From an uncultured SAR86 cluster bacterium (GTDB lineage Bacteria; Pseudomonadota; Gammaproteobacteria; Magnimaribacterales; D2472), in NCBI GenBank assembly GCA_902608115.1, contig CACLMT010000006.1, forward strand, positions 3,361-67,360: a stretch of DNA of 64,000 nt. Direction: 5' to 3'. The notes under the pieces were generated by a model, which saw only the letters and a program-made list of their open reading frames with translations, was not told where the DNA came from and made no database searches. This document shows positions 1 to 64,000 of the stretch, in pieces. Positions within the stretch are counted from its first letter, which is position 1; the number at the start of each line of letters is the position of its first letter. A program made the position numbers and the translations under genes.

Positions 1-2
1 TT

Positions 3-2006
3 CCACTTCATGCATTGGCAATGTTTAAAATGCCTAGAGAAGGTTTAGAAAAACCACTTGAGACAATTGATGAATTGAAGAAAAAAGGTAATCCTCTAGC
101 TTTTGTTGGCGATGTAGTAGGAACTGGGTCATCAAGAAAATCAGCAACAAACTCTGTCTTATGGCATATGGGAGATGAAATTCCATGCATTCCTAACAAA
201 AAAGAAGGCGGTTTTTGTTTTGGTGGAAAAATTGCACCTATCTTCTTTAACACACTTGAAGATTCAGGAGCTTTTCCTGTTGAGTGTGACGTGTCTAAAT
301 TAAATATGGGGCAAGAAATTATATTTGAGCCATTCAATGGAAAGATCCTAGATGCAGATAGTGGTGAAGTTCTTTCAAGTTTTGAGCTAAAAACGCCTGT
401 TCTTTTAGATGAAGTTAGAGCGAATGGTCGTATTCCGCTAATTATTGGAAGGCAATTGACAGATAAAACTAGGGAGGCTTTAGGCTTAGATCCAACTGAT
501 ATATTCACAAGACCTGATGCTGAAGATGCTTCTGATAAAGGTTTTACACTTGCGCAGAAAATAGTTGGTAAAGCTTGCGGTGTTAAGGGTATACGTCCAG
601 GAACTTATTGCGAGCCAAGAATGTCAACCGTAGGCTCACAAGATACAACGGGGCCAATGACAAGAGATGAGTTAAAGGAACTAGCTTGTCTAGGGTTTTC
701 TGCTGACTTGGTTATGCAATCTTTTTGCCATACAGTAGCCTATCCAAAACCAGTAGATATTGATACTCAACATACATTGCCTGATTTTATTATGAACCGT
801 GGTGGTGTTTCTCTGAAACCAGGAGATGGCATCATTCATTCATGGCTAAATAGGATGCTTGTGCCAGATGGTGTAGGAACTGGAGGAGATAGTCATACTC
901 GCTTTCCATTAGGAATCAGTTTCCCCGCTGGATCAGGACTAGTTGCTTTTGCAGCTGCGCTTGGTGTAATGCCACTCGATATGCCCGAATCAGTTCTAGT
1001 AAGATTTAAAGGAGAAATGCAGCCTGGGATTACCCTTAGAGATTTAGTTAATGCCATACCCTATGCAGCAATTCAAAAAGGTCTCTTAACTGTTGCAAAA
1101 GAAGGGAAGAAAAATATATTCTCGGGAAGATGTCTTGAAATAGAAGGCTTACCAAACCTCAAGATTGAACAGGCTTTTGAGTTATCAGATGCCTCTGCAG
1201 AAAGATCTGCCTCAGGTTGCACTATAAAATTAAATAAAGAGCCAATTATTGAGTACTTGAAGTCCAACATAGTGATGCTTAGGTGGATGATTGGTAGTGG
1301 TTATGGAGATGCTAAAACATTAGAAAGACGTGCCCAAGCAATGGAAGAATGGATTGCTAATCCTGAGTTGCTTGAGCCAGATGAGAATGCTGAGTATGCT
1401 GAAATTATTGAAATTAATCTCAATGAAATCACTGAACCCCTTCTAGCATGTCCAAATGATCCAGATGATATAAAACCCTTATCAGAAGTAGCTGAAACAA
1501 AGATTGATGAAGTCTTTATTGGGTCCTGCATGACAAATATTGGTCATTTTAGAGCTGCAGGTCATTTGTTAAAAAAATATAATGGTACAAAAGCAAGATT
1601 ATGGGTTGTGCCACCTACCAAAATGGACGAGAAACAATTAATGGAAGAAGGTATATATAATGTTTTTGGAACGTCTGGTGCCAGAACCGAGGTTCCAGGC
1701 TGCTCTCTATGCATGGGTAATCAAGCTAGAGTTCTTGCAAACTCAACGGTAGTATCAACCTCAACTAGGAACTTCCCAAATAGATTGGGTGATGGGGCGG
1801 ATGTATTCTTGGCATCAGCAGAGCTTGCTGCAATCGCTTCTATTATAGGAAAACTACCAAGCCCAAAAGAATACCAAAAATACATGGAAGAAATAAATCC
1901 ACTCGCAGATGATATTTATCGTTACTTAAATTTCAATGAAATAGACAAATATGTAGACAGCGCTAATAACGCAGACATACCTTCAATAAATATTGTAAAT
2001 GTTTAG
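3..2006 (+). CDS. acnB: aconitate hydratase B (bifunctional aconitase / 2-methylisocitrate dehydratase), 5' end cut by window edge
   Basis: Reading frame is open to the window start. AcnB-type blocks are present: [76 protein letters not shown]. About 660 of the ~865 expected residues are present. Confidence 0.95.
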
Positions 2007-3484
2007 CTGGATTGCTCTCTAGCAATCTTATTATCATCTTTGCGACTAACTTCGAGCTCTTGAAGATAATCATCACTAACTGGGGTTGGGTATTCTCCAT
2101 TAAAAATTGACATTTCAAAATTCTCAATTAAAGGATTGCCCTCTTTGGCAGAAGCTACCAAATCATCTAAATCTTGATAAATCAACCAATCAGCACCTAT
2201 TTCTTCAGCAACCTCTTCATCAGTTCTACCTGATGCTATTAATTCATTAGTTGCTGCCATATCAATACCATATAGATTTTGATATTTTACAGGTGGAGCC
2301 GCTGAAGAAAAATATACTTTTTTAGCACCAGCCTCTTTTGCCATTTCAATTATCCTTTTACTTGTAGTGCCTCTAACAATTGAATCATCAACCAAAAGAA
2401 CATTTTTTCCTTGAAATTCAAGATCTAAAATATTTAATTTACGTCTAACAGATTTCTTTCTTTCTTCTTGATAAGGCATGATAAATGTTCGACCAATATA
2501 TCGATTCTTTACAAATCCCTGTCTATATGGAATATTCAGTGCAGCTGCTAATTGCAAAGCTGCTGTTGTTGAACTTTCTGGAATAGGGATAACAACATCA
2601 ATATCATGATCTGGTTTTACTTTTACAATTTTTTTTGCAAGTTTTTGACCCATTCTCATTCTGGCTTTATACACAGAAATTTCATCTAGTGTTGAATCAG
2701 GTCTTGATAAATAAACATATTCAAATATACATGGTGTTGATTGTGGATTATCTGCGCACTGCTGACTATGCAAATTTCCCTCAACATCAATAAATACCGC
2801 TTCGCCTGGCTTAACATCCCTTAAGGTATTAAAACCCAATGCAGAAAAAGAGGCATTTTCAGACGCGATAATATATTCCGTTCTTGTTGACCCCTGTCTT
2901 TCTCCAATCACAAGAGGTCTAATACCTTTTGGATCTCTAAATGCAAGCAAACCGAACCCAGTAATAAGTGCAACTACAGCATATGCACCATTACATCGAA
3001 TATGGGTCTTTCGAACTGCTTGAAAAAAGTGTTTTTTAGAAGGTAAGATTGCCCTCTGTTTACCTAATTCATGTGCCAAAATATTGAGTAAGACCTCTGA
3101 ATCTGAATCAGTATTTAGATGACGCATCTCTGCATGAAAGAGCTCTCGCGCTAAGGATTTAGAATTAGTTAAATTTCCATTATGTGCCAGACTGATTCCA
3201 TAAGGAGAATTAACATACATTGGTTGAGCAAAATCCTTACCTGCACCTCCGGCAGTTGGATACCTAACATGTCCAATGCCGTAGTTACCCATTAATTTAT
3301 CCATATGAGTTTGTCTAAAAACATCTCGAACATAACCCATAGATTTTCTACTATGTAATATGCCCTCAGCTTCGCATACCACCATCCCTGCGGCGTCTTG
3401 ACCTCTATGCTGTAGCATCAACAAAGACTCATAAATAGAACCTGCTACGTGAGATTCAGAATATATCCCTACTATTCCACACAT
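2003..3484 (-). CDS. purF: amidophosphoribosyltransferase
   Basis: N-terminus MCGIVGI (Ntn Cys amidotransferase), PRTase loop [14 protein letters not shown], 493 aa, ATG start. Stop codon overlaps the acnB stop. Confidence 0.96.
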
Positions 3485-4020
3485 TATGTTTTTTTAATTG
3501 GAGCAATATTTCTATCAAGCATAGCTGAATTTTTATTAGAGATCATATTTTTAAAGAAAGTTTCTATTTTTGGAGAAAATTCATTTAAAAATGGGGCACT
3601 TTTTGAATGAATAATAAATTCAGACTGTTTTATATTTTCTGGTAAAACTAAAAATATTATTATAATTAAAATAGCTCCTCTTAAGATACCAAATAAAACT
3701 CCCAATAATCTGTCAAGACCGCCCATACCTGACCAGTGAATCAAACCGCGCAACACCTTGATTAAAAAGCTTCCAATAAAAATTACTCCTACAAAAATTA
3801 ATATCAATGAAAGCATCCTTTTTAATTCTGCGTTATTAATAAGTTCTGATAAATAAGGGTCTAGATATCCATCTAGCAACATAGTTAAAGCAAAAGCAAA
3901 AATCCATAAAAGTAATGATAAGGACTCTTGTATAAAGCCACGAAAGAAGGCTATCACTCCAGAGATTAATATTATTGCAATAATAATAAAATCAAAATAA
4001 GCAAAATCTATAGATTCCAA
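3484..4020 (-). CDS. cvpA: colicin V production protein CvpA-family membrane protein
   Basis: 178 aa with about 4 hydrophobic helices. Sits directly upstream of purF, as in enterics and pseudomonads. TTG start. Confidence 0.8.
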   Translation of the reverse strand: MESIDFAYFDFIIIAIILISGVIAFFRGFIQESLSLLLWIFAFALTMLLDGYLDPYLSELINNAELKRMLSLILIFVGVIFIGSFLIKVLRGLIHWSGMGGLDRLLGVLFGILRGAILIIIIFLVLPENIKQSEFIIHSKSAPFLNEFSPKIETFFKNMISNKNSAMLDRNIAPIKKT

Positions 4021-4496
4021 CTGAGAACCTCTCCACTATTAATGCCTGCAATGAGATTGAACTCCTTCTCATTCTTCTGAATGTCTTCTTTAGATACAAA
4101 AGGCCCAACTAAAACATCAGTAAGATCCTTATCAGATCCATTTTTCTCTGTAAAAGAAGGGAATCCAGCATCTTTATATGATTGAATTAATTTTCTAATT
4201 TTTCCTGGAGATTTAAATGCTCCTACTTTGTATACATAAAGATTAAGATCTACCTTTTCTACCTCTTCTTTGGCTGAAGGAATAGTATCTTTTATATTAA
4301 TAGGGAAATTTTTTTGCTTTAAAGTATAGAGTTCTGCTTCCTCAAGCTTGCTAACCAAACCAACTTGTTTTGGAGGACTCGGAATAGAAATTTCTTTAAC
4401 TGCTTGATGCTTCTGTTGAGGTAAAAAACCAAAAATTAAAATCCAAATAAATAAGGTCACCGCAATAAAAATTCCAGATAGACGGTTGAAATTCAT
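4008..4496 (-). CDS. dedD: SPOR-domain cell-division protein (DedD-like)
   Basis: N-terminal TM anchor (IFIAVTLFIWILIFGFL). C-terminal SPOR-like segment YVYKVGAFKSPGKIRKLIQSYKDAGFPSF...VLVGPFVSKEDIQ. Positioned between accD and cvpA. Confidence 0.6.
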   Translation of the reverse strand: MNFNRLSGIFIAVTLFIWILIFGFLPQQKHQAVKEISIPSPPKQVGLVSKLEEAELYTLKQKNFPINIKDTIPSAKEEVEKVDLNLYVYKVGAFKSPGKIRKLIQSYKDAGFPSFTEKNGSDKDLTDVLVGPFVSKEDIQKNEKEFNLIAGINSGEVLSWNL

Positions 4497-5353
4497 TATT
4501 TTTTATTAAGTTTAGATAAAAGGCTATAAACTTTTGGTCGAAGATCTTTTCGATGGACAATCATGTCAATTGCTCCATGCTCTAATAAAAATTCTGACTT
4601 TTGAAAATCTTCTGGTAAATCCACTCTAACAGTTTGTTCGATAACTCTTCGCCCAGCAAAACCAACTAATGCTTTTGGTTCTGCAATATTAATATCACCT
4701 AGCATTGCAATGCTTGCAGAAACGCCACCATAAATTGGATCAATCATAATAGAGATGTAAGGTAATTTTGCCTTTTTTAACCTTTCTAATGCAGCAGATG
4801 TCTTTGCCATCTGCATTAAGGAAACCATAGATTCTTGCATGCGAGCCCCTCCACTCGTTGAAAAACACACAAAAGGAAGATTATTGGCTATTGCAGCATC
4901 CACTCCATGTACAAATTTTGTACCTACAACGCCTCCCATAGAGCCACCCATATATCTAAATTCAAAAGCAGCCACTATAAGCTCAATATCATGCAATGCA
5001 CCGCGGCCAATTAAAATAGCCTCTTCTTCTCCAGTAGCCGAAACTGCTTCTTTAATTCTTTGGGTATAAGCTTTTGTATCCTTAAACTTTAAAATATCCT
5101 TCGTGGTGATATTGGTTGCCAATTCTGTAAAACTCCCTCCTTCAAAAAAAATAGACATCCTTGTTCGAGCACCTATGCGTAGATGATGATCACATTTAGG
5201 GCAAACATAGAGAGATTTTTCTAATTCTGGCTGATATAAAATTACTTCACACTCCGGACAATTATTCCATAAACCATCAGGAACTTTGCTCTTAGATGAA
5301 GCGCCATCCTTATTCTTACCAATTGAAGGAATTAGTTTTGTAAGCCAATTCAT
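4496..5353 (-). CDS. accD: acetyl-CoA carboxylase carboxyltransferase beta subunit
   Basis: Zn-ribbon CPECEVILYQPELEKSLYVCPKCDHH followed by a carboxyltransferase domain (GGSMGGVVG, SGGARMQE). Confidence 0.96.
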   Translation of the reverse strand: MNWLTKLIPSIGKNKDGASSKSKVPDGLWNNCPECEVILYQPELEKSLYVCPKCDHHLRIGARTRMSIFFEGGSFTELATNITTKDILKFKDTKAYTQRIKEAVSATGEEEAILIGRGALHDIELIVAAFEFRYMGGSMGGVVGTKFVHGVDAAIANNLPFVCFSTSGGARMQESMVSLMQMAKTSAALERLKKAKLPYISIMIDPIYGGVSASIAMLGDINIAEPKALVGFAGRRVIEQTVRVDLPEDFQKSEFLLEHGAIDMIVHRKDLRPKVYSLLSKLNKK

Positions 5354-6162
5354 TTGTTTATTGCTTCAGATATTTCATTAAGATAATTATATATATATTT
5401 ATAATCTTTTTTATCCGATGCTCTATGAATCATTTCAACTAAGCTTGATCCAATTACTACTCCATCAGATACTTCACTTAAATAAGCTGCATCTTTGGAT
5501 GTTTTAATTCCAAACCCAGCCATAATCGGTAGAATAGTTTTAGTTCGAATATTCTCTATATTTTGTTTTGCATCTTTAATATCTAAATCTTCTGAACCGG
5601 TTACACCTCTCAAAGTTACGTAATAAATAAATCCAGAGCTAGACTTACAAATTCCATCGACTCTTGAGAGCGATGTTGTTGGTGACACCAAAGAGATAGA
5701 TGCAATACTTTTATTATAAATTCCTACCTCATTAAGGTTGCTTTCTCCAGGTATATCAACAATCAATAATGCATCAACTCCTCTGTTATGGATATTATTT
5801 AATTCTTCTGCGTAAGCCAAAAAAGTATTTAAATACCCCATAAGGATTATGGGCGTATTGGAATCTTTTTTTCGAAATTCTTCTACTAATAAAATAATCT
5901 TCTTCAAAGTTATTTTTTTCTTAAGAGATCTATCATGGGCTGATTGGATTATTGGGCCTTCTGCGATTGGATCTGTAAAAGGAACCCCAACTTCAATTAC
6001 ATCAACTCCCGCAGAAACAAAACCATGCATCAACTCAAGTGTTGATTCTAAATCAGGGTCTCCAGCTACTAAATATGCAACCAAAGCTTTACGTGCATTA
6101 GCTTTAAGTGTATTTAATTTTAACTCTAATCTAATCAAGAGAGATTCCACCCATAGTAGCAA
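5350..6162 (-). CDS. trpA: tryptophan synthase alpha chain
   Basis: [34 protein letters not shown] motifs. The longest ORF starts at TTG 6162 and overlaps trpB by 32 nt. GTG 6150 or TTG 6138 are plausible true starts. Confidence 0.9.
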
Positions 6163-7333
6163 CTATATTGATGTCCTTGTCCCCTCTTCCTGAAACATTT
6201 ACTACAAGATTTGCGTTCTTGCTGAAATCTTTTACGAGGTGCTCTAATGCTGCAAAAGCATGGGCTGACTCAAGCGCAGGCATTATCCCCTCAAGCCTTG
6301 TTACATTATGAAATGCTTTTAAAACCTCAACATCATCAACTGCTATGTAGGTCGCTCGTCTAGAATCTTTTAAATGAGAGTGTTCAGGTCCAACCCCGGG
6401 ATAATCTAATCCAGCAGAGATGGATTGTGTATCAATAACCTGCCCCTCATCGTTCTGCATTAAATAACTCTTAGCTCCATGCAAAACACCGGGCTTACCA
6501 TCATTTAATGGTGCTGCATGTTTACCAGTTTTAATTCCACTGCCAGCAGCTTCAACACCAACTAATTTCACATCTTCTTCCAAAAAAGGATAAAAAACTC
6601 CCATTGCATTCGAACCTCCACCAACACACGCAATAATTGCATCTGGAAATTTATTAAAAAGTTCAATAGATTGCTCTTTTAGCTCTCTTCCAACTACAGC
6701 ATTAAAATCTCTAACAATCATTGGGTAAGGGTGAGGACCAGTAACGCTACCAATAATATAGTAAGTATCTTCTATATTCGTTACCCAATCTCTTAAAGCC
6801 TCGTTCAAGGCATCCTTTAAAATAGCAGCCCCAGATTTAACGGCATGAACGGTTGCTCCAAGTAACTTAATTCTATAAACATTCAAAGACTGTCTTTGAA
6901 TATCATTTGCTCCCATATAAATATGGCATTCAAGACCTAAACGAGCAGCAACTGCTGCAGTGGCAACTCCATGCTGCCCAGCTCCAGTCTCAGCAATAAT
7001 ACGTTTCTTACCCATGGCTTTGGCTAAAAGAATTTGACCTACTGTATTATTAATTTTATGAGCACCAGTATGGTTTAAATCTTCTCTTTTCAACCAAATC
7101 TTTGGGCCACCATGATACTTAGTTAGCCTCTTAGCAAAATAAAGAGGAGAAGGCCTACCAACAAATTGCTTTAAATCCTTATCAACATTAGCAAAGAATT
7201 CATTGTTATCTTTCAGTTTCGAGTAGGTGTCTTCCAACTCTTGAAGAGCATACATAAGAGTTTCAGGAACGAATTTTCCACCGTAATCCCCAAAAAAACC
7301 ATCAGAATCTGGTAAATCTTTAAACTTATCCAT
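6131..7333 (-). CDS. trpB: tryptophan synthase beta chain
   Basis: PLP-lysine motif [18 protein letters not shown] prefer the ATG at 7333 (MDKFKDL...) over the upstream TTG at 7348. Confidence 0.97.
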
Positions 7334-7934
7334 TATTAAATATCTCAACTGCTTTAGTCATTAAAATTTTATCTTTAATTGTGAGGTCAGATTCTACCCC
7401 AGAGTTAATATCTATACACCTTGGATTTATAGAAATAGCCTCTCTTAGGTTATCTAAATTAATCCCACCAGCTAAAATAAAGCGAGCACTCAAATCTAAG
7501 GAATCTATAAAATCCCAGTTAAAAGCATTACCAGACCCACCTTTTTGATCATTAGAGAATGTATCTAGCAAAATTCCTTCTGCAGATGGAAAATTATCAG
7601 CCAAACTGTGAGAATTATTATCTTTAATTAGGATCGTCTTCCAAAAGGGTCTATTAAATTGTTTACAAAAATTATCTGTTTCTTCACCATGAAATTGCAA
7701 AATTGCTTGAGGCAACATATCAATTAATTTATAAACAGCATCTATAGAAGGGTTAACTAAAACAAAAACAGGAATTACATCTTTAAAATTAAATTCTGAT
7801 AAAGAACTAAGAAACTTTTTTGAGATTCTGCGAGGGCTCTCATTAGCACAAATAAAACCCACATAATCAACACCCAAATCACAAGCATGATTCAATACAC
7901 TAAGATCATTAATGCCACAGATTTTAATTTTCAT
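7326..7934 (-). CDS. trpF: N-(5'-phosphoribosyl)anthranilate isomerase
   Basis: 202 aa starting [11 protein letters not shown]-barrel PRAI-like sequence located between truA and trpB. Confidence 0.9.
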
Positions 7935-8721
7935 TTATTCTTAAAAAGTTATATAAGTTCAATAGATCATTTTGTTGATCTAGCTTAATTTTATTGTAAC
8001 TGGATCCTAGAAAAAATAAGCCATTTGATTGAGCGGTTCTTCCTGCAAATTTCCTATTTTGAGAATCCAATACATCTATTACACTTTGTTTCATCACTCC
8101 CTTACCAATATCAATCAAAGTACCCACTATAATTCTTACCATATTGTATAAATATGCATTAGCTGAAATATAAAAGATTAAAAAATTATCTCGCTCAATA
8201 ATTTCAATAGCTTTGATAGTTCGATTAGGGTTTTTAGCAATGCATTTAGATCCTCTAAATGCATTAAAATTATGCGTACCTTCCAAATACGTTGCTTCAG
8301 ATCTCATTAAATGAACATCTAAATTTTGTTGTTCCCATTGGACATAATTCCTAAGAAAGACTGGTCTTGTTACTCCTGTATAAAGTACAAAACCGTAAGA
8401 TCTGCTAGTTGCATCAAATCTTGAATGAAAATCTTTAGGCCCTTTCTGAAGTGAAATCACAGAAATTGAAGGAGGAAGATTAGAATTAATGCCCTTAAGC
8501 CACTGATCAATTTTACGAAGATCAGGAGAGCTAAAATCAAAGACTTGTCCAACCGCATGAACTCCTGCGTCCGTCCTCCCTGAAAAATTAATTCTATGGT
8601 TGAGTTTTCCTACAGATGAAATTGCTCTTTCAAGAACATCTTGTATAGCATTAGCATTAGTTTGGGACTGAAAACCTGAATAGTTCGAACCATCATACTG
8701 ACAAACTCCAACTAATTTCAC
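7924..8721 (-). CDS. truA: tRNA pseudouridine(38-40) synthase
   Basis: YDGSNYSGFQ and catalytic GRTDAGVHA motifs. 265 aa. GTG start. Confidence 0.95.
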   Translation of the reverse strand: MKLVGVCQYDGSNYSGFQSQTNANAIQDVLERAISSVGKLNHRINFSGRTDAGVHAVGQVFDFSSPDLRKIDQWLKGINSNLPPSISVISLQKGPKDFHSRFDATSRSYGFVLYTGVTRPVFLRNYVQWEQQNLDVHLMRSEATYLEGTHNFNAFRGSKCIAKNPNRTIKAIEIIERDNFLIFYISANAYLYNMVRIIVGTLIDIGKGVMKQSVIDVLDSQNRKFAGRTAQSNGLFFLGSSYNKIKLDQQNDLLNLYNFLRINEN

Positions 8722-8724
8722 GGC

Positions 8725-10083
8725 TTATTTCTTCTTGTCTAAAAGATTCTTTGCAGCAGATATGATTGACTCATTTGTAGAAGTTGTTATTAATTTGTCT
8801 AATATGATCTGGGCACTATCCCAATCATCCATATCAATATAAGTCCTTACCAAATCTAATTCTTGAATTTCAATATCATTTGTAATACTTAAATTTGATT
8901 GAAAAATAGATGCATCATCAAGCACCTCTTCTTCAACCATTGTTTTAGTAGAAGAGGCTTTTAAGTTTAATCGAATCAAAATAAAAGCAACAATAAAACC
9001 AAACAACAAAGACAGAATCCCAACTAAAATTAAATCGTTTAGCTTAAAAGCTCTATCTAAAGTTTTAGCTCTATCGAGAATTTTATTATTTGGGCCTACT
9101 CCAAACTCAATAATTGATGTATTTTTCTTAACTATTTCGGGCCCCGATAACATAGAATTATCTTCATTATTCACTGGAACTAGAACAGATTGATTTAATG
9201 ATATATCTGAACCAGTATTAAAATTTTCTTCTTGGTTAAATATTTCTTTAGGAGCTGTTAAGACAAGTTTTGGTCCAGGCGATGAAGAAATTTTTCTTGG
9301 TTGCATTGACATAAAGTCGATTGATTCTTTTGCAGAGAGCTCTGCTGTCGATCCAACTAACTCCCTTGAAGGAACAGTCAAATCAATATCACTTCGAACT
9401 AAATTAATATTTTCATCAATAAAGGCCTTAGGGTTTTCTAAATAAAAAGCCCACATTATTTGATAAATAGAAGCTTCATAATTATTCCTTACAGACTGTG
9501 CAACACTCCAAATCGTTTCTACTTCTTCGCTATTAATAATTTGCGGCATAGAATCACTTTTATCCTCTTCAACATCTGATTTTTCTAAACTTACAGCTAT
9601 GGATGAATCATTTTCAGCATCATTATCAAGATCTTCAGAGAGGGCTTTTGCAATATCGTACCTCTGTGGCTCTCCATATATTTTTTTTGCTGGAAGTTTA
9701 AAAGAAACTTCTTTTGGTGGAGTTTTCCTAGAACTATTTTGCGGTAAAAAAATAAAAATATCTTTTGATGCTTTGCCTTGAATTGATAAACGAAATGAAA
9801 AATAGTCATCTTCGTATGAATTTTGTAATGCTAAAGTTAAACGTTTGTATGAATCTAAATTCTCAAAGAGAGTAAACTCAAACTCTTCATCAACCAATGG
9901 TTCGCTAGATTTAAAATTACTTAGAACAATATCTTCCTCTTCCAGTGATACAAAATTACTCATTTGAATTTCAATCAAGTAATTGCCTTTAGAATTTATT
10001 GAAACTTCAGGGCTTCCTATGGTGCCATTAGCTTCTATAAAAATAGTAAAAACCGCCAAAATAACAAAAAAGGCTTTTTTCAT
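8725..10083 (-). CDS. short FimV-like peptidoglycan-binding membrane protein
   Basis: Signal peptide. LysM-like block ETIWSVAQSVRNNYEASIYQIMWAFYLENPKAFIDENINLVRSDIDLTVPS. One TM (LILVGILSLLFGFIVAFILI). FimV C-terminal-type motif LDLVRTYIDMDDWDSAQIILDKLI. Sits in the asd-X-truA position that I recall fimV occupying in Pseudomonas. Confidence 0.7.
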   Translation of the reverse strand: MKKAFFVILAVFTIFIEANGTIGSPEVSINSKGNYLIEIQMSNFVSLEEEDIVLSNFKSSEPLVDEEFEFTLFENLDSYKRLTLALQNSYEDDYFSFRLSIQGKASKDIFIFLPQNSSRKTPPKEVSFKLPAKKIYGEPQRYDIAKALSEDLDNDAENDSSIAVSLEKSDVEEDKSDSMPQIINSEEVETIWSVAQSVRNNYEASIYQIMWAFYLENPKAFIDENINLVRSDIDLTVPSRELVGSTAELSAKESIDFMSMQPRKISSSPGPKLVLTAPKEIFNQEENFNTGSDISLNQSVLVPVNNEDNSMLSGPEIVKKNTSIIEFGVGPNNKILDRAKTLDRAFKLNDLILVGILSLLFGFIVAFILIRLNLKASSTKTMVEEEVLDDASIFQSNLSITNDIEIQELDLVRTYIDMDDWDSAQIILDKLITTSTNESIISAAKNLLDKKK

Positions 10084-11093
10084 TAGAATTTTTCTGAATT
10101 TAATAATGTTTCAGCAATTTGAACTGCATTTAAAGCTGCGCCTTTTCCATAGACATTATCTGCAACAATCCACATTGATATCCAAGTTTCATCCGCTAAC
10201 TCTTGCACTCTAACTCTTCCAACAAAAACTTCCTCCGTATCATTAGCATGTTCTAATGGGGTTGGATACTCAGGATCATCAAAAACCCTTAAACCCTCAA
10301 CATTCTGTAAAATATTCATTATCATTTCTCTAGAAATACTTTTTGATACCTTAAAAAAAACAGCCTCAGAATGACCATTAAACACTGGAACTCTTACACA
10401 GGTGGCTTGAACAAAAATATTTGGATCCAGTATCTTATGCGTCTCCCATACAACCTTCATCTCTTCTTTTGTAAAATTATTATCTAAAAATTCATCACAT
10501 TGTGGAATGACATTGAAAGCAATTTGCTTAGGGTAAACTGATAACTTTTCGCCTGAATCCTTAAAATAGGTCTGATTGTGGAGCTCTTCCATGGCTAATT
10601 TCCCTGTCCCAGAGACTGCTTGATAGGATGCTATATTAATTATTTCAATGCTTGCTACATCATGTATTGATTTAAGTGCTATCAATAATTGAGTAGCAGT
10701 ACAATTTGGATTTGCGATAAGCGAAGGTGAATTTAATTCTCTTACAATATGTCCATTTATTTCGGGAATAATCAATGGAACATCATCCTCATATCTAAAA
10801 TGCGAAGAAAGATCTATTACATAACTCCCAGACTCCACAAAATCTCTTGCATATTGATTAGCAACATTAGAGCCTGCTGACATAATGATTAATTGTGCGT
10901 TCTTAGGATCAAAACTATCAATTGAACTAATGGAGTATTCAATATTATTAAATAGTAACTTTTCTCCAACAGTTGAATGTCCTATTGGAATAAAATTATT
11001 AATAGGAAAGGATCTGGCTTCTAACAATTTAATAATTTTATTGCCCACAATGCCTGATGCACCTATTAAAGCAATATTAATTTTTTTGTTCAT
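10083..11093 (-). CDS. asd: aspartate-semialdehyde dehydrogenase family protein (short Asd / USG-1-like type)
   Basis: GASGIVG Rossmann motif, active-site IANPNCTATQ, QAVSGTG, VRVPVFNGHSEA. I prefer the ATG at 11093 (MNKKINIALIGASG); the longer ORF to 11159 adds 22 non-homologous residues. Confidence 0.8.
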   Translation of the reverse strand: MNKKINIALIGASGIVGNKIIKLLEARSFPINNFIPIGHSTVGEKLLFNNIEYSISSIDSFDPKNAQLIIMSAGSNVANQYARDFVESGSYVIDLSSHFRYEDDVPLIIPEINGHIVRELNSPSLIANPNCTATQLLIALKSIHDVASIEIINIASYQAVSGTGKLAMEELHNQTYFKDSGEKLSVYPKQIAFNVIPQCDEFLDNNFTKEEMKVVWETHKILDPNIFVQATCVRVPVFNGHSEAVFFKVSKSISREMIMNILQNVEGLRVFDDPEYPTPLEHANDTEEVFVGRVRVQELADETWISMWIVADNVYGKGAALNAVQIAETLLNSEKF

Positions 11094-12162
11094 TCTGAAT
11101 AATCTCAATAAGAATTGGGGCAACTTCAGATGTTCGTATAAATTCCTCTGAAGTTGCAATGTCTTTAGTTCTATTACCCTGATTAATAAAAATCTTAATT
11201 GCTGATTGAATTTTTTGTGCTAGATCTTTTCTTTCTAATGAATATTCGAAAGCCATAGCTAATGATGAGATCATTGCAATTGGGTTTGCTATGTCTTGTC
11301 CAGCAATATCAGGAGCACTTCCATGACAGGGCTCATACATACCTTGTCCTGAACCATTCAATGATGCTGAGGGCAACATACCTATAGAGCCACTTAAGGT
11401 GGCGGCAATATCAGATAAAATATCACCAAATAAATTACTTGAAACAATTACATCATATTGATTGGGATTTAGGACAAGTTGCATCGCTGTGTTATCTGCA
11501 AGCTGATGAGATAATGCTACTTCAGGATAATCAGCACTCATATCAGTAACCACCTCTCGCCAAAATTTAGAAACCTCCAAAACATTTGCTTTTTCAACCG
11601 AGCATAATTTCTTATTACGATCCATTGCAGCTTTAAAAGCGACTGTGGCAATTCTTCGAATCTCTTCTTCGTTATAGATCATTGTATTAAATGCATATTT
11701 AGGGTCTTCATTTTCTACAAGGCCTCTAGGCTCTCCAAAATATACTCCTCCTGTTAATTCACGAACAATTAAAATATCTAAGTCTTCTATAATGTGATTC
11801 TTTAACGGAGAAGCTGATGCAAGTTCATTAAATAAAAATGCGGGACGTAAATTTGCAAATAATCCAAGCGATTTCCTTAATCCTAAAAGAGCTTGCTCAG
11901 GTCTTAAGTCCCATTCTAAATCCTCCCACTGAGGCCCTCCAACAGCCCCAAATAAAACTGTATCTGAATTTTTTGCAATATCTAAAGTTTCATCTGTTAA
12001 AGGGCTACCATATTTCTCATATGAAGCACCTCCAATTTCTGCCTCTATAATATTAAAATCAAGATTTTCTTCGGATATAAAATAATCTAAAACTTCTACA
12101 GCTGAAGTGGAGACCTCTTTTCCTACTCCATCACCTGGAAGAATTAATATTTGCTTTGCCAT
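11077..12162 (-). CDS. leuB: 3-isopropylmalate dehydrogenase
   Basis: ILILPGDGVGKEV and NLFGDILSD motifs. 361 aa. Adjacent to leuD and leuC. Confidence 0.97.
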   Translation of the reverse strand: MAKQILILPGDGVGKEVSTSAVEVLDYFISEENLDFNIIEAEIGGASYEKYGSPLTDETLDIAKNSDTVLFGAVGGPQWEDLEWDLRPEQALLGLRKSLGLFANLRPAFLFNELASASPLKNHIIEDLDILIVRELTGGVYFGEPRGLVENEDPKYAFNTMIYNEEEIRRIATVAFKAAMDRNKKLCSVEKANVLEVSKFWREVVTDMSADYPEVALSHQLADNTAMQLVLNPNQYDVIVSSNLFGDILSDIAATLSGSIGMLPSASLNGSGQGMYEPCHGSAPDIAGQDIANPIAMISSLAMAFEYSLERKDLAQKIQSAIKIFINQGNRTKDIATSEEFIRTSEVAPILIEIIQNEQKN

Positions 12163-12164
12163 TT

Positions 12165-12812
12165 TTACCTCTTATTATTTTCAATAAAGATCCATGGTCT
12201 ACTCACCTTATAATTAATCTCAAAATCTTTAATTAAAGCTTTATCTTGAAGTGTAATATCTACATCATCTAAGTTATGAATGATTCGATTAACTAGATTA
12301 ATATCAACTTTAAATGGAATAATTAAATCTGAGTTTACTTTCAACTCTTTGCCTTTAAGATCAATCTCAAAACTTAAGGGATTATCATTTGCTAACATGA
12401 ATAAACTATTAATTTCCTGTTTTGTAAGCTTTAGTGGCAGAACTGAATTTTTAAAGCAATTGTTATAAAAAATATCTCCAAAAGAACTTGCAATAACAGC
12501 CTGAAATCCAAAATCTCTAAGAGCCCATACTGCATGCTCCCGACTAGACCCACAACCAAAATTATTTCTAGTAAGCAATATTTTTGCTTCATCATAAGGT
12601 TTCTGATTTAAAATAAAATCTTTATTAACTTCTCGATCATCTAACGTCATACCAAGCTGACCTTGATCTAAATAACGCCATCCATCAAATAAATAATCAC
12701 CAAAACCGAATTTCTTAATAGATTTTAAATATTCAGTTGGAATAATTTGATCAGTATCAATATTATCTCTATCAAATATTGCAACAATACCTTGAATAAT
12801 TGTATTACTCAT
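12165..12812 (-). CDS. leuD: 3-isopropylmalate dehydratase small subunit
   Basis: [11 protein letters not shown] motif. 215 aa. Overlaps the leuC stop by 4 nt. Confidence 0.95.
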
Positions 12813-14209
12813 GATGGATCCGAAATTTTGCCATTCACAGCTGTTAAGGCAGCCATAAGTGGACTCATTAAATGTGTTCGCCCAAGATTTCCCTGTCTCC
12901 CTTCAAAATTTCTATTTGATGTTGAAGCACACCTTTCATAAGGTTTTAATTGATCTGGGTTCATTCCTAAACACATAGAACAACCTGGATCTCGCCAAAA
13001 AAAACCAGCATCTTGAAAAATCTTATCTAGCCCTTCTTCTTCTGCCTGAGCTTTTACCATTCCAGAACCAGGAACAACAATGGCTTCAATAATATCCTTA
13101 GAGACATGCTTACCCTTGACTGCATTGGCTGCTAATCGCAAATCTTCTATTCTTGAGTTAGTGCATGAGCCTATAAATATTCTATCAAAAGTTAAATCTT
13201 GAAGCCTATCAGCCCCCTCAAGACCCATATAAGATTTTGCTAATTTTAAATTCTCTTGTTGATCTTCCTCTACATCAGATATACGTGGAATCTGATCGTC
13301 AAAATTAATTGTCATTTCAGGAGATGTACCCCACGTTACTTGCGGTTTAATTGATGAAACATCAATAGTAAGTGTTTTATTAAAAGTTGCTCGATCATCT
13401 GAATGAAGAGATTTCCAAAAAATCTCAGCTTGATTAAATATGTCTTCAGATAAGTTGCTGTGGTCTCTAACATAATCTATGGTCACTCCATCAACAGCAA
13501 TTAATCCAACTTTTGCACCAGCCTCAATTGCCATATTACAAATGGTCATTCTTGATTCCATTGAAGCTGAATTTATATATGAACCACTAAACTCTATTGC
13601 ATGACCTGTGCCACCCGCTGTTCCTATAGTTTTAATTAAATGCAGGGCAATGTCTTTTGAAGTCACTCCAGGTTTAAGCTCTCCTTCAAAGCAAACTTGC
13701 ATATTTTTTAATTTAGTAATTTTTAAACACTGGGTAGCTAAAACATGTTCAACCTCTGAAGTTCCAATACCCATAGCCAAGCAACCAAATGCTCCATGGG
13801 TTGAAGTATGAGAATCTCCACAAACAATAGTCATTCCTGGCAATGTGTAACCAAGCTCAGGACCCATTACATGAACGATGCCCTGTTCTTTTGAGGTAAT
13901 ATCAAATTGCTGGATGCCGAATTCATTACAGTTTTTATCAAGCTCAACTACCTGAATCTTTGAAACCTCATCATCTATTAACTCAACTTTAAAAGATTCC
14001 CCTCTAATAGTTGGAACATTGTGGTCAGGAGTTGCAACATTTGCATCAAGCCTCCACGGCGATAAATTCTTATACCTTAAACCCTCAAAAGCTTGAGGTG
14101 AGGTAACTTCATGCAAATAATGACGATCAATATAAATTAAAGATTCATTAGAATCATACTTTTGAACAAGGTGCTCATTCCAGAGCTTATCATAAAGCGT
14201 TTTAGCCAT
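12809..14209 (-). CDS. leuC: 3-isopropylmalate dehydratase large subunit
   Basis: [11 protein letters not shown]-terminus, [35 protein letters not shown] (Fe-S ligands). Confidence 0.97.
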
Positions 14210-14210
14210 T

Positions 14211-15296
14211 TTATTTCTTAAATGGAAGAGATTGATCTATTTCACCGCATTGAGCGCGATTTCTTAAAAAATGATCTACTATCACTAGATTACACATAGC
14301 CTCAGCTATTGGGACTGCTCTCAACCCAACACATGGATCATGCCTACCAGTCACCTCAATATCAACCTCTTCTCCATCTGTGTTGATACTGCGAGCTTTT
14401 GCCTTAATACTTGAAGTGGGTTTAATAAGAAATTCAATATTAATATCGTCACCATTTGAAATACCTCCAAGAATTCCACCAGAATTATTAGAAACAAAAC
14501 CATCTTTTCTAATTTCATCTCTAATTTCAGAACCCTTAAGTTCAAGTATTTCATCAACATTTCCAATGGCAACTGATTTAACTGCATTAATGCTCATAAT
14601 CGCTTTTGCTAAGTCAGCATTTAACTTATCAAATACTGGTTCTCCAAGACCTACTGGACAATTTTCAATACAAACACCTAATTTAGCTCCAACAGAATTG
14701 CCCTCTTCTATTAATTCAATAAACATTGAATCAAGATCCTTAATTTTCTTATTATCTGCAAAGAAATACTTATTAGTCTCTATATCTTTAAAATTTATTG
14801 AATCTGCTTTAATAGATCCAATTTGACTTACATAACCCGTTATTTTAATTCCCTGAGAATTTAAATATTTCTTAGCTATAGCTCCAGCAGCAACCCTCAT
14901 TGCAGTTTCCCTAGCACTAGATCTACCTCCGCCTCTATAATCACGATGACCATACTTTGCTTGATAGGTAATATCAGCGTGATTAGGTCTAAAGGTATCT
15001 TTAATATTTGAATAATCCTTAGGTCTTTGATCCTGATTAAAAATTAATAAACTGATAGGAGTTCCGAGAGTCTTATCCTCAAAGACTCCAGATAAAATTT
15101 CTACTAAATCATCTTCTTTTCGTTGTGTAGTTACATCTGATTGACCGGGTTTCCTTCGGTTTAATTCCTCCTGAATATCTTCAACTGAAATATTAATTTG
15201 AGGCGGACACCCATCAATGATGCACCCGAGCGCCCTCCCATGACTCTCACCATAAGTAGTAACTTTAAAAAATGTTCCAAATGTATTCCCAGACAT
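14211..15296 (-). CDS. aroC: chorismate synthase
   Basis: [21 protein letters not shown]-terminus, [21 protein letters not shown] prefer the ATG at 15296 over the TTG at 15302. Confidence 0.97.
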
Positions 15297-15467
15297 GGGC
15301 AAGATTATAGACCATAAAAGTCAATTGTTCTTTATCTGATGATTGATATACCGCTATATGTATAGAAAGTTTTGCTGGTAAATCTAGTCCTTTTAAATCA
15401 ATATAATTAAAATGTTTTTTATATACTTATAATTTTTTAACTAATAACCAATGCAATCATAAGTTAT

Positions 15468-17474
15468 ATGGTTCTAATAAATTCAAACCTTCGAATCGCC
15501 TCAATTATTGGGTTTTTCACTTTTTTTATTTGCGCTTGTTCTAGCATTGAAGAGACAACTTTCCAAAAAATTAATGATAACTATAAAGTTAGCATCCAAA
15601 GAGATTTTTGGGGAATACCTCATATCAAGGGTGAGACTGATATAGACATTGCATATGGTGTGGGGCTAGTGCATGCAGAAGATGCCTATGATGATCTTGT
15701 TAAGTTGATACCTTTATATAGAGGCAAGAATGCTGTTGTAAATGGCTTAAAGAACATGGAAACTGATTATCTTTTACGCCTGTTAAAAGTTCATTCAAAA
15801 GTAAACAGTATTGCAAAAAAACAACTTTCTCCAACTGTGCTAAATATGGCAAAAGCATATGCTGATGGGGTAAATACCTATGCTAAAAATAATCCCAAAA
15901 AGGTAGATTTAAGATTGCATCCTGTTACTCAAGAAGACATCATAGCGGGTTCTTACATTCAACACTTATTTTTTTCAGGACTTGAAAGAGAGCTTGAACA
16001 AATAACTAATTACTCAGAAAAATCTATGCCAACTGGATCTAATGCTATAGCAATTAATCACCCTAAATCTAAATCTAACACAGCTTTTTTATTAATAAAC
16101 TCTCATCAACCTTTATCAGGTCCTGTTGGATGGTATGAACTTAATATTGAAAGTAAATCAGGCTGGAAAGTGCATGGAGGTAATTTCCCTGGATCGTTTT
16201 TAATTAATATTGGTTTTAATAAGCATATTGGATGGGGTGCAACGGTTAATCGTCCTGATGTTATGGATATATTTAAATTAACCATTAATCCAAATAATCC
16301 CAATGAGTATCTCAAGGATGGAGTATGGATTCCATTTAAAATAGAAGAAGATCACTTAAAATTTAAATTATTAGGTTTGATTGAATTAAAAACAAAACAG
16401 CAATTTAAATACTCAGATTTTGGACCAGTTCTAGAAATAAATAATAATTATTTTGCTCTTAAACATTCTTCTGAAAATTCTTTTAAAGAAATTGAGGGTT
16501 GGTATGAACTAAGTAAATCTAAAGATATATATGAATTTGAAAAAAATCTAGAAAAGAGAAAAATTCCTACATTTAATTTTGTTGTAATGGATTCAAAACG
16601 AAATATAGGTTACTTTTATAATGGAAGAATACCATACAGAAAAAATGCATATCTCTCGCGAAATATCATTCGAACATCGTCTTCTGAAAATATTTGGTCT
16701 TCAAAAAAATTAGTTACTAATCTTCCCAAATTTATCAATCCTGCTCATGGTTGGGTACAAAGCACTAACCAAAACCCCTATTCTGTCATGGGGGAACACT
16801 CTTTAAAATATAAGAAAAAAAACTCACATATTCATTATGAGCAACGTCTTACAAATAGATCTTATGTTGCAAATGAAATACTAAGTCAAAAAAACTCTAT
16901 AGATTTAGATGAATTTATTAAAATAAAATTTGATAACTCTTACTCTAAAAACTCAAGACAATTCAAGTTTTTAAAAAAAATATCTACAAACGATCCTAGT
17001 ATAGAATCTCTAGTTAATAACTGGGATATGCACACTGATTACTTAAATACAAATGCTGGTTTAAGCATCTGTTTAATGGCACAAGAATGGATTGCTGAAA
17101 TGAACAATAAACCTACTCCATCCTCCAAAGAAACAAAAAGTGAATGCACTCATTTATATCAAAAAATTCAAAAAAGCCCTTCTGAACCTTGGAGTAAATT
17201 AAATACTATTAGTCGCAATGGAAGGTCTTATCCCATTCAAGGCTCGGTAGATACATTAAGAGCAGTTTACACCGCTCCAAATAATCTAACTAAAAGCTTA
17301 GATATGACGGGAGGTGATGGTTTGTTTTTTATAATTGCTGAACAAGACAACGGAAAGATAATTTATGGAATGCATAATTATGGATCATCAAGAGACCCTA
17401 AATCAGTCCATTATTCTGACCAAGTTTTTCTATTTAGCAAAGAAGCTTTACGGTATATTCCAGAAAACCTTTAA
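15468..17474 (+). CDS. penicillin-acylase / acyl-homoserine-lactone-acylase family Ntn hydrolase, probable lipoprotein
   Basis: Signal peptide with a lipobox-like FFICAC|S. Putative autoprocessing site and Ser nucleophile in TGSNAIAIN (PvdQ-like SNA). 668 aa, the typical family size. Confidence 0.8.
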
Positions 17475-18931
17475 AAAGAGTTTTTTTGAACTGAAAACAT
17501 TTCTTGAAATTCCAAAACAGTCATTGACTCTAAAGAATCTTGATTTAGGCATTTAGAAAGAATTTTTTTAACCTTTTTTTGATCAAATATTTTTAAAAGG
17601 TTGTTTTTAAATTTGTTTTCTAAAATTGGAATACCTTCTTCCCTTCTTCGTTTGTGCCCTATAGGATACTCGACCTCAATTGCATTAGTTGATGAGCCGT
17701 CTTTAAATGAGATTTGAATTTTATTAGCGATAGATCTTTTGTCTGCTTCTAAGTATTCTTTTGTATAACGTGGGTCTTCCTTAATAATCATTTTTTCTCT
17801 AAGAGCATCTATTCTAGGATCATCAGCAATATCATCTTCGTAATGCTCTGCAACTAAATCTCCAAAAATTAACCCTATAGCAATCATATATTGTAAGCAG
17901 TGATCTCTATCTGCTGGATTATTTAAATCTCCAGATTTAGATATTATTCGTATAGCTGATTCATGAGTGGTAACTTCAATTTTAGAAATTTCATCCAATT
18001 TCTCAATAACTTCAGGATGTAATTTAACTGCGGCCTCTACAGCAGTTTGTGCATGAAACTCTGCTGGAAAACTTATTTTAAATAGAACATTTTCCATTAC
18101 ATAACTTCCAAAAGATTGGCTCAATGAAAGTTTCTCTCCCTTAAATGAGACATCTTCAAAACCCCATGTTGGAACTGATAAAACACTTGGATAGCCCATC
18201 TCACCAGATAAAGTTATTAATGCTAACCTCACTGCTCTACTCGTGGCGTCACCAGCAGCCCAACTCTTTCTAGATCCTGCATTTGGAGCATGGCGATATG
18301 TTCTTAAACTTTGACCATCCACCCATGCTTGACTAACTGCATCCATAATTTGATCTATATCTCCACCCAATAACTTTGTTGCAACAGCTGTTGATGCCAC
18401 TTTAACCAAAACAACATGATCTAAACCTACTCTATTAAAGCTATTCGTTAATGCTAAAACACCTTGGATTTCATGAGCCATAATCATAAATTCCAAAACA
18501 TCTCGCATAATCAATGGATCCTTTTGAGAAGCTATGTTTTGTTGAGAAACATAATCAGCTACTGATAAAATAGCGCCTAAATTATCTGATGGATGTCCCC
18601 ACTCAGCCGCCAACCAAGTATCGTTATAATCAAGCCACCTAATAATACATCCAATATCAAAAGCTCCTTTAACGGGGTCAAGTAAAAAATTAGTTCCGGG
18701 AACTCTTACTCCATTAGGTACATGAGTTTCAGGAACAATTGGACCCAACATTTTTGTGCAAGCTGGGAAAGTAAGAGCCAATAAACCGCAACCAATTGTA
18801 TCTATCAGACAATTTCTTGCTGTTGAAAATGCCAGTTCTGATTCAATTTTTGAATTTGAAACATATTCTGCAATTTTGATAAGTAAAGAATCAGGCGCTG
18901 ATCTGACATTCAGATCTACATTATTTGACAT
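17471..18931 (-). CDS. prpD: 2-methylcitrate dehydratase
   Basis: MmgE/PrpD-family sequence, 486 aa, immediately downstream of prpC and prpB. Confidence 0.9.
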
Positions 18932-18936
18932 ACATA

Positions 18937-20058
18937 CTACTCTCTATCTTCAATATCAATCCATTCAGCGCTTTCTGGACCAGTGTATTCTGCACTTGGT
19001 CTAATAATTCTATTATTAGCCCTTTGCTCCATGCAATGAGCAGTCCAACCAGATACCCTAGACATTACAAAGATAGGTGTAAAAAGTTTTGTCGGTATTC
19101 CAAGATAAAAATATGCTGAGGCATGAAAGAAATCTGCATTTGGAAATAATTTTTTCTCATTCCACATAACTTTTTCAATTGCCTCAGAAACTTGATACAA
19201 AGAATCATCTCCATACTCCATTGATAATTTTTTAGAAAACTCTTTAATAATTGCATTTCTAGGATCACTTTCTGAATAAATAGCATGACCAAATCCCATA
19301 ATTTTTTCTTTATTTGCTAGCATCCCTAAGATCTTATCTTTGGCTTCGTCTTGAGTCTTCCAATTTTCAATCATACCCATTGCGGCTTCATTTGCTCCGC
19401 CATGCAAAGGTCCTTTTAATGAGCCAATAGCAGCAACAACACATGAAAAAATATCTGACATAGTTGAAGCACAAACTCTTGCTGTAAATGTTGAAGCATT
19501 AAACTCATGCTCAGCATAAAGAACTAAAGATGCATCCATAACTCTTCTATGGAGATCCGATGGCGTTTTACTATGCAATATATGAAGAAAATGTCCTGCC
19601 ATTGTGTCTTCATCATTGATCAAACTAATATCTTCATTATCATGAGAAAACCTATACCAATAGGTAACAATCGAAGGCATAGTAGCTATCATCCTATTGA
19701 TAGATTTCATTTGATTCTCAATTGAATCCTCAGGTTCTAAATTTCCTAACATTGCACAACCTGTTCCCATGACAGCCATAGGATGTGCTGTTGCAGGAAT
19801 TTCTCTTAAAACTTTCTTTAATGAATCAGGAAGATCTCTCTGACTTTTTAGCAATTCTTTATAATCTCTTAGTTCGGCAACATTTGGAAGTTTGCCGTAT
19901 AAAAGCAGATAAGCAATTTCTTCAAACGTACCTTTTTCAGCTAAAGTTTCAATTTTATATCCACGATAAGCTAGCCCCTCTTCCTGCCCTACGGTACAAA
20001 GCGAGGTCTCGCCTGCTACCTGACCACGTAATCCTGCTCCCTCTAATTTCTTTGCCAT
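18937..20058 (-). CDS. prpC: 2-methylcitrate synthase
   Basis: Citrate-synthase family ([15 protein letters not shown]). 373 aa. Lies between prpB and prpD. Confidence 0.9.
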
Positions 20059-20940
20059 TTATTTTTTCCCCGAGTTATTGAATAATTCATCAAGCTTTTG
20101 CTCAAAAGAATGATAGTTTAAATACTCATAAAGTTCATCTCTTGTTTGCATTGAATCAACAGATTGTTTCTGAGTTCCATTACTTATAATATCTTGATAC
20201 ACCATTTCAGCCGCTTTATTCATAGCTCTAAAGGCTGATAAAGGGAATAACATAATATCTACGCCTACGGAAGCTAACTCCTTAGCTGAAAATAAAGGGG
20301 TCTTCCCATATTCTGTAATATTAGCTAAAACTGGTACTTGTAGAGTTTCTTTAAGTTTTCTGTAATCATCAAGACTAGAGATAGCTTCTAAAAACAAACC
20401 ATCAGCACCTGCTGCAATATACTCTTCACATCTATCAATTACTCCATCTATACCTTCACTCGCATAAGAATCTGTTCTTGCCATAATAAAAAAACTTTCA
20501 TCTGTTCTTCCATCTGCTGCAGCTTTTATTCTGTCACTCATTTCACTTTTATCTACAAGATTTTTATTAGGTCTATGCCCGCACCTTTTTTGACTAACCT
20601 GATCTTCCATATGAATTGCGGCAACATTAGCATCAATCATTTCTTTGATACTTCTACCAATACTAAATGCGCCTCCAAATCCAGTATCAATATCAACTAA
20701 CAAAGGAATATCAGTTGCTTGTGTAATTCTTTTTGCATCCTCTACAACATCATTGAGAGTGGTAATTGCAAGATCTGGGAATCCAAAAGAGGCGTTAGCT
20801 ACACCTGCCCCAGAAAGGTAAAGCGCCTTGTGGCCAATGGTTTCAGCCATTTTTGCACAATAAGCATTTACTACTCCGACCACCAAAAGAGGTTGAGTAT
20901 TTTTAATTGCTATTCTGAACTTTTTTCCCTGAGTGCTCAT
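20059..20940 (-). CDS. prpB: methylisocitrate lyase
   Basis: ICL/PEP-mutase fold with the lyase loop EDQVSQKRCGHRPNK. 293 aa. Its stop abuts the prpC start with zero spacer. Confidence 0.9.
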   Translation of the reverse strand: MSTQGKKFRIAIKNTQPLLVVGVVNAYCAKMAETIGHKALYLSGAGVANASFGFPDLAITTLNDVVEDAKRITQATDIPLLVDIDTGFGGAFSIGRSIKEMIDANVAAIHMEDQVSQKRCGHRPNKNLVDKSEMSDRIKAAADGRTDESFFIMARTDSYASEGIDGVIDRCEEYIAAGADGLFLEAISSLDDYRKLKETLQVPVLANITEYGKTPLFSAKELASVGVDIMLFPLSAFRAMNKAAEMVYQDIISNGTQKQSVDSMQTRDELYEYLNYHSFEQKLDELFNNSGKK

Positions 20941-20980
20941 CCCTTAGATATTGTACTTCGCAGAAGATAAGATTCCCAAA

Positions 20981-21652
20981 TTAATTATAGAATTTAATTC
21001 CTCTAATTATTCGGTCTTTATTATTAACCTTCCTCCATCGATTTGTATCTCTCAGACTGTATACACATCCACAATATTCTTGTTGATAAAATTTTTCTCT
21101 TTTAGAAATTTCAATCATTCGTGAAGATCCACCTTTCTTACGCCAATTAAATTCCCAATATTCAATCTCATCATACCTTTTAGCAGCTTTAATTCCTGAA
21201 GTATTAATCTGATTCATGTCTTTCCAACGAGAAATACCTAGGGTTGTTGCATAAATCTTAAAATTATTCTCATAAGCATATAGAGCAGATCTCTCAAACC
21301 TCATATCAAAACATTGAGTACATCTAGTGCCTCTTTCAGGCTCATTCTCCAAACCTCTTACTCTTTCAAACCAATTATCTGTATCGTAATCTACGTCAAT
21401 AAATTTAAAACCTAATTTTTTACAAAATCTTTTATTCTCATCTTTTCTAATTTCATATTCTTCTTTTGGATGAATATTTGGATTATAGAAAAATACAGTT
21501 GTTTCTATATTTGAACTAGCAACAGCTTCCATAATTTCACCAGCACAGGGTGCACAACAACTATGTAAAAGTAATTTTTTTTCATCACCAGGCATCTCTA
21601 AAATAGGTCTTGAGTAATTATCTACAGAGAGAGGATTGTCTATTCTATTCAT
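20981..21652 (-). CDS. queH: epoxyqueuosine reductase QueH (DUF208)
   Basis: [25 protein letters not shown] and EYCGCVYS cysteine motifs. 223 aa. Confidence 0.85.
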
Positions 21653-22247
21653 GAAAATTTTTAAATGCTGCTAAAAGATCAGCATAGTTGTGGAAACTTG
21701 GTATTTCTGGGACAGATGAAGAAATATTTTCTGGAGCATTAATAAAGAATCCTTGATCAGCGACTTCAAGCATTTGAAGATCATTATAAGAGTCACCTGC
21801 AGCCAAGCACCTGTAACCCATTGATTTAAATGCCAGTATAGCTTGTCTCTTTGCAGCTTTATCACGCAACTTATAACCTAAAATATTACCATCATCATCA
21901 ATATCCAATGTGTGACATAAAAGCAATGGGTAGCCCAATTTCTCCATCAACGGGTAAGCTATTTCATAAAAAGTATCTGATAAAATTACAACTTGAAAAT
22001 CTTTTCTTACTTCATTTAAAAAATCTAGAGATCCATCTAATAATTCTAATTTATTTGTTGCTGAAACAATATCAGAGATCTTTAGATTATTGCTCTTTAT
22101 AATCCCCAACCGAAAATCCATAAGATCTGAATAAGAAGGAAAATCCCTAGTAGTTTTGTTAAGTTCATCTATTCCTGAATCAAAGGCAACTTGCTCCCAA
22201 ATTTCAGGCGTTAAAGTCCCTTCCATGTCAAAGCAAACTATGTCCAT
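21645..22247 (-). CDS. thrH: ThrH-type HAD phosphoserine phosphatase / phosphoserine:homoserine phosphotransferase
   Basis: Near-colinear with my recollection of P. aeruginosa ThrH: [57 protein letters not shown]. 200 aa. Confidence 0.8.
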
Positions 22248-22248
22248 A

Positions 22249-23142
22249 TTATTTTCTATTTTTTATACCGAATGGTACATGAGCTGAAGTCACTTTTGCA
22301 GAGGCGTCTTCAATATTATTTTGCTGATCATCAAAGAAGATGTCAGCTTTAAATGATTTTAGAAACTCTGATTTCTTCATTCCACCCAAAAATAAAGATT
22401 CATCTATTCTAACACCCCAGTTTCTTAGAGTTTTAATAACTCTCTTGTGAGAAGGAGCTGATCTAGCTGTAACAAGTGCAGTCCTAATTGGGCAATCAAC
22501 ATGACTAAGTTCAGATTGAAGTTTATTTAACTCTACTAAAAAGGATTTAAAAGGTCCGGCTTTTAACATAGATTTTTGTTTACGTTCATTATCTAAAAAA
22601 GCTTTAAGGCCTTCTTTAGCATAAATTTTTTCTGATTCATCTGAAAAAATAACTGAGTCTCCATCAAAAGCAATTCTGAGCAACGTATCACCCTTTGATA
22701 ATTTCTTTGACTTAGATGAAATAATTCTTGCAGAAGCGACGCTATTTTGAATCGCCATTTTTACATCATCTTTACTGCTTGAAAGAAATAAATCTACTCC
22801 AAAGGCTTTGACATATTTATAAGGACTTTCTCCTCCACAAAATACAGCACGACTAATATTTAATTCATGCGATTCAATAGAATTAAAAATACGTAGACCA
22901 GTGTCAGCTGTATTCCTTGAGAGTAAAATAACTTCAACCCTATCTTTGTTTTCATAAAAATCATTAATTTTTAAAATTTTATTAACGAGATTGAAGGCTT
23001 CTCCAGGCACTAGAATCTGATCTTCATTTTTAATTTGATATTTTCTATAAGCTTCAACGCCATCATTTTGAAAAATTTCATGGCTTTCACTTAAATCAAA
23101 AAGTGCTCTTGAAGATATTCCTACTACTAATTTTGAATTCAT
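22249..23142 (-). CDS. 5'-nucleotidase family protein (PF06189-like)
   Basis: N-terminal VVGISSRALFDLSESHEIFQNDGVEAYRKYQ...PGEAF is typical of the bacterial 5'-nucleotidase family. 297 aa. Confidence 0.75.
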   Translation of the reverse strand: MNSKLVVGISSRALFDLSESHEIFQNDGVEAYRKYQIKNEDQILVPGEAFNLVNKILKINDFYENKDRVEVILLSRNTADTGLRIFNSIESHELNISRAVFCGGESPYKYVKAFGVDLFLSSSKDDVKMAIQNSVASARIISSKSKKLSKGDTLLRIAFDGDSVIFSDESEKIYAKEGLKAFLDNERKQKSMLKAGPFKSFLVELNKLQSELSHVDCPIRTALVTARSAPSHKRVIKTLRNWGVRIDESLFLGGMKKSEFLKSFKADIFFDDQQNNIEDASAKVTSAHVPFGIKNRK

Positions 23143-23155
23143 ACGATACCTAGGG

Positions 23156-23200
23156 TTGCAGTTAAATAATAAAATTTATATACTGTAAAAATATACAGTA
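23156..23200 (+). promoter_or_regulatory. lexA promoter candidate with LexA (SOS) box
   Basis: TACTGTAAAAATATACAGTA at 23181-23200 is a perfect CTGT-N8-ACAG palindrome ending 8 nt before the lexA ATG. TTGCAG (23156-61), 17 nt, then TATACT (23179-84) gives a sigma70-like promoter whose -10 overlaps the box. Confidence 0.85.
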
Positions 23201-23208
23201 TAAATATT

Positions 23209-23826
23209 ATGAAAGAATTAACCAAGCAACAATTAAAAGTTCTAAAGTCTGTAGAAGTTTATCTTAAAAAGACTGGTTTTCCACCTACTAGAGTTGAAAT
23301 CTGCAATGAACTAGGCTTTAAATCCCCTAATGCTGCAGAAATGCATCTAAGAGCCCTTGAAAAAAAAGGCTATATTGCAATTAAAAGCGGTTCATCAAGA
23401 GGTATTTCGATAGTAAAAAACCAGAAAGTTTTTGGAACTAATCTAGATCAAATGCCTGTAATAGGCCTTGTTGCTGCAGGATCTCCTACATTGGCTGAAG
23501 AAAATATAGAAAAAAGAATTCCGTGTGACCCAAATATGTTTAAAGAAAATTTTGACTACTTTCTAAGAGTAAAGGGCTTAAGTATGATGGATGCTGGAAT
23601 TCATGAGGATGATCTTGTTGCTATTAAAAAAACTACTGAAGTTAAAAATGGAGATCTAGTAGTTGTTCGACTTGAAGATGAAGTAACTTTAAAGTACTTC
23701 AAAAAGGATAATTATATTCTAGAATTAATTCCAGCAAATAAAGATTTTTCAATAATTAAAGTAGATTTAAGAGAACAAGAGGCATTTGTAGAAGGTAAGA
23801 GTGTTGGTTTAATTAGAACCCACTAA
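23209..23826 (+). CDS. lexA: LexA repressor
   Basis: Winged-helix N-terminus, cleavage site VAAGSP, S24 peptidase catalytic GLSMMDAGI and a downstream Lys. 205 aa. SOS box upstream. Confidence 0.96.
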   Translation: MKELTKQQLKVLKSVEVYLKKTGFPPTRVEICNELGFKSPNAAEMHLRALEKKGYIAIKSGSSRGISIVKNQKVFGTNLDQMPVIGLVAAGSPTLAEENIEKRIPCDPNMFKENFDYFLRVKGLSMMDAGIHEDDLVAIKKTTEVKNGDLVVVRLEDEVTLKYFKKDNYILELIPANKDFSIIKVDLREQEAFVEGKSVGLIRTH

Positions 23827-24080
23827 TGCAGAATAACTGATTTCTTTTTTAAGCTTCTTTTTTTGCTATCAAAAAAATCATCAAAATCAATTGCATTTCC
23901 ACTCACACTTTCGATGCCAGCCCGAATCATCTCTTTAGCAACCGCTAACTCTTCACCATCCAAAAAATCTTTAGATTCATTAGAAAACTCAATTTTTACA
24001 ATTGGATTATCATGATCATCAGACCTTCTTAGGACAATGGTTCCGTCAGAAAGCTGGGTTAATTCAAGATAATTAGACAT
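23823..24080 (-). CDS. hypothetical small acidic protein (85 aa)
   Basis: ATG start. No overlap with a better gene except that it shares its stop codon region with lexA. No recognisable motif. Confidence 0.45.
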   Translation of the reverse strand: MSNYLELTQLSDGTIVLRRSDDHDNPIVKIEFSNESKDFLDGEELAVAKEMIRAGIESVSGNAIDFDDFFDSKKRSLKKKSVILH

Positions 24081-24177
24081 ATATTTATTAATTTAACTTT
24101 AACATCCTTCAAATTAATTATGAAGTATTTGGTAATAAGATTTATATTGGAACGAAAAAAAAATATTCAAGGGTTAA

Positions 24178-26805
24178 TCACTTGGTTGCTTCTACCCATT
24201 TTTCACCATTATAGATAGCAGTGTTGCCAGTTTTTTTAGCGTCCTTTTCTGATGCCAAATAATGAATATCTTCTGCTTTGTTGTAACGAATAATGTACGG
24301 GTTACCATCAACATCCTGCTGAGGAGCCTCCAAAAGATAAGCATGTTTCATTGGATCATCTAAATACTCACATGCCATTAGCAAAACTTCATTTGCCACT
24401 TGAATGAATTCAGAAACAGATGGTGCTCTAGTCTCTCTATTTTTAGGATACTTGCTTGCTGCTAAAAATAAACCTTTCATGCTATCGCGAAGTAAATAAA
24501 AATCCTCAAATTTTTTACATGGGATATCAGTAGTAATTGGCTCCATCATAATAGGTTTTGGTTCCCCGTTCTTCTGAAGCGCTCTTGTAGTACCACAATT
24601 ATCATTAATACAACCAAAATATTTACCAAATCTACCAGTCTTTAGCTGCATTTCAGAACCACACTTATGACATGAAAGAGTTGGACCGTCATATCCTTTA
24701 ATTTTAAAATTTCCTTCTTCAACCTCAAATCCATCACAATCTGGATTATTAGAACAAACATGAAGTTTATGATTTTCATCCAAAAGATAATTATCCATAC
24801 TCATATCACACTTTGAGCAACGATGTTTTGTAACCAAATGCTCAGCCTCTTCTTGATCATCTGCACTTACAGCTTCATCGCCAGAAATTAAATTTAGTGT
24901 TTTTTTACAACGCTCATCCTCAGATAAGCTATATCCGGCACATCCTAGAAATACTCCATTACTAGAATTTCTAATCATTAAATTATGTTTCTTGCACTCT
25001 GGGCAATTAATATTGGTATGAGTTGGAAGATTTGGAAGCATTCCATTTTCTTCATCCATTGCGTTAACCAGATCATCCTGAAAAGCCTGATAATAAGAAT
25101 CTAATACCTCTTGCCAATCCATTTCTCCATTAGCAATCTTATCTAATTTATTTTCAAAATTAGCTGTAAAATCATAATCCATAATGTCATCAAAACTTCT
25201 AACTAAGCGATCTGAAACTATCATGCCAATCTTTTTAACAAAAAATCTTCTGTTTTGTATTTCTACATAACCCCGCTCTTGTATTGTTGAAATAATATTG
25301 GCATATGTCGAAGGTCGACCAATTCCTCTTTTCTCTAGCTCCTTAACCAATGCTGCTTCTGAAAAACGAGCAGGAGGCTTAGTATATTTCTTTTTATTAT
25401 TTAAATTATCTAGACTTAAAACTTCATTCTGTTTAAGTCTTGGTAGAATTTCAGAATCTTTATTATCTGATCGAAGTTTAACTATTCTAGTAAATCCATC
25501 AAATACAACTTCTCTACCAGTAGCAGAAAAAATATAATCTTCAAGTTTAATTTTGGCATTTGTTGCCAAATACTCAGCATCAGGCAACTGAGATCCGATA
25601 AATTGCTGCCAAATTAAATCATATAATTTTTTTTCATCTTCAGAGCTAGAAATCATTGACTCTGATTTGGTTGCTGCATTGGTTGGTCGAATAGCCTCGT
25701 GTGCCTCTTGAGCATTTTTGCTACTTGAATAAATTCTAGGTGCATTAGTTAAATATTTCTCTCCTAAATTTGTTTCAATAAACATCCTGGCATCAGCAAT
25801 GGACTCAGCCGATAAAGCTGATGCATCTGTTCTCATATAAGTTATCAAACCATTTTCATATAAGGTTTGCGCTGTTCTCATTGTTCTTTTAACATTAAAA
25901 CCAAGTTTGGTGCTTGCAGCTTGTTGTAATGTGGAAGTCATAAAAGGAGGTTTAGGCTTTACTGTAACGGGCTTCTGGGTAACTTCATGAATAGAAAGAG
26001 AAGAGGATTGAATTAACTGTTCAATTTTTCTTGCTTCATTTGATTTAAGTAATGGATCATTTTTTTTTCGATTGAGAGCAAAGGATATAGCCTTGTTTTC
26101 TATATTATTTGCACTAAAAGAAATTTCCCAAAATTCTTCTGGCTTAAATTTTTGAATGCTATGCTCTCTCTCTACTAAGAGTCTTAAAGCAACGGATTGC
26201 ACTCTCCCTGCAGATAAATTTCTAGCTATCTTTGTCCACAGCAGTGGTGAAAGCTCAAATCCAACAACCCGATCTAAAAATCTTCTAGCTTGCTGAGCTT
26301 CAACTAAGTTAAGATCTATCTCTTTTGGATCCAAGAATGATTCAAGAATTGCATCTTTAGTAATTTGATTAAAACGTACCCTAGAGTAATTAAATTTTTC
26401 TGCTCCTAATGCTTCTTTTAAATGCCATGCAATAGCCTCTCCTTCTCTATCAAGATCAGTAGCAAGGAAAATTGACTCTACTGATTTAGCGGCAGCTTTT
26501 AATTCTTTGACAATTTTTTCTGGTCTGCCAGGGATTATTTCATAATTTGCCGCCCAGCCATTATCTGGATCAATACCCATCCTTCTTATCAATCTTTTAC
26601 GATCATTAATTTTTTTTAATCTTCTCTTCTCATCTTCAGGCAAATCTTTAGGAATTAAATTTCTCTTTGATGGAGACTTTGATTTACCTTTAGGAAGATC
26701 TCGAATATGGCCAACACTGGATTTAACAACATATTCAGAACCTAGATACTTAGAAATGGTCTTAGCTTTTGCTGGAGATTCAACTATTACAAGAGTTTTC
26801 GACAT
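24178..26805 (-). CDS. topA: DNA topoisomerase I
   Basis: TOPRIM N-terminus LVIVESPAKAKTI, active-site region ITYMRTDS-like (ITYMRTDA), several C-terminal Zn-ribbon CxxC repeats. 875 aa. Confidence 0.97.
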   Translation of the reverse strand: MSKTLVIVESPAKAKTISKYLGSEYVVKSSVGHIRDLPKGKSKSPSKRNLIPKDLPEDEKRRLKKINDRKRLIRRMGIDPDNGWAANYEIIPGRPEKIVKELKAAAKSVESIFLATDLDREGEAIAWHLKEALGAEKFNYSRVRFNQITKDAILESFLDPKEIDLNLVEAQQARRFLDRVVGFELSPLLWTKIARNLSAGRVQSVALRLLVEREHSIQKFKPEEFWEISFSANNIENKAISFALNRKKNDPLLKSNEARKIEQLIQSSSLSIHEVTQKPVTVKPKPPFMTSTLQQAASTKLGFNVKRTMRTAQTLYENGLITYMRTDASALSAESIADARMFIETNLGEKYLTNAPRIYSSSKNAQEAHEAIRPTNAATKSESMISSSEDEKKLYDLIWQQFIGSQLPDAEYLATNAKIKLEDYIFSATGREVVFDGFTRIVKLRSDNKDSEILPRLKQNEVLSLDNLNNKKKYTKPPARFSEAALVKELEKRGIGRPSTYANIISTIQERGYVEIQNRRFFVKKIGMIVSDRLVRSFDDIMDYDFTANFENKLDKIANGEMDWQEVLDSYYQAFQDDLVNAMDEENGMLPNLPTHTNINCPECKKHNLMIRNSSNGVFLGCAGYSLSEDERCKKTLNLISGDEAVSADDQEEAEHLVTKHRCSKCDMSMDNYLLDENHKLHVCSNNPDCDGFEVEEGNFKIKGYDGPTLSCHKCGSEMQLKTGRFGKYFGCINDNCGTTRALQKNGEPKPIMMEPITTDIPCKKFEDFYLLRDSMKGLFLAASKYPKNRETRAPSVSEFIQVANEVLLMACEYLDDPMKHAYLLEAPQQDVDGNPYIIRYNKAEDIHYLASEKDAKKTGNTAIYNGEKWVEATK

Positions 26806-26834
26806 AAATTACCTACGAGTATTTAAATTAAATT

Positions 26835-27269
26835 TCATATTTTTAAAATAGCATTTTTAATTTTTAGCAATTCCTCAGTGCCTAAATTTTCATCCCAAAC
26901 GAATGCTATATTGGACTTAAAAAAAATAATTTCAAGTATAGATCTAGGTAAAAAAGAAATTTTTTTTTCTATTTCTATAAATTGTTTATCATATTTTAGT
27001 GAAATAGGTGAGTATAATTGGAGCTTAGACTCTGATTTTATGTAGTGGATTTTCGAATATTTAGATTTATTTTTTATTTGATAAATTGCAACTTGAGGCT
27101 TCCAGGTTTTAAATTTTTTTCTTAGCTCGCCAGTTGAACCTATCTTAAATCCTTCTTTATAAGCAACCAATCTAATTGCACTTAAAGCTTTCATTTTCTT
27201 TGAAGGTTTTAAAAAACCTATAACCCCTACAAGAAATAAGAGAATAAAAATAATTATGAGTATTTCCAA
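26835..27269 (-). CDS. hypothetical membrane-anchored lysine-rich protein (144 aa)
   Basis: Single N-terminal TM (ILIIIFILLFLVGVIGF). TTG start. Fills the topA-pyrD gap. No recognisable domain. Confidence 0.45.
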   Translation of the reverse strand: MEILIIIFILLFLVGVIGFLKPSKKMKALSAIRLVAYKEGFKIGSTGELRKKFKTWKPQVAIYQIKNKSKYSKIHYIKSESKLQLYSPISLKYDKQFIEIEKKISFLPRSILEIIFFKSNIAFVWDENLGTEELLKIKNAILKI

Positions 27270-27278
27270 AATCTTGCT

Positions 27279-28265
27279 CTAATTCAATAATTTATTAATG
27301 ATGCGTGGACCTTGATATATAAAACTAGTATAAATCTGAACTAGCGAGGCTCCAGATTCAATCTTTTGTTGAAAATCTTCTTTGTTAAAAACCCCCCCTA
27401 CTCCAATTTTAATCAATGATGAATCATAAGAGTGAATAGTCTTTAATAATAAATTAGATTTTTCAAACAGGGGTTTACCAGATAAACCTCCTGATATATT
27501 TTCATTCTGGGAATCTTTAAGTTGATCATGCTCAAGCGTTGTATTAGAAACTATAACCCCATGAAACTGAAATTTATTTATAGCATCCACAATTTTAAAA
27601 ATCGTATTATTGCTTTCATCTGGAGAAAGTTTGATAAATACAGGATTTGAGTAATTGGCTTGCACTCTTGCTAAGTCCATCGCCTCCAAAAGTGGTAAAA
27701 GATTTTCCTTTTGGTGTAGAGTTCTTAAATTTGGAGTATTCGGTGAGGATATGTTTATAGCAATATAGTCTGCATATGGAGCGACTTTCAAAAAGCATTC
27801 AACATAATCATCAATTCTCTTTTGGCCTTCAGAACTTTTATTAGCGCCGATATTTACACCCAAAACTCCATCAAAACTTCTTGATTGAATTCTGCTAACC
27901 AAATAATCAACCCCTTTGTTATTAAAGCCGAGCCTATTAATGATTGCATGTTGATGTTTGAAACGAAAAATTCTTGGCTTTGGGTTTCCAAACTGCTGAA
28001 CAGGCGTAACTGTCCCAACTTCAATGAATCCAAACCCTAACGATCCAAGAGCATCAATATAATCTCCATTCTTATCTAGACCTGCAGCAACCCCTACTCT
28101 ATTTTTAAAAGTTAAATTATTAAAATAAAAATGTTTTTCTTTTTTTGGCACCTTAAAAAGAATTTTTGTTAATCCTATTTTATAAAGAAAATTTAAGATA
28201 TTTAATGCAAGAGTGTGTGCTATTTCTGGCGGGAATAGCCTTAATAGAAACATGAATATTTTCAT
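27279..28265 (-). CDS. pyrD: dihydroorotate dehydrogenase (quinone), class 2
   Basis: GFGFIEVGTVTP, INISSPNTP and GGLSGKP motifs plus an N-terminal membrane-association helix. Confidence 0.93.
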   Translation of the reverse strand: MKIFMFLLRLFPPEIAHTLALNILNFLYKIGLTKILFKVPKKEKHFYFNNLTFKNRVGVAAGLDKNGDYIDALGSLGFGFIEVGTVTPVQQFGNPKPRIFRFKHQHAIINRLGFNNKGVDYLVSRIQSRSFDGVLGVNIGANKSSEGQKRIDDYVECFLKVAPYADYIAINISSPNTPNLRTLHQKENLLPLLEAMDLARVQANYSNPVFIKLSPDESNNTIFKIVDAINKFQFHGVIVSNTTLEHDQLKDSQNENISGGLSGKPLFEKSNLLLKTIHSYDSSLIKIGVGGVFNKEDFQQKIESGASLVQIYTSFIYQGPRIINKLLN

Positions 28266-29098
28266 TAATTATCTAGAATATCTTTCGCAAGATAAGTAAT
28301 GGCATTTACATAACCCTCCTTTGATCCGCAATCAAATTTCTTACCTTCGTATAAGTAGCCAGCCACGGGATAATCAGAAAGCATCAGTCTAATTGCATCT
28401 GTCAATTGAATTTCTCCATTAATACCGGGGTCTAAATTTTCAAGATATTTAAAAATATTATGTGACAAGACATATCTACCAAAGACTGCTAAATCAGAAG
28501 GGGGATTATCTCTTGGTTTTTCTACAATATCATCTAGCCAAAAAAGATTTTGATCAGCATTAATCTCTAATGAAGATATAACTCCATATTTTTTTATATC
28601 ATCATGATTTACTTTGCTTAAACCAATAACAGAACATTTATTCTCCATAGAGACATTAATTAGCTGTTCTATGCTTGAGGGATTATTTAAAATTAAATCA
28701 TCGGCTAACAAAATAGCAAATAATTCATCCTTAATAAGGTGTTTTGCTTGAAGAATGGCATCTCCAAGACCTTTTTGTGATTTTTGTTTTATATAAGTAA
28801 AAGTTATGTCTTTAAAAATTTCTCTATTAATTTTTTTTAATGATTCTTTTTTTCCAGCTTGGTTTAGCTTTTCTTCTAAATCATAATTTCTATTAAAATG
28901 ATCTTCTATGGAACGTTTGGTGTGACTTGTTATAAAAATAATTTCCTTAATGCCGGCAAGAACAGCCTCCTCTACAGCGTATTCAACAAGTGGCTTATCA
29001 ATAATTGGAAGCATTTCTTTTGGAATAGCTTTTGTTGCAGGTAAGAAACGAGTGCCTAATCCAGCTACTGGAAGAATCGCTTTGGTGACTTTAGGCAT
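28265..29098 (-). CDS. galU: UTP-glucose-1-phosphate uridylyltransferase
   Basis: KAILPVAGLGTRFLPATKAIPKEMLPI signature. 277 aa. Confidence 0.93.
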   Translation of the reverse strand: MPKVTKAILPVAGLGTRFLPATKAIPKEMLPIIDKPLVEYAVEEAVLAGIKEIIFITSHTKRSIEDHFNRNYDLEEKLNQAGKKESLKKINREIFKDITFTYIKQKSQKGLGDAILQAKHLIKDELFAILLADDLILNNPSSIEQLINVSMENKCSVIGLSKVNHDDIKKYGVISSLEINADQNLFWLDDIVEKPRDNPPSDLAVFGRYVLSHNIFKYLENLDPGINGEIQLTDAIRLMLSDYPVAGYLYEGKKFDCGSKEGYVNAITYLAKDILDN

Positions 29099-29104
29099 AA
29101 TTAA

Positions 29105-29719
29105 TTATCGAATAAAAATATATTTTGATATGAATCCTATAATAAACCCAGCAATCATTCCAACTAAATGAGCTGTATTTGCTACATTACCAAACCCAAA
29201 AAGTTTTAAAATTCCTGTATAACCTACTAAAAGCCAAATAAACATGAAAAGATATAAAGCTTCAGGCAAACCATATCTCCCTTGGTTATTATCTAACTCT
29301 ATAATAAAACAATATCCTAACAGACCGTAAACAGCTCCACTAAGACCCCCAAAAAGGTATGCTCCAGACCACATAAATTCTCCAACATTGCTGATAATTC
29401 CAGTTACAAAGAAAATAGATAAAAATATTAATCTTCCATCAAGCGGCTCTATCCTAGAACCAAGGATATATATCCATAGACAATTAAAGACAAGATGAGT
29501 TATAGAGAAATGAAGAAAAGTTGGAGTAATTAATCTCCACCATTCATTTGCTGATAAATATGTTGTTTCTATAGAAGGAAGTAACATTTCGCTCCCTGAT
29601 GAAGTCGTTTTTAAGAATAGAAAATGTTCCAGCAAACTATAATTTAGTCCAAAGTTTGTTAAAAATGTTAAAACTACTGAGACAAAAATTATTAAAATAT
29701 ATGATTTATTGACTTGCAA
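29105..29719 (-). CDS. rhomboid-family intramembrane serine protease
   Basis: Multi-TM. HLVFNCLW (His/Asn), catalytic GGLSGAVYGLLG, downstream AHLVG His. TTG start. Confidence 0.8.
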   Translation of the reverse strand: MQVNKSYILIIFVSVVLTFLTNFGLNYSLLEHFLFLKTTSSGSEMLLPSIETTYLSANEWWRLITPTFLHFSITHLVFNCLWIYILGSRIEPLDGRLIFLSIFFVTGIISNVGEFMWSGAYLFGGLSGAVYGLLGYCFIIELDNNQGRYGLPEALYLFMFIWLLVGYTGILKLFGFGNVANTAHLVGMIAGFIIGFISKYIFIR

Positions 29720-29724
29720 AGTAA

Positions 29725-30591
29725 CTAATGTTTCTTAGCAGTAATATCTAGACTCCAACCTAACTTTTCTCTGCAAGCATTATAAAAATCATTATTAATT
29801 GGGTGAATAATCTTTAATACAGAATCTTTTTTACGAATGATAATTGAATCATCATATTGGATGGGTATATCTTTCTGCCCATCTACACAAACCATGGCAT
29901 TTTCAAGAGGACCTTGAATCAACTGAATTTCAAGAGATTTATTGTTAGATACAATTAATGGTCTTGAAGAAAGACTTTGGGACATCATTGGAATTATATT
30001 CCAAAGATCAAGCTCTGGATGAATAATAGAACCTCCTGCGGATAAGGCATAAGCAGATGAACCTGTAGGAGTAGCAATAATCAACCCATCAGATCTTTGC
30101 TCATAAACTGTTTTATTATCTATTAATAGCCTATATCTCATTAGCTGCGCATATGAACCAGAATGAATTAATATCTCATTTAATCCAAAAACTTCATTAT
30201 TAGAAAAATGAGCCTCAACCAAACTTCTTTCTTCTATAACATAATCTCCATTAAAAATATCTTTAATAGCTAATTCAAAATCATCGACATTAATTTCTGT
30301 TAAAAATCCAAGGGTTCCTAGATTAATCCCTAGGATAGGAAAATCTTCATTAACAAATTTTCTAGCTGCTGCCAATAAAGTTCCATCTCCACCACATACT
30401 ATAAGAAGATCTATAGAGTTTTTAAAAACATCATCTTTATGCTCAACAATATGTGAAGAGGAAAGATTGCTACCTTCTTCACTAAAAAGACTTTTAGTAT
30501 TTTTTGATAAAATATCAATTATAGAATTAACTACAGAAATATCCTTTGTAGTTGGGTTATTCTTTAAAACAATTCCTATATTTTCAAACAT
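29725..30591 (-). CDS. nadK: NAD(+) kinase
   Basis: GGDGTLL motif and ATPTGSSAYALSAGG. 288 aa. Confidence 0.93.
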   Translation of the reverse strand: MFENIGIVLKNNPTTKDISVVNSIIDILSKNTKSLFSEEGSNLSSSHIVEHKDDVFKNSIDLLIVCGGDGTLLAAARKFVNEDFPILGINLGTLGFLTEINVDDFELAIKDIFNGDYVIEERSLVEAHFSNNEVFGLNEILIHSGSYAQLMRYRLLIDNKTVYEQRSDGLIIATPTGSSAYALSAGGSIIHPELDLWNIIPMMSQSLSSRPLIVSNNKSLEIQLIQGPLENAMVCVDGQKDIPIQYDDSIIIRKKDSVLKIIHPINNDFYNACREKLGWSLDITAKKH

Positions 30592-30665
30592 AGAAAAGAT
30601 TATACTCTTGGATGAAGATTTAATTAAAAAATCAAAAGTTTAGATTTTTAGAAAATTACACTTTA

Positions 30666-31712
30666 TTAATCGTGAATCAATGCAGCTCTGCCAATAATCT
30701 TCCCATTTTTTAGATCTTCAAGTGTTTCGTTTGCTTGAGAAGCAGGCCTCTTTTCTACTGGGATAGGATCAACCTTTCCCAAACGAATAAGTTCCATTAA
30801 TTCATCCATATCTGCAGGGCTACCAGTATAAGACCCCTGTACCTGCCTTTCCATGATTGGGATTAAAGGAAGAGGCAATTTTAATTCTCCACCATATAAA
30901 CCAACAATAATATATTTTCCACCTTTTCTTAAAAGATTGACTCCGAAACTTGTTGACTCTTCTGAACCAACAAAATCTATAGCAACAGACGCATTGCCAG
31001 CAGTTAATTCAAATATCTTCATAAATGCATCTTCATCCGTTGGATTTATTGCTGCTGATGCTCCATTCTCTAAAGCTAATTTTAATTTCTTTTCATCAAC
31101 ATCAACAACGATTGGCTTACAATTAAATGCAGCTTTAGCTATCTGCAGACCCATCATGCCAACTCCTCCAATCCCAATAATGATTAAACAATTTTTATCT
31201 TTATAAGGAGCTCCCTTTTTTAGTGCACTGTAAGCAGTTAACCCAGAACAAGCATAACTACCAGCCAAATGATCTGGAGTACTTCCAGCATCGTGCAAAT
31301 ACTTTGAATCTGGAACTAGAACGTGATCACCAAACCCTCCTGGTTCCATTACCCCTATCACTGGTCCTGTATTGCATAAATGCTCATCACCGGCATTACA
31401 AACATCACATGATCCACATCCTATCCATGGGTACACAATTCTTTTATCTCCAATATTAATATCTTTAGCTTCTGGTCCAAGAGCAACTACTTCTCCATAA
31501 ATTTCATGACCAAGCGTAAAAGGATTAGGCACAGGTACTGGCAATTCATTGCCTCCTCCTAAGTCAAATGCTCCTGAGTGAATATGTACATCAGAGTGAC
31601 AAACTCCACATGCAATAGTTTTCATAAGCACCTCTGACCCAGTAGGCTCTGGTGTGGGGATGTCTGCGAGCTCAAGGGGTTTTCCAGGTTCCGGAACTTG
31701 GTAGGATTTCAT
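30666..31712 (-). CDS. zinc-dependent alcohol dehydrogenase family oxidoreductase
   Basis: GVCHSDVH and GHEIYGEV Zn-ligand motifs, structural-Zn cysteines CGSCDVCNAGDEHLC, GIGGVG Rossmann motif. Confidence 0.88.
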   Translation of the reverse strand: MKSYQVPEPGKPLELADIPTPEPTGSEVLMKTIACGVCHSDVHIHSGAFDLGGGNELPVPVPNPFTLGHEIYGEVVALGPEAKDINIGDKRIVYPWIGCGSCDVCNAGDEHLCNTGPVIGVMEPGGFGDHVLVPDSKYLHDAGSTPDHLAGSYACSGLTAYSALKKGAPYKDKNCLIIIGIGGVGMMGLQIAKAAFNCKPIVVDVDEKKLKLALENGASAAINPTDEDAFMKIFELTAGNASVAIDFVGSEESTSFGVNLLRKGGKYIIVGLYGGELKLPLPLIPIMERQVQGSYTGSPADMDELMELIRLGKVDPIPVEKRPASQANETLEDLKNGKIIGRAALIHD

Positions 31713-31778
31713 ACTTTTGTTACCAAAAAATTAATTATCTGCTTATAATATCGATTCTTGAAATTAGCGCAAGTTACC

Positions 31779-32963
31779 ATGGAAAACCTAGAATTATTTA
31801 AAAAAGAAGTTAGAGAATGGTTAGAAGAAAATTGCCCGCCAAGTATAAGAACACCTCTAGTTCCTGAGGAAGAAGTATGGGGCGGAAGAAATGCAGAGTA
31901 TATTAACCCGGAATCTAAACTATGGCTTGATAGAATGGGTGAAAAAGGTTGGACTGCTCCACAGCTTCCCAAAGAATATGGTGGAGGTGGCCTAAATAGA
32001 GATGAAACTAAAGTTTTACACCAAGAATTATTTAGAATTAAAGCTCGTCCAGCTCTAAATAGCTTTGGAATATGGATGTTAGCCCCATGTATTATAGAAT
32101 TTGGAAATGAAGAACAAAAACGTGAACATCTTCCTAAAATTATTAAAGGTGAAATTAGATGGTGTCAAGGATACTCAGAACCGGGCTCTGGCTCTGATTT
32201 AGCTAGCCTTTCAACCAAAGCTGAAGATAAAGGTGAGAATTTTCTAGTAAATGGTCAAAAAGTTTGGACTTCATATGCTGATAAAGCAGATTGGATTTTT
32301 GCTTTAGTGAGGACAGGACCAAAAGAACCAAAACATAATGGAATTAGCTTTCTTCTAATTGATATGGCTACAAAGGGTGTTAGCACTAAACCTATAGCCT
32401 TAATTAGCGGTAAATCTCCATTCTGCGAAACATTCTTCGATAATGTAGAGGTACCTAAAAAGAATTTAGTAGGAGCTGAAAACTCTGGTTGGACAATTGC
32501 AAAAAAATTACTTCAACATGAAAGAAACTTCATTTCTAATTTTGGTCTAACCGGTGGAGAAACTAGTTCAGGCGCTGACGTTGTAAATATTGCTAAAAAA
32601 TATTTAGGGGAAGACAATGGGAAAATTGCCCATCCTGCTCATAGAGATAGTATTACCGAACATAAAATGAAAGAACATGCCTTTGGATTAACGCTTCAAA
32701 GAGCGGGCGATGAAGGCGGAAAAGCATCAGCCACCTCATCCATGTTTAAATATTATGGAACGGAGCATAATAAAAATCGATATGAACTTATGATAGCTTC
32801 AATGGGGAATAAAGGATTAGGTTGGACAAATGAAGGCTTCTCAGATGATGAGCAAGCAATCACAAAAGCTTGGCTTAGAACAAAAGCAAACTCAATTGAA
32901 GGTGGGACATCTGAAGTGCAATTAAATGTAATTTCTAGACGTGTTTTAGATCTACCAAACTAG
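31779..32963 (+). CDS. acyl-CoA dehydrogenase family protein (first gene of tandem pair 1)
   Basis: WCQGYSEPGSGSDLASL and C-terminal SIEGGTSEVQ (canonical catalytic-Glu position occupied). I prefer the ATG at 31779 over the TTG at 31758. Confidence 0.88.
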   Translation: MENLELFKKEVREWLEENCPPSIRTPLVPEEEVWGGRNAEYINPESKLWLDRMGEKGWTAPQLPKEYGGGGLNRDETKVLHQELFRIKARPALNSFGIWMLAPCIIEFGNEEQKREHLPKIIKGEIRWCQGYSEPGSGSDLASLSTKAEDKGENFLVNGQKVWTSYADKADWIFALVRTGPKEPKHNGISFLLIDMATKGVSTKPIALISGKSPFCETFFDNVEVPKKNLVGAENSGWTIAKKLLQHERNFISNFGLTGGETSSGADVVNIAKKYLGEDNGKIAHPAHRDSITEHKMKEHAFGLTLQRAGDEGGKASATSSMFKYYGTEHNKNRYELMIASMGNKGLGWTNEGFSDDEQAITKAWLRTKANSIEGGTSEVQLNVISRRVLDLPN

Positions 32964-32971
32964 GGACAAAG

Positions 32972-34111
32972 ATGAAACTAATACTCTCAGAAGAACAACA
33001 ATTTTTAAAAAATACCGCTCAAAATTTTGCAAAAGAAAAAACTCCTGTAAAGCATTTTAGAGAATTACGAGATAACAAAGAGGCTCTATGCTGGGATAGT
33101 AATATTTGGAAAGAAATGGTAGAGCTTGGTTGGTCAGGAATCTTAATACCTGAAGACTTTGGTGGGTCTGACTTTGGTATTGGTGGTATTAGTGTAATCA
33201 TGCAAGAACTTGGAAAGACTCTAACCCCCTCCCCATTACTAGCAACCTCTGTATTAGGAGCATCAACTATATCTATGCTTGGAAATAAGGACCATAAAAG
33301 TGAATATCTACCGAAAATTGTCTCTGGTAAAATTACTACCGCATTAGCCATAGATGAAGGTAGCCACCACAACCCTTTTAATGTTGAAACATCAGCAAAA
33401 CTTGAAGGAGATAAGTGGGTTTTAAATGGAAAAAAGGTCTTTGTTGTTGATGGAGCAAGCGCAGATATCATTTTGATAGTAGCTCGCACTTCTGGAAAAA
33501 ATGGTGACTCAAATGGATTATCAGTCTTTATTACCAATAAAAATTCAAAGGGTCTAGACATATCAAAAATTTCAACAGCAGATTCAAGAAACTATGCAAA
33601 TATTGATATCTCAAACCTTAAATTAGACCAAAGTTCATTATTAGGAGAAAAAGATACTTCTGGTGAAATCATTGAGAAAATTCTTGATCTTGGAAGAATT
33701 GCAATATCAGCTGAAATGCTAGGCAATACAGAAGAGGCGTTTGAGGTAACGGTAAACTATTTAAAAGAAAGAAAACAATTTGGGGTAACAATAGGCTCTT
33801 TTCAAGCCCTTCAGCATAGAGCTGCAAAAATGTTCTGTGAAATTGAATTAACTAGATCTGCTGTACTCGCTGCCATGCATGCAGCTGATGAAAATTCTAA
33901 TGAACTTGAGCGACTAGCCAGTCTTGCAAAATTCCAATCCGGCGAAACCTTACATCTTGTAAGCAATGAGGCAATACAAATGCACGGCGGAATAGGCGTT
34001 ACTGATGAACATGATATCGGCTTTTATTTAAAAAGAGCTAGGGTTGCTGAGCAACTTTTTGGAACTTGCGAATATCATCAAGAAAGGTACGCAAATATAA
34101 GCGGTTTCTGA
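32972..34111 (+). CDS. acyl-CoA dehydrogenase family protein (second gene of tandem pair 1)
   Basis: ACAD fold (FGVTIGSFQALQHRAA, QMHGGIGVTDE). The canonical Glu position reads LFGTCEYH, so there is no Glu. 8-nt spacer from the preceding ACAD. Confidence 0.85.
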   Translation: MKLILSEEQQFLKNTAQNFAKEKTPVKHFRELRDNKEALCWDSNIWKEMVELGWSGILIPEDFGGSDFGIGGISVIMQELGKTLTPSPLLATSVLGASTISMLGNKDHKSEYLPKIVSGKITTALAIDEGSHHNPFNVETSAKLEGDKWVLNGKKVFVVDGASADIILIVARTSGKNGDSNGLSVFITNKNSKGLDISKISTADSRNYANIDISNLKLDQSSLLGEKDTSGEIIEKILDLGRIAISAEMLGNTEEAFEVTVNYLKERKQFGVTIGSFQALQHRAAKMFCEIELTRSAVLAAMHAADENSNELERLASLAKFQSGETLHLVSNEAIQMHGGIGVTDEHDIGFYLKRARVAEQLFGTCEYHQERYANISGF

Positions 34112-34112
34112 G

Positions 34113-34985
34113 ATGAAAAAATCCTTTATAGGAATCCTTACATTTCTTGCAATCTTACTTATCCTTACAATTGGTGTTCTGTATCTGTCTTTAATTAATG
34201 TGCCAAGAGTTATTCCAAGCAAAAGAATTAAAAAACTCCTTGGCCATCTTTCCAATAAAACAGGTAGCAATATAGTTAATTTAATAACGATGTCTCTAAA
34301 ACTATTACACAATTTAAAATGGGAGTTTGATATTCCGGATGATGTAGATACTAATTCTTGGTATATCGCTATAAGTAATCATCAATCTTGGGCTGATATT
34401 TTTATTCTTTTGGCTGCTGGTCATAACAAGATCCCCCTTCTAAAATTTTTTATGAAAAAAGAACTAAAGTGGATTCCTATCATTTATTTGGTACATAAAA
34501 CTGTAGACATGCCATTCCTAAACCGTCATACACAAGCACAAGTTAAATCTAACCCAGAACTCAAAAAATTGGACTATGAGAATGCAAAAAAAGCTGCAAA
34601 ACGATTTTCTAGAAATCCATCAACTGCTTTTAGCTTTGCTGAAGGAACTCGATTTACCAAAACTAAGCATAACAAGCAAGAGTCTCCATATAAAAACCTA
34701 CTAAAACCTAAAATAGGGGCATTAGCAATTGCCTTATCGGGAATGCCACAAGTCAATTCATTAGTTGACTTTACGGTTGTTTATAAATCAAATAAAAAAT
34801 CGGCATGGAATTTCCTATGTGGCGAAATGAGTCAAGCAAAAGTAAAAGCAAAAATTTATGACATCCCAGAAGATCTTAAATCAGAGGCTTTTGAGCAGGA
34901 GCAAGAATACCGCAAAAAATTTAAACTATTTATTGAAAGAGTTTGGAAAGAAAAAGATAGTGTTTTTTCTGAATTACAATTCTAA
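34113..34985 (+). CDS. lysophospholipid/glycerolipid acyltransferase family protein (YihG-like)
   Basis: N-terminal TM. HX4D motif NHQSWADIF and FAEGTR block. Starts 1 nt after the ACAD stop. Confidence 0.75.
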   Translation: MKKSFIGILTFLAILLILTIGVLYLSLINVPRVIPSKRIKKLLGHLSNKTGSNIVNLITMSLKLLHNLKWEFDIPDDVDTNSWYIAISNHQSWADIFILLAAGHNKIPLLKFFMKKELKWIPIIYLVHKTVDMPFLNRHTQAQVKSNPELKKLDYENAKKAAKRFSRNPSTAFSFAEGTRFTKTKHNKQESPYKNLLKPKIGALAIALSGMPQVNSLVDFTVVYKSNKKSAWNFLCGEMSQAKVKAKIYDIPEDLKSEAFEQEQEYRKKFKLFIERVWKEKDSVFSELQF

Positions 34986-34993
34986 TTGCTTAA

Positions 34994-36007
34994 TCATAAA
35001 TTTTTAATAGCAGCTATTAACGCACTGACCATGGTTGGATCTCCTGAAAACATTGAAGGTGCAATCCTAGTAGCTAATTTTTCATACCTTTCAAAAATTT
35101 GAGCAGAAACTTCATCTGGTGTCCCTGTAACTGCAATAGTCTCTAACATTTCATCTGAAATCAACTCAGGAATTTTTTCCCAATACCCCTGCTTAGTTAA
35201 TTTATTTAAATCGACTTGAACTCCTTCCCAGCCATGCTGTTCTAAAACAATCTTATATGCTGGTGTTGATCCATAAAAACCAATCTGTGCTTTGCATGCC
35301 TCTCTTGCTTTTGAAATATCTTCATCATTCTTTCCAGTTGCAACCATCACCCCAACAGAAATATCAAAATCTTGCTTTCCTGAAATATCTAAACCTGTTT
35401 TCAAAGATGGCATAGTGATATTTTCAAGAAAAGATGTCGTATGAAATGGATGGACAAGAAATCCATCAGCAGATTCTGATGCAGCTTGCGTCATCAAAGG
35501 GCCCACGCCAGCGACATAGATTTTAGGTAAACCAAATGGATTCTCTCCTGGATTGAAAAATGGGGTCATAAGGGTATGTTGATAAAACTCTCCCTTAAAA
35601 TTTAAATCTTCTCCATAATGCCAACAAGCCCAAATTGCTTTAATTGCTCTAACCATCTCTTTCATTCTATTAGCTGGTGAAGACCATGGCATAGAATACC
35701 GTTTTGTAATATGGGGCTTAATTTGTGAGCCAAGACCTAGAGTAAATCTCCCTTTAGACATCAATTGAAGATCATAGCCTAGGTTAGCTAAAGTCATTGG
35801 ATTTCTAGAAAATGCTACAGCAATAGAAGTCATTAAATGCAAATTGGTTGTTGCTAGAGCCGCAGCAGTAATTGGCAAGAAAGGATCATGCGGACCTTCA
35901 AATGTATAAGCCCCATCATAACCCAGAGCTTCAAGTTGCTGACTTTTTTCTGAAGCCTCAGAAGGATCACGAGTGATCATTGAACAATCTATCTTAATCT
36001 TTGACAT
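34994..36007 (-). CDS. luciferase-like (LLM-class, F420-type subgroup) oxidoreductase
   Basis: 337 aa TIM-barrel LLM-like sequence (FTLGLGSQIKPHITKRY..., GTPDEV...). The subgroup assignment is from memory of family consensus only. Confidence 0.7.
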   Translation of the reverse strand: MSKIKIDCSMITRDPSEASEKSQQLEALGYDGAYTFEGPHDPFLPITAAALATTNLHLMTSIAVAFSRNPMTLANLGYDLQLMSKGRFTLGLGSQIKPHITKRYSMPWSSPANRMKEMVRAIKAIWACWHYGEDLNFKGEFYQHTLMTPFFNPGENPFGLPKIYVAGVGPLMTQAASESADGFLVHPFHTTSFLENITMPSLKTGLDISGKQDFDISVGVMVATGKNDEDISKAREACKAQIGFYGSTPAYKIVLEQHGWEGVQVDLNKLTKQGYWEKIPELISDEMLETIAVTGTPDEVSAQIFERYEKLATRIAPSMFSGDPTMVSALIAAIKNL

Positions 36008-36169
36008 CTAACAAAATTAATACAATAAACAAATAAATAATTATGCTCGAAGAAGTTTAATTAGGCTAGATAGAAATTTAATAACTAGATCAAATTAATA
36101 AGCGATATTTCATTTTGTATATTTTGGATGATAACATTGTACGCATATTATTACCCAAGAGGATTAAAG

Positions 36170-37309
36170 ATGAATTCTAGAATATGCGAACTTTTAAATA
36201 TTGAATTTCCATTAGTTGCATTTAGTCATTGCAAAGATGTTGTTGCAGCAGTTTCTAAAGCAGGAGGAATGGGTGTGCTTGGAGCAGTAGGTATGCATCC
36301 TGAGACCTTGGAACAAGAATTAAACTGGATTGATGATCATATAGACGGTAAACCTTATGGTGTCGATGTATTAATTCCGAATAAATTTGTTGGGAAAGAA
36401 GAAGATTTAAAATCAGAAGATTGGGCTGCAATGATACCCCAAGAATACAGAGATTTTAGAGCAGATACATTAAAAAAATATGAAGTTGATGGTGAAGATC
36501 TTAGAGGGCAAACCACACAAAACTCTGGTTTTGGAAATAACATGAAAGAAGAAGGTGCACAAAAGCTTTTAGAAGTAGCTTTTTCTCATCCCATCAAACT
36601 TATAGCTAATGCATTAGGAGTTCCTCCAAAATGGATGTTAGATATGGGTAAAGAAAATAATGTAGCTGTTGCTGCATTGGTGGGTGCAAAACAACATGCG
36701 ATAAAACAAGTTGAGGCAGGAATTGATATCCTGGTTGTATCTGGCACTGAAGGTGGCGGACACGTTGGAAGTGTTTCAGGCTTGGTATTAGTACCTGAAG
36801 TTCATAAAGCCATTCAACCATATGGAGATATCCCCATTTTAGCTGCAGGTGGTATAGCAACTGGTCAACAAATGGCAGGAGTTATGGCTATGGGTGCAGC
36901 TGGAGTATGGTGTGCTTCTGTCTTTCTAACTACACCAGAAGCAGAAACCTCTCCTACCGTAAAAGAAAAAATGTTGGCAGCTTCTTCTAGTCATACCGTA
37001 AGATCTAGAAGCAGAACAGGAAAGCATTCTAGACAATTAAAATCAGCATGGACAGATGCATGGGAGGCTCCAGATGCTCCTGATCCATTACCTATGCCGC
37101 TGCAAACTATGGTTGGAGAGCCAGCTTTAGCTAAAATAGATAAGGCTGCAGAAAATGGTCACAAAGGTGCTAAACAGCTTGCAACCTATTGGGTTGGCCA
37201 AGGAATTGGGCTTGTGGACGAAACAATATCAGCTGGTCAGACTGTTCAAAAATTTAAAGAAGAATTTATTGAAGCATATGAAAGAGTGGACTCTTTTTTT
37301 GAGGATTAA
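36170..37309 (+). CDS. nitronate monooxygenase (NMO / 2-nitropropane dioxygenase-like) family protein
   Basis: FPLVAFSHC..., SGTEGGGHVG and AAGGIATGQQMAG motifs. The ATG at 36170 is preceded by AAGAGGA. The upstream ORF extension from 36128 is rejected. Confidence 0.82.
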   Translation: MNSRICELLNIEFPLVAFSHCKDVVAAVSKAGGMGVLGAVGMHPETLEQELNWIDDHIDGKPYGVDVLIPNKFVGKEEDLKSEDWAAMIPQEYRDFRADTLKKYEVDGEDLRGQTTQNSGFGNNMKEEGAQKLLEVAFSHPIKLIANALGVPPKWMLDMGKENNVAVAALVGAKQHAIKQVEAGIDILVVSGTEGGGHVGSVSGLVLVPEVHKAIQPYGDIPILAAGGIATGQQMAGVMAMGAAGVWCASVFLTTPEAETSPTVKEKMLAASSSHTVRSRSRTGKHSRQLKSAWTDAWEAPDAPDPLPMPLQTMVGEPALAKIDKAAENGHKGAKQLATYWVGQGIGLVDETISAGQTVQKFKEEFIEAYERVDSFFED

Positions 37310-37933
37310 TTATCCTTGCTGTTCATATCTTTGAGCGATAGCCTTTTTAAATCCAGGTCTTTCAAAAAGCATATCGGTCCATCGTTTAATATTAGGTTTG
37401 AATGCTTCCTCTATTTGTAATGTCTTAGCTAAATAAATTGCATAACTAACGCAAATATCAGCAATAGTAAATCTATTTGAACAGAGATACTCCCTTGATT
37501 CTAAAGATTTCTCTAGTAGCTTGAGTCTAGCAACGAACCAACGTCTATATCCTTCAGCTGCCTTATCAGCAACCCCTACTTCTTGAAGGGAATATCTTAA
37601 AACTACTGTTAGAGGAAATGTTAAAGTAGCATCTGAATGAGCCAACCAATTTAAATAATGGTGATAATCAGTTTCATTATTGCTCACCTTAAGATCTGTT
37701 GGACCATAGATATCAACTAGATATTGACACATTGCTACAGACTCAGTCATTTCAACTTCTCCATCAATTAAATATGGAATTGTCCCTAAAATATTTATAT
37801 CCATAAATTCTTTATGTAAAAATCTTGGTGGAAAAGGCATCATCTCAGATTCATATTTGAGACCCATTTCCTCAGCAGTCCACATTGGTCTTACGCCTCT
37901 AGAAGCATCGCAGCTATATATTTTGATACCCAT
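37310..37933 (-). CDS. glutathione S-transferase family protein
   Basis: 207 aa. Thioredoxin-like N-domain (GTIPYLIDGEVEMTESVAMCQYL) plus a helical C-domain. Confidence 0.8.
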   Translation of the reverse strand: MGIKIYSCDASRGVRPMWTAEEMGLKYESEMMPFPPRFLHKEFMDINILGTIPYLIDGEVEMTESVAMCQYLVDIYGPTDLKVSNNETDYHHYLNWLAHSDATLTFPLTVVLRYSLQEVGVADKAAEGYRRWFVARLKLLEKSLESREYLCSNRFTIADICVSYAIYLAKTLQIEEAFKPNIKRWTDMLFERPGFKKAIAQRYEQQG

Positions 37934-37988
37934 AGTCCTATCTTTCTTTTAAAAAACAAAAGAATTAATTATAAATAAATTCCCAAAA

Positions 37989-38016
37989 TGGTAATAATTT
38001 GTATATTATATTACCA
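37989..38016. promoter_or_regulatory. candidate operator: 8-bp perfect inverted repeat TGGTAATA-N12-TATTACCA
   Basis: Read directly from the sequence. Lies 21-48 nt upstream of the carboxylase beta-subunit ATG, in the 103-bp divergent GST/carboxylase spacer. A TetR gene is embedded in the downstream operon. Confidence 0.35.
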
Positions 38017-38036
38017 CTTAAATTTATAAAAAAGAA

Positions 38037-39695
38037 ATGTTAAAGAAAAATATTGCACCTGAAATAAAAAGCAACATTGATATCAATGCGGATGAATTTC
38101 TTTATAACAAAGATGTAATGCTAAAAAAAATAAGCTTTTTAGACGAGTTGTTAGATAAGGCTGAATTAGGTGGTGGCACCTATCACCATGAAAGGCTTGC
38201 TAAACGAGGTAAGATGCCAGTTAGAGAAAGAATATTTAATTTGCTTGATCCTGATACACCTTTCTTAGAAATATCTCCCTTTGCTGCTTTTGGTACAGAC
38301 TACACAGTGGGGGGTGGTTGCGTTGCTGGAATAGGTATCGTAGCTGGCACGGAATGTGTAATCTTTGCTAATGATCCATCGGTTTTAGCAGGCGCTATGA
38401 CAGTATATGTTGGAAAAAAATGGGATAGGGCTATGGAAATTGCTAGAGACAATCGCCTACCCTATATTAACTTTGTAGAATCAGCTGGAGGAGACCTGCG
38501 CATGGGAACAGGCAAGAAAGGCGATCAACCTCCTCTAGCACCAACTATTGGAAATACTCATTTCGCTGCAACTGGAAGATTCTTTTATGATATGACCGAA
38601 CTCTCTAAAATGAGAATACCAGTAATATCTGTTGTATTTGGATCCTCAACAGCTGGAGGAGCCTATCAACCAGGTATGTCTGATTACAATATCTTTATAA
38701 AAGACCAAGCAAAAGTATTCCTAGCTGGACCACCACTGGTAAAAATGGCAACAGGTGAAGAATCAGATGATGAAACTCTAGGTGGAGCAAAAATGCATTC
38801 TGAGATTTCAGGACTATCTGATTATCTTGCAGAAGATGAAATGGATGCATTACGTTTATGCAGAAATGTAGTTTCTCATCTACATTGGCAAAAAGAAGGC
38901 CATTCTCCAATTAAACTAACTGATGAACCTGTCTTAGCACAAGAAGATTTGCTTGGACTTGTTGATGAAGATTTAAAAAGCTCTCTTGATATACGTGAAG
39001 TCATTGGAAGAATTGTTGACGGTTCGAGATTTGAAGAATTCAAATCTCTATATGGAAAAACTATGATCTGTGGCTGGTCAATGCTTCATGGTTATCCAAT
39101 AGGAATTTTGGGTAACAATGGTCCAATTTATCCGGAAAGCTCTGAAAAAGCAGCTAGTTTTATACAACTTTGCAATAAAAGAAATATTCCATTAATTTTT
39201 TTACAGAATGTTACAGGTTTTTTAGTTGGGAAAGACTTTGAAAGACAAGCTATTATTAAAAAAGGATCTCAATTAATTAACGCGGTTTCAAACTCTAATG
39301 TCCCTCATCTTACCGTTATAATAGGAGCCTCTTTTGGTGCTGGGACCTATGCGATGTCTGGAAGAGCCTATAACAATAGATTTACTTTCTTATGGCCTAC
39401 AGCAAAAATTGCAGTAATGGGTTCAAAGCAGATTGCTGGAGTGATGTCAATTGTAAGAAGGGCTCGAGCAACCAGGAAAGGTGAAAAGTTTGATGAAAAA
39501 CTTGATGCGCAGATTGTTCAATCTGTAGAACAGGCTGCTGAGCAAATGTCTGAAGGTTTAGTGGCAAGCAGTATGCTAACAGATGATGGAATAATAGATC
39601 CAAGAGATACTAGAGATGTCTTAGGGTTTTGCTTATCAATTGTATGTAATTCACCTATCGAGGGTGCAACCGAATATGGAGTGTTTAGACTATGA
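38037..39695 (+). CDS. acyl-CoA carboxylase carboxyltransferase (beta) subunit, methylcrotonyl-/geranyl-CoA carboxylase family
   Basis: 552 aa with tandem carboxyltransferase halves (SAGGDLRMG..., GSSTAGGAY, GASFGAGTYAMSGRA). ATGA overlap with the alpha subunit. Confidence 0.9.
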   Translation: MLKKNIAPEIKSNIDINADEFLYNKDVMLKKISFLDELLDKAELGGGTYHHERLAKRGKMPVRERIFNLLDPDTPFLEISPFAAFGTDYTVGGGCVAGIGIVAGTECVIFANDPSVLAGAMTVYVGKKWDRAMEIARDNRLPYINFVESAGGDLRMGTGKKGDQPPLAPTIGNTHFAATGRFFYDMTELSKMRIPVISVVFGSSTAGGAYQPGMSDYNIFIKDQAKVFLAGPPLVKMATGEESDDETLGGAKMHSEISGLSDYLAEDEMDALRLCRNVVSHLHWQKEGHSPIKLTDEPVLAQEDLLGLVDEDLKSSLDIREVIGRIVDGSRFEEFKSLYGKTMICGWSMLHGYPIGILGNNGPIYPESSEKAASFIQLCNKRNIPLIFLQNVTGFLVGKDFERQAIIKKGSQLINAVSNSNVPHLTVIIGASFGAGTYAMSGRAYNNRFTFLWPTAKIAVMGSKQIAGVMSIVRRARATRKGEKFDEKLDAQIVQSVEQAAEQMSEGLVASSMLTDDGIIDPRDTRDVLGFCLSIVCNSPIEGATEYGVFRL

Positions 39696-41611
39696 GTTTT
39701 AATTCACTACTTATTGCAAACCGAGGCGAGATTGCTTGCAGAATAATGCTAACTGCACAAAATATGGGTATAAAGTGCATTGCTGTATATGTAGATGCTG
39801 ATTCAAATGCTCCTTTTGTAAAAATAGCTGATGAAGCAATCAAATTACCCACAAACTATATGGATATTGTTGCAATAATTGAAGCAGCAAAGAAAACAGG
39901 CGCAGAGGCAATCCATCCAGGTTATGGTTTCTTATCTGAAAATGCATCATTTGCAAGAAAAGTTATAAATAGTAAATTAATTTGGGTTGGTCCATCTCCT
40001 AATGTCATCAAAGTCATGGGCGATAAACTTAAAGCAAAGGAATTAGCTGATAAATCTGATGTTCCTACGCTCCCTATGGCTTCTGATCTTAAAAATGCAA
40101 AAAGTCTTGGCTACCCGTTACTTGTAAAAGCTGTAGCTGGTGGTGGCGGAAAAGGAATGCGAATCGTAAAAAATCCAAAAGCTTTAAAAGAATTGGTTGC
40201 AAGCGCAAAAAGAGAAGCTTTATCAAGCTTTGATGATGATAGAATTTTTATAGAAAAGTATATTCAAAAATCACGTCATATAGAAATTCAAATATTGGGG
40301 GACCAACATGGAAATGTCGTTCACTTAGGTGAAAGAGAATGCTCGATTCAAAGAAGGCATCAAAAGATTATTGAAGAATCTCCTTCCTCTAGAGTGGATC
40401 CCTTGCTACGAGAAGAAATGGGAAAAGCTGCAATAAAATTAGCAAAAAAAATTAAGTATTCTTCAGCGGGTACTGTGGAATTTTTATTAGATGATAAAAC
40501 TGGTGAATTCTGGTTCTTAGAAGTAAATACCAGGTTGCAGGTAGAGCATCCGATTACAGAAGAAATCACTGGTATTGATCTAGTGTATGAACAAATAAAA
40601 ATTGCTAGAGGTGAAGAACTTAAATTTTCCCAAGATGATATTGATTGGCATGGACATGCAATTGAGGTGAGATTATATGCAGAAGACCCAGAAAATAATT
40701 TTTTACCTGAAGTGGGTACTTTGTTAGCATACGATACCTCAAAAGCTGATGATATTAGATGGGATTCTGGTGTAGAAAAAGGTTATAAAGTTGGTACTGA
40801 CTTTGATCCAATGTTATCAAAAGTTATTTCATGGGCTCCTAATAGAATAGATGCTATAAATAAATTAGCTCGCGGTCTTGAGAAGGCGCACTTTGGCGGG
40901 CTGAAAACCAATAGAGATTTCTTGATAAATTGTTTACGCAATGAGAGTTTTATAAAGGGTAATACAACAACAGATTTCATAGATCGAGAGAATCCAAGCG
41001 CTAGAAAAGAATTAACAAAAATCCAATTACATGAAGCAATGGCAGCAATTGCTGTATGGAATGCTTTACAAAATAGAAGATCTGACGTAGTTACTGGATT
41101 TATGCCTTCTAACTGGACCAATGGCAGAATTCCTGACCAAAGAATTAAATTGCTCATATTGCAAAATGAAGTTGAAGTTACATATAAGTTTCAAAGAAAT
41201 GGACTTTATAAAGTAATGGATTCTAATTGCAAAGTTCATGGCCATGATCAATATGGAATAGATATAGATATAGATTCTCATAGATTTTATGCCCAAATCT
41301 CGCAAGCTGATGACCAATTACTAATCAACATGCCTTACGGTGATCTTGAAGCTACAATTATGCCAAGATTTGTTGACCCAGGAAATGAAATTCCAGAGGG
41401 TGGATTAGTTGCACCTATGCCAGGAAAAGTGATTGATGTAAAAGTAAAAAAAGGTGACAAAGTAAAAACTGGGGATACTTTAATAATTATTGAAGCTATG
41501 AAAATGGAACACTCCATCAAAGCCACTGAAAATGGAAAAATTATAAAATTAATGGTTAGCCTTAATCAACAAGTAGATAATGGAGCAACTCTTCTAGTAT
41601 TAGAAAACTAA
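39692..41611 (+). CDS. acyl-CoA carboxylase biotin carboxylase + BCCP (alpha) subunit
   Basis: LLIANRGEIACRI, ATP-grasp KAVAGGGGKGMR, EVNTRLQVEHPITE, C-terminal biotinylation motif IEAMKMEH. 639 aa. Confidence 0.93.
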   Translation: MSFNSLLIANRGEIACRIMLTAQNMGIKCIAVYVDADSNAPFVKIADEAIKLPTNYMDIVAIIEAAKKTGAEAIHPGYGFLSENASFARKVINSKLIWVGPSPNVIKVMGDKLKAKELADKSDVPTLPMASDLKNAKSLGYPLLVKAVAGGGGKGMRIVKNPKALKELVASAKREALSSFDDDRIFIEKYIQKSRHIEIQILGDQHGNVVHLGERECSIQRRHQKIIEESPSSRVDPLLREEMGKAAIKLAKKIKYSSAGTVEFLLDDKTGEFWFLEVNTRLQVEHPITEEITGIDLVYEQIKIARGEELKFSQDDIDWHGHAIEVRLYAEDPENNFLPEVGTLLAYDTSKADDIRWDSGVEKGYKVGTDFDPMLSKVISWAPNRIDAINKLARGLEKAHFGGLKTNRDFLINCLRNESFIKGNTTTDFIDRENPSARKELTKIQLHEAMAAIAVWNALQNRRSDVVTGFMPSNWTNGRIPDQRIKLLILQNEVEVTYKFQRNGLYKVMDSNCKVHGHDQYGIDIDIDSHRFYAQISQADDQLLINMPYGDLEATIMPRFVDPGNEIPEGGLVAPMPGKVIDVKVKKGDKVKTGDTLIIIEAMKMEHSIKATENGKIIKLMVSLNQQVDNGATLLVLEN

Positions 41612-41612
41612 T

Positions 41613-42215
41613 ATGAAATTAATTGCACCTCTTACAAATATACCAACTAATCTTGGAAAAAGGCATCTTGAGGTTATGGATGAGCTTGAAAGAATACTTG
41701 ATAAAGGTGAATCTTTCTCAACAATGTCTGAGCTTGCTAAAAGATTAAAGATTTCTCTAAGAACATTATATGAAATTGCTCCAAGCAAAGAAGAATTAAT
41801 TGTTACAACTGTTGATAGGGTATTAAAGAAACACGGTAAAATTGCAATGGATGCAATAAAAAATCATTCTTCTCCAATTAAAAAATTAGAAAGTTTTTTA
41901 AGGGTTGCTAATCAAGCTGTGGGTCCAAGATTTGAACAATTTACATCCTCTTTGGGAAATCTTCCAACCTCAAAACCAATGGTTGACTATCATGAACAAT
42001 ATATTACTAATTTCATTAAGGGGCTCTTAGATGAAGCTAAAAATAAGAATGAAATTAAAAATATAGATACTCAAGCAACTGCATTGCTTTTGGGTGGTTT
42101 AGGTAGATATTTTCAAAGTAAGAATTTAATTAAAAATTTAAATCAAACTCCTGAACAAACAACTAATTTTCTAACAGACATAATAATTAGTGGTATTAAA
42201 CTGGAGAATTTGTGA
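41613..42215 (+). CDS. TetR-family transcriptional regulator
   Basis: N-terminal HTH TMSELAKRLKISLRTLYEIAPSKEELI. 200 aa. Embedded between the carboxylase alpha subunit and the AtuA-like gene. Confidence 0.75.
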   Translation: MKLIAPLTNIPTNLGKRHLEVMDELERILDKGESFSTMSELAKRLKISLRTLYEIAPSKEELIVTTVDRVLKKHGKIAMDAIKNHSSPIKKLESFLRVANQAVGPRFEQFTSSLGNLPTSKPMVDYHEQYITNFIKGLLDEAKNKNEIKNIDTQATALLLGGLGRYFQSKNLIKNLNQTPEQTTNFLTDIIISGIKLENL

Positions 42216-43987
42216 ACAAAGAAGTCATTAAAATTGGTAATTGCAGTGGATACTACGGAGACAAACTATCTGCTGCAAAGGATATGGTAGATGGCGGACC
42301 GCTTGATGTATTAACTGGTGACTATTTAGCTGAACTTACTATGGCTATTTTATTCAATCAGAGGATGCAAAGAGGAGAAGACAAAGGTTACGTAGGGACT
42401 TTCTTAAAACAAGTAAAATCAATTGCAAAAACCTGCAAAGATAAAAATATCAAAATAGTAACAAATGCCGGAGGTCTGAATCCTTCTTCTATGGCAAATG
42501 AAATAGAAAAAATTCTTGAAGATTTAGAAATCTCATTAAAAGTAGCCTACATAAGTGGAGATGACTTAATGCCTAGAATTGATGATTTAAAAAAAGATGG
42601 GGAAAAATTTTTAAATATTGATAAAGACATACCTATAGAAGAATCTGGATGTAAAACACTCACTGCGAATGCTTATCTTGGAGCATGGGGCATTAAAGAA
42701 GCATTAGACCAAGGTGCAGATATTGTAGTTTGCCCAAGAGTGACTGATGCCGCTGTAGTTATTGGACCAGCTGCTTGGAAATTTAACTGGCAAAGAAATG
42801 ACTATGATGCTTTAGCTGGCGCTTTGACAGCTGGTCATATTATTGAATGTGGATGTCAAGCCACTGGTGGGAATTATTCCTTTTTTCAAGAAGTTCCGAG
42901 CTTTGATAATGTTGGTTATCCTATAGCTGAAATAAAATCAGATGGGAGTTTTTATATTACCAAGCACCCTGGCACTGGTGGGCTAGTCTCAACTGGAACC
43001 ATTACAGCTCAACTATTATATGAAATTAGTTCTCCTGCTTACCTCAATCCAGATGTAATTGCACACTTTGATACCTTAAAAATTGAACAAGAGTCTAAAA
43101 ATAGAGTCTATATATCTGGCTGCAGAGGAAGCTCTCCTACCAATTCTCACAAAGTATGTATAAATTTAGCAGGTGGGTATAGAAATGGTATGGAATTTAT
43201 CCTTACAGGCCTCGACATTAAAGAAAAAGCCAAGACTATAACTGATGCAATATTTAATTCAGTGGGTGGAAAAGAACAGTTTGATGAAGTTTCAATACTC
43301 CTTGATAGGACTGATAAAAAAGATCCAAATTCCAATGAGGAAGCAATGGCATCTTTAAGAATCTCAGTTAAATCTAAAAATCCTGATCTAGTTGGAAGAT
43401 TATTCAGTGCAAAAATAATAGAACTTGCTTTAGCAAATTACCCAGGTTTTTTTACCGGAGGTGGAGTTAGATCGGGGGGACCAGTTTTGGTATATTGGCC
43501 AGCTTTAATTGATAGTAAACATATTAAAGAAATTGTTCATTTAGATGGTAAGGAAATAGAAATCCTACCCACCAATCAACTTAATTTAGAAGAAATATAC
43601 TATCAAAAGCAACCTATTGAGATCAAACCCGCTCCATCTGATGAAGTAATTAATAAACCTTTAGGAAATCTATTTGGAGCAAGATCAGGAGATAAAGGAG
43701 GATGTGCCAATATTGGAGTATGGGCTAAATCAGAAAATGCTTTCTCGTTTTTACATGAATTTTTAACTGTTAAAAAATTAAAAGAACTTATGCCGGATGT
43801 CGCACAATTTGAAATTGACAGATATGAGTTACCTAATATCCTCTCACTTAATTTTTACATACATGGAATCTTGCAAGATGGAGTTTCTTCAAATACAAGA
43901 AAAGATGGTCAGGCAAAATCTCTAGGAGAATATTTGAGAGCAAAATATATAGATATACCTAAATCATTATTAGAGGAATTATCATGA
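42212..43987 (+). CDS. AtuA-like acyclic-terpene-utilisation protein (DUF1446 family)
   Basis: IGNCSGYYGDKLSAAKDMVDGGPLDVLTGDYLAELTM N-terminus is typical of DUF1446/AtuA. 591 aa. GTG start overlaps the TetR stop (GTGA). Confidence 0.8.
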   Translation: MNKEVIKIGNCSGYYGDKLSAAKDMVDGGPLDVLTGDYLAELTMAILFNQRMQRGEDKGYVGTFLKQVKSIAKTCKDKNIKIVTNAGGLNPSSMANEIEKILEDLEISLKVAYISGDDLMPRIDDLKKDGEKFLNIDKDIPIEESGCKTLTANAYLGAWGIKEALDQGADIVVCPRVTDAAVVIGPAAWKFNWQRNDYDALAGALTAGHIIECGCQATGGNYSFFQEVPSFDNVGYPIAEIKSDGSFYITKHPGTGGLVSTGTITAQLLYEISSPAYLNPDVIAHFDTLKIEQESKNRVYISGCRGSSPTNSHKVCINLAGGYRNGMEFILTGLDIKEKAKTITDAIFNSVGGKEQFDEVSILLDRTDKKDPNSNEEAMASLRISVKSKNPDLVGRLFSAKIIELALANYPGFFTGGGVRSGGPVLVYWPALIDSKHIKEIVHLDGKEIEILPTNQLNLEEIYYQKQPIEIKPAPSDEVINKPLGNLFGARSGDKGGCANIGVWAKSENAFSFLHEFLTVKKLKELMPDVAQFEIDRYELPNILSLNFYIHGILQDGVSSNTRKDGQAKSLGEYLRAKYIDIPKSLLEELS

Positions 43988-44781
43988 GCAAAGAAAAAAT
44001 AAAACTATCAATGGATGGATTGATATTCCAAGCAACAAAAATAGAAATTTCAAACCACATTTTAACAATTACTTTGAATAGACCAGAGAAAAAAAATGCT
44101 CTCAATAATGTAATGATAAATGAAATAAATTACGCACTTGCATACGCTAAACAAGAAAGAGATATCCGAGTTGTTGTGATTGGAGCAGAAGGTAATATTT
44201 TCTGCGCAGGAGCAGATCTCACTAGATCAAAAGGTAAATCAAACGTTCCAAAGCTTGAAAATGCAGATGACATAAGTTTTTCTCTGAGACGTCTTCACAA
44301 ACCTGTTATTTGTAAAATTCAAGGTTCAGTACTAGCAGGAGCCTTGTTAATGATTACCAATGCTACTCATGCAATTGCTGCAGAAGAAGTTAAATTTTCT
44401 GCTCCAGAAATTCACAGAGGGCTATGGCCATTTATGGTTATGGCTGGCTTATTTAGAGTCATACCTAAAAGAGCTGGTTTAGATTTTATTATGCGTGGAG
44501 AACCCATTGATACGTCAAAAGCAAAACAATGGGGCTTAATAAATCAATCTGTTCCAGCTAATAAGTTGGATCAAACAGTCAATAAATTAGCTGCTGAGTT
44601 AGCTAATCTTGCGCCAAGAACAATGCAATTTGGATTAAAAGCTTATGAAAAACAAGATGCTTTAGCTTTTGATGAAGCTTTACCCTATTTACAAGAGCAA
44701 ATTGCTGAGTGCTTTCAAGGTGAAGATGCAAAAGAAGGCATTGCAGCTTTTCTAGAAAAAAGAAAACCTAATTGGAAATAA
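43984..44781 (+). CDS. enoyl-CoA hydratase/isomerase (crotonase) family protein
   Basis: LNRPEKKNAL and FCAGADL crotonase motifs. 265 aa. ATGA overlap with the AtuA-like gene. Confidence 0.88.
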   Translation: MSKEKIKLSMDGLIFQATKIEISNHILTITLNRPEKKNALNNVMINEINYALAYAKQERDIRVVVIGAEGNIFCAGADLTRSKGKSNVPKLENADDISFSLRRLHKPVICKIQGSVLAGALLMITNATHAIAAEEVKFSAPEIHRGLWPFMVMAGLFRVIPKRAGLDFIMRGEPIDTSKAKQWGLINQSVPANKLDQTVNKLAAELANLAPRTMQFGLKAYEKQDALAFDEALPYLQEQIAECFQGEDAKEGIAAFLEKRKPNWK

Positions 44782-44793
44782 ACAAGGAAAACT

Positions 44794-46017
44794 ATGGATT
44801 TAGAATACGGACCTGAATATCAGGAATTTACAAAAGAAGTTCAAGCTTTTTGTAAGAAATATAAAGGCTTATCATTTATTGATAGCCACAAAACTCCTTT
44901 TGGTACATCTGGCGAATCAGGAGGTCCAAAAATGCTTAGATCAAAGTGGCAGAAGATTTTAATAAGAAAAGGTTATTTTGCTAGATCAGTACCCAAGGAA
45001 TATGGTGGTTATGGTGGTGAGGCAGATATGTTAAAAAGCAGAATTATTGCAGCTGAGTTCTCCAAATCTAAGACCCCTACTCCCATGGGTGGTCAAGGCA
45101 TAGATATGTTAGTTCCTACTCTCCTAGAAATGGGAACCGAACAACAAAAACAAGCCTATATAAAACCGACCCTTCACGGAGAAATGATTTGGTGCCAAGG
45201 TTACTCTGAGCCAAATGCAGGAAGTGATCTTGCAAGCCTTCAAACAAAAGGAGAGCTAATTGGAGATGAATGGGTTATTAATGGTCAAAAGATTTGGACA
45301 AGTACTGCACAATTTTCTCAGATGTGCTTTTGCCTAGTGAGGACTGAACCAGATGCTCCAAAGCATGCTGGAATTAGTTATTTGTTGATTCCAATGGATA
45401 CACCTGGAATTGAGATTAGACCCTTAGTAGATATGACTCTAATGCCAGGATTTAATGAAGTATTTTTTACAGATGTAAAAATTTCTGCCAATAATATAGT
45501 TGGTAAAAGAGGCGAAGGCTGGACTGTTGCTAATGCAACTTTGGGTCATGAAAGAGGTTCGCTTGCACCGCCTGATGCAACAATGAATCGCGTAAATATG
45601 TTGATGCATTTAATGAAAAAAGAAACATTAGATGACAAACCTTTAATCGAACATCCAATCTATAGAGATAGATTAATGCAAATTCAAGGAAAAGTACTTG
45701 CCCAACAATCACATGCTCTAAGACTTCTATCAGCCAAATTAAATCCTGGTACTGATGTAAAAATTGGAAAAATGATCCAAAAACTTATTGGAACTGAACT
45801 AAGGCACGAACTTGAAGGGTTAGCTATAGATATTATGGGTGAAATTGGAACCTTATATGAAAATAGTCCTCATGTAAGGAATGAAGGAACATGGCAATTT
45901 ATATATATGTATTTCCTAGGGCTAATTATTGGAGGAGGCACAAGCCAAATTCAAAAAAATATCATTGCTGAACGAGGCCTTGGCATGCCTAAAGAGCCAA
46001 AAGTACAAGGAGCATAA
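44794..46017 (+). CDS. acyl-CoA dehydrogenase family protein (first gene of tandem pair 2)
   Basis: Paralog of 31779-32963 (WCQGYSEPNAGSDLASL). The canonical Glu position reads IIGGGTSQIQ, with Gly instead of Glu. Confidence 0.87.
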   Translation: MDLEYGPEYQEFTKEVQAFCKKYKGLSFIDSHKTPFGTSGESGGPKMLRSKWQKILIRKGYFARSVPKEYGGYGGEADMLKSRIIAAEFSKSKTPTPMGGQGIDMLVPTLLEMGTEQQKQAYIKPTLHGEMIWCQGYSEPNAGSDLASLQTKGELIGDEWVINGQKIWTSTAQFSQMCFCLVRTEPDAPKHAGISYLLIPMDTPGIEIRPLVDMTLMPGFNEVFFTDVKISANNIVGKRGEGWTVANATLGHERGSLAPPDATMNRVNMLMHLMKKETLDDKPLIEHPIYRDRLMQIQGKVLAQQSHALRLLSAKLNPGTDVKIGKMIQKLIGTELRHELEGLAIDIMGEIGTLYENSPHVRNEGTWQFIYMYFLGLIIGGGTSQIQKNIIAERGLGMPKEPKVQGA

Positions 46018-46018
46018 A

Positions 46019-47107
46019 ATGTATTTTGGGTTATCAGAAGAACAATCTTTTTTTAAAGATAATATAAAGAAGTATTTAGACGATAATGCAACATTAGATA
46101 GTATTAGACATATTACTAACGGCGATGAAAAAAATCTAAGTAGAGAAATTCACAATGGCTTATTAAATCTAGGGATTAATAGTTTACTAATCCCTGAAAA
46201 ATATGGAGGACTTGAATTAGACTTGCTTTTTGCTGCAGTTGTTTCAGAAAGTCTTGGTGGGGGTATAGGTCCAGTACCATTTATTGCTCCGTATGTAATT
46301 GCTCCAAAAGCAATTCTTGAAGCTGGCAGTAGTGAACAAAAAGAAAAGTATCTTTCAAAAATAGCGGTGAATGAAGCACTGTTTGGTGTTGGATTTAGTG
46401 AATTTATAGGAAAAAGAAATGATGCAGGCGTAAGTTTCTCTAATGGTGCGCTAAATGGCAGATCAATGTTTGTCCTAGACGCACAAACTGCAACTCATAT
46501 TTTATTGGCTGATAAAAAAGGTAGAATTTTTATTGTTGAAATAAACTCAAATAATATTGAAATTGTTAACCTCACAACAGTTGATAAAACAAGGCAATAT
46601 GCTGAAGTAATCTGCAAAGACTTAGAGGCTGAAATTCTTATAGGTTCTGAGAATTCTCAAGAACCTATTATTAAAGCTATTGATGCTGGAAGAATCATGC
46701 TGGCAGCTGACACCCTAGGGGCTGCACAAACAATGATTAATAAGGCGGTAGATTATGCTAAAGAAAGAAAACAATTTGGTAGAGTAATTGGATCGTTTCA
46801 AGCAGTTAAACATATGTGTGCTGAAATGGCTGCTGACCTAGAGCCATGCTATGCATTAGTATGGCACGCTGCTCACTGTCATGACCACTCGCCTTCTGAT
46901 GCTAGATTAATGGCATGTCATGCAAAATCACATACATCAGAAATGGGAAAAGGTATTGCAAAAAAAGCAACGGAAGTTCATGGGGGTATGGGCTTTACTG
47001 ATTTACTTGGATTGCATTACTGGTTTAAAAGGATTGGTGTCAATCGTCAAATCCTAGGCTCACCAGAACTTGTAAGAGAAGAGGCTATTCAATCACAACT
47101 TAAATAA
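46019..47107 (+). CDS. acyl-CoA dehydrogenase family protein (second gene of tandem pair 2)
   Basis: Paralog of 32972-34111 (FGRVIGSFQAVKHMCA, EVHGGMGFTD). The ATG at 46019 is 1 nt after the preceding stop. The longer ORF from 45929 overlaps the upstream gene and is rejected. Confidence 0.85.
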   Translation: MYFGLSEEQSFFKDNIKKYLDDNATLDSIRHITNGDEKNLSREIHNGLLNLGINSLLIPEKYGGLELDLLFAAVVSESLGGGIGPVPFIAPYVIAPKAILEAGSSEQKEKYLSKIAVNEALFGVGFSEFIGKRNDAGVSFSNGALNGRSMFVLDAQTATHILLADKKGRIFIVEINSNNIEIVNLTTVDKTRQYAEVICKDLEAEILIGSENSQEPIIKAIDAGRIMLAADTLGAAQTMINKAVDYAKERKQFGRVIGSFQAVKHMCAEMAADLEPCYALVWHAAHCHDHSPSDARLMACHAKSHTSEMGKGIAKKATEVHGGMGFTDLLGLHYWFKRIGVNRQILGSPELVREEAIQSQLK

Positions 47108-47714
47108 ATTTATTAATAATTGCTTGTTCCAGTAGGTGCATACGATCATTACCAAAAAACATTTGCTTATGATAAAAAAATGTTGGCGATCCAAAACCTC
47201 CTCTTTCAATCAGCTCTTTTGTATTTTTAATTAATAAATCTTTTGCTTCTTGAGATTCAACATATCTTCTAAAATCATAAGGCTTTAAACCAGCGTTAGA
47301 TGCGATTTCTAATAATAAATTTTCCTGACTTATATCTAGACCGCTCCCCCAATAAGCTTTGAAGACATTCTTAGCAAATGAAACTAAGCAATTTTTTTGA
47401 TCAGCAAATAAACAGCCCCGCATAGCTTTAACAGAATTAATTGGAAAAATTTCTGGCATTATAATTTTAATTTTTCTAACTTTTGCCCATAATTGTAGAT
47501 CTCTATTTGAATAATCAAGTTTTAAAGGATTAGGATTTTTTCTAAACTCATAAACATCTCTATTAACATTATTAAAGACTCCTCCAACTAATATAGGCTT
47601 CCAAATAATTTCAAAATTTAATCTTTGAGATAATTCTAGAATTTCAGTAAATGCTAAATAAGTCCATGGACTTGAACAGTCAAAGTAAAATTCGATATAG
47701 TTAGAGTTCTTCAT
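47100..47714 (-). CDS. 2-hydroxychromene-2-carboxylate isomerase / DsbA-like thioredoxin-fold family protein
   Basis: IEFYFDCSSPWTYLAF N-terminus is typical of the HCCA-isomerase family. 204 aa. Confidence 0.72.
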   Translation of the reverse strand: MKNSNYIEFYFDCSSPWTYLAFTEILELSQRLNFEIIWKPILVGGVFNNVNRDVYEFRKNPNPLKLDYSNRDLQLWAKVRKIKIIMPEIFPINSVKAMRGCLFADQKNCLVSFAKNVFKAYWGSGLDISQENLLLEIASNAGLKPYDFRRYVESQEAKDLLIKNTKELIERGGFGSPTFFYHKQMFFGNDRMHLLEQAIINKFI

Positions 47715-47738
47715 AAATAATATTGTAAATTACTTATC

Positions 47739-49934
47739 TTGCATAAATACATAAGAGCAACAAGCATAATATTAATTATATTCTTTAGCTTCACTTCTGA
47801 AGCTAAGATTAGTATAGAAGTATCAAAAGAAAAAGAGCTTCTTAGCAAAGAGATCTTTTTAAAAATAAGCAATGAGCATTTTTTTAGGAACCAACAATTG
47901 GATAATATTAATTTACAATTACTTCAAAGCTTATTAAAACAATTAGACCCTGAAAAAATTTACTTTACTAAAAATGAGGTAGCTTCATTCAGAAGACTCT
48001 ATAGCTCTTCCCCATCAGAAATTGATATTTCTTCAAGTTATAAGTTAATTAATTTATATTTTAATCGACTAACTGAGGCTACAAATTATCAACTAAGAGA
48101 AGTGAAAAAAGATAAATTTAACTTTTTTAAAGACGAAGAAATCATAATCAATAATGATTTAAAAGAATGGCAAACTAACAAATTAATGCTCCAAAAAATG
48201 TGGAGAAAGCTTGCTAAAAACGACGTGTTGACTTCTATGCTTGCAAATAAAGATTTAGATGAAGTCATAAAAGCTGTTCAAAAAAGATACAAAAATAAAC
48301 TTCGTAGAATTTCTCAAATAAATGATGATATTGCGACTTATTACACTAATCCTAAGGATGCAGCTAAAGTAGCTAATCTTGTAAATAAAGATTTAGATGA
48401 ATCCATAAAAACTATTCAAAAAAGATACAAAAATAGACTTCGTAGGATTTCTCAAAGAAAGGAAGAAGATGTATTTTCAATTGTAATGAATAATCTCACT
48501 GGATTATTTGATCCTCACTCTTCATACTTTTCTCCAAAATCTGCAGAGGATTTTGAAATGACTATGAGTCTAAAATTGGAAGGTATTGGTGCTTTGCTAT
48601 CAACAGAAGATGACTACCCAATTATTGTAAGTATAGTTCCTGGTGGGCCTGCTGAAAAATCAGGTCAGATTAACCCGGATGATAAGATCGTAAAAATTAC
48701 CCAGTTGGAACCTCCACAAAGTCCTTCGGTTGATGTGGTGGGTTGGAGGATTGATGAAGTGGTTCAATTAATTAGAGGTAATGCTGGTACAGATGTTGAG
48801 CTAGAATTGATTCCAGCAAAAACAGAAGATTTAAGTGAGAGAAAATGGGTTACCTTAACCCGTGAAGAGGTAAAATTAGAAGAACAGGCTGCGAAATCAA
48901 AAATTTTTGAAATACAAAATAGTTTTAATTCTTTTAAGATAGGTGTAATAGATCTACCTGCTTTTTATATGGATTTTGGTGCTTGGCAAGAAAGGGATCC
49001 AAGCTTTAGAAGCAGCTCAAAAGACGTTGAAACAATCCTTAATGAATTTAATACGCAAGGAGTTGATGGTGTCATAATTGATTTAAGAGGTAATTCAGGA
49101 GGTTCCTTATACGAAGCAAATAAGCTCACTAGTCTCTTTGTTCCTTCAGGAGCAACGCTACAAGTTAAACAAAGTACAGGTTATATAAGGCCTTGGGGTG
49201 ATGCTCGAGCTAACCAAATCTGGCAAAAACCAATGGCAGTTATGGTTGATAGATATTCAGCATCAGCGTCTGAAATTTTTGCAGGAGCAATTCAAGATTA
49301 TCAAAGAGGCTTAATAATTGGTCATAGAACATTTGGAAAAGGCACTGTACAAAAACTAGATGATTTAAGTTCAGGACAACTAAAAATTACAGAATCTAAA
49401 TTTTATAGAATTACTGGGTCTGGAATGCAAAATAAAGGAATTAGTCCTGATATTGTCCTTCCTGCAACTTGGGATATAGAGGAGATAGGAGAAAGTTCAT
49501 TGGATGCAGCTCTGCCTTGGGATCAAATTAGTCCAACTCGATTTAAAAAATTTCAAATAGATCTTGAAATAATAGATAAACTAAAAAAGGGTCACCTACA
49601 TAGAATTATCACAAACCCTAACTTGCAATACCTTTTAAATATAAGAGAAAGATATGACTCTCAAAAAAATAAAGATATTCTTTCATTAAATATTTATGAA
49701 AGAAAAGCTGAAAGAATTGAAAGACAGAAATGGGCACTTAATACTGAAAATAAAAGACGCTCAGCATTGGGATTAAAAATATTTGAAACCTATGAAGACC
49801 TAAAAGAATTTAATGAAAACAAAAAAGAAATTGATATTGATATTGAAAATGATTTTCTTTTAAATGAAGGAACAGTAATTCTTTCAGATTTCATTTATTT
49901 AAATCAAGATTTTCTAATTTCTGAAGCAGCCTAA
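47739..49934 (+). CDS. prc: tail-specific (C-terminal processing) protease, S41 family
   Basis: Signal peptide. PDZ domain (LEGIGALLS...IVSIVPGGPAEKSGQINPDDKIVKI). S41 catalytic region DLRGNSGGSL, SASASEIFAGA, GTVQK. TTG start. 731 aa including an internal duplication. Confidence 0.9.
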   Translation: MHKYIRATSIILIIFFSFTSEAKISIEVSKEKELLSKEIFLKISNEHFFRNQQLDNINLQLLQSLLKQLDPEKIYFTKNEVASFRRLYSSSPSEIDISSSYKLINLYFNRLTEATNYQLREVKKDKFNFFKDEEIIINNDLKEWQTNKLMLQKMWRKLAKNDVLTSMLANKDLDEVIKAVQKRYKNKLRRISQINDDIATYYTNPKDAAKVANLVNKDLDESIKTIQKRYKNRLRRISQRKEEDVFSIVMNNLTGLFDPHSSYFSPKSAEDFEMTMSLKLEGIGALLSTEDDYPIIVSIVPGGPAEKSGQINPDDKIVKITQLEPPQSPSVDVVGWRIDEVVQLIRGNAGTDVELELIPAKTEDLSERKWVTLTREEVKLEEQAAKSKIFEIQNSFNSFKIGVIDLPAFYMDFGAWQERDPSFRSSSKDVETILNEFNTQGVDGVIIDLRGNSGGSLYEANKLTSLFVPSGATLQVKQSTGYIRPWGDARANQIWQKPMAVMVDRYSASASEIFAGAIQDYQRGLIIGHRTFGKGTVQKLDDLSSGQLKITESKFYRITGSGMQNKGISPDIVLPATWDIEEIGESSLDAALPWDQISPTRFKKFQIDLEIIDKLKKGHLHRIITNPNLQYLLNIRERYDSQKNKDILSLNIYERKAERIERQKWALNTENKRRSALGLKIFETYEDLKEFNENKKEIDIDIENDFLLNEGTVILSDFIYLNQDFLISEAA
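48245..48456 (+). repeat. in-frame direct repeat inside prc (74-nt units at 48245-48318 and 48383-48456, 138-nt period)
   Basis: Hand alignment gives 68 of 74 identical positions. The units encode NKDLDEVIKAVQKRYKNKLRRISQ and NKDLDESIKTIQKRYKNRLRRISQ. Confidence 0.85.
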
Positions 49935-49938
49935 AACA

Positions 49939-50748
49939 ATGAAAATAATATCATTTAATATAAATAGCATTAGAGCTCGCCCCCATCAAATTATTTATTT
50001 AAGAGACAAGATAGATCCAGATATAATCGGCATTCAAGAAACGAAAGTAAATGATCCAGAATTCCCTATTGAAGAAATTCAATCTATTGGTTATCACCCT
50101 GAGTTTTGGGGTCAAAAAGGTCATTATGGTGTTGCGATACTAAGTAAAAACAAACCTACAAAGGTTCAAAAGGGTTTTATTCATGATACTCCTGAGGATC
50201 AAAAAAGATTTATTCAAGCTACTTTTAAATGGAAAAATAAAGAAATTACAATCATGAATGGGTATTTTCCTCAAGGTGAAAATAGATCACATGAAACAAA
50301 ATTTCCTAAAAAAATTAAATTTTATGACGATTTAGAGAAACATATTAAGACGCTCCAAAAAAAAGAAGAAAACCTAATTTTAATGGGTGATTTTAATGTT
50401 GCCCCTTCGCCTCTTGATATTGGTATTGGTGAAAACAATGTAAAAAGATGGTTAAGAGATGGTAAAACAGCATTTCTTCCAGAAGAAATAGAAATGTGGA
50501 AAAAAATACAAAATCTTGGTTTTATTGACTCTTGGAGAGAACAAAATCCCAAAGAAAATTCAATATATTCTTGGTTTGATTATCGCTCACGAATGTTCGA
50601 TGATGTGCCAAAAAGAGGTTTACGCATTGATCATATTTTGCTTTCAAAAAACCTCACCTCTAAAATGAAGAGAACGGGGATAGACTATGATGCAAGGGCT
50701 ATGGAAAAACCATCTGACCATTGCCCTATTTGGATTGAATTAAAATGA
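49939..50748 (+). CDS. xthA: exodeoxyribonuclease III
   Basis: MKIISFNINSIRAR, GIQETK, LMGDFNVAP and SDHCPIW motifs. 269 aa. Confidence 0.94.
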   Translation: MKIISFNINSIRARPHQIIYLRDKIDPDIIGIQETKVNDPEFPIEEIQSIGYHPEFWGQKGHYGVAILSKNKPTKVQKGFIHDTPEDQKRFIQATFKWKNKEITIMNGYFPQGENRSHETKFPKKIKFYDDLEKHIKTLQKKEENLILMGDFNVAPSPLDIGIGENNVKRWLRDGKTAFLPEEIEMWKKIQNLGFIDSWREQNPKENSIYSWFDYRSRMFDDVPKRGLRIDHILLSKNLTSKMKRTGIDYDARAMEKPSDHCPIWIELK

Positions 50749-50784
50749 AGTCGTTTAAAGATTTTACTTTTAAGACAGCTCTGG

Positions 50785-51246
50785 TTAATCTCTTTTTGAT
50801 TTAAAAAACGACATTAATAACTTAATCGACTCATTTTTCATAAATCCGTATTCGTAATTTACTCTATGATTGAGGTGAGGGTGATCTAAAAATGAGTCGG
50901 TAGATACAATTGCTCCAGTTTTTGGCTCCAATGCTCCAAAAAATAAATTTCTTATTCTTGCATCTACAATTGCCTTTGCGCACATGTGACATGGTTCTAA
51001 AGTGGTATAGATATCGCAATTGACTAATCGATAATTTTTAAGATAAGAACTAGCTACATTAATAGCATTAATTTCTGCATGAGCAGACACAGATTGATTT
51101 TCTAAAATTGTATTCCAACCCTTCCCTATTATCTTTCCATCCCTTACTATTACTGCGCCAACAGGGACCTCATCCTTAGAATAAGCTTTTTTAGCACATT
51201 CAATTGCAATCATCATGTGTTCAATTGAGAAATCTGAATTTTTCAT
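50785..51246 (-). CDS. tadA: tRNA adenosine(34) deaminase
   Basis: CDA Zn motifs HAEINAI and PCHMCAKAI. 153 aa. Confidence 0.92.
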   Translation of the reverse strand: MKNSDFSIEHMMIAIECAKKAYSKDEVPVGAVIVRDGKIIGKGWNTILENQSVSAHAEINAINVASSYLKNYRLVNCDIYTTLEPCHMCAKAIVDARIRNLFFGALEPKTGAIVSTDSFLDHPHLNHRVNYEYGFMKNESIKLLMSFFKSKRD

Positions 51247-51282
51247 TCTTAAAAAGAAATTTTAAGTAATCTTGTTAATGAG

Positions 51283-51936
51283 CTAGATAAAGGTTGCCCA
51301 ATCATCAAGAGGACTTCTAGAAGACCTAAGTTTATTTATAGGAGCACTAGGATCAGCATAACCTACAGCCATTCCACAAAAGAGCATTTCATCTTCTAAT
51401 GAATTAACAAAATTAGAAACACATTCATGCTTCATAGACCACGATTCTTGAGCGCATGTATCCAAACCTACTTCTTTAGCTAGAAGCATAAATGTTCCTA
51501 AAAACATTCCTAAATCCGACCATTGTGGCGGTCCCATTTGTCTATCTATGAAACAAAAAAATCCAGCGGGCGCTCCAAAGAATTCAAAATTTTTTAATAC
51601 CTGTTTTATACGAGATTCCTTATCTTCACGAGGTATTCCTAGCAAAGAATACATTGCCTCTCCTATCTCGTATCTATAAGTTCTATAAGGTTCTTTTAGT
51701 TTTTTAGGATATACATCATATTCAGGCATTTCTGGCTTATTCCATGTTTCTTGAAATTTTAAGAAATTATCCATACTCTCATTATTTAAAATATACATTT
51801 TCCATGGTTGTAAATTTCCACCGGAAGCACTTCTTGAAGATTTCTCTAAGAGTTCTTTAATTAGTGAATTGTTAACAGGTTTATCTAGATAGGCTCTTAT
51901 AGATGACCTTGAAAAAACAGCATCAGAAACTTTCAT
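51283..51936 (-). CDS. nitroreductase-family flavoprotein
   Basis: N-terminal RSSIRAYLDKPV...SASGGNLQPW is typical of the NfsB/FRase fold. 217 aa. Its start lies 1 nt downstream of the aminotransferase stop. Confidence 0.8.
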   Translation of the reverse strand: MKVSDAVFSRSSIRAYLDKPVNNSLIKELLEKSSRSASGGNLQPWKMYILNNESMDNFLKFQETWNKPEMPEYDVYPKKLKEPYRTYRYEIGEAMYSLLGIPREDKESRIKQVLKNFEFFGAPAGFFCFIDRQMGPPQWSDLGMFLGTFMLLAKEVGLDTCAQESWSMKHECVSNFVNSLEDEMLFCGMAVGYADPSAPINKLRSSRSPLDDWATFI

Positions 51937-51937
51937 A

Positions 51938-53242
51938 TCAATTTAATCTTTTAAATCCATCATGACAAACGGGACCATCAAGCATAGATTCTATATCTTT
52001 ACCTTTCTCACATTCAGAAATAATTGAAAATATTGATTCTAAAGCATTGATGTAGTTGTCAATAACTTCATTTGAATGATCAATGCATGTATAAAGACTA
52101 GTCCCTGCCAAATACCCTAGTTTTAACATTTCCTGACTTATAAGTGTCTTATACTCCAAAGAGTGATTACTCTTGAAGCTAAAACCAGAAAGAGAGGGCA
52201 ATCCAAATATGTCAATATTTAAATCATATTTTTTTGAAAGCTCTATCCATCGATCTCTTACCATCAACCCGGTATTGGTGATTATTTCCCAAGATTTTAA
52301 TTTTTCCATAACCTCCAAAGTTTTTAAGGCTGCTGTTGGTCCAATTCTTTCACTCCAAAATGTACTACTTATAAAGCTTGTTTGGGCTGATTCCATCACT
52401 TCTTCTCTACCAATTATTGAAGTTATCGCATATCCATTTCCCAGTGCTTTACCAAAAATTACTATATCCGGATCTACATTATACTTTTTATGAAGCCCTC
52501 CAAATGTTTCCCTAAATCCAGATGTGCATTCATCAAAAATTAAAACGATGCCCTTTTCAGAGCATAGCTTTCTTACATTCTGCAAAAAATTATTCTCCGG
52601 ACCTACATTTCTAGCAACTTCCATCTTAATAACGCCAATGTCCTCTTTTAAAACAAGATTTTCCAAACCTTCAAAATCATTATATTGAAATGGGAAAACT
52701 GTATTCTTTAAATTACGAGGAACTCCATTAGGATCTAATCCTGGAAGAAGATGTCCATCTAGGTTCTTATTGCTTCCTAAATTTGCAGATAAATACCAAT
52801 CATGCCAACCATGATATCCACAAACAGCAACCTTATCTTTCTGAGAGGCTGCTCTAGCTATTCTAATCGCGACCGCATTAGCTTCTCCTCCAGTTCTAGC
52901 AATCCTTCCCATATCTGACCACGGATGCATATCAATTAACTTTTCAATTAAGTGAACTTCTTCTGAACAGTTTAAAGTAGACATATTACCGTTCTTTACA
53001 GTTTTCATTACTGCCTCATCAACCTCTGGATGACCATATCCCAATATATTTGTTCCAATACCCATAAAGGACATGTCTATGTATTTTTTATTATCTAAAT
53101 CCCATACACAACATCCTTTTGATTTTGAAAAATATGCTGGCCAGTTTTCAGGAAGAAACATTTCAGGTCTTTTGGATAGAAGCATATTCCCGCCTGGAAT
53201 AATTTTTTTTGAATATTTATATAATTTTTGTCCTTTTCCCAT
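51938..53242 (-). CDS. class-III (HemL/glutamate-1-semialdehyde aminomutase-like) PLP aminotransferase
   Basis: GTNILGYGHP, TGGEANAVAIRIARA, FDECTSGFR and FGKALGNGYA (PLP Lys). 434 aa. Confidence 0.85.
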   Translation of the reverse strand: MGKGQKLYKYSKKIIPGGNMLLSKRPEMFLPENWPAYFSKSKGCCVWDLDNKKYIDMSFMGIGTNILGYGHPEVDEAVMKTVKNGNMSTLNCSEEVHLIEKLIDMHPWSDMGRIARTGGEANAVAIRIARAASQKDKVAVCGYHGWHDWYLSANLGSNKNLDGHLLPGLDPNGVPRNLKNTVFPFQYNDFEGLENLVLKEDIGVIKMEVARNVGPENNFLQNVRKLCSEKGIVLIFDECTSGFRETFGGLHKKYNVDPDIVIFGKALGNGYAITSIIGREEVMESAQTSFISSTFWSERIGPTAALKTLEVMEKLKSWEIITNTGLMVRDRWIELSKKYDLNIDIFGLPSLSGFSFKSNHSLEYKTLISQEMLKLGYLAGTSLYTCIDHSNEVIDNYINALESIFSIISECEKGKDIESMLDGPVCHDGFKRLN

Positions 53243-53245
53243 ATT

Positions 53246-53977
53246 TTAAGCTTCGTTTCGTATAAATCTTTTATTTGCAGAAAAAAATTCTGGTTTCATT
53301 TCATGTAACTCTAGTATTTTACTCCAATGAAAAAAAATATTTGGATGGAAATGATTAAAGATATTTTTAATAACTTCAAAATCCTCTTTCTCATCAAGCG
53401 TCCAACGTAAATTTGATAAATCAACATCATGTATAAGATTTGATTGTTTAATATTGCTTTGATTTCTTATAAATGGGGTTACATGCTCTCTTTCAAAAGG
53501 ATCTGTAGCTTGATTATAAGCAAGCTTAAGAACTTCAAAACTAAATACCTCAACATCTAAACCATCGGGATAAGATGAAGGGCTTACATTTGAAATATAT
53601 TGAGAGTCTCCACATTTATACATCTCAATAATGTCATCAACAATTAATGGATCTACAAGAGGACAATCTCCAGTAATTCTTACAATAACTTCTAATTTAT
53701 GTTTAACTGCAGTTTCATAATAACGCGCTAATACATCATCCTCACTTCCCCTTTCGCATATATACCCAAGTGAATTTATATGCTTTACCAAGGGATCATT
53801 CTGAGTCTTATCGGAGGTAGCAATTATAATTTCATGAAGTTGATTTGATTTAGTAAGCCTAGCTATTAATAATTCAATAACAGTCTTGCCATTGATTTTC
53901 TTCATAACCTTACCAGGCAATCTAGTAGATCCCATTCGCGCTTGAATTATTGCAGCTATCTTCAAAGAACTGACCAA
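53246..53977 (-). CDS. SpsF-type cytidylyltransferase (CTP_transf_3 family)
   Basis: AAIIQARMGSTRLPGKV signature. 243 aa. TTG at 53977; the alternative TTG at 53965 gives a TTGA overlap with the upstream stop. Confidence 0.8.
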   Translation of the reverse strand: MVSSLKIAAIIQARMGSTRLPGKVMKKINGKTVIELLIARLTKSNQLHEIIIATSDKTQNDPLVKHINSLGYICERGSEDDVLARYYETAVKHKLEVIVRITGDCPLVDPLIVDDIIEMYKCGDSQYISNVSPSSYPDGLDVEVFSFEVLKLAYNQATDPFEREHVTPFIRNQSNIKQSNLIHDVDLSNLRWTLDEKEDFEVIKNIFNHFHPNIFFHWSKILELHEMKPEFFSANKRFIRNEA

Positions 53978-55539
53978 TTTGATGGATTTAACAATTTTTC
54001 ATCTTCGCATGAAATATCTGGAAAAATAAATGGCCTGTTTCTAGGATTAAATGCATCGATAATTTCTGAGAGTTGTTCATTATTATCTACTCCAACTATT
54101 ACCCTATCAATCTGAGGAAGTGATAATGGGTAATGAAGGCATGTCTCAAGTGCAGAAGTATCATTCTTATTAAGCCAATCATGCCAAAAACTAATTAAAT
54201 CGCTCCACTGTGAAAACTTGTCTGGAACCTGTTTCATAGATAACAAAAGTAACCCTTGCAAGAATATAGACCTTGCATGAATCTCTATCCCTGCATCATT
54301 AAGCCTCTGCAACCATCCAGTTGTAAGCATCCTCCTATCAAAAACATTAAAGGGAACCTGAATAATATCAATTTGAAACTTTTGAAAAACAGATGCTACC
54401 TCATCAGGACCATATGCAGAAACACCTATTTTATGAACTAACCCCTCCTGCTTAAGTAACGTCATAGCATGGGCTAGTTTTGCGCCGTCTTCTCCAAAGA
54501 GTTGAGAAGTATCATGAACAAGTAAACCATATGCTGTTTTTAAATTAAGCCTTTCTAAAGATGATTGCATTTGATCATATGCCCACTCATTTACATCTTC
54601 GATAGAGCCTGGAATTGGAGGTAGCTTGGTTACAACTTTAAACTTACCAACCCCAACTTTGCCCAACGATTCTTCGCTTACACCATAAGAAATGGAAGTA
54701 TCTAAAGTATCGATGCCTTTGTTGTCAGCTATCTTTAAAATATTATTAGCTTCCTCTAAATTAACTTGCCCATGTTGATTAGCAATTCCATAATCTGATC
54801 CAAACTGTACAGTACCAATTGCTAATCGATTCATTTTTTTCTTCTCTTGCTCTAGCAAAAAAAGCCTTTCAGCAAATTCATAATCCTCAGCAGTATCAAT
54901 ATCAATTACCTTATGACGAGGCAAAATAAACATAGTTGAATCATTTGAAAATTCTCCTAAACCAGCTAAAACTGCGTTTAAGGTTGATAGGTATAACTGT
55001 CCAGCGTCATGATAAGCATCCTCACAATCTTGGGTTCTGGTATTAATATGCTCTGGAGAAAACATCTCAATTCTCTTGTCTTTATTAAGAAAAAGGGCTC
55101 TTTGAATTGGGTACTCATATGCCCCACAGGCTATTAAACTCTCAGAGTTATTCTTCATTAAAAGCTCTAGAGCCTCCTCCAAATCTTTTGGAGTAATAAA
55201 TACAGCTGACGGGTATACGGTAAGAATTAAATCTGGTTTTCCAATATTTTCTAGATACCATTCAACAGCATGTTTTATAACTGGTCCAGTTCCTATATTG
55301 TCATCAGAAAGTTCTGCTGGTCGCAAAAATGGGGCTTGCACATTTAAGGATTCAACAACTTGCTGAATTTCAGGGCTGTCAGTTGAAACTAAAATATCAT
55401 CAACCAAACCGCAGGCTTGAAGAGTCTGAATTGGCCATGCAATCATCGGTTTCCCGCAAAACTCCTTTATGTTCTTTTTGGGTATTCTTTTACTTCCCCC
55501 TCGAGCAGGTAGAATTGCTAAAACTTTTGGCTTATCCAT
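53962..55539 (-). CDS. fusion protein: NeuA/PseF-like CMP-ulosonate cytidylyltransferase (N) + aldo-keto reductase (C)
   Basis: N-terminal AILPARGGSKRIPKKNI...AYHDAGQLY. From about residue 236, AIGTVQFGSDYGI...GIDTLDTSISYG...LLVHD is an AKR fold. Single uninterrupted 525-aa ORF. Confidence 0.8.
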   Translation of the reverse strand: MDKPKVLAILPARGGSKRIPKKNIKEFCGKPMIAWPIQTLQACGLVDDILVSTDSPEIQQVVESLNVQAPFLRPAELSDDNIGTGPVIKHAVEWYLENIGKPDLILTVYPSAVFITPKDLEEALELLMKNNSESLIACGAYEYPIQRALFLNKDKRIEMFSPEHINTRTQDCEDAYHDAGQLYLSTLNAVLAGLGEFSNDSTMFILPRHKVIDIDTAEDYEFAERLFLLEQEKKKMNRLAIGTVQFGSDYGIANQHGQVNLEEANNILKIADNKGIDTLDTSISYGVSEESLGKVGVGKFKVVTKLPPIPGSIEDVNEWAYDQMQSSLERLNLKTAYGLLVHDTSQLFGEDGAKLAHAMTLLKQEGLVHKIGVSAYGPDEVASVFQKFQIDIIQVPFNVFDRRMLTTGWLQRLNDAGIEIHARSIFLQGLLLLSMKQVPDKFSQWSDLISFWHDWLNKNDTSALETCLHYPLSLPQIDRVIVGVDNNEQLSEIIDAFNPRNRPFIFPDISCEDEKLLNPSNWSVL

Positions 55540-55639
55540 ATAAAAATTAATCTTAATGTCTATATATTTATTTTAACCCTAGAATAAATAAAAGATGTCT
55601 AGTAAATAGAAAAAATATAATTACTAAACATTTCAATAA

Positions 55640-56968
55640 TTATCTATCATTTTGTATATCAGATATTAATAACTTAAATGCTTTAAGATGATTTCGTCTA
55701 TTTAAAGAATTCTTTTGGTTTGATGCTTTGTTTCTTATGGGCAAAATTATGGAAATAATCTCTCTTAAGCGATGATGAATGAAATAATATTGCTGGCCAC
55801 TAGGCTTCTGTTTTATGGGCTGAGCGGTATCTGATAGTATTGAAATCACGCTATCTACAGCTATTATAGGCATTAAAGCACCCATCTCATTTCTAAGCTC
55901 TCCTAAAGTCTTATATTCATCAGAAGAAAAAATAATTTCAGAAATAAGAGGTCCAGCATCTAACGCTGGCTCCATTAAATGAGATGTTAAAGCAATATTT
56001 TTAAAATGCCCATCTAGAATTGGAGCCTCTACTACATCCATTCCTTTATATTGAGGTAATGGACCCATATGAATATTAATGACCCCAAGTGAAAAATAAT
56101 CTAAAACCTGAGAATCGATTAATCCGCCTCCGGTAAAAATACATAAATCACCGTCATTATTTTTCTTTAAATTTAAACTTTCTGAAAAATCATTCACAGA
56201 TATACAATTTACATTATGAGCTTTAGCAAGCTTCCTAATATCTGAAACTCCTGGAGCTATGTTATTTTTTAAAGCCTTTAAACTTAATTCTGAATTATCA
56301 TTATTCTCATCTGATCTTAAAATTAATTTTCTCCAAACTCTTTTAATGAATAAACCAAGCCCATCTCTATATAACTCAGACCTGATCCTAGAGTGAGAAA
56401 ATTTTAATATCACTACAGCCTTTACTTCAACTTTAAGAGATAAAAGAATCTTAAGAACTGTTATAGAAAATAAACTAAATGGGCTTGGACAAAATATAGT
56501 AACTGGATTTTTTTTAATATCTGCAGATGACCATTTATTAAAAGAATAATTGCATTCAATTGCTTCTCCTAGAATTTCTAAATTGACTGGATTAGACTCC
56601 ACAAGTTTATTTGTATGCTGAATTAAGACCTCCTCAAGGAATGTATTTTGTTTATTATCTATTTCACAAGCATCACTAACGATTAAAGCTGCATTTAATA
56701 AAGCTGAATCAATTAAGGTGTTATTAGAATTAATAATTTGATTGCAAAAAATTTCTTTTAACCACAATAGGTGTTCTGTAGCTTCATCTTTAAATCTTTC
56801 AATAGAGATTTTTTTTAAATTTCTGTTATGAAAAGAAATAAATTTTCTAAGTTTCTCTAACCAAGCCATACCAAGATTATCTTTCTCTTGAATTAATTGC
56901 GAAATTAATAATCTATCCTGTTCAGATAGAGCGGTTATGATCCTAGGGGGGCGTGATACTTCTTGCAT
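55640..56968 (-). CDS. formyltransferase-fold protein with an unassigned ~150-aa N-terminal extension
   Basis: Residues ~155-400 resemble Formyl_trans_N: GVINIHMGPLPQYKGMD (compare N-x-H-x-SLLPxxRG) and HLMEPALDAGPLI (compare Asp of the N/H/D triad). The N-terminal region has no recognisable motif. Confidence 0.6.
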   Translation of the reverse strand: MQEVSRPPRIITALSEQDRLLISQLIQEKDNLGMAWLEKLRKFISFHNRNLKKISIERFKDEATEHLLWLKEIFCNQIINSNNTLIDSALLNAALIVSDACEIDNKQNTFLEEVLIQHTNKLVESNPVNLEILGEAIECNYSFNKWSSADIKKNPVTIFCPSPFSLFSITVLKILLSLKVEVKAVVILKFSHSRIRSELYRDGLGLFIKRVWRKLILRSDENNDNSELSLKALKNNIAPGVSDIRKLAKAHNVNCISVNDFSESLNLKKNNDGDLCIFTGGGLIDSQVLDYFSLGVINIHMGPLPQYKGMDVVEAPILDGHFKNIALTSHLMEPALDAGPLISEIIFSSDEYKTLGELRNEMGALMPIIAVDSVISILSDTAQPIKQKPSGQQYYFIHHRLREIISIILPIRNKASNQKNSLNRRNHLKAFKLLISDIQNDR

Positions 56969-57999
56969 TATTTGATACTTGCTTTGATAGCAACCCCATC
57001 TAAAAATGAAAGTGCTTCTCCAAATAAAACAAAATCATCTTTGGATTGCTTGCCATCAGCAAATGCTATCACCCCAAATTTAAAGAACGGCATTGGTAAA
57101 AAATCTTTTTTAAATCTATAAACCTCTTCCCAATCAACCAAATTATTAGAATAAAAAATTATTGAATCTTTAGATTTAACCTCGTCACCTATCTCAACTG
57201 ATGTTTGCAAAACAGCATCTCCAGATTCGAATTGCTTTGAGTACCAAACTGGTCCAGGAAAATACTGGCCTTCAGTAATGCTTCCATCTTTTCGATCAAA
57301 TATTTGAAGGTAAGCTTTTTGAATGGGGGAATCCATTACCCAAATCACTTTTTCAGGCATAAAAAATAAACTAACAGGACGCCATTTCTGACTTCCATCT
57401 CCATGCCATTTTAACTGCAAGAAATCCTGATCAGACACTTCAATAACAAAACATTCGCCATCAAAGTCACCTGTCACTACCCATAAAGATTCAGAAAACT
57501 TATCAGGATAAATACCATGAATATGCTTAATCCTTTGTTCTGTTAGCTCCTTGATAATTTTGAAATTTCTACCATCATCCCTTGATTTCCATATTGGAAC
57601 AGGGTCTCTCTTTTGATTGTGTCCATATTCGCCAAAATATATTCCATGAGATGTAACAGCTAATCCTCCATGCAAAACATTTCTACACTGCTTTAAATTA
57701 TCTATAAAATTTAACTGCTGAGTCTGTAAGTCAAAAAAGTAAATCTTCCATTGATATAAAACTACGACCCCATCTCTTTTCCAGTTAAATACAGCATTAG
57801 CTTTGTCATAACGTAAAAATCTTCTTATGATCCTAAAATTCATAAGGAATTTAATCTGACCAGGAATTAAAAAATTTATCTCTTGATTATTAGTAATAAT
57901 TGAAAAACTGTTGCCAGTACTTTTAATCATGTCCCCAGAATCACTATCATAATGATGAATGATTTCTGATTGTATTTTTTCAGAGATATTAAATATCAT
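56968..57999 (-). CDS. hypothetical protein, possibly beta-propeller-like
   Basis: 343 aa, rich in aromatic and Gly residues with beta-strand character. One Asp-box-like SRDDGRNF. TAATG 1-nt overlap with the downstream gene. No confident family assignment. Confidence 0.5.
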   Translation of the reverse strand: MIFNISEKIQSEIIHHYDSDSGDMIKSTGNSFSIITNNQEINFLIPGQIKFLMNFRIIRRFLRYDKANAVFNWKRDGVVVLYQWKIYFFDLQTQQLNFIDNLKQCRNVLHGGLAVTSHGIYFGEYGHNQKRDPVPIWKSRDDGRNFKIIKELTEQRIKHIHGIYPDKFSESLWVVTGDFDGECFVIEVSDQDFLQLKWHGDGSQKWRPVSLFFMPEKVIWVMDSPIQKAYLQIFDRKDGSITEGQYFPGPVWYSKQFESGDAVLQTSVEIGDEVKSKDSIIFYSNNLVDWEEVYRFKKDFLPMPFFKFGVIAFADGKQSKDDFVLFGEALSFLDGVAIKASIK

Positions 58000-58016
58000 T
58001 GATAATAATAAAAATC

Positions 58017-59300
58017 TTATACGACAGTTAGAAAATTTAAAAATCCTTGAACTTTTAGATTGAAGTTATCAATTGGATGTCTCCTAGTGAGATATGCAGA
58101 CCCTACATCTGCATTATTCCAGTGATAAAATCCAGTAAGCAGACCAAACATTAACCTGTAATCGGTAATAATTTCAGAATATTCATCAAAGCTATATGAC
58201 TCATCTGCACCAAATTCTTTTAGATCTCCTGAACTACAATTAAAAATAAATCTTTTATAAACTTGGTCATCAGATGTAATAGAAAAAATAAAATGATATT
58301 CCTCAGCAATTTCAGATTTGCTCTGAGCATTAGCTGAGGCTTTTTTCATTAGCCTTAAAAAATCAATTTTCTCTGGATCCATTACAAAATCTGTCTCATA
58401 GTCTAATTTTTCTGAACTTATTTCTTCTATTCTTTTTGAAATTTCTTCATGAGAATAACAAGATTCTCTTTTATTACAAACCGAACCAGAGGATAAATCA
58501 ATTGTTCCTCCAGCTTTAAGAATAATTGCTTTTGGATCAAATTGAGTAACCTCAAAGGCATCTGAAACGCCACGGAATTCATTTAAATCTGCATTGCGCC
58601 CTCCCAATACATATTCCCCTGCATATGGAAGATGGTGTCTTGCATTAAACAAATCTGTAAAAGATTTATATCTATCAAATCCTTGTTGTTTCTTATTATT
58701 AGCCTTTTCAATTAGAGTTTCTCTTTGGTTGTGAATATCAAAGTAAGTTTGGGGGTAAGGACCTGCGCCCGTGTATCCACAAGCCACAAGATCTAATCCA
58801 TCACTAAATTTATTTATTATTAATTGCAATTTTTTAACATGAGGCTTGTTAAAAACACAATCATTTAAATTAAGTACAGATTTTTTTAAGAACTTATCAT
58901 ATACAATCAATGCTGAATCAATATCAGAAATGCTGCCCATATCATTCTCTTCTATGTAAAAACTTGTATTTCCAGAATGCATAACTCTAGTTGGGGTTAA
59001 TTCCAGACCATCCGCTTTGCCTTTTAAGAAAAGATAATTTTTTTCGAAATCAGGTATGAGTATTGGCTTAGGCCCAAATTTCTCAAAAAGCTGATGAAGA
59101 AATCCTGGATCATAATGATCTGGATGTATATGTGAAACATATATGTAATCAGGCTCATCAATAAAATCAAAGGGATCTATTAATGGAAATGAAAACCATG
59201 ATCCATCGTAGATCCCTTGTGTAAACCATGGATCACACAGGATTGATACATCAGAAGTTTCAACTTGTATGCACGCAGATGAGATATATTTGACTTTCAT
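58017..59300 (-). CDS. metallo-beta-lactamase-fold protein with an unassigned ~200-aa C-terminal domain
   Basis: HxHxDH motif in YVSHIHPDHYD within an N-terminal MBL-like region. 427 aa. Confidence 0.65.
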   Translation of the reverse strand: MKVKYISSACIQVETSDVSILCDPWFTQGIYDGSWFSFPLIDPFDFIDEPDYIYVSHIHPDHYDPGFLHQLFEKFGPKPILIPDFEKNYLFLKGKADGLELTPTRVMHSGNTSFYIEENDMGSISDIDSALIVYDKFLKKSVLNLNDCVFNKPHVKKLQLIINKFSDGLDLVACGYTGAGPYPQTYFDIHNQRETLIEKANNKKQQGFDRYKSFTDLFNARHHLPYAGEYVLGGRNADLNEFRGVSDAFEVTQFDPKAIILKAGGTIDLSSGSVCNKRESCYSHEEISKRIEEISSEKLDYETDFVMDPEKIDFLRLMKKASANAQSKSEIAEEYHFIFSITSDDQVYKRFIFNCSSGDLKEFGADESYSFDEYSEIITDYRLMFGLLTGFYHWNNADVGSAYLTRRHPIDNFNLKVQGFLNFLTVV

Positions 59301-59474
59301 TGCCCTGTATTGTTTGAGTTAAGAGCTATAATATCAAAATCTTATAGATAATGATTAACTTGTTTTAAAAGTCATTCAATCCCTTATCTTTGATTTATAA
59401 AAAATATCTAGTAATAGGTAATTCTAGTCAAAAAAACTATTTTCTATATAGCTTTTTATCTCTAGCTTATAATT

Positions 59475-59744
59475 TTATTTCTCAAATTTTCCAATTTGCT
59501 CTATTAATCTTGATGCCCACTCACCTAGTATTGGTATGAATTCAATTTGCGAAAGAATAATGGTCAACAGATATACTAAAATTGTTGCGCCAATTACCCA
59601 GCCCAAACCAGATGCAAGCCCACGAATTAAACTGAAAAACGTTAGTCTCCATAACGAATCATACATCCGAAAAAAATTATGCTGCCTTAAATCAGTGATT
59701 GCTTTTTCCAAGCGCTTAATCGAATCTTGATTTAAATCCATCAT
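59475..59744 (-). CDS. small membrane protein (89 aa; DUF5665-like, from memory)
   Basis: ATG start. Amphipathic N-terminus followed by FFSLIRGLASGLGWVIGATILVYLLTIIL. Confidence 0.45.
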   Translation of the reverse strand: MMDLNQDSIKRLEKAITDLRQHNFFRMYDSLWRLTFFSLIRGLASGLGWVIGATILVYLLTIILSQIEFIPILGEWASRLIEQIGKFEK

Positions 59745-59873
59745 TTTACTCCCACTTGATATTTACTTAAGTTATTGATTTTATTACATTTTAAAACTAT
59801 CAAGAAAATTAGATAGATTTTGAAAATTCATGCTAAATTAATGACCCTAAAAACATTTTAAATTAGGCAAGAA

Positions 59874-60077
59874 ATGACAAAGAAAAACCGATCAGACAAT
59901 CTTATTTTTATATATTTTATTTTTATTTTACTATTGCCCACAAATGTCTACGCATATCTTGATCCTGGATCGGGTAGCGCATTGATTACCGCTATATTTG
60001 GTTTTTTTGCTGCTATTGTTTACACAATTAAAAAATATTTCTATAAAATTAAGTATTTTTTTACAAGAAAGGACTGA
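59874..60077 (+). CDS. small membrane protein (67 aa) with a YLDPGSGS motif
   Basis: Two hydrophobic segments and a basic C-terminus. Weak RBS. Only sizeable ORF in the 59.75-60.16 kb gap. Confidence 0.3.
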   Translation: MTKKNRSDNLIFIYFIFILLLPTNVYAYLDPGSGSALITAIFGFFAAIVYTIKKYFYKIKYFFTRKD

Positions 60078-60159
60078 ACTAATTTACGAATAAAGGTCTT
60101 GCTTTCTCGTTGTTTCTTTTTAACCAAAATGTGCCTAGGTCAGTATAGGGTGAGAATAA

Positions 60160-60810
60160 TTATTTTCTTAAATACGCAATAGAAAAGAATAATGAAAATG
60201 TACTGCTTGTTAACCAATAAATTGTTAAGCAAGATGGCATGCTATAAATTAAAGCGCAAATAATAAACGACAGAAAAATATAGCTACTTTTACCTGAATT
60301 AGTTTTGTAATATTTATACCTAGCATCAAAAAAATTAATCGTAAAAATCATGATTGGAATGATATTAAATCCAAACAATAACTCGTCTGGCTTTGATAGG
60401 TTTACAAGATTTAGAAACTCTTCATCCATTGATTGGATATTAATATTAAAAAACAAATATGCGCTTATTAAGACTGGAAAAATCACAAAGAAAGACAAGC
60501 CAGTCATCATATTTTGTATTGGGTGAAAATGATACTTGGTATAGACCTTGTCTACAGCAAAAAATTTTTCTTCACCCTTTAATGATTTTGATATGTTATT
60601 AACCTCATCGGTAATAAGGGCAATTTTTTGACTAAATAAATCCTCTTTCTTCCTTGCTACTCTTAAAATTGGTATCAATAGCAGTGAAGCAGAAATGCTA
60701 GTAAGAATTATCGAAATTCCTTGAGAATTAAAAATACTTAACAAAAAGATATAATAATTCTCAATAAGAAAGATAATTGGGCTAAACCCTATTATTAGAT
60801 AATCGTACAT
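60160..60810 (-). CDS. multi-pass membrane protein, tentatively YidC/Oxa1-family-like
   Basis: Pattern GISIILTSISASLLLIPI, then a charged coiled loop, then HPIQNMMTGLSFFVIFPVLISAY, then NLSKPDELLF, then MPSCLTIYWLTSSTFSL. This parallels conserved YidC core blocks (GxAIIxxT, lP.l.Q.Pif, DLS.PD, lP.gl.lYW). 216 aa. Confidence 0.4.
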   Translation of the reverse strand: MYDYLIIGFSPIIFLIENYYIFLLSIFNSQGISIILTSISASLLLIPILRVARKKEDLFSQKIALITDEVNNISKSLKGEEKFFAVDKVYTKYHFHPIQNMMTGLSFFVIFPVLISAYLFFNINIQSMDEEFLNLVNLSKPDELLFGFNIIPIMIFTINFFDARYKYYKTNSGKSSYIFLSFIICALIYSMPSCLTIYWLTSSTFSLFFSIAYLRK

Positions 60811-60844
60811 ATATACCTATTGAGGATAATATCCCATAAAGGAA

Positions 60845-62014
60845 TTAAATCTTATCTTTTTCTTGAATATAGCTCATCAAAAACTTTGCAGCTACCCCTC
60901 CGCTATTACCAATATTGTATACCCAGCGACTTCGAGCTTCAGCTACTTTTGTTTGCCAATCATTTTTAGATTTACCTAATTTTTTTGCAACTTCTCCAAT
61001 TTCAGAAATATCCTTAGTTGATAGAACTATACCTATTTGATCTCTTATCTGAACTTCTAAGGGTTCTATTTCTAACTCTTGATATTTTGAATTTAAGATT
61101 TTTTTTGGTACATCAACAAAAATAATTGGTCTTTCTAAACCAAAACCAAATTCTAAAGCCGCTCCAGACCAATCACTTATCATAATATCGGAACTGTAAA
61201 ATGAATCGAAAGAATTAGAGTCTAGATCAAGTTGAAAATTCTTATTATTTCCAAAAGAATCTAATAAATGAAATTTTAAATCTGGTTTAAGATGAAAGGT
61301 TCTAGGATGGGGTCTAACGATAATATTGCAATTTACTTTAAGCAAGCTCTCAATAACCTCGTCAGCAAATAATTCGAGCAATCCTTTCTCACCCCATGAG
61401 GGAGCAATGAGAACTTGAAGTGCATCACTTGAATTTTGTTTTCTAGGACCTAATTGACCACTAGCTATCAATGCATCAAGTTTTCCGTAACCATGTTGCA
61501 CCAATTCTTTACAAGGCAAATTATACAAAGTCTCTCGAGCTTTTATTTCAGCTAAATGATGAGGGCCAACACATAAAATCGAGTCGAAATTATCAAAGGC
61601 CTCAGAGCGATAAATCATATGAGTGCTAGCCAATGAATGATGAAGATAAACATATTTCACAGGATATGGAGAACGCTTAATATGAAAAGTTTGCAAATCT
61701 GGCATAGTCATAACCAGTATTTCTGCTTCGAGCCCTGCAAAAAAAAATGTTCTAGCAATACCAGATCCTATAAAAAAAGAACTTATACCTGAATGAGGTT
61801 GCGAGAGCATAGGATCAGAATCACTTGAAGTGACATAAGTAATTTCTTGATTGAAATTATTTTGTAAAGCTGTATATATATCTTTGAAATAATTCCAATA
61901 TCCACCATCTTCAACATAAAAAACAATTTTTCTTTTAGACAAAGGCAGGGCTTTAAAAGCTTGAACTCCTCTCCAGCTAGAAATACTTCTTTTCATTTTT
62001 GATGCTACTGACAT
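60845..62014 (-). CDS. TagB/TagF-family (CDP-glycerol glycerophosphotransferase-like) phosphotransferase
   Basis: VLIAPSWGEKG, IIVRPHPRT and MISDWSGAALEFGFGLERPIIFVD match the TagF-family blocks (aPTwR, HP, itDySS..fDf...kPiif). 389 aa. Overlaps the upstream cytidylyltransferase by 10 nt; the alternative ATG is at 61996. Confidence 0.7.
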   Translation of the reverse strand: MSVASKMKRSISSWRGVQAFKALPLSKRKIVFYVEDGGYWNYFKDIYTALQNNFNQEITYVTSSDSDPMLSQPHSGISSFFIGSGIARTFFFAGLEAEILVMTMPDLQTFHIKRSPYPVKYVYLHHSLASTHMIYRSEAFDNFDSILCVGPHHLAEIKARETLYNLPCKELVQHGYGKLDALIASGQLGPRKQNSSDALQVLIAPSWGEKGLLELFADEVIESLLKVNCNIIVRPHPRTFHLKPDLKFHLLDSFGNNKNFQLDLDSNSFDSFYSSDIMISDWSGAALEFGFGLERPIIFVDVPKKILNSKYQELEIEPLEVQIRDQIGIVLSTKDISEIGEVAKKLGKSKNDWQTKVAEARSRWVYNIGNSGGVAAKFLMSYIQEKDKI

Positions 62015-62787
62015 TTATCTAGATTGATTATCTCTTTGAGCGTGCCTTCATGAAAACATCTTTCATATAGCTCTAGGTCTTCTGCGGTATCCACTTCAAG
62101 CCAACCATTCTCAGTAAATGCTGCTCTAACATCAAAATCTATATCTATTAAATGTTGAAGAAAGCTTGTCATATACATATTTTCTAAATCTTTACCATCA
62201 TAAAGTCTTTGGCGATCTAATGAATGCCAGGCATCCTTGAATGGTCTAACAAAATCAGATCTCACTTTAATTAAACCAATATATTGGCCATCAATTTGAT
62301 CAAAAGATGTGGCTTTCTTACCTATTTCAATTATACGATCTGAGTTAGTTAAACTTAATGTTTCAGCGTCTGACAAAGGATCATCCATTCGGAGATCCCA
62401 AAGACGTTTCCATGACCTATCTATAGAAATACCAATTGGAGAACTACAAGCTATTAAGCTTTCTATTACTCTTCGTTCATATACTATATCTCCGTAGCAG
62501 ATTAATAAATCTTCTTCTTTCATCCAATCTTCAGCACAAAATAAAGTCGCGACCATATTTGTTTTCATGTAATTTGGGTTAAAAGAAGTTTCAGCTCCTA
62601 AGCTATCAAGGCTTTTTGCACAATAGCCACCTACCACCATAATTTCTTCCAAATTCATAGAACGTAAAACTTCAATCTGACGATGCAATAGTGGCTTACC
62701 AGCTAATTTAACCATGCATTTTGGTGTATTGTTTGTGTATGGCTTTAGTCGAGTACCTTCACCTGCAGCTAAAATAATTGCTCTCAT
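62005..62787 (-). CDS. LicC/Cj1416-like nucleotidyl (cytidylyl) transferase
   Basis: MRAIILAAGEGTRLKPYTNNTPKCMV NTP-transferase signature. 260 aa. Confidence 0.8.
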   Translation of the reverse strand: MRAIILAAGEGTRLKPYTNNTPKCMVKLAGKPLLHRQIEVLRSMNLEEIMVVGGYCAKSLDSLGAETSFNPNYMKTNMVATLFCAEDWMKEEDLLICYGDIVYERRVIESLIACSSPIGISIDRSWKRLWDLRMDDPLSDAETLSLTNSDRIIEIGKKATSFDQIDGQYIGLIKVRSDFVRPFKDAWHSLDRQRLYDGKDLENMYMTSFLQHLIDIDFDVRAAFTENGWLEVDTAEDLELYERCFHEGTLKEIINLDKCQ

Positions 62788-62796
62788 AAAATATTT

Positions 62797-63432
62797 TTAA
62801 AAAGACAAGAAAAAACTTTTTAGTAGCTTAGTGTCCAAATTCTTTGAATCGCCATTATCTCGCTCGGGATGCCACATCAACCCCAACCAAGGAAGACTCT
62901 TATGAGTGCAAGCTTCCACGGTTCCATCTTCGGCAACTGCAAGAGGTTTAAGGTCTGTGGCTAGTTCCTTTAGATTAATTCCCCATTCGTGATAACTATT
63001 TACCTTTTGATAATTTTTAAAAGTATTGTCCCCATCGATAGGTTTTATATTATGGAAATTTGCTACGTGTCCATTAACACGTGACAGTGACCCTCCAAGA
63101 AAAGTGTTCATTAGTTGCATTCCACGACAAACCCCTAAAACAGGAACATGTTTCTCTGAGGACCAAGTAAGTAAAGCGTTTTCAATTGCATCACGCTTAG
63201 GAGCAATATTTTTAGCATTATGCAGGTGAGATAGATCATTTCCTCCAGTTAAAATCAGCGCTTCAACTCCAATCAATTTTGCCCAGTTTACAGGATTTTT
63301 TAAACTATTAGGTACAGGTATTCCGGATAAATTAAGATCATCTAATCTTTTAAACCAGTTTTTATCTAAACAATCTCTTTGCTCTTTAGAATCAGCCACC
63401 ACCTCAATCCGTTGTGTAAGACCAACTAACAT
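62797..63432 (-). CDS. class-I glutamine amidotransferase / peptidase C26 gamma-glutamyl hydrolase (Cj1417-like)
   Basis: Nucleophile elbow GVCRGMQLMN and LMWHPE His-Glu. 211 aa. Confidence 0.8.
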   Translation of the reverse strand: MLVGLTQRIEVVADSKEQRDCLDKNWFKRLDDLNLSGIPVPNSLKNPVNWAKLIGVEALILTGGNDLSHLHNAKNIAPKRDAIENALLTWSSEKHVPVLGVCRGMQLMNTFLGGSLSRVNGHVANFHNIKPIDGDNTFKNYQKVNSYHEWGINLKELATDLKPLAVAEDGTVEACTHKSLPWLGLMWHPERDNGDSKNLDTKLLKSFFLSF

Positions 63433-64000
63433 TAGCTTAAAGTCCTTATTATTTTATTTGCAGGATCTAACTCAAGCTCAAAAGACTTTGCTAATGCTCT
63501 ATAGCGGGTTTCACCAATACCGAGTGCAGCAGGCAACTCAAATTCAGCTGCTCGAATTGCCATATGAGAGTTAGCACCACCAAACTTAGTAATTAATCCA
63601 GCAATTCGCCTACCAAATAACCAATCATAACCAGGGTCAGCTTGAGGAATCATAACAATGGCATTCTCTAAATCACAATCTATTGATTCTTCTTGATCTA
63701 AATTAATAACTCTGGCAGTAACTCGAGAAGAACCTACAAAATTTGGCTGTGTTGATGGATATTCAAAAAATGAAAATGCATCACGATTGCAAATTAAAGG
63801 TGGAAGCTCAATAGCTTCAACTAAAGGATGTTGACTCGATGCTAAGCTAGCTTTTTCACGCAACCACTTTCCAACATCAGACGTAATCACCGAGCCTGAT
63901 TTAATATCCCTAATATCAGCAATACTAATATGTGAGAGAAGTTCATGATTAGCTCCTTGCTCCTCTGCCCACTCACCCAATAAATCTAAAGCAAAAGACA
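63432..64000 (-). CDS. PEP-utilizer phosphohistidine-domain protein, C-terminal part only (Cj1418 L-glutamine-kinase-like candidate); 5' end beyond window
   Basis: Frame is open to the window edge. Swivel-domain motif ITKFGGANSHMAIRAAEFELPAALGIGE. The protein ends about 43 residues after the His, so there is no PpsA/PPDK C-terminal TIM-barrel. Confidence 0.75.
   Translation of the reverse strand, partial: SFALDLLGEWAEEQGANHELLSHISIADIRDIKSGSVITSDVGKWLREKASLASSQHPLVEAIELPPLICNRDAFSFFEYPSTQPNFVGSSRVTARVINLDQEESIDCDLENAIVMIPQADPGYDWLFGRRIAGLITKFGGANSHMAIRAAEFELPAALGIGETRYRALAKSFELELDPANKIIRTLS

What the first reader, a model, noticed from the sequence alone, without database searches (positions are those of the whole stretch)
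60845..64000. Campylobacter-type phosphoramidate (MeOPN-like) donor cassette coupled to a TagF-like transferase instead of the 3'-kinase
Four minus-strand genes are tightly coupled: a TAATG 1-nt overlap at 63432, a 9-nt spacer at 62788-62796, and a 10-nt overlap at 62005-62014.

(a) From 63432 to the window edge lies a PEP-utilizer swivel phosphohistidine domain (GGANSHMAIRAAEFELPAALG). It terminates about 43 residues after the His, so no PpsA/PPDK PEP/pyruvate-binding barrel follows.
(b) 62797-63432 is a ~210-aa class-I amidotransferase / C26 gamma-glutamyl hydrolase (GVCRGMQLMN, WHPE).
(c) 62005-62787 is a ~260-aa LicC-type nucleotidyltransferase.

This trio, in this order and with these sizes, is the architecture of C. 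jejuni Cj1418 (L-glutamine kinase, phospho-His close to the C-terminus), Cj1417 (gamma-glutamyl-CDP-amidate hydrolase) and Cj1416 (L-glutamine-phosphate cytidylyltransferase). Those enzymes make cytidine diphosphoramidate for the O-methyl phosphoramidate capsule decoration. Here the slot of the APS-kinase-like Cj1415 is occupied by a TagB/TagF-family phosphotransferase-like gene.

Inference: a TagF-like enzyme could use CDP-amidate directly, with CMP as leaving group as for CDP-glycerol, to install a phosphoramidate on a glycan. That would be a kinase-independent variant. No SAM methyltransferase is visible in the window, so the group may be unmethylated or methylated by genes beyond 64000. 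To my knowledge this chemistry is characterised essentially only in Campylobacter. Its presence in a streamlined free-living-type gammaproteobacterium would be new.
Basis: partly seen in the sequence, partly recalled or inferred. Interest (0 to 1): 0.85.

Follow-up and report, generated by a model that had tools for sequence, protein, structure and literature searches.

The report
Kinase-free phosphoramidate cassette with TagF-like transferase
A marine SAR86 bacterium carries the three enzymes that Campylobacter uses to make its phosphorus-nitrogen sugar decoration, joined here to a teichoic-acid-type transferase instead of the usual extra kinase; the same uncharacterised gene set occurs in hundreds of bacterial species, including culturable Pseudomonas.

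Summary
Four translationally coupled minus-strand genes encode the C-terminus of a PEP-utilizer kinase, a C26 amidohydrolase, a LicC-type nucleotidyltransferase and a TagF-like phosphotransferase. A small YidC paralog follows.

Contigs 99.6% identical to the window extend past base 64000. There the kinase is 1022 aa. It has an ATP-grasp domain and scores 893 bits on NCBIfam PRK05849, against 42 bits or less for PpsA or rifampicin phosphotransferase models. It also has an unexpected N-terminal nucleotidyltransferase-like domain. The amidohydrolase's best family is the Cj1417-type gamma-glutamyl-CDP-amidate hydrolase.

No Cj1415-like kinase, tagD or methyltransferase is present.

The order kinase-amidohydrolase-nucleotidyltransferase-TagF-like recurs across many phyla, in 38 of 62 informative loci. 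These loci come from 434 species that carry the TagF-like protein. Sister loci pair the same transferase clade with PEP-mutase phosphonate donors.

Best reading, inferred and not shown: CDP-amidate is made as in Campylobacter and used directly, with CMP as leaving group, to put a phosphoramidate on an unknown envelope acceptor.

This is a new variant of a known pathway. I found no paper describing it, and it is testable in Pseudomonas.

The parts
63432..64000 (-). 3' end (last 189 codons) of the L-glutamine-kinase-like gene. It carries the swivel phospho-His domain (GGANSHMAIRAAE), and the His lies 43 residues from the C-terminus. The full gene is 1022 aa in same-population contigs: an N-terminal NTP-transferase-like domain, an ATP-grasp, then the swivel His.
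   Evidence: The frame is open to the window edge. Pfam PEP-utilizers E 1.5e-11. NCBIfam PRK05849 E 1.3e-56, aligned to model positions 605-788 of 789. The full-length L092 copy scores 893 bits against a cut-off of 501. The N-terminal domain is a paralog of the stand-alone NTP transferase.
62797..63432 (-). Class-I amidotransferase / C26 gamma-glutamyl hydrolase, 211 aa. It is the Cj1417-like candidate gamma-glutamyl-CDP-amidate hydrolase. The Cys (GVCRGMQ) and His-Glu (WHPE) motifs are present.
   Evidence: Peptidase_C26 E 2.8e-27. NCBIfam GCDPHdlase E 2.3e-39, 135.6 bits, covering positions 1-187 of 198; the next family scores 56 bits. The His-Glu motif is found in 45 of 45 related loci.
62005..62787 (-). 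LicC-type nucleotidyltransferase, 260 aa. It is the candidate CTP:phosphoglutamine cytidylyltransferase, the Cj1416 counterpart by position.
   Evidence: NTP_transf_3 E 1.1e-16. Best PDB match LicC 1jyk, E 1.2e-13. It sits directly upstream of the TagF-like gene in 38 of 62 informative loci.
60845..62014 (-). TagF/TagB-family phosphotransferase-like protein, 389 aa, with no transmembrane segment and an N-terminal amphipathic helix. It is the candidate phosphoramidate transferase with CMP as leaving group.
   Evidence: Glyphos_transf 36.4 bits. The AF2 model has pLDDT 91, and the Foldseek top hits are TagF 3L7K/3L7L, E 4e-12. The motifs APSWG, RPHP and SDWSGAALE are invariant or nearly so.
60160..60810 (-). 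Short YidC/Oxa1-family paralog, 216 aa, about 5 transmembrane segments, 34 nt downstream of the TagF-like gene. It is an accessory membrane component of the gammaproteobacterial version of the cassette.
   Evidence: 60KD_IMP E 2.8e-11. It is 26% identical to the 528-aa YidC paralog at the same position in Pseudomonas. A YidC gene follows the TagF-like gene in 13 of 43 type A loci. Transmembrane segments from a hydropathy scan.

Best explanation
This is an operon for a phosphoramidate (P-NH2) modification of a cell-envelope molecule. It works without the 3'-kinase step known from Campylobacter.

Inferred steps:
1. [quoted passage not shown]
2. The LicC-type nucleotidyltransferase condenses L-glutamine phosphate with CTP to give CDP-L-glutamine. 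The paralogous domain fused to the kinase may help hand over this labile intermediate.
3. The C26 hydrolase removes glutamate, leaving cytidine diphosphoramidate.
4. The membrane-associated TagF-like enzyme lets an acceptor hydroxyl attack the amidate phosphorus. CMP is released, exactly as TagF does with CDP-glycerol. The product is acceptor-O-P(O)(O-)-NH2.

In gammaproteobacteria a dedicated YidC paralog and a polytopic sulfatase-family (LtaS/EptA-like) protein accompany the cassette. They probably serve membrane insertion and a periplasmic transfer or trimming step.

What is shown and what is inferred:
- Shown here: the gene content, the family assignments, the conserved synteny, and the absence of a Cj1415-type kinase.
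- Inferred: every chemical step, the donor actually used, and the acceptor. The acceptor is unknown. LPS or a surface glycan is most likely; a lipid head group is possible.
For: Family assignments:
- Kinase: PRK05849 at 893 bits for the full-length same-population copy, with the ATP-grasp present. The swivel His lies 43 residues from the C-terminus.
- Hydrolase: best family is the Cj1417-type hydrolase.
- Nucleotidyltransferase: LicC-like.
- Transferase: TagF is the top structural match and the family motifs are conserved.

Coupling and synteny:
- The genes are translationally coupled.
- The order kinase-GATase-NTP transferase-TagF-like is conserved. 38 of 62 informative GTDB loci have the GATase and NTP transferase directly upstream of the TagF-like gene. 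28 of 50 loci with enough upstream sequence also have the kinase.
- These loci span Pseudomonas, Planctomycetota, Acidobacteriota, Actinomycetota, Binatia and Chlamydiales.

Absences:
- No Walker-A or APS-kinase-like gene lies beside the 47 loci with the trio.
- No APS_kinase family is among the 25 most frequent families in 54 flanking proteins.
- None lies within 6.8 kb upstream in the extended SAR86 contig.
- No tagD motif occurs in the window.

Modularity: the same TagF-like clade, at 40-45% identity, sits next to PEP-mutase-cytidylyltransferase fusions plus phosphonopyruvate decarboxylase in other genomes. Those donors would have the same form, CMP-O-P(O)(O-)-X with a small X.

Precedent: FtaD of C. 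difficile transfers a phospho-amino acid from a CDP-amino acid. The preprint files it under EC 2.7.8; from memory it is the TagF-family protein CD0244 (bioRxiv 10.64898/2026.02.12.704994).

The Campylobacter pathway itself is taken from PMC11800397 and PMC6429109.
Against: - No biochemistry was done.
- The hydrolase scores 135.6 bits, below NCBI's equivalog cut-off of 250.
- That PRK05849 is the Cj1418 family rests on my memory and could not be checked here.
- I could not obtain the Cj1415-Cj1422 sequences. Orthology of the nucleotidyltransferase to Cj1416 is therefore untested, and so is the family of the Campylobacter transferases.
- The kinase carries a conserved extra nucleotidyltransferase-like domain (40 of 41 complete copies) whose role the model does not require.
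- Most non-SAR86 cassettes add a formyltransferase-like gene (27 of 43 loci with the trio, 0 of 24 without). The final group may therefore be more elaborate than P-NH2 elsewhere.
- TagF-like proteins from phosphoramidate-type and other loci are interleaved in a distance tree. Donor specificity cannot be read from the sequence.
Confidence: 0.55

Rival explanations
1. The donor enzymes are the same, but the TagF-like enzyme uses CDP-L-glutamine itself. It would transfer N-phospho-L-glutamine to the acceptor. The C26 hydrolase then trims glutamate on the acceptor, or the glutamine stays. The end product is the same or a related P-N group, reached in a different order.
For: The nucleotidyltransferase, not the hydrolase, is the immediate upstream neighbour of the TagF-like gene, with a 10-nt overlap. 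A TagF-like gene paired with a LicC-like nucleotidyltransferase also recurs in loci that lack the kinase and hydrolase. FtaD uses an intact CDP-amino acid.
Against: Taking its NCBIfam family name as a guide, the closest characterised homologue of the hydrolase acts on the soluble gamma-glutamyl-CDP-amidate (notes that CDP-glutamine is hydrolysed in Campylobacter rather than used as donor). The hydrolase has no membrane or acceptor-binding feature.
Confidence: 0.15
2. The kinase, nucleotidyltransferase and hydrolase activate a different small molecule, not the glutamine amide. The TagF-like enzyme installs an ordinary phosphodiester-linked head group with no P-N bond. The resemblance to Cj1416-Cj1418 would then reflect family only, not function.
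For: The hydrolase is below the equivalog cut-off. The nucleotidyltransferase is generic LicC-like. The kinase has an extra domain absent from the 789-position PRK05849 model. Public annotations are generic: 'PEP-utilizing enzyme', 'phosphocholine cytidylyltransferase family'.
Against: The kinase matches PRK05849 end to end at 893 bits, far above any other PEP-utilizer family. A gamma-glutamyl hydrolase is retained in every locus that has the kinase, which fits a glutamine-derived nitrogen. One NCBI record already names the Pseudomonas homologue 'glutamine kinase'.
Confidence: 0.15
3. The TagF-like gene is an ordinary CDP-glycerol or CDP-ribitol teichoic-type transferase. It merely sits beside an unrelated trio.
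For: Pfam assigns it to Glyphos_transf, and TagF is the best structural match.
Against: No tagD-type motif occurs in the window, and IspD/TarI is only a sub-threshold hit on the LicC-type transferase. The gene overlaps the nucleotidyltransferase by 10 nt. The four-gene order is conserved across phyla, including organisms without teichoic acids. The match to the Pfam model is weak at 36 bits, and there is no PDB sequence hit, so this is a separate clade.
Confidence: 0.03

Closest known systems
Campylobacter jejuni MeOPN donor pathway: Cj1418 L-glutamine kinase, Cj1416 CTP:phosphoglutamine cytidylyltransferase, Cj1417 gamma-glutamyl-CDP-amidate hydrolase, Cj1415 cytidine diphosphoramidate 3'-kinase (PMC11800397, PMC6429109)
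   Same: The three enzyme families are the same, and the transcriptional order is the same: kinase, then hydrolase, then nucleotidyltransferase. The order in Campylobacter is from memory of the gene numbering. The swivel His is close to the C-terminus. The hydrolase's best family is the Cj1417 model.
   Different: - There is no Cj1415-type kinase. A TagF-like transferase occupies that position.
- The kinase is about 240 aa longer, with a fused nucleotidyltransferase-like domain.
- No Cj1419/Cj1420-type methyltransferases are present in the SAR86 population.
- Accessory YidC and sulfatase-family genes are present.
- The cassette is not embedded in a kps capsule locus.
TagF/TagB CDP-glycerol:poly(glycerophosphate) glycerophosphotransferases (Pfam PF04464; PDB 3L7I-3L7M)
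   Same: The fold is GT-B-like, and TagF is the top Foldseek hit. The family motifs AP(S/T)W, (R/K)xHP and SD(W/Y)S are shared; their mapping to TagF residues is from memory. The enzyme is membrane-peripheral. CMP is the presumed leaving group.
   Different: Identity to TagF is only 16%, and there is no sequence-level PDB hit. No CDP-glycerol supply is encoded. The protein is a single 389-aa domain without TagF's long N-terminal region. The presumed transferred group is a phosphoramidate rather than glycerol phosphate.
[quoted passage not shown]
   Same: It is a phosphotransferase (EC 2.7.8) that takes an unusual CDP-activated amino-acid-derived donor made by an adjacent LicC-like nucleotidyltransferase. 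It decorates a glycan through a phosphate bridge. That it belongs to the TagF family is from memory.
   Different: The FtaD donor has a P-O-C link to threonine, not a P-N bond. No PEP-utilizer kinase or C26 hydrolase is involved. The acceptor there is flagellin-linked GlcNAc. Sequence similarity to FtaD was not tested here.
Phosphonate tailoring (Pnt) pathways: Ppm-PntC fusions making CMP-2-aminoethylphosphonate for cell-surface decoration (PMC6697681)
   Same: The logic is the same: a LicC-like cytidylyltransferase activates a small phosphorus head group for transfer to the envelope. Members of the very same TagF-like clade sit next to Ppm-cytidylyltransferase fusions and Ppd.
   Different: Those donors carry a C-P bond instead of N-P. 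The published Pnt neighbourhoods name LicD-like transferases, not this TagF-like clade.
LtaS / EptA / OpgB-type sulfatase-family membrane transferases
   Same: The protein encoded just upstream of the kinase has about 4-5 N-terminal transmembrane segments followed by an alkaline-phosphatase/sulfatase-superfamily domain. It lies beyond the window edge, in L092.
   Different: The Pfam Sulfatase match is weak, and there is no NCBIfam or PDB sequence match. The SAR86 and Pseudomonas versions are barely alignable to each other. The function is unknown.

Membership tests
Campylobacter-type MeOPN biosynthesis system (Cj1415-Cj1422) | L-glutamine kinase: ATP-grasp plus a swivel phospho-His near the C-terminus, with no PEP/pyruvate barrel | tested here: met
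   The window fragment scores PRK05849 E 1.3e-56. The full-length same-population copy scores 893 bits against a cut-off of 501, with PPDK_N present and Rph/PpsA models at 42 bits or less. Caveat: that Cj1418 belongs to PRK05849 is from memory. An extra N-terminal domain is present.
Campylobacter-type MeOPN biosynthesis system (Cj1415-Cj1422) | gamma-glutamyl-CDP-amidate hydrolase (Cj1417 type) | tested here: inconclusive
   NCBIfam GCDPHdlase is the best family (135.6 bits, full-length alignment) but is below the equivalog cut-off of 250. The catalytic Cys and His-Glu are present.
Campylobacter-type MeOPN biosynthesis system (Cj1415-Cj1422) | CTP:phosphoglutamine cytidylyltransferase (Cj1416 type) | not testable with these tools
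   It is a LicC-like NTP transferase. No Cj1416 sequence, model or structure was available for comparison.
Campylobacter-type MeOPN biosynthesis system (Cj1415-Cj1422) | Cytidine diphosphoramidate 3'-kinase (Cj1415, APS-kinase-like) | tested here: not met
   None is present in the window operon or in the 6.8 kb upstream in L092-L095. No Walker-A small kinase lies beside the 47 loci with the trio. APS_kinase is not among the 25 most frequent Pfam families in 54 flanking proteins. An unlinked kinase elsewhere in the genome cannot be excluded.
Campylobacter-type MeOPN biosynthesis system (Cj1415-Cj1422) | Methyltransferases (Cj1419/Cj1420 candidates) giving the O-methyl group | tested here: not met
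   No methyltransferase lies in the window operon or in the same-population extension. A class-I methyltransferase (216 aa) sits upstream only in relatives at 77-80% identity. Methyltransferases were found in only 3 of 54 flanking proteins elsewhere.
Campylobacter-type MeOPN biosynthesis system (Cj1415-Cj1422) | Cj1421/Cj1422-type MeOPN transferase | not testable with these tools
   No sequences or family assignment for Cj1421/Cj1422 could be obtained. The only transferase candidate here is the TagF-like protein.
TagF/TagB glycerophosphotransferase family (PF04464) | Match to the family model and fold | tested here: met
   Glyphos_transf scores 36.4 bits against a gathering score of 22.1. The AF2 model (pLDDT 91) has TagF 3L7K/3L7L as best PDB matches at E 4e-12 and TM-score about 0.58.
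TagF/TagB glycerophosphotransferase family (PF04464) | CDP-glycerol (TagD) or CDP-ribitol (TarI/J) supply in the locus | tested here: not met
   No HxGH/RTxGISTT-type cytidylyltransferase motif occurs in any window ORF. The adjacent nucleotidyltransferase is LicC-like and is coupled to the kinase and hydrolase.
YidC/Oxa1 insertases | 60KD_IMP core with about 5 transmembrane segments | tested here: met
   PF02096 scores 44 bits against a cut-off of 35. The TIGR03592 domain scores 41 bits, below its cut-off of 84. The hydropathy scan gives about 5 segments. It is a paralog, not shown to be the housekeeping copy.

The most novel reading that the evidence does not exclude
This cassette is the missing biosynthetic route to unmethylated phosphoramide groups on bacterial envelopes. 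Orphan examples are known in Xanthomonas and Shewanella LPS.

It would define a widespread, modular system: relatives of the TagF-like protein occur in at least 434 species across many phyla. One clade of TagF-like enzymes would transfer small P-X head groups directly from cytidine nucleotides, either P-NH2 from CDP-amidate or C-P phosphonates from CMP-phosphonates. No PAPS-like 3'-phosphorylated donor would be needed.

In most lineages the P-NH2 group would be further processed by a previously unrecognised H-x-H formyltransferase-like enzyme, for example by N-formylation. That enzyme is found only next to the glutamine-kinase donor genes.
Probability: 0.35. Interest if true: 0.85.

Novelty: new variant of a known kind. 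Interest (0 to 1): 0.7.

Why it matters
Biological P-N bonds on cell surfaces are regarded as a Campylobacter speciality. Their transfer step is still biochemically unresolved.

A kinase-independent version in which a TagF-type enzyme is the obvious transferase would have several consequences:
- It would show that phosphoramidate decoration is phylogenetically broad. SAR86 is among the most abundant marine bacteria, and the cassette also occurs in soil Pseudomonas, Planctomycetota, Acidobacteriota and Actinomycetota.
- It would give a tractable system. Culturable P. chlororaphis, P. brenneri, P. japonica and P. canadensis carry it, so the transfer chemistry could be worked out there.
- It would offer candidate genes for the unexplained phosphoramide in Xanthomonas and Shewanella LPS.
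- It would extend the donor range of TagF-like enzymes and link it to phosphonate tailoring.
- In the ocean it would add an unrecognised P-N pool to the organic phosphorus of the cell surface.

Tried and rejected
**Attempts that failed**
- I could not obtain Cj1415-Cj1422 for direct comparison. The Raushel papers (PMC5938747, PMC5629633, PMC6643271) are not held. The PDB has no Cj1416, Cj1417 or Cj1418 chains.
- An exact-match contig look-up with the amidohydrolase gave only fragments under 2 kb. The YidC-like protein gave long same-population contigs.
- I could not test whether Xanthomonas or Shewanella carry the cassette. Only the best 80 of the 434 loci were returned.

**The 442-aa formyltransferase-like gene (55640-56968)**
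- I first counted this gene, with the MBL-fold and 343-aa genes, as part of the cassette. I rejected that.
- It has the canonical N-x-H motif and scores only 33 bits on an HMM of the cassette-type formyltransferase-like family.
- Its own small family of 55 proteins travels with the 343-aa gene, and with the MBL and PseF-AKR genes, in loci that lack the cassette.

**Ideas tested and rejected**
- The 89-aa DUF5665 protein is not homologous to the 80-aa ORF at the same place in Pseudomonas.
- The N-terminal extension of the kinase is not a fused Cj1415-like P-loop kinase. It is an NTP-transferase paralog with no Walker A motif.
- Defence-system membership: no PADLOC hits.
- Plasmid or phage carriage: no hits.
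- The promoter and terminator scan around the operon end was uninformative.
- Literature searches for the cassette found nothing.

Full report
**1. The observation**

The ORF table gives four co-oriented minus-strand genes at the reported coordinates.
- 63432 to the window edge. The frame has no stop up to base 63998.
- 62797-63432, 211 aa.
- 62005-62787, 260 aa.
- 60845-62014, 389 aa.

The junctions can be read directly from the sequence: the TAATG overlap at 63432, a 9-nt spacer, and a 10-nt overlap (ATGTCAGTAG). A fifth gene follows after 34 nt at 60160-60810.

Pfam confirms the domain calls.

| Gene | Pfam family | Score |
|---|---|---|
| 63432-edge | PEP-utilizers | E 1.5e-11 |
| 62797-63432 | Peptidase_C26 / GATase | E 2.8e-27 / 2.9e-15 |
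| 62005-62787 | NTP_transf_3 | E 1.1e-16 |
| 60845-62014 | Glyphos_transf | 36.4 bits, cut-off 22.1 |
| 60160-60810 | 60KD_IMP | E 2.8e-11 |

The kinase fragment ends 43 residues after the His of GGANSHMAIRAAE. The amidohydrolase has GVCRGMQLMN and WHPE.

**2. What lies beyond base 64000**

The YidC-like protein occurs on many long marine contigs. L092-L095 are 99.6% identical to the window over 13.8 kb, so I take them as the same population.

In these contigs the kinase is 1022 aa.
- Pfam finds PPDK_N (ATP-grasp) and PEP-utilizers.
- NCBIfam PRK05849 scores 893 bits against a cut-off of 501, aligned over residues 228-1021.
- The rifamycin phosphotransferase model scores 37 bits and PpsA models 42 bits or less.

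Upstream lie, in order:
- a sulfatase-family protein of 472 aa with an N-terminal block of about 4-5 hydrophobic segments;
- a 401-aa coiled-coil-like protein;
- a 117-aa lipoprotein-like protein;
- an SRA/PvuRts1I-like endonuclease gene.

This stretch contains no APS-kinase-like gene and no methyltransferase. Relatives at 77-80% nucleotide identity (L007-L009) do have a 216-aa class-I methyltransferase next to the sulfatase-family gene.

The organism is SAR86. Cluster members at 90% identity or more, and the nearest formyltransferase homologue, are named SAR86 cluster bacterium. G+C is 31-37%.

**3. Relation to the Campylobacter enzymes**

The amidohydrolase's best NCBIfam family is the Cj1417-type gamma-glutamyl-CDP-amidate hydrolase. 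It scores E 2.3e-39 and 135.6 bits and aligns nearly end to end.
- The next family scores 56 bits, PuuD 38 and anthranilate synthase II 44.
- The score is below the equivalog cut-off of 250. The protein is therefore a relative of Cj1417, not a certified equivalog.

The nucleotidyltransferase is LicC-like: its best PDB match is 1jyk. No Cj1416 model or sequence was available, so its orthology is untested.

The Campylobacter pathway is taken from PMC11800397 and PMC6429109. Cj1418 makes L-Gln-phosphate. Cj1416 makes CDP-L-Gln. Cj1417 makes CDP-amidate. Cj1415 adds the 3'-phosphate.

It is a paralog of the stand-alone nucleotidyltransferase (24% identity over 205 aa, E 1e-12). It is present in 40 of 41 complete kinases of related loci, with conserved LGAG[KR] and WAELN motifs.

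**4. The TagF-like protein**

It has no sequence-level hit in the PDB. An AlphaFold2 model built from a 20-sequence alignment is confident: pLDDT 91, pTM 0.89.
- The best PDB matches are the teichoic acid polymerase TagF, 3L7K and 3L7L, at E 4e-12.
- Generic GT-B enzymes follow, and a capsule multienzyme solved with CMP.

The family alignment shows invariant APxWG, RPH and SDW-G-E motifs and several invariant histidines. The protein has no transmembrane segment and starts with a basic amphipathic helix.

The family is discrete and rare. In a library of 1.84 billion cluster representatives, 747 score E 1e-30 or better.

**5. Comparative genomics**

Homologues at about 50% identity occur in Pseudomonas: chlororaphis, veronii, yamanorum, canadensis and others.

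In P. chlororaphis the locus reads sulfatase-family (695 aa), kinase (1018 aa), C26 hydrolase, nucleotidyltransferase, TagF-like, an 80-aa ORF, a YidC paralog (528 aa), then a formyltransferase-like gene (456 aa). It sits among unrelated genes.

A scan of one genome per GTDB species found relatives in 434 species. The best 80 loci span Gamma-, Beta- and Alphaproteobacteria, Planctomycetota, Acidobacteriota, Chloroflexota, Actinomycetota, Myxococcota, Binatia, Nitrospinota, Chlamydiales and others.

My ORF and BLAST maps give these counts.

| Feature | Count |
|---|---|
| Hydrolase and nucleotidyltransferase directly upstream of the TagF-like gene, among loci with at least 2.7 kb upstream | 38 of 62 |
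| Kinase also present, among loci with at least 5.8 kb upstream | 28 of 50 |
| Hydrolase present but kinase displaced or not found, same set | 3 of 50 |

Catalytic motifs are retained in nearly all copies.

No small Walker-A or APS-kinase-like gene accompanies these loci. A Pfam survey of 54 flanking proteins shows Sulfatase as the most recurrent family. No APS_kinase is among the 25 most frequent families, and methyltransferases appear in only 3 proteins.

The absence of the Cj1415 step is thus a property of the whole cassette family, not of this window.

**6. Modularity**

Of the 62 loci, 24 lack the kinase and hydrolase.
- In L044 and L045 the genes next to the TagF-like gene are a PEP-mutase-nucleotidyltransferase fusion and a TPP-dependent decarboxylase. 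That is a phosphonate pathway with cytidylyl activation, as described in PMC6697681.
- By gene sizes, L063 and L069 look the same.
- TagF-like proteins of the two locus types are interleaved in a distance tree. Mean identity is 46% within the kinase-containing type and 43% between types.

This clade therefore appears to take small P-X groups from different cytidine-nucleotide donors.

That is the strongest indirect support for direct use of CDP-amidate with CMP as leaving group. CDP-amidate and CMP-aminoethylphosphonate differ only in the substituent on the transferred phosphorus.

A published precedent is FtaD of C. difficile. It uses CDP-N-methylthreonine, and the same preprint notes that CDP-glutamine was until then the only other CDP-amino acid known.

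**7. What does and does not belong to the cassette in the window**

The YidC-like gene belongs. A YidC paralog follows the TagF-like gene in 13 of 43 kinase-containing loci and in all the gammaproteobacterial ones I examined.

A formyltransferase-like gene follows in 27 of 43 kinase-containing loci and in 0 of 24 others.
- It has an unusual, highly conserved signature, LFTGGG...H-x-HPG-LP-VRGAD-LWS...G-D-G.
- It is often preceded by a helical protein of about 145 aa.

The window's own formyltransferase-like gene (55640-56968) is not this enzyme.
- It has the canonical N-x-H motif and scores only 33 bits on an HMM of the cassette type.
- Its small family of 55 proteins travels with the 343-aa gene in loci that lack the cassette. 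In one of these loci the MBL-fold gene and the PseF-aldo/keto-reductase fusion are present too.

The window therefore holds two adjacent modules. The phosphoramidate-type operon runs from 60160 to beyond 64000. A separate cytidylyltransferase, aminotransferase and formyltransferase module lies at 51938-59300.

No glycosyltransferase, Wzx or Wzy gene is nearby. The genes at 35-50 kb are catabolic.

**8. Mechanism and its status**

*Shown:* the gene content, family assignments, translational coupling, conserved order across phyla, absence of the 3'-kinase, tagD and (in this population) methyltransferases, and the alternative phosphonate donors for the same transferase clade.

*Inferred:* L-Gln is converted to L-Gln-phosphate, then CDP-L-Gln, then CDP-amidate. 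The TagF-like enzyme then transfers the phosphoramidate to an acceptor hydroxyl and releases CMP.

*Unknown:*
- The acceptor. In SAR86 and Pseudomonas the cassette is self-contained. This points to a common envelope molecule (LPS core or lipid A, another glycan, or a lipid) rather than a strain-specific polysaccharide.
- The roles of the sulfatase-family protein, the YidC paralog, the fused nucleotidyltransferase-like domain and, elsewhere, the H-x-H formyltransferase-like enzyme.

*Main rival:* transfer of N-phosphoglutamine from CDP-L-Gln, followed by trimming. It gives the same end product.

**9. Novelty**

Searches of the paper library found the Campylobacter work, a structural annotation of Cj1416-Cj1418-like genes in Borg elements, and nothing on a TagF-coupled cassette.

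Public annotations of the Pseudomonas genes are generic, apart from one record that names the kinase 'glutamine kinase'.

Phosphoramide substituents are reported on Xanthomonas campestris and Shewanella MR-4 LPS. I found no genes assigned to them in these reviews.

I rate this a new variant of a known kind: known donor chemistry, with a new and widespread way of delivering it.

Noticed in passing
window 51938-59300 (minus strand): A separate six-gene module sits next to the cassette: MBL-fold protein (427 aa), unknown (343 aa), canonical formyltransferase-like protein (442 aa), PseF-aldo/keto-reductase fusion (525 aa, TIGR03584 260 bits), CTP_transf_3 (243 aa) and a class-III aminotransferase (434 aa). 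The same module recurs without the phosphoramidate cassette in L096. The 343-aa and formyltransferase pair also recurs in L097 and L098. Its product is unknown.
   Followed up: partly
L032:8068-9371 (also L039, L051, L053, L062, L067, L090; fused form L005:13091-14461): This is a formyltransferase-superfamily protein with an H-x-HPG-LP-VRGAD-LWS signature, where canonical enzymes have N-x-H. It is usually preceded by a helical protein of about 145 aa. It is found downstream of the TagF-like gene in 27 of 43 loci that have the glutamine-kinase trio and in 0 of 24 that lack it. It is absent from the SAR86 window. It may modify the P-NH2 group.
   Followed up: partly
L092:4311-5000 (the part of the kinase gene beyond the window edge): The kinase carries an N-terminal domain of about 235 aa that is a paralog of the stand-alone LicC-type nucleotidyltransferase (24% identity, E 1e-12). 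Pfam does not recognise it. It is present in 40 of 41 complete cassette kinases, with conserved LGAG[KR] and WAELN motifs. It lies outside the 789-position PRK05849 model.
   Followed up: partly
L044:10983-13981; L045:11170-16070: Members of the same TagF-like clade sit next to PEP-mutase-nucleotidyltransferase fusions and a phosphonopyruvate-decarboxylase-like TPP enzyme. This indicates that the clade also serves phosphonate decoration.
   Followed up: partly
L092:2852-4270 (just beyond the window edge); L005:3376-5463: A polytopic sulfatase/alkaline-phosphatase-superfamily membrane protein lies immediately upstream of the kinase in SAR86 and Pseudomonas. Sulfatase-family genes are also the most recurrent flanking family in other phyla. 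The SAR86 and Pseudomonas versions barely align with each other.
   Followed up: partly
window 59475-59744 (-) and 59874-60077 (+): An 89-aa DUF5665 membrane protein and a 67-aa hydrophobic ORF on the opposite strand lie between the cassette and the next module. The DUF5665 protein is not homologous to the 80-aa ORF at the equivalent place in Pseudomonas.
   Followed up: partly
L092:1-507, L093:1-507: An SRA / PvuRts1I-like gene, a modification-dependent restriction endonuclease type, bounds the island on the far side.
   Followed up: no
window 38037-47107 (+): An acyclic-terpene/leucine-type catabolic cluster: carboxyltransferase, biotin carboxylase, AtuA, enoyl-CoA hydratase and two acyl-CoA dehydrogenases. 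It shows that the surface-modification island is short and is not part of a large polysaccharide locus.
   Followed up: no
L068 and L080: Two contigs carry the TagF-like gene under unexpected bin names. L068 is binned as a Nitrosopumilus single-cell genome and has the TagF-like gene without the trio. L080 is binned as a Bifidobacterium breve MAG and has the full cassette. These are either binning errors or horizontal transfer.
   Followed up: no
P0036, P0042, P0131, P0187: JGI/IMG names many TagF-like proteins 'YidC/Oxa1 family membrane protein insertase', and names the kinase or nucleotidyltransferase 'choline kinase'. These look like systematic mis-annotations of the cassette genes.
   Followed up: no
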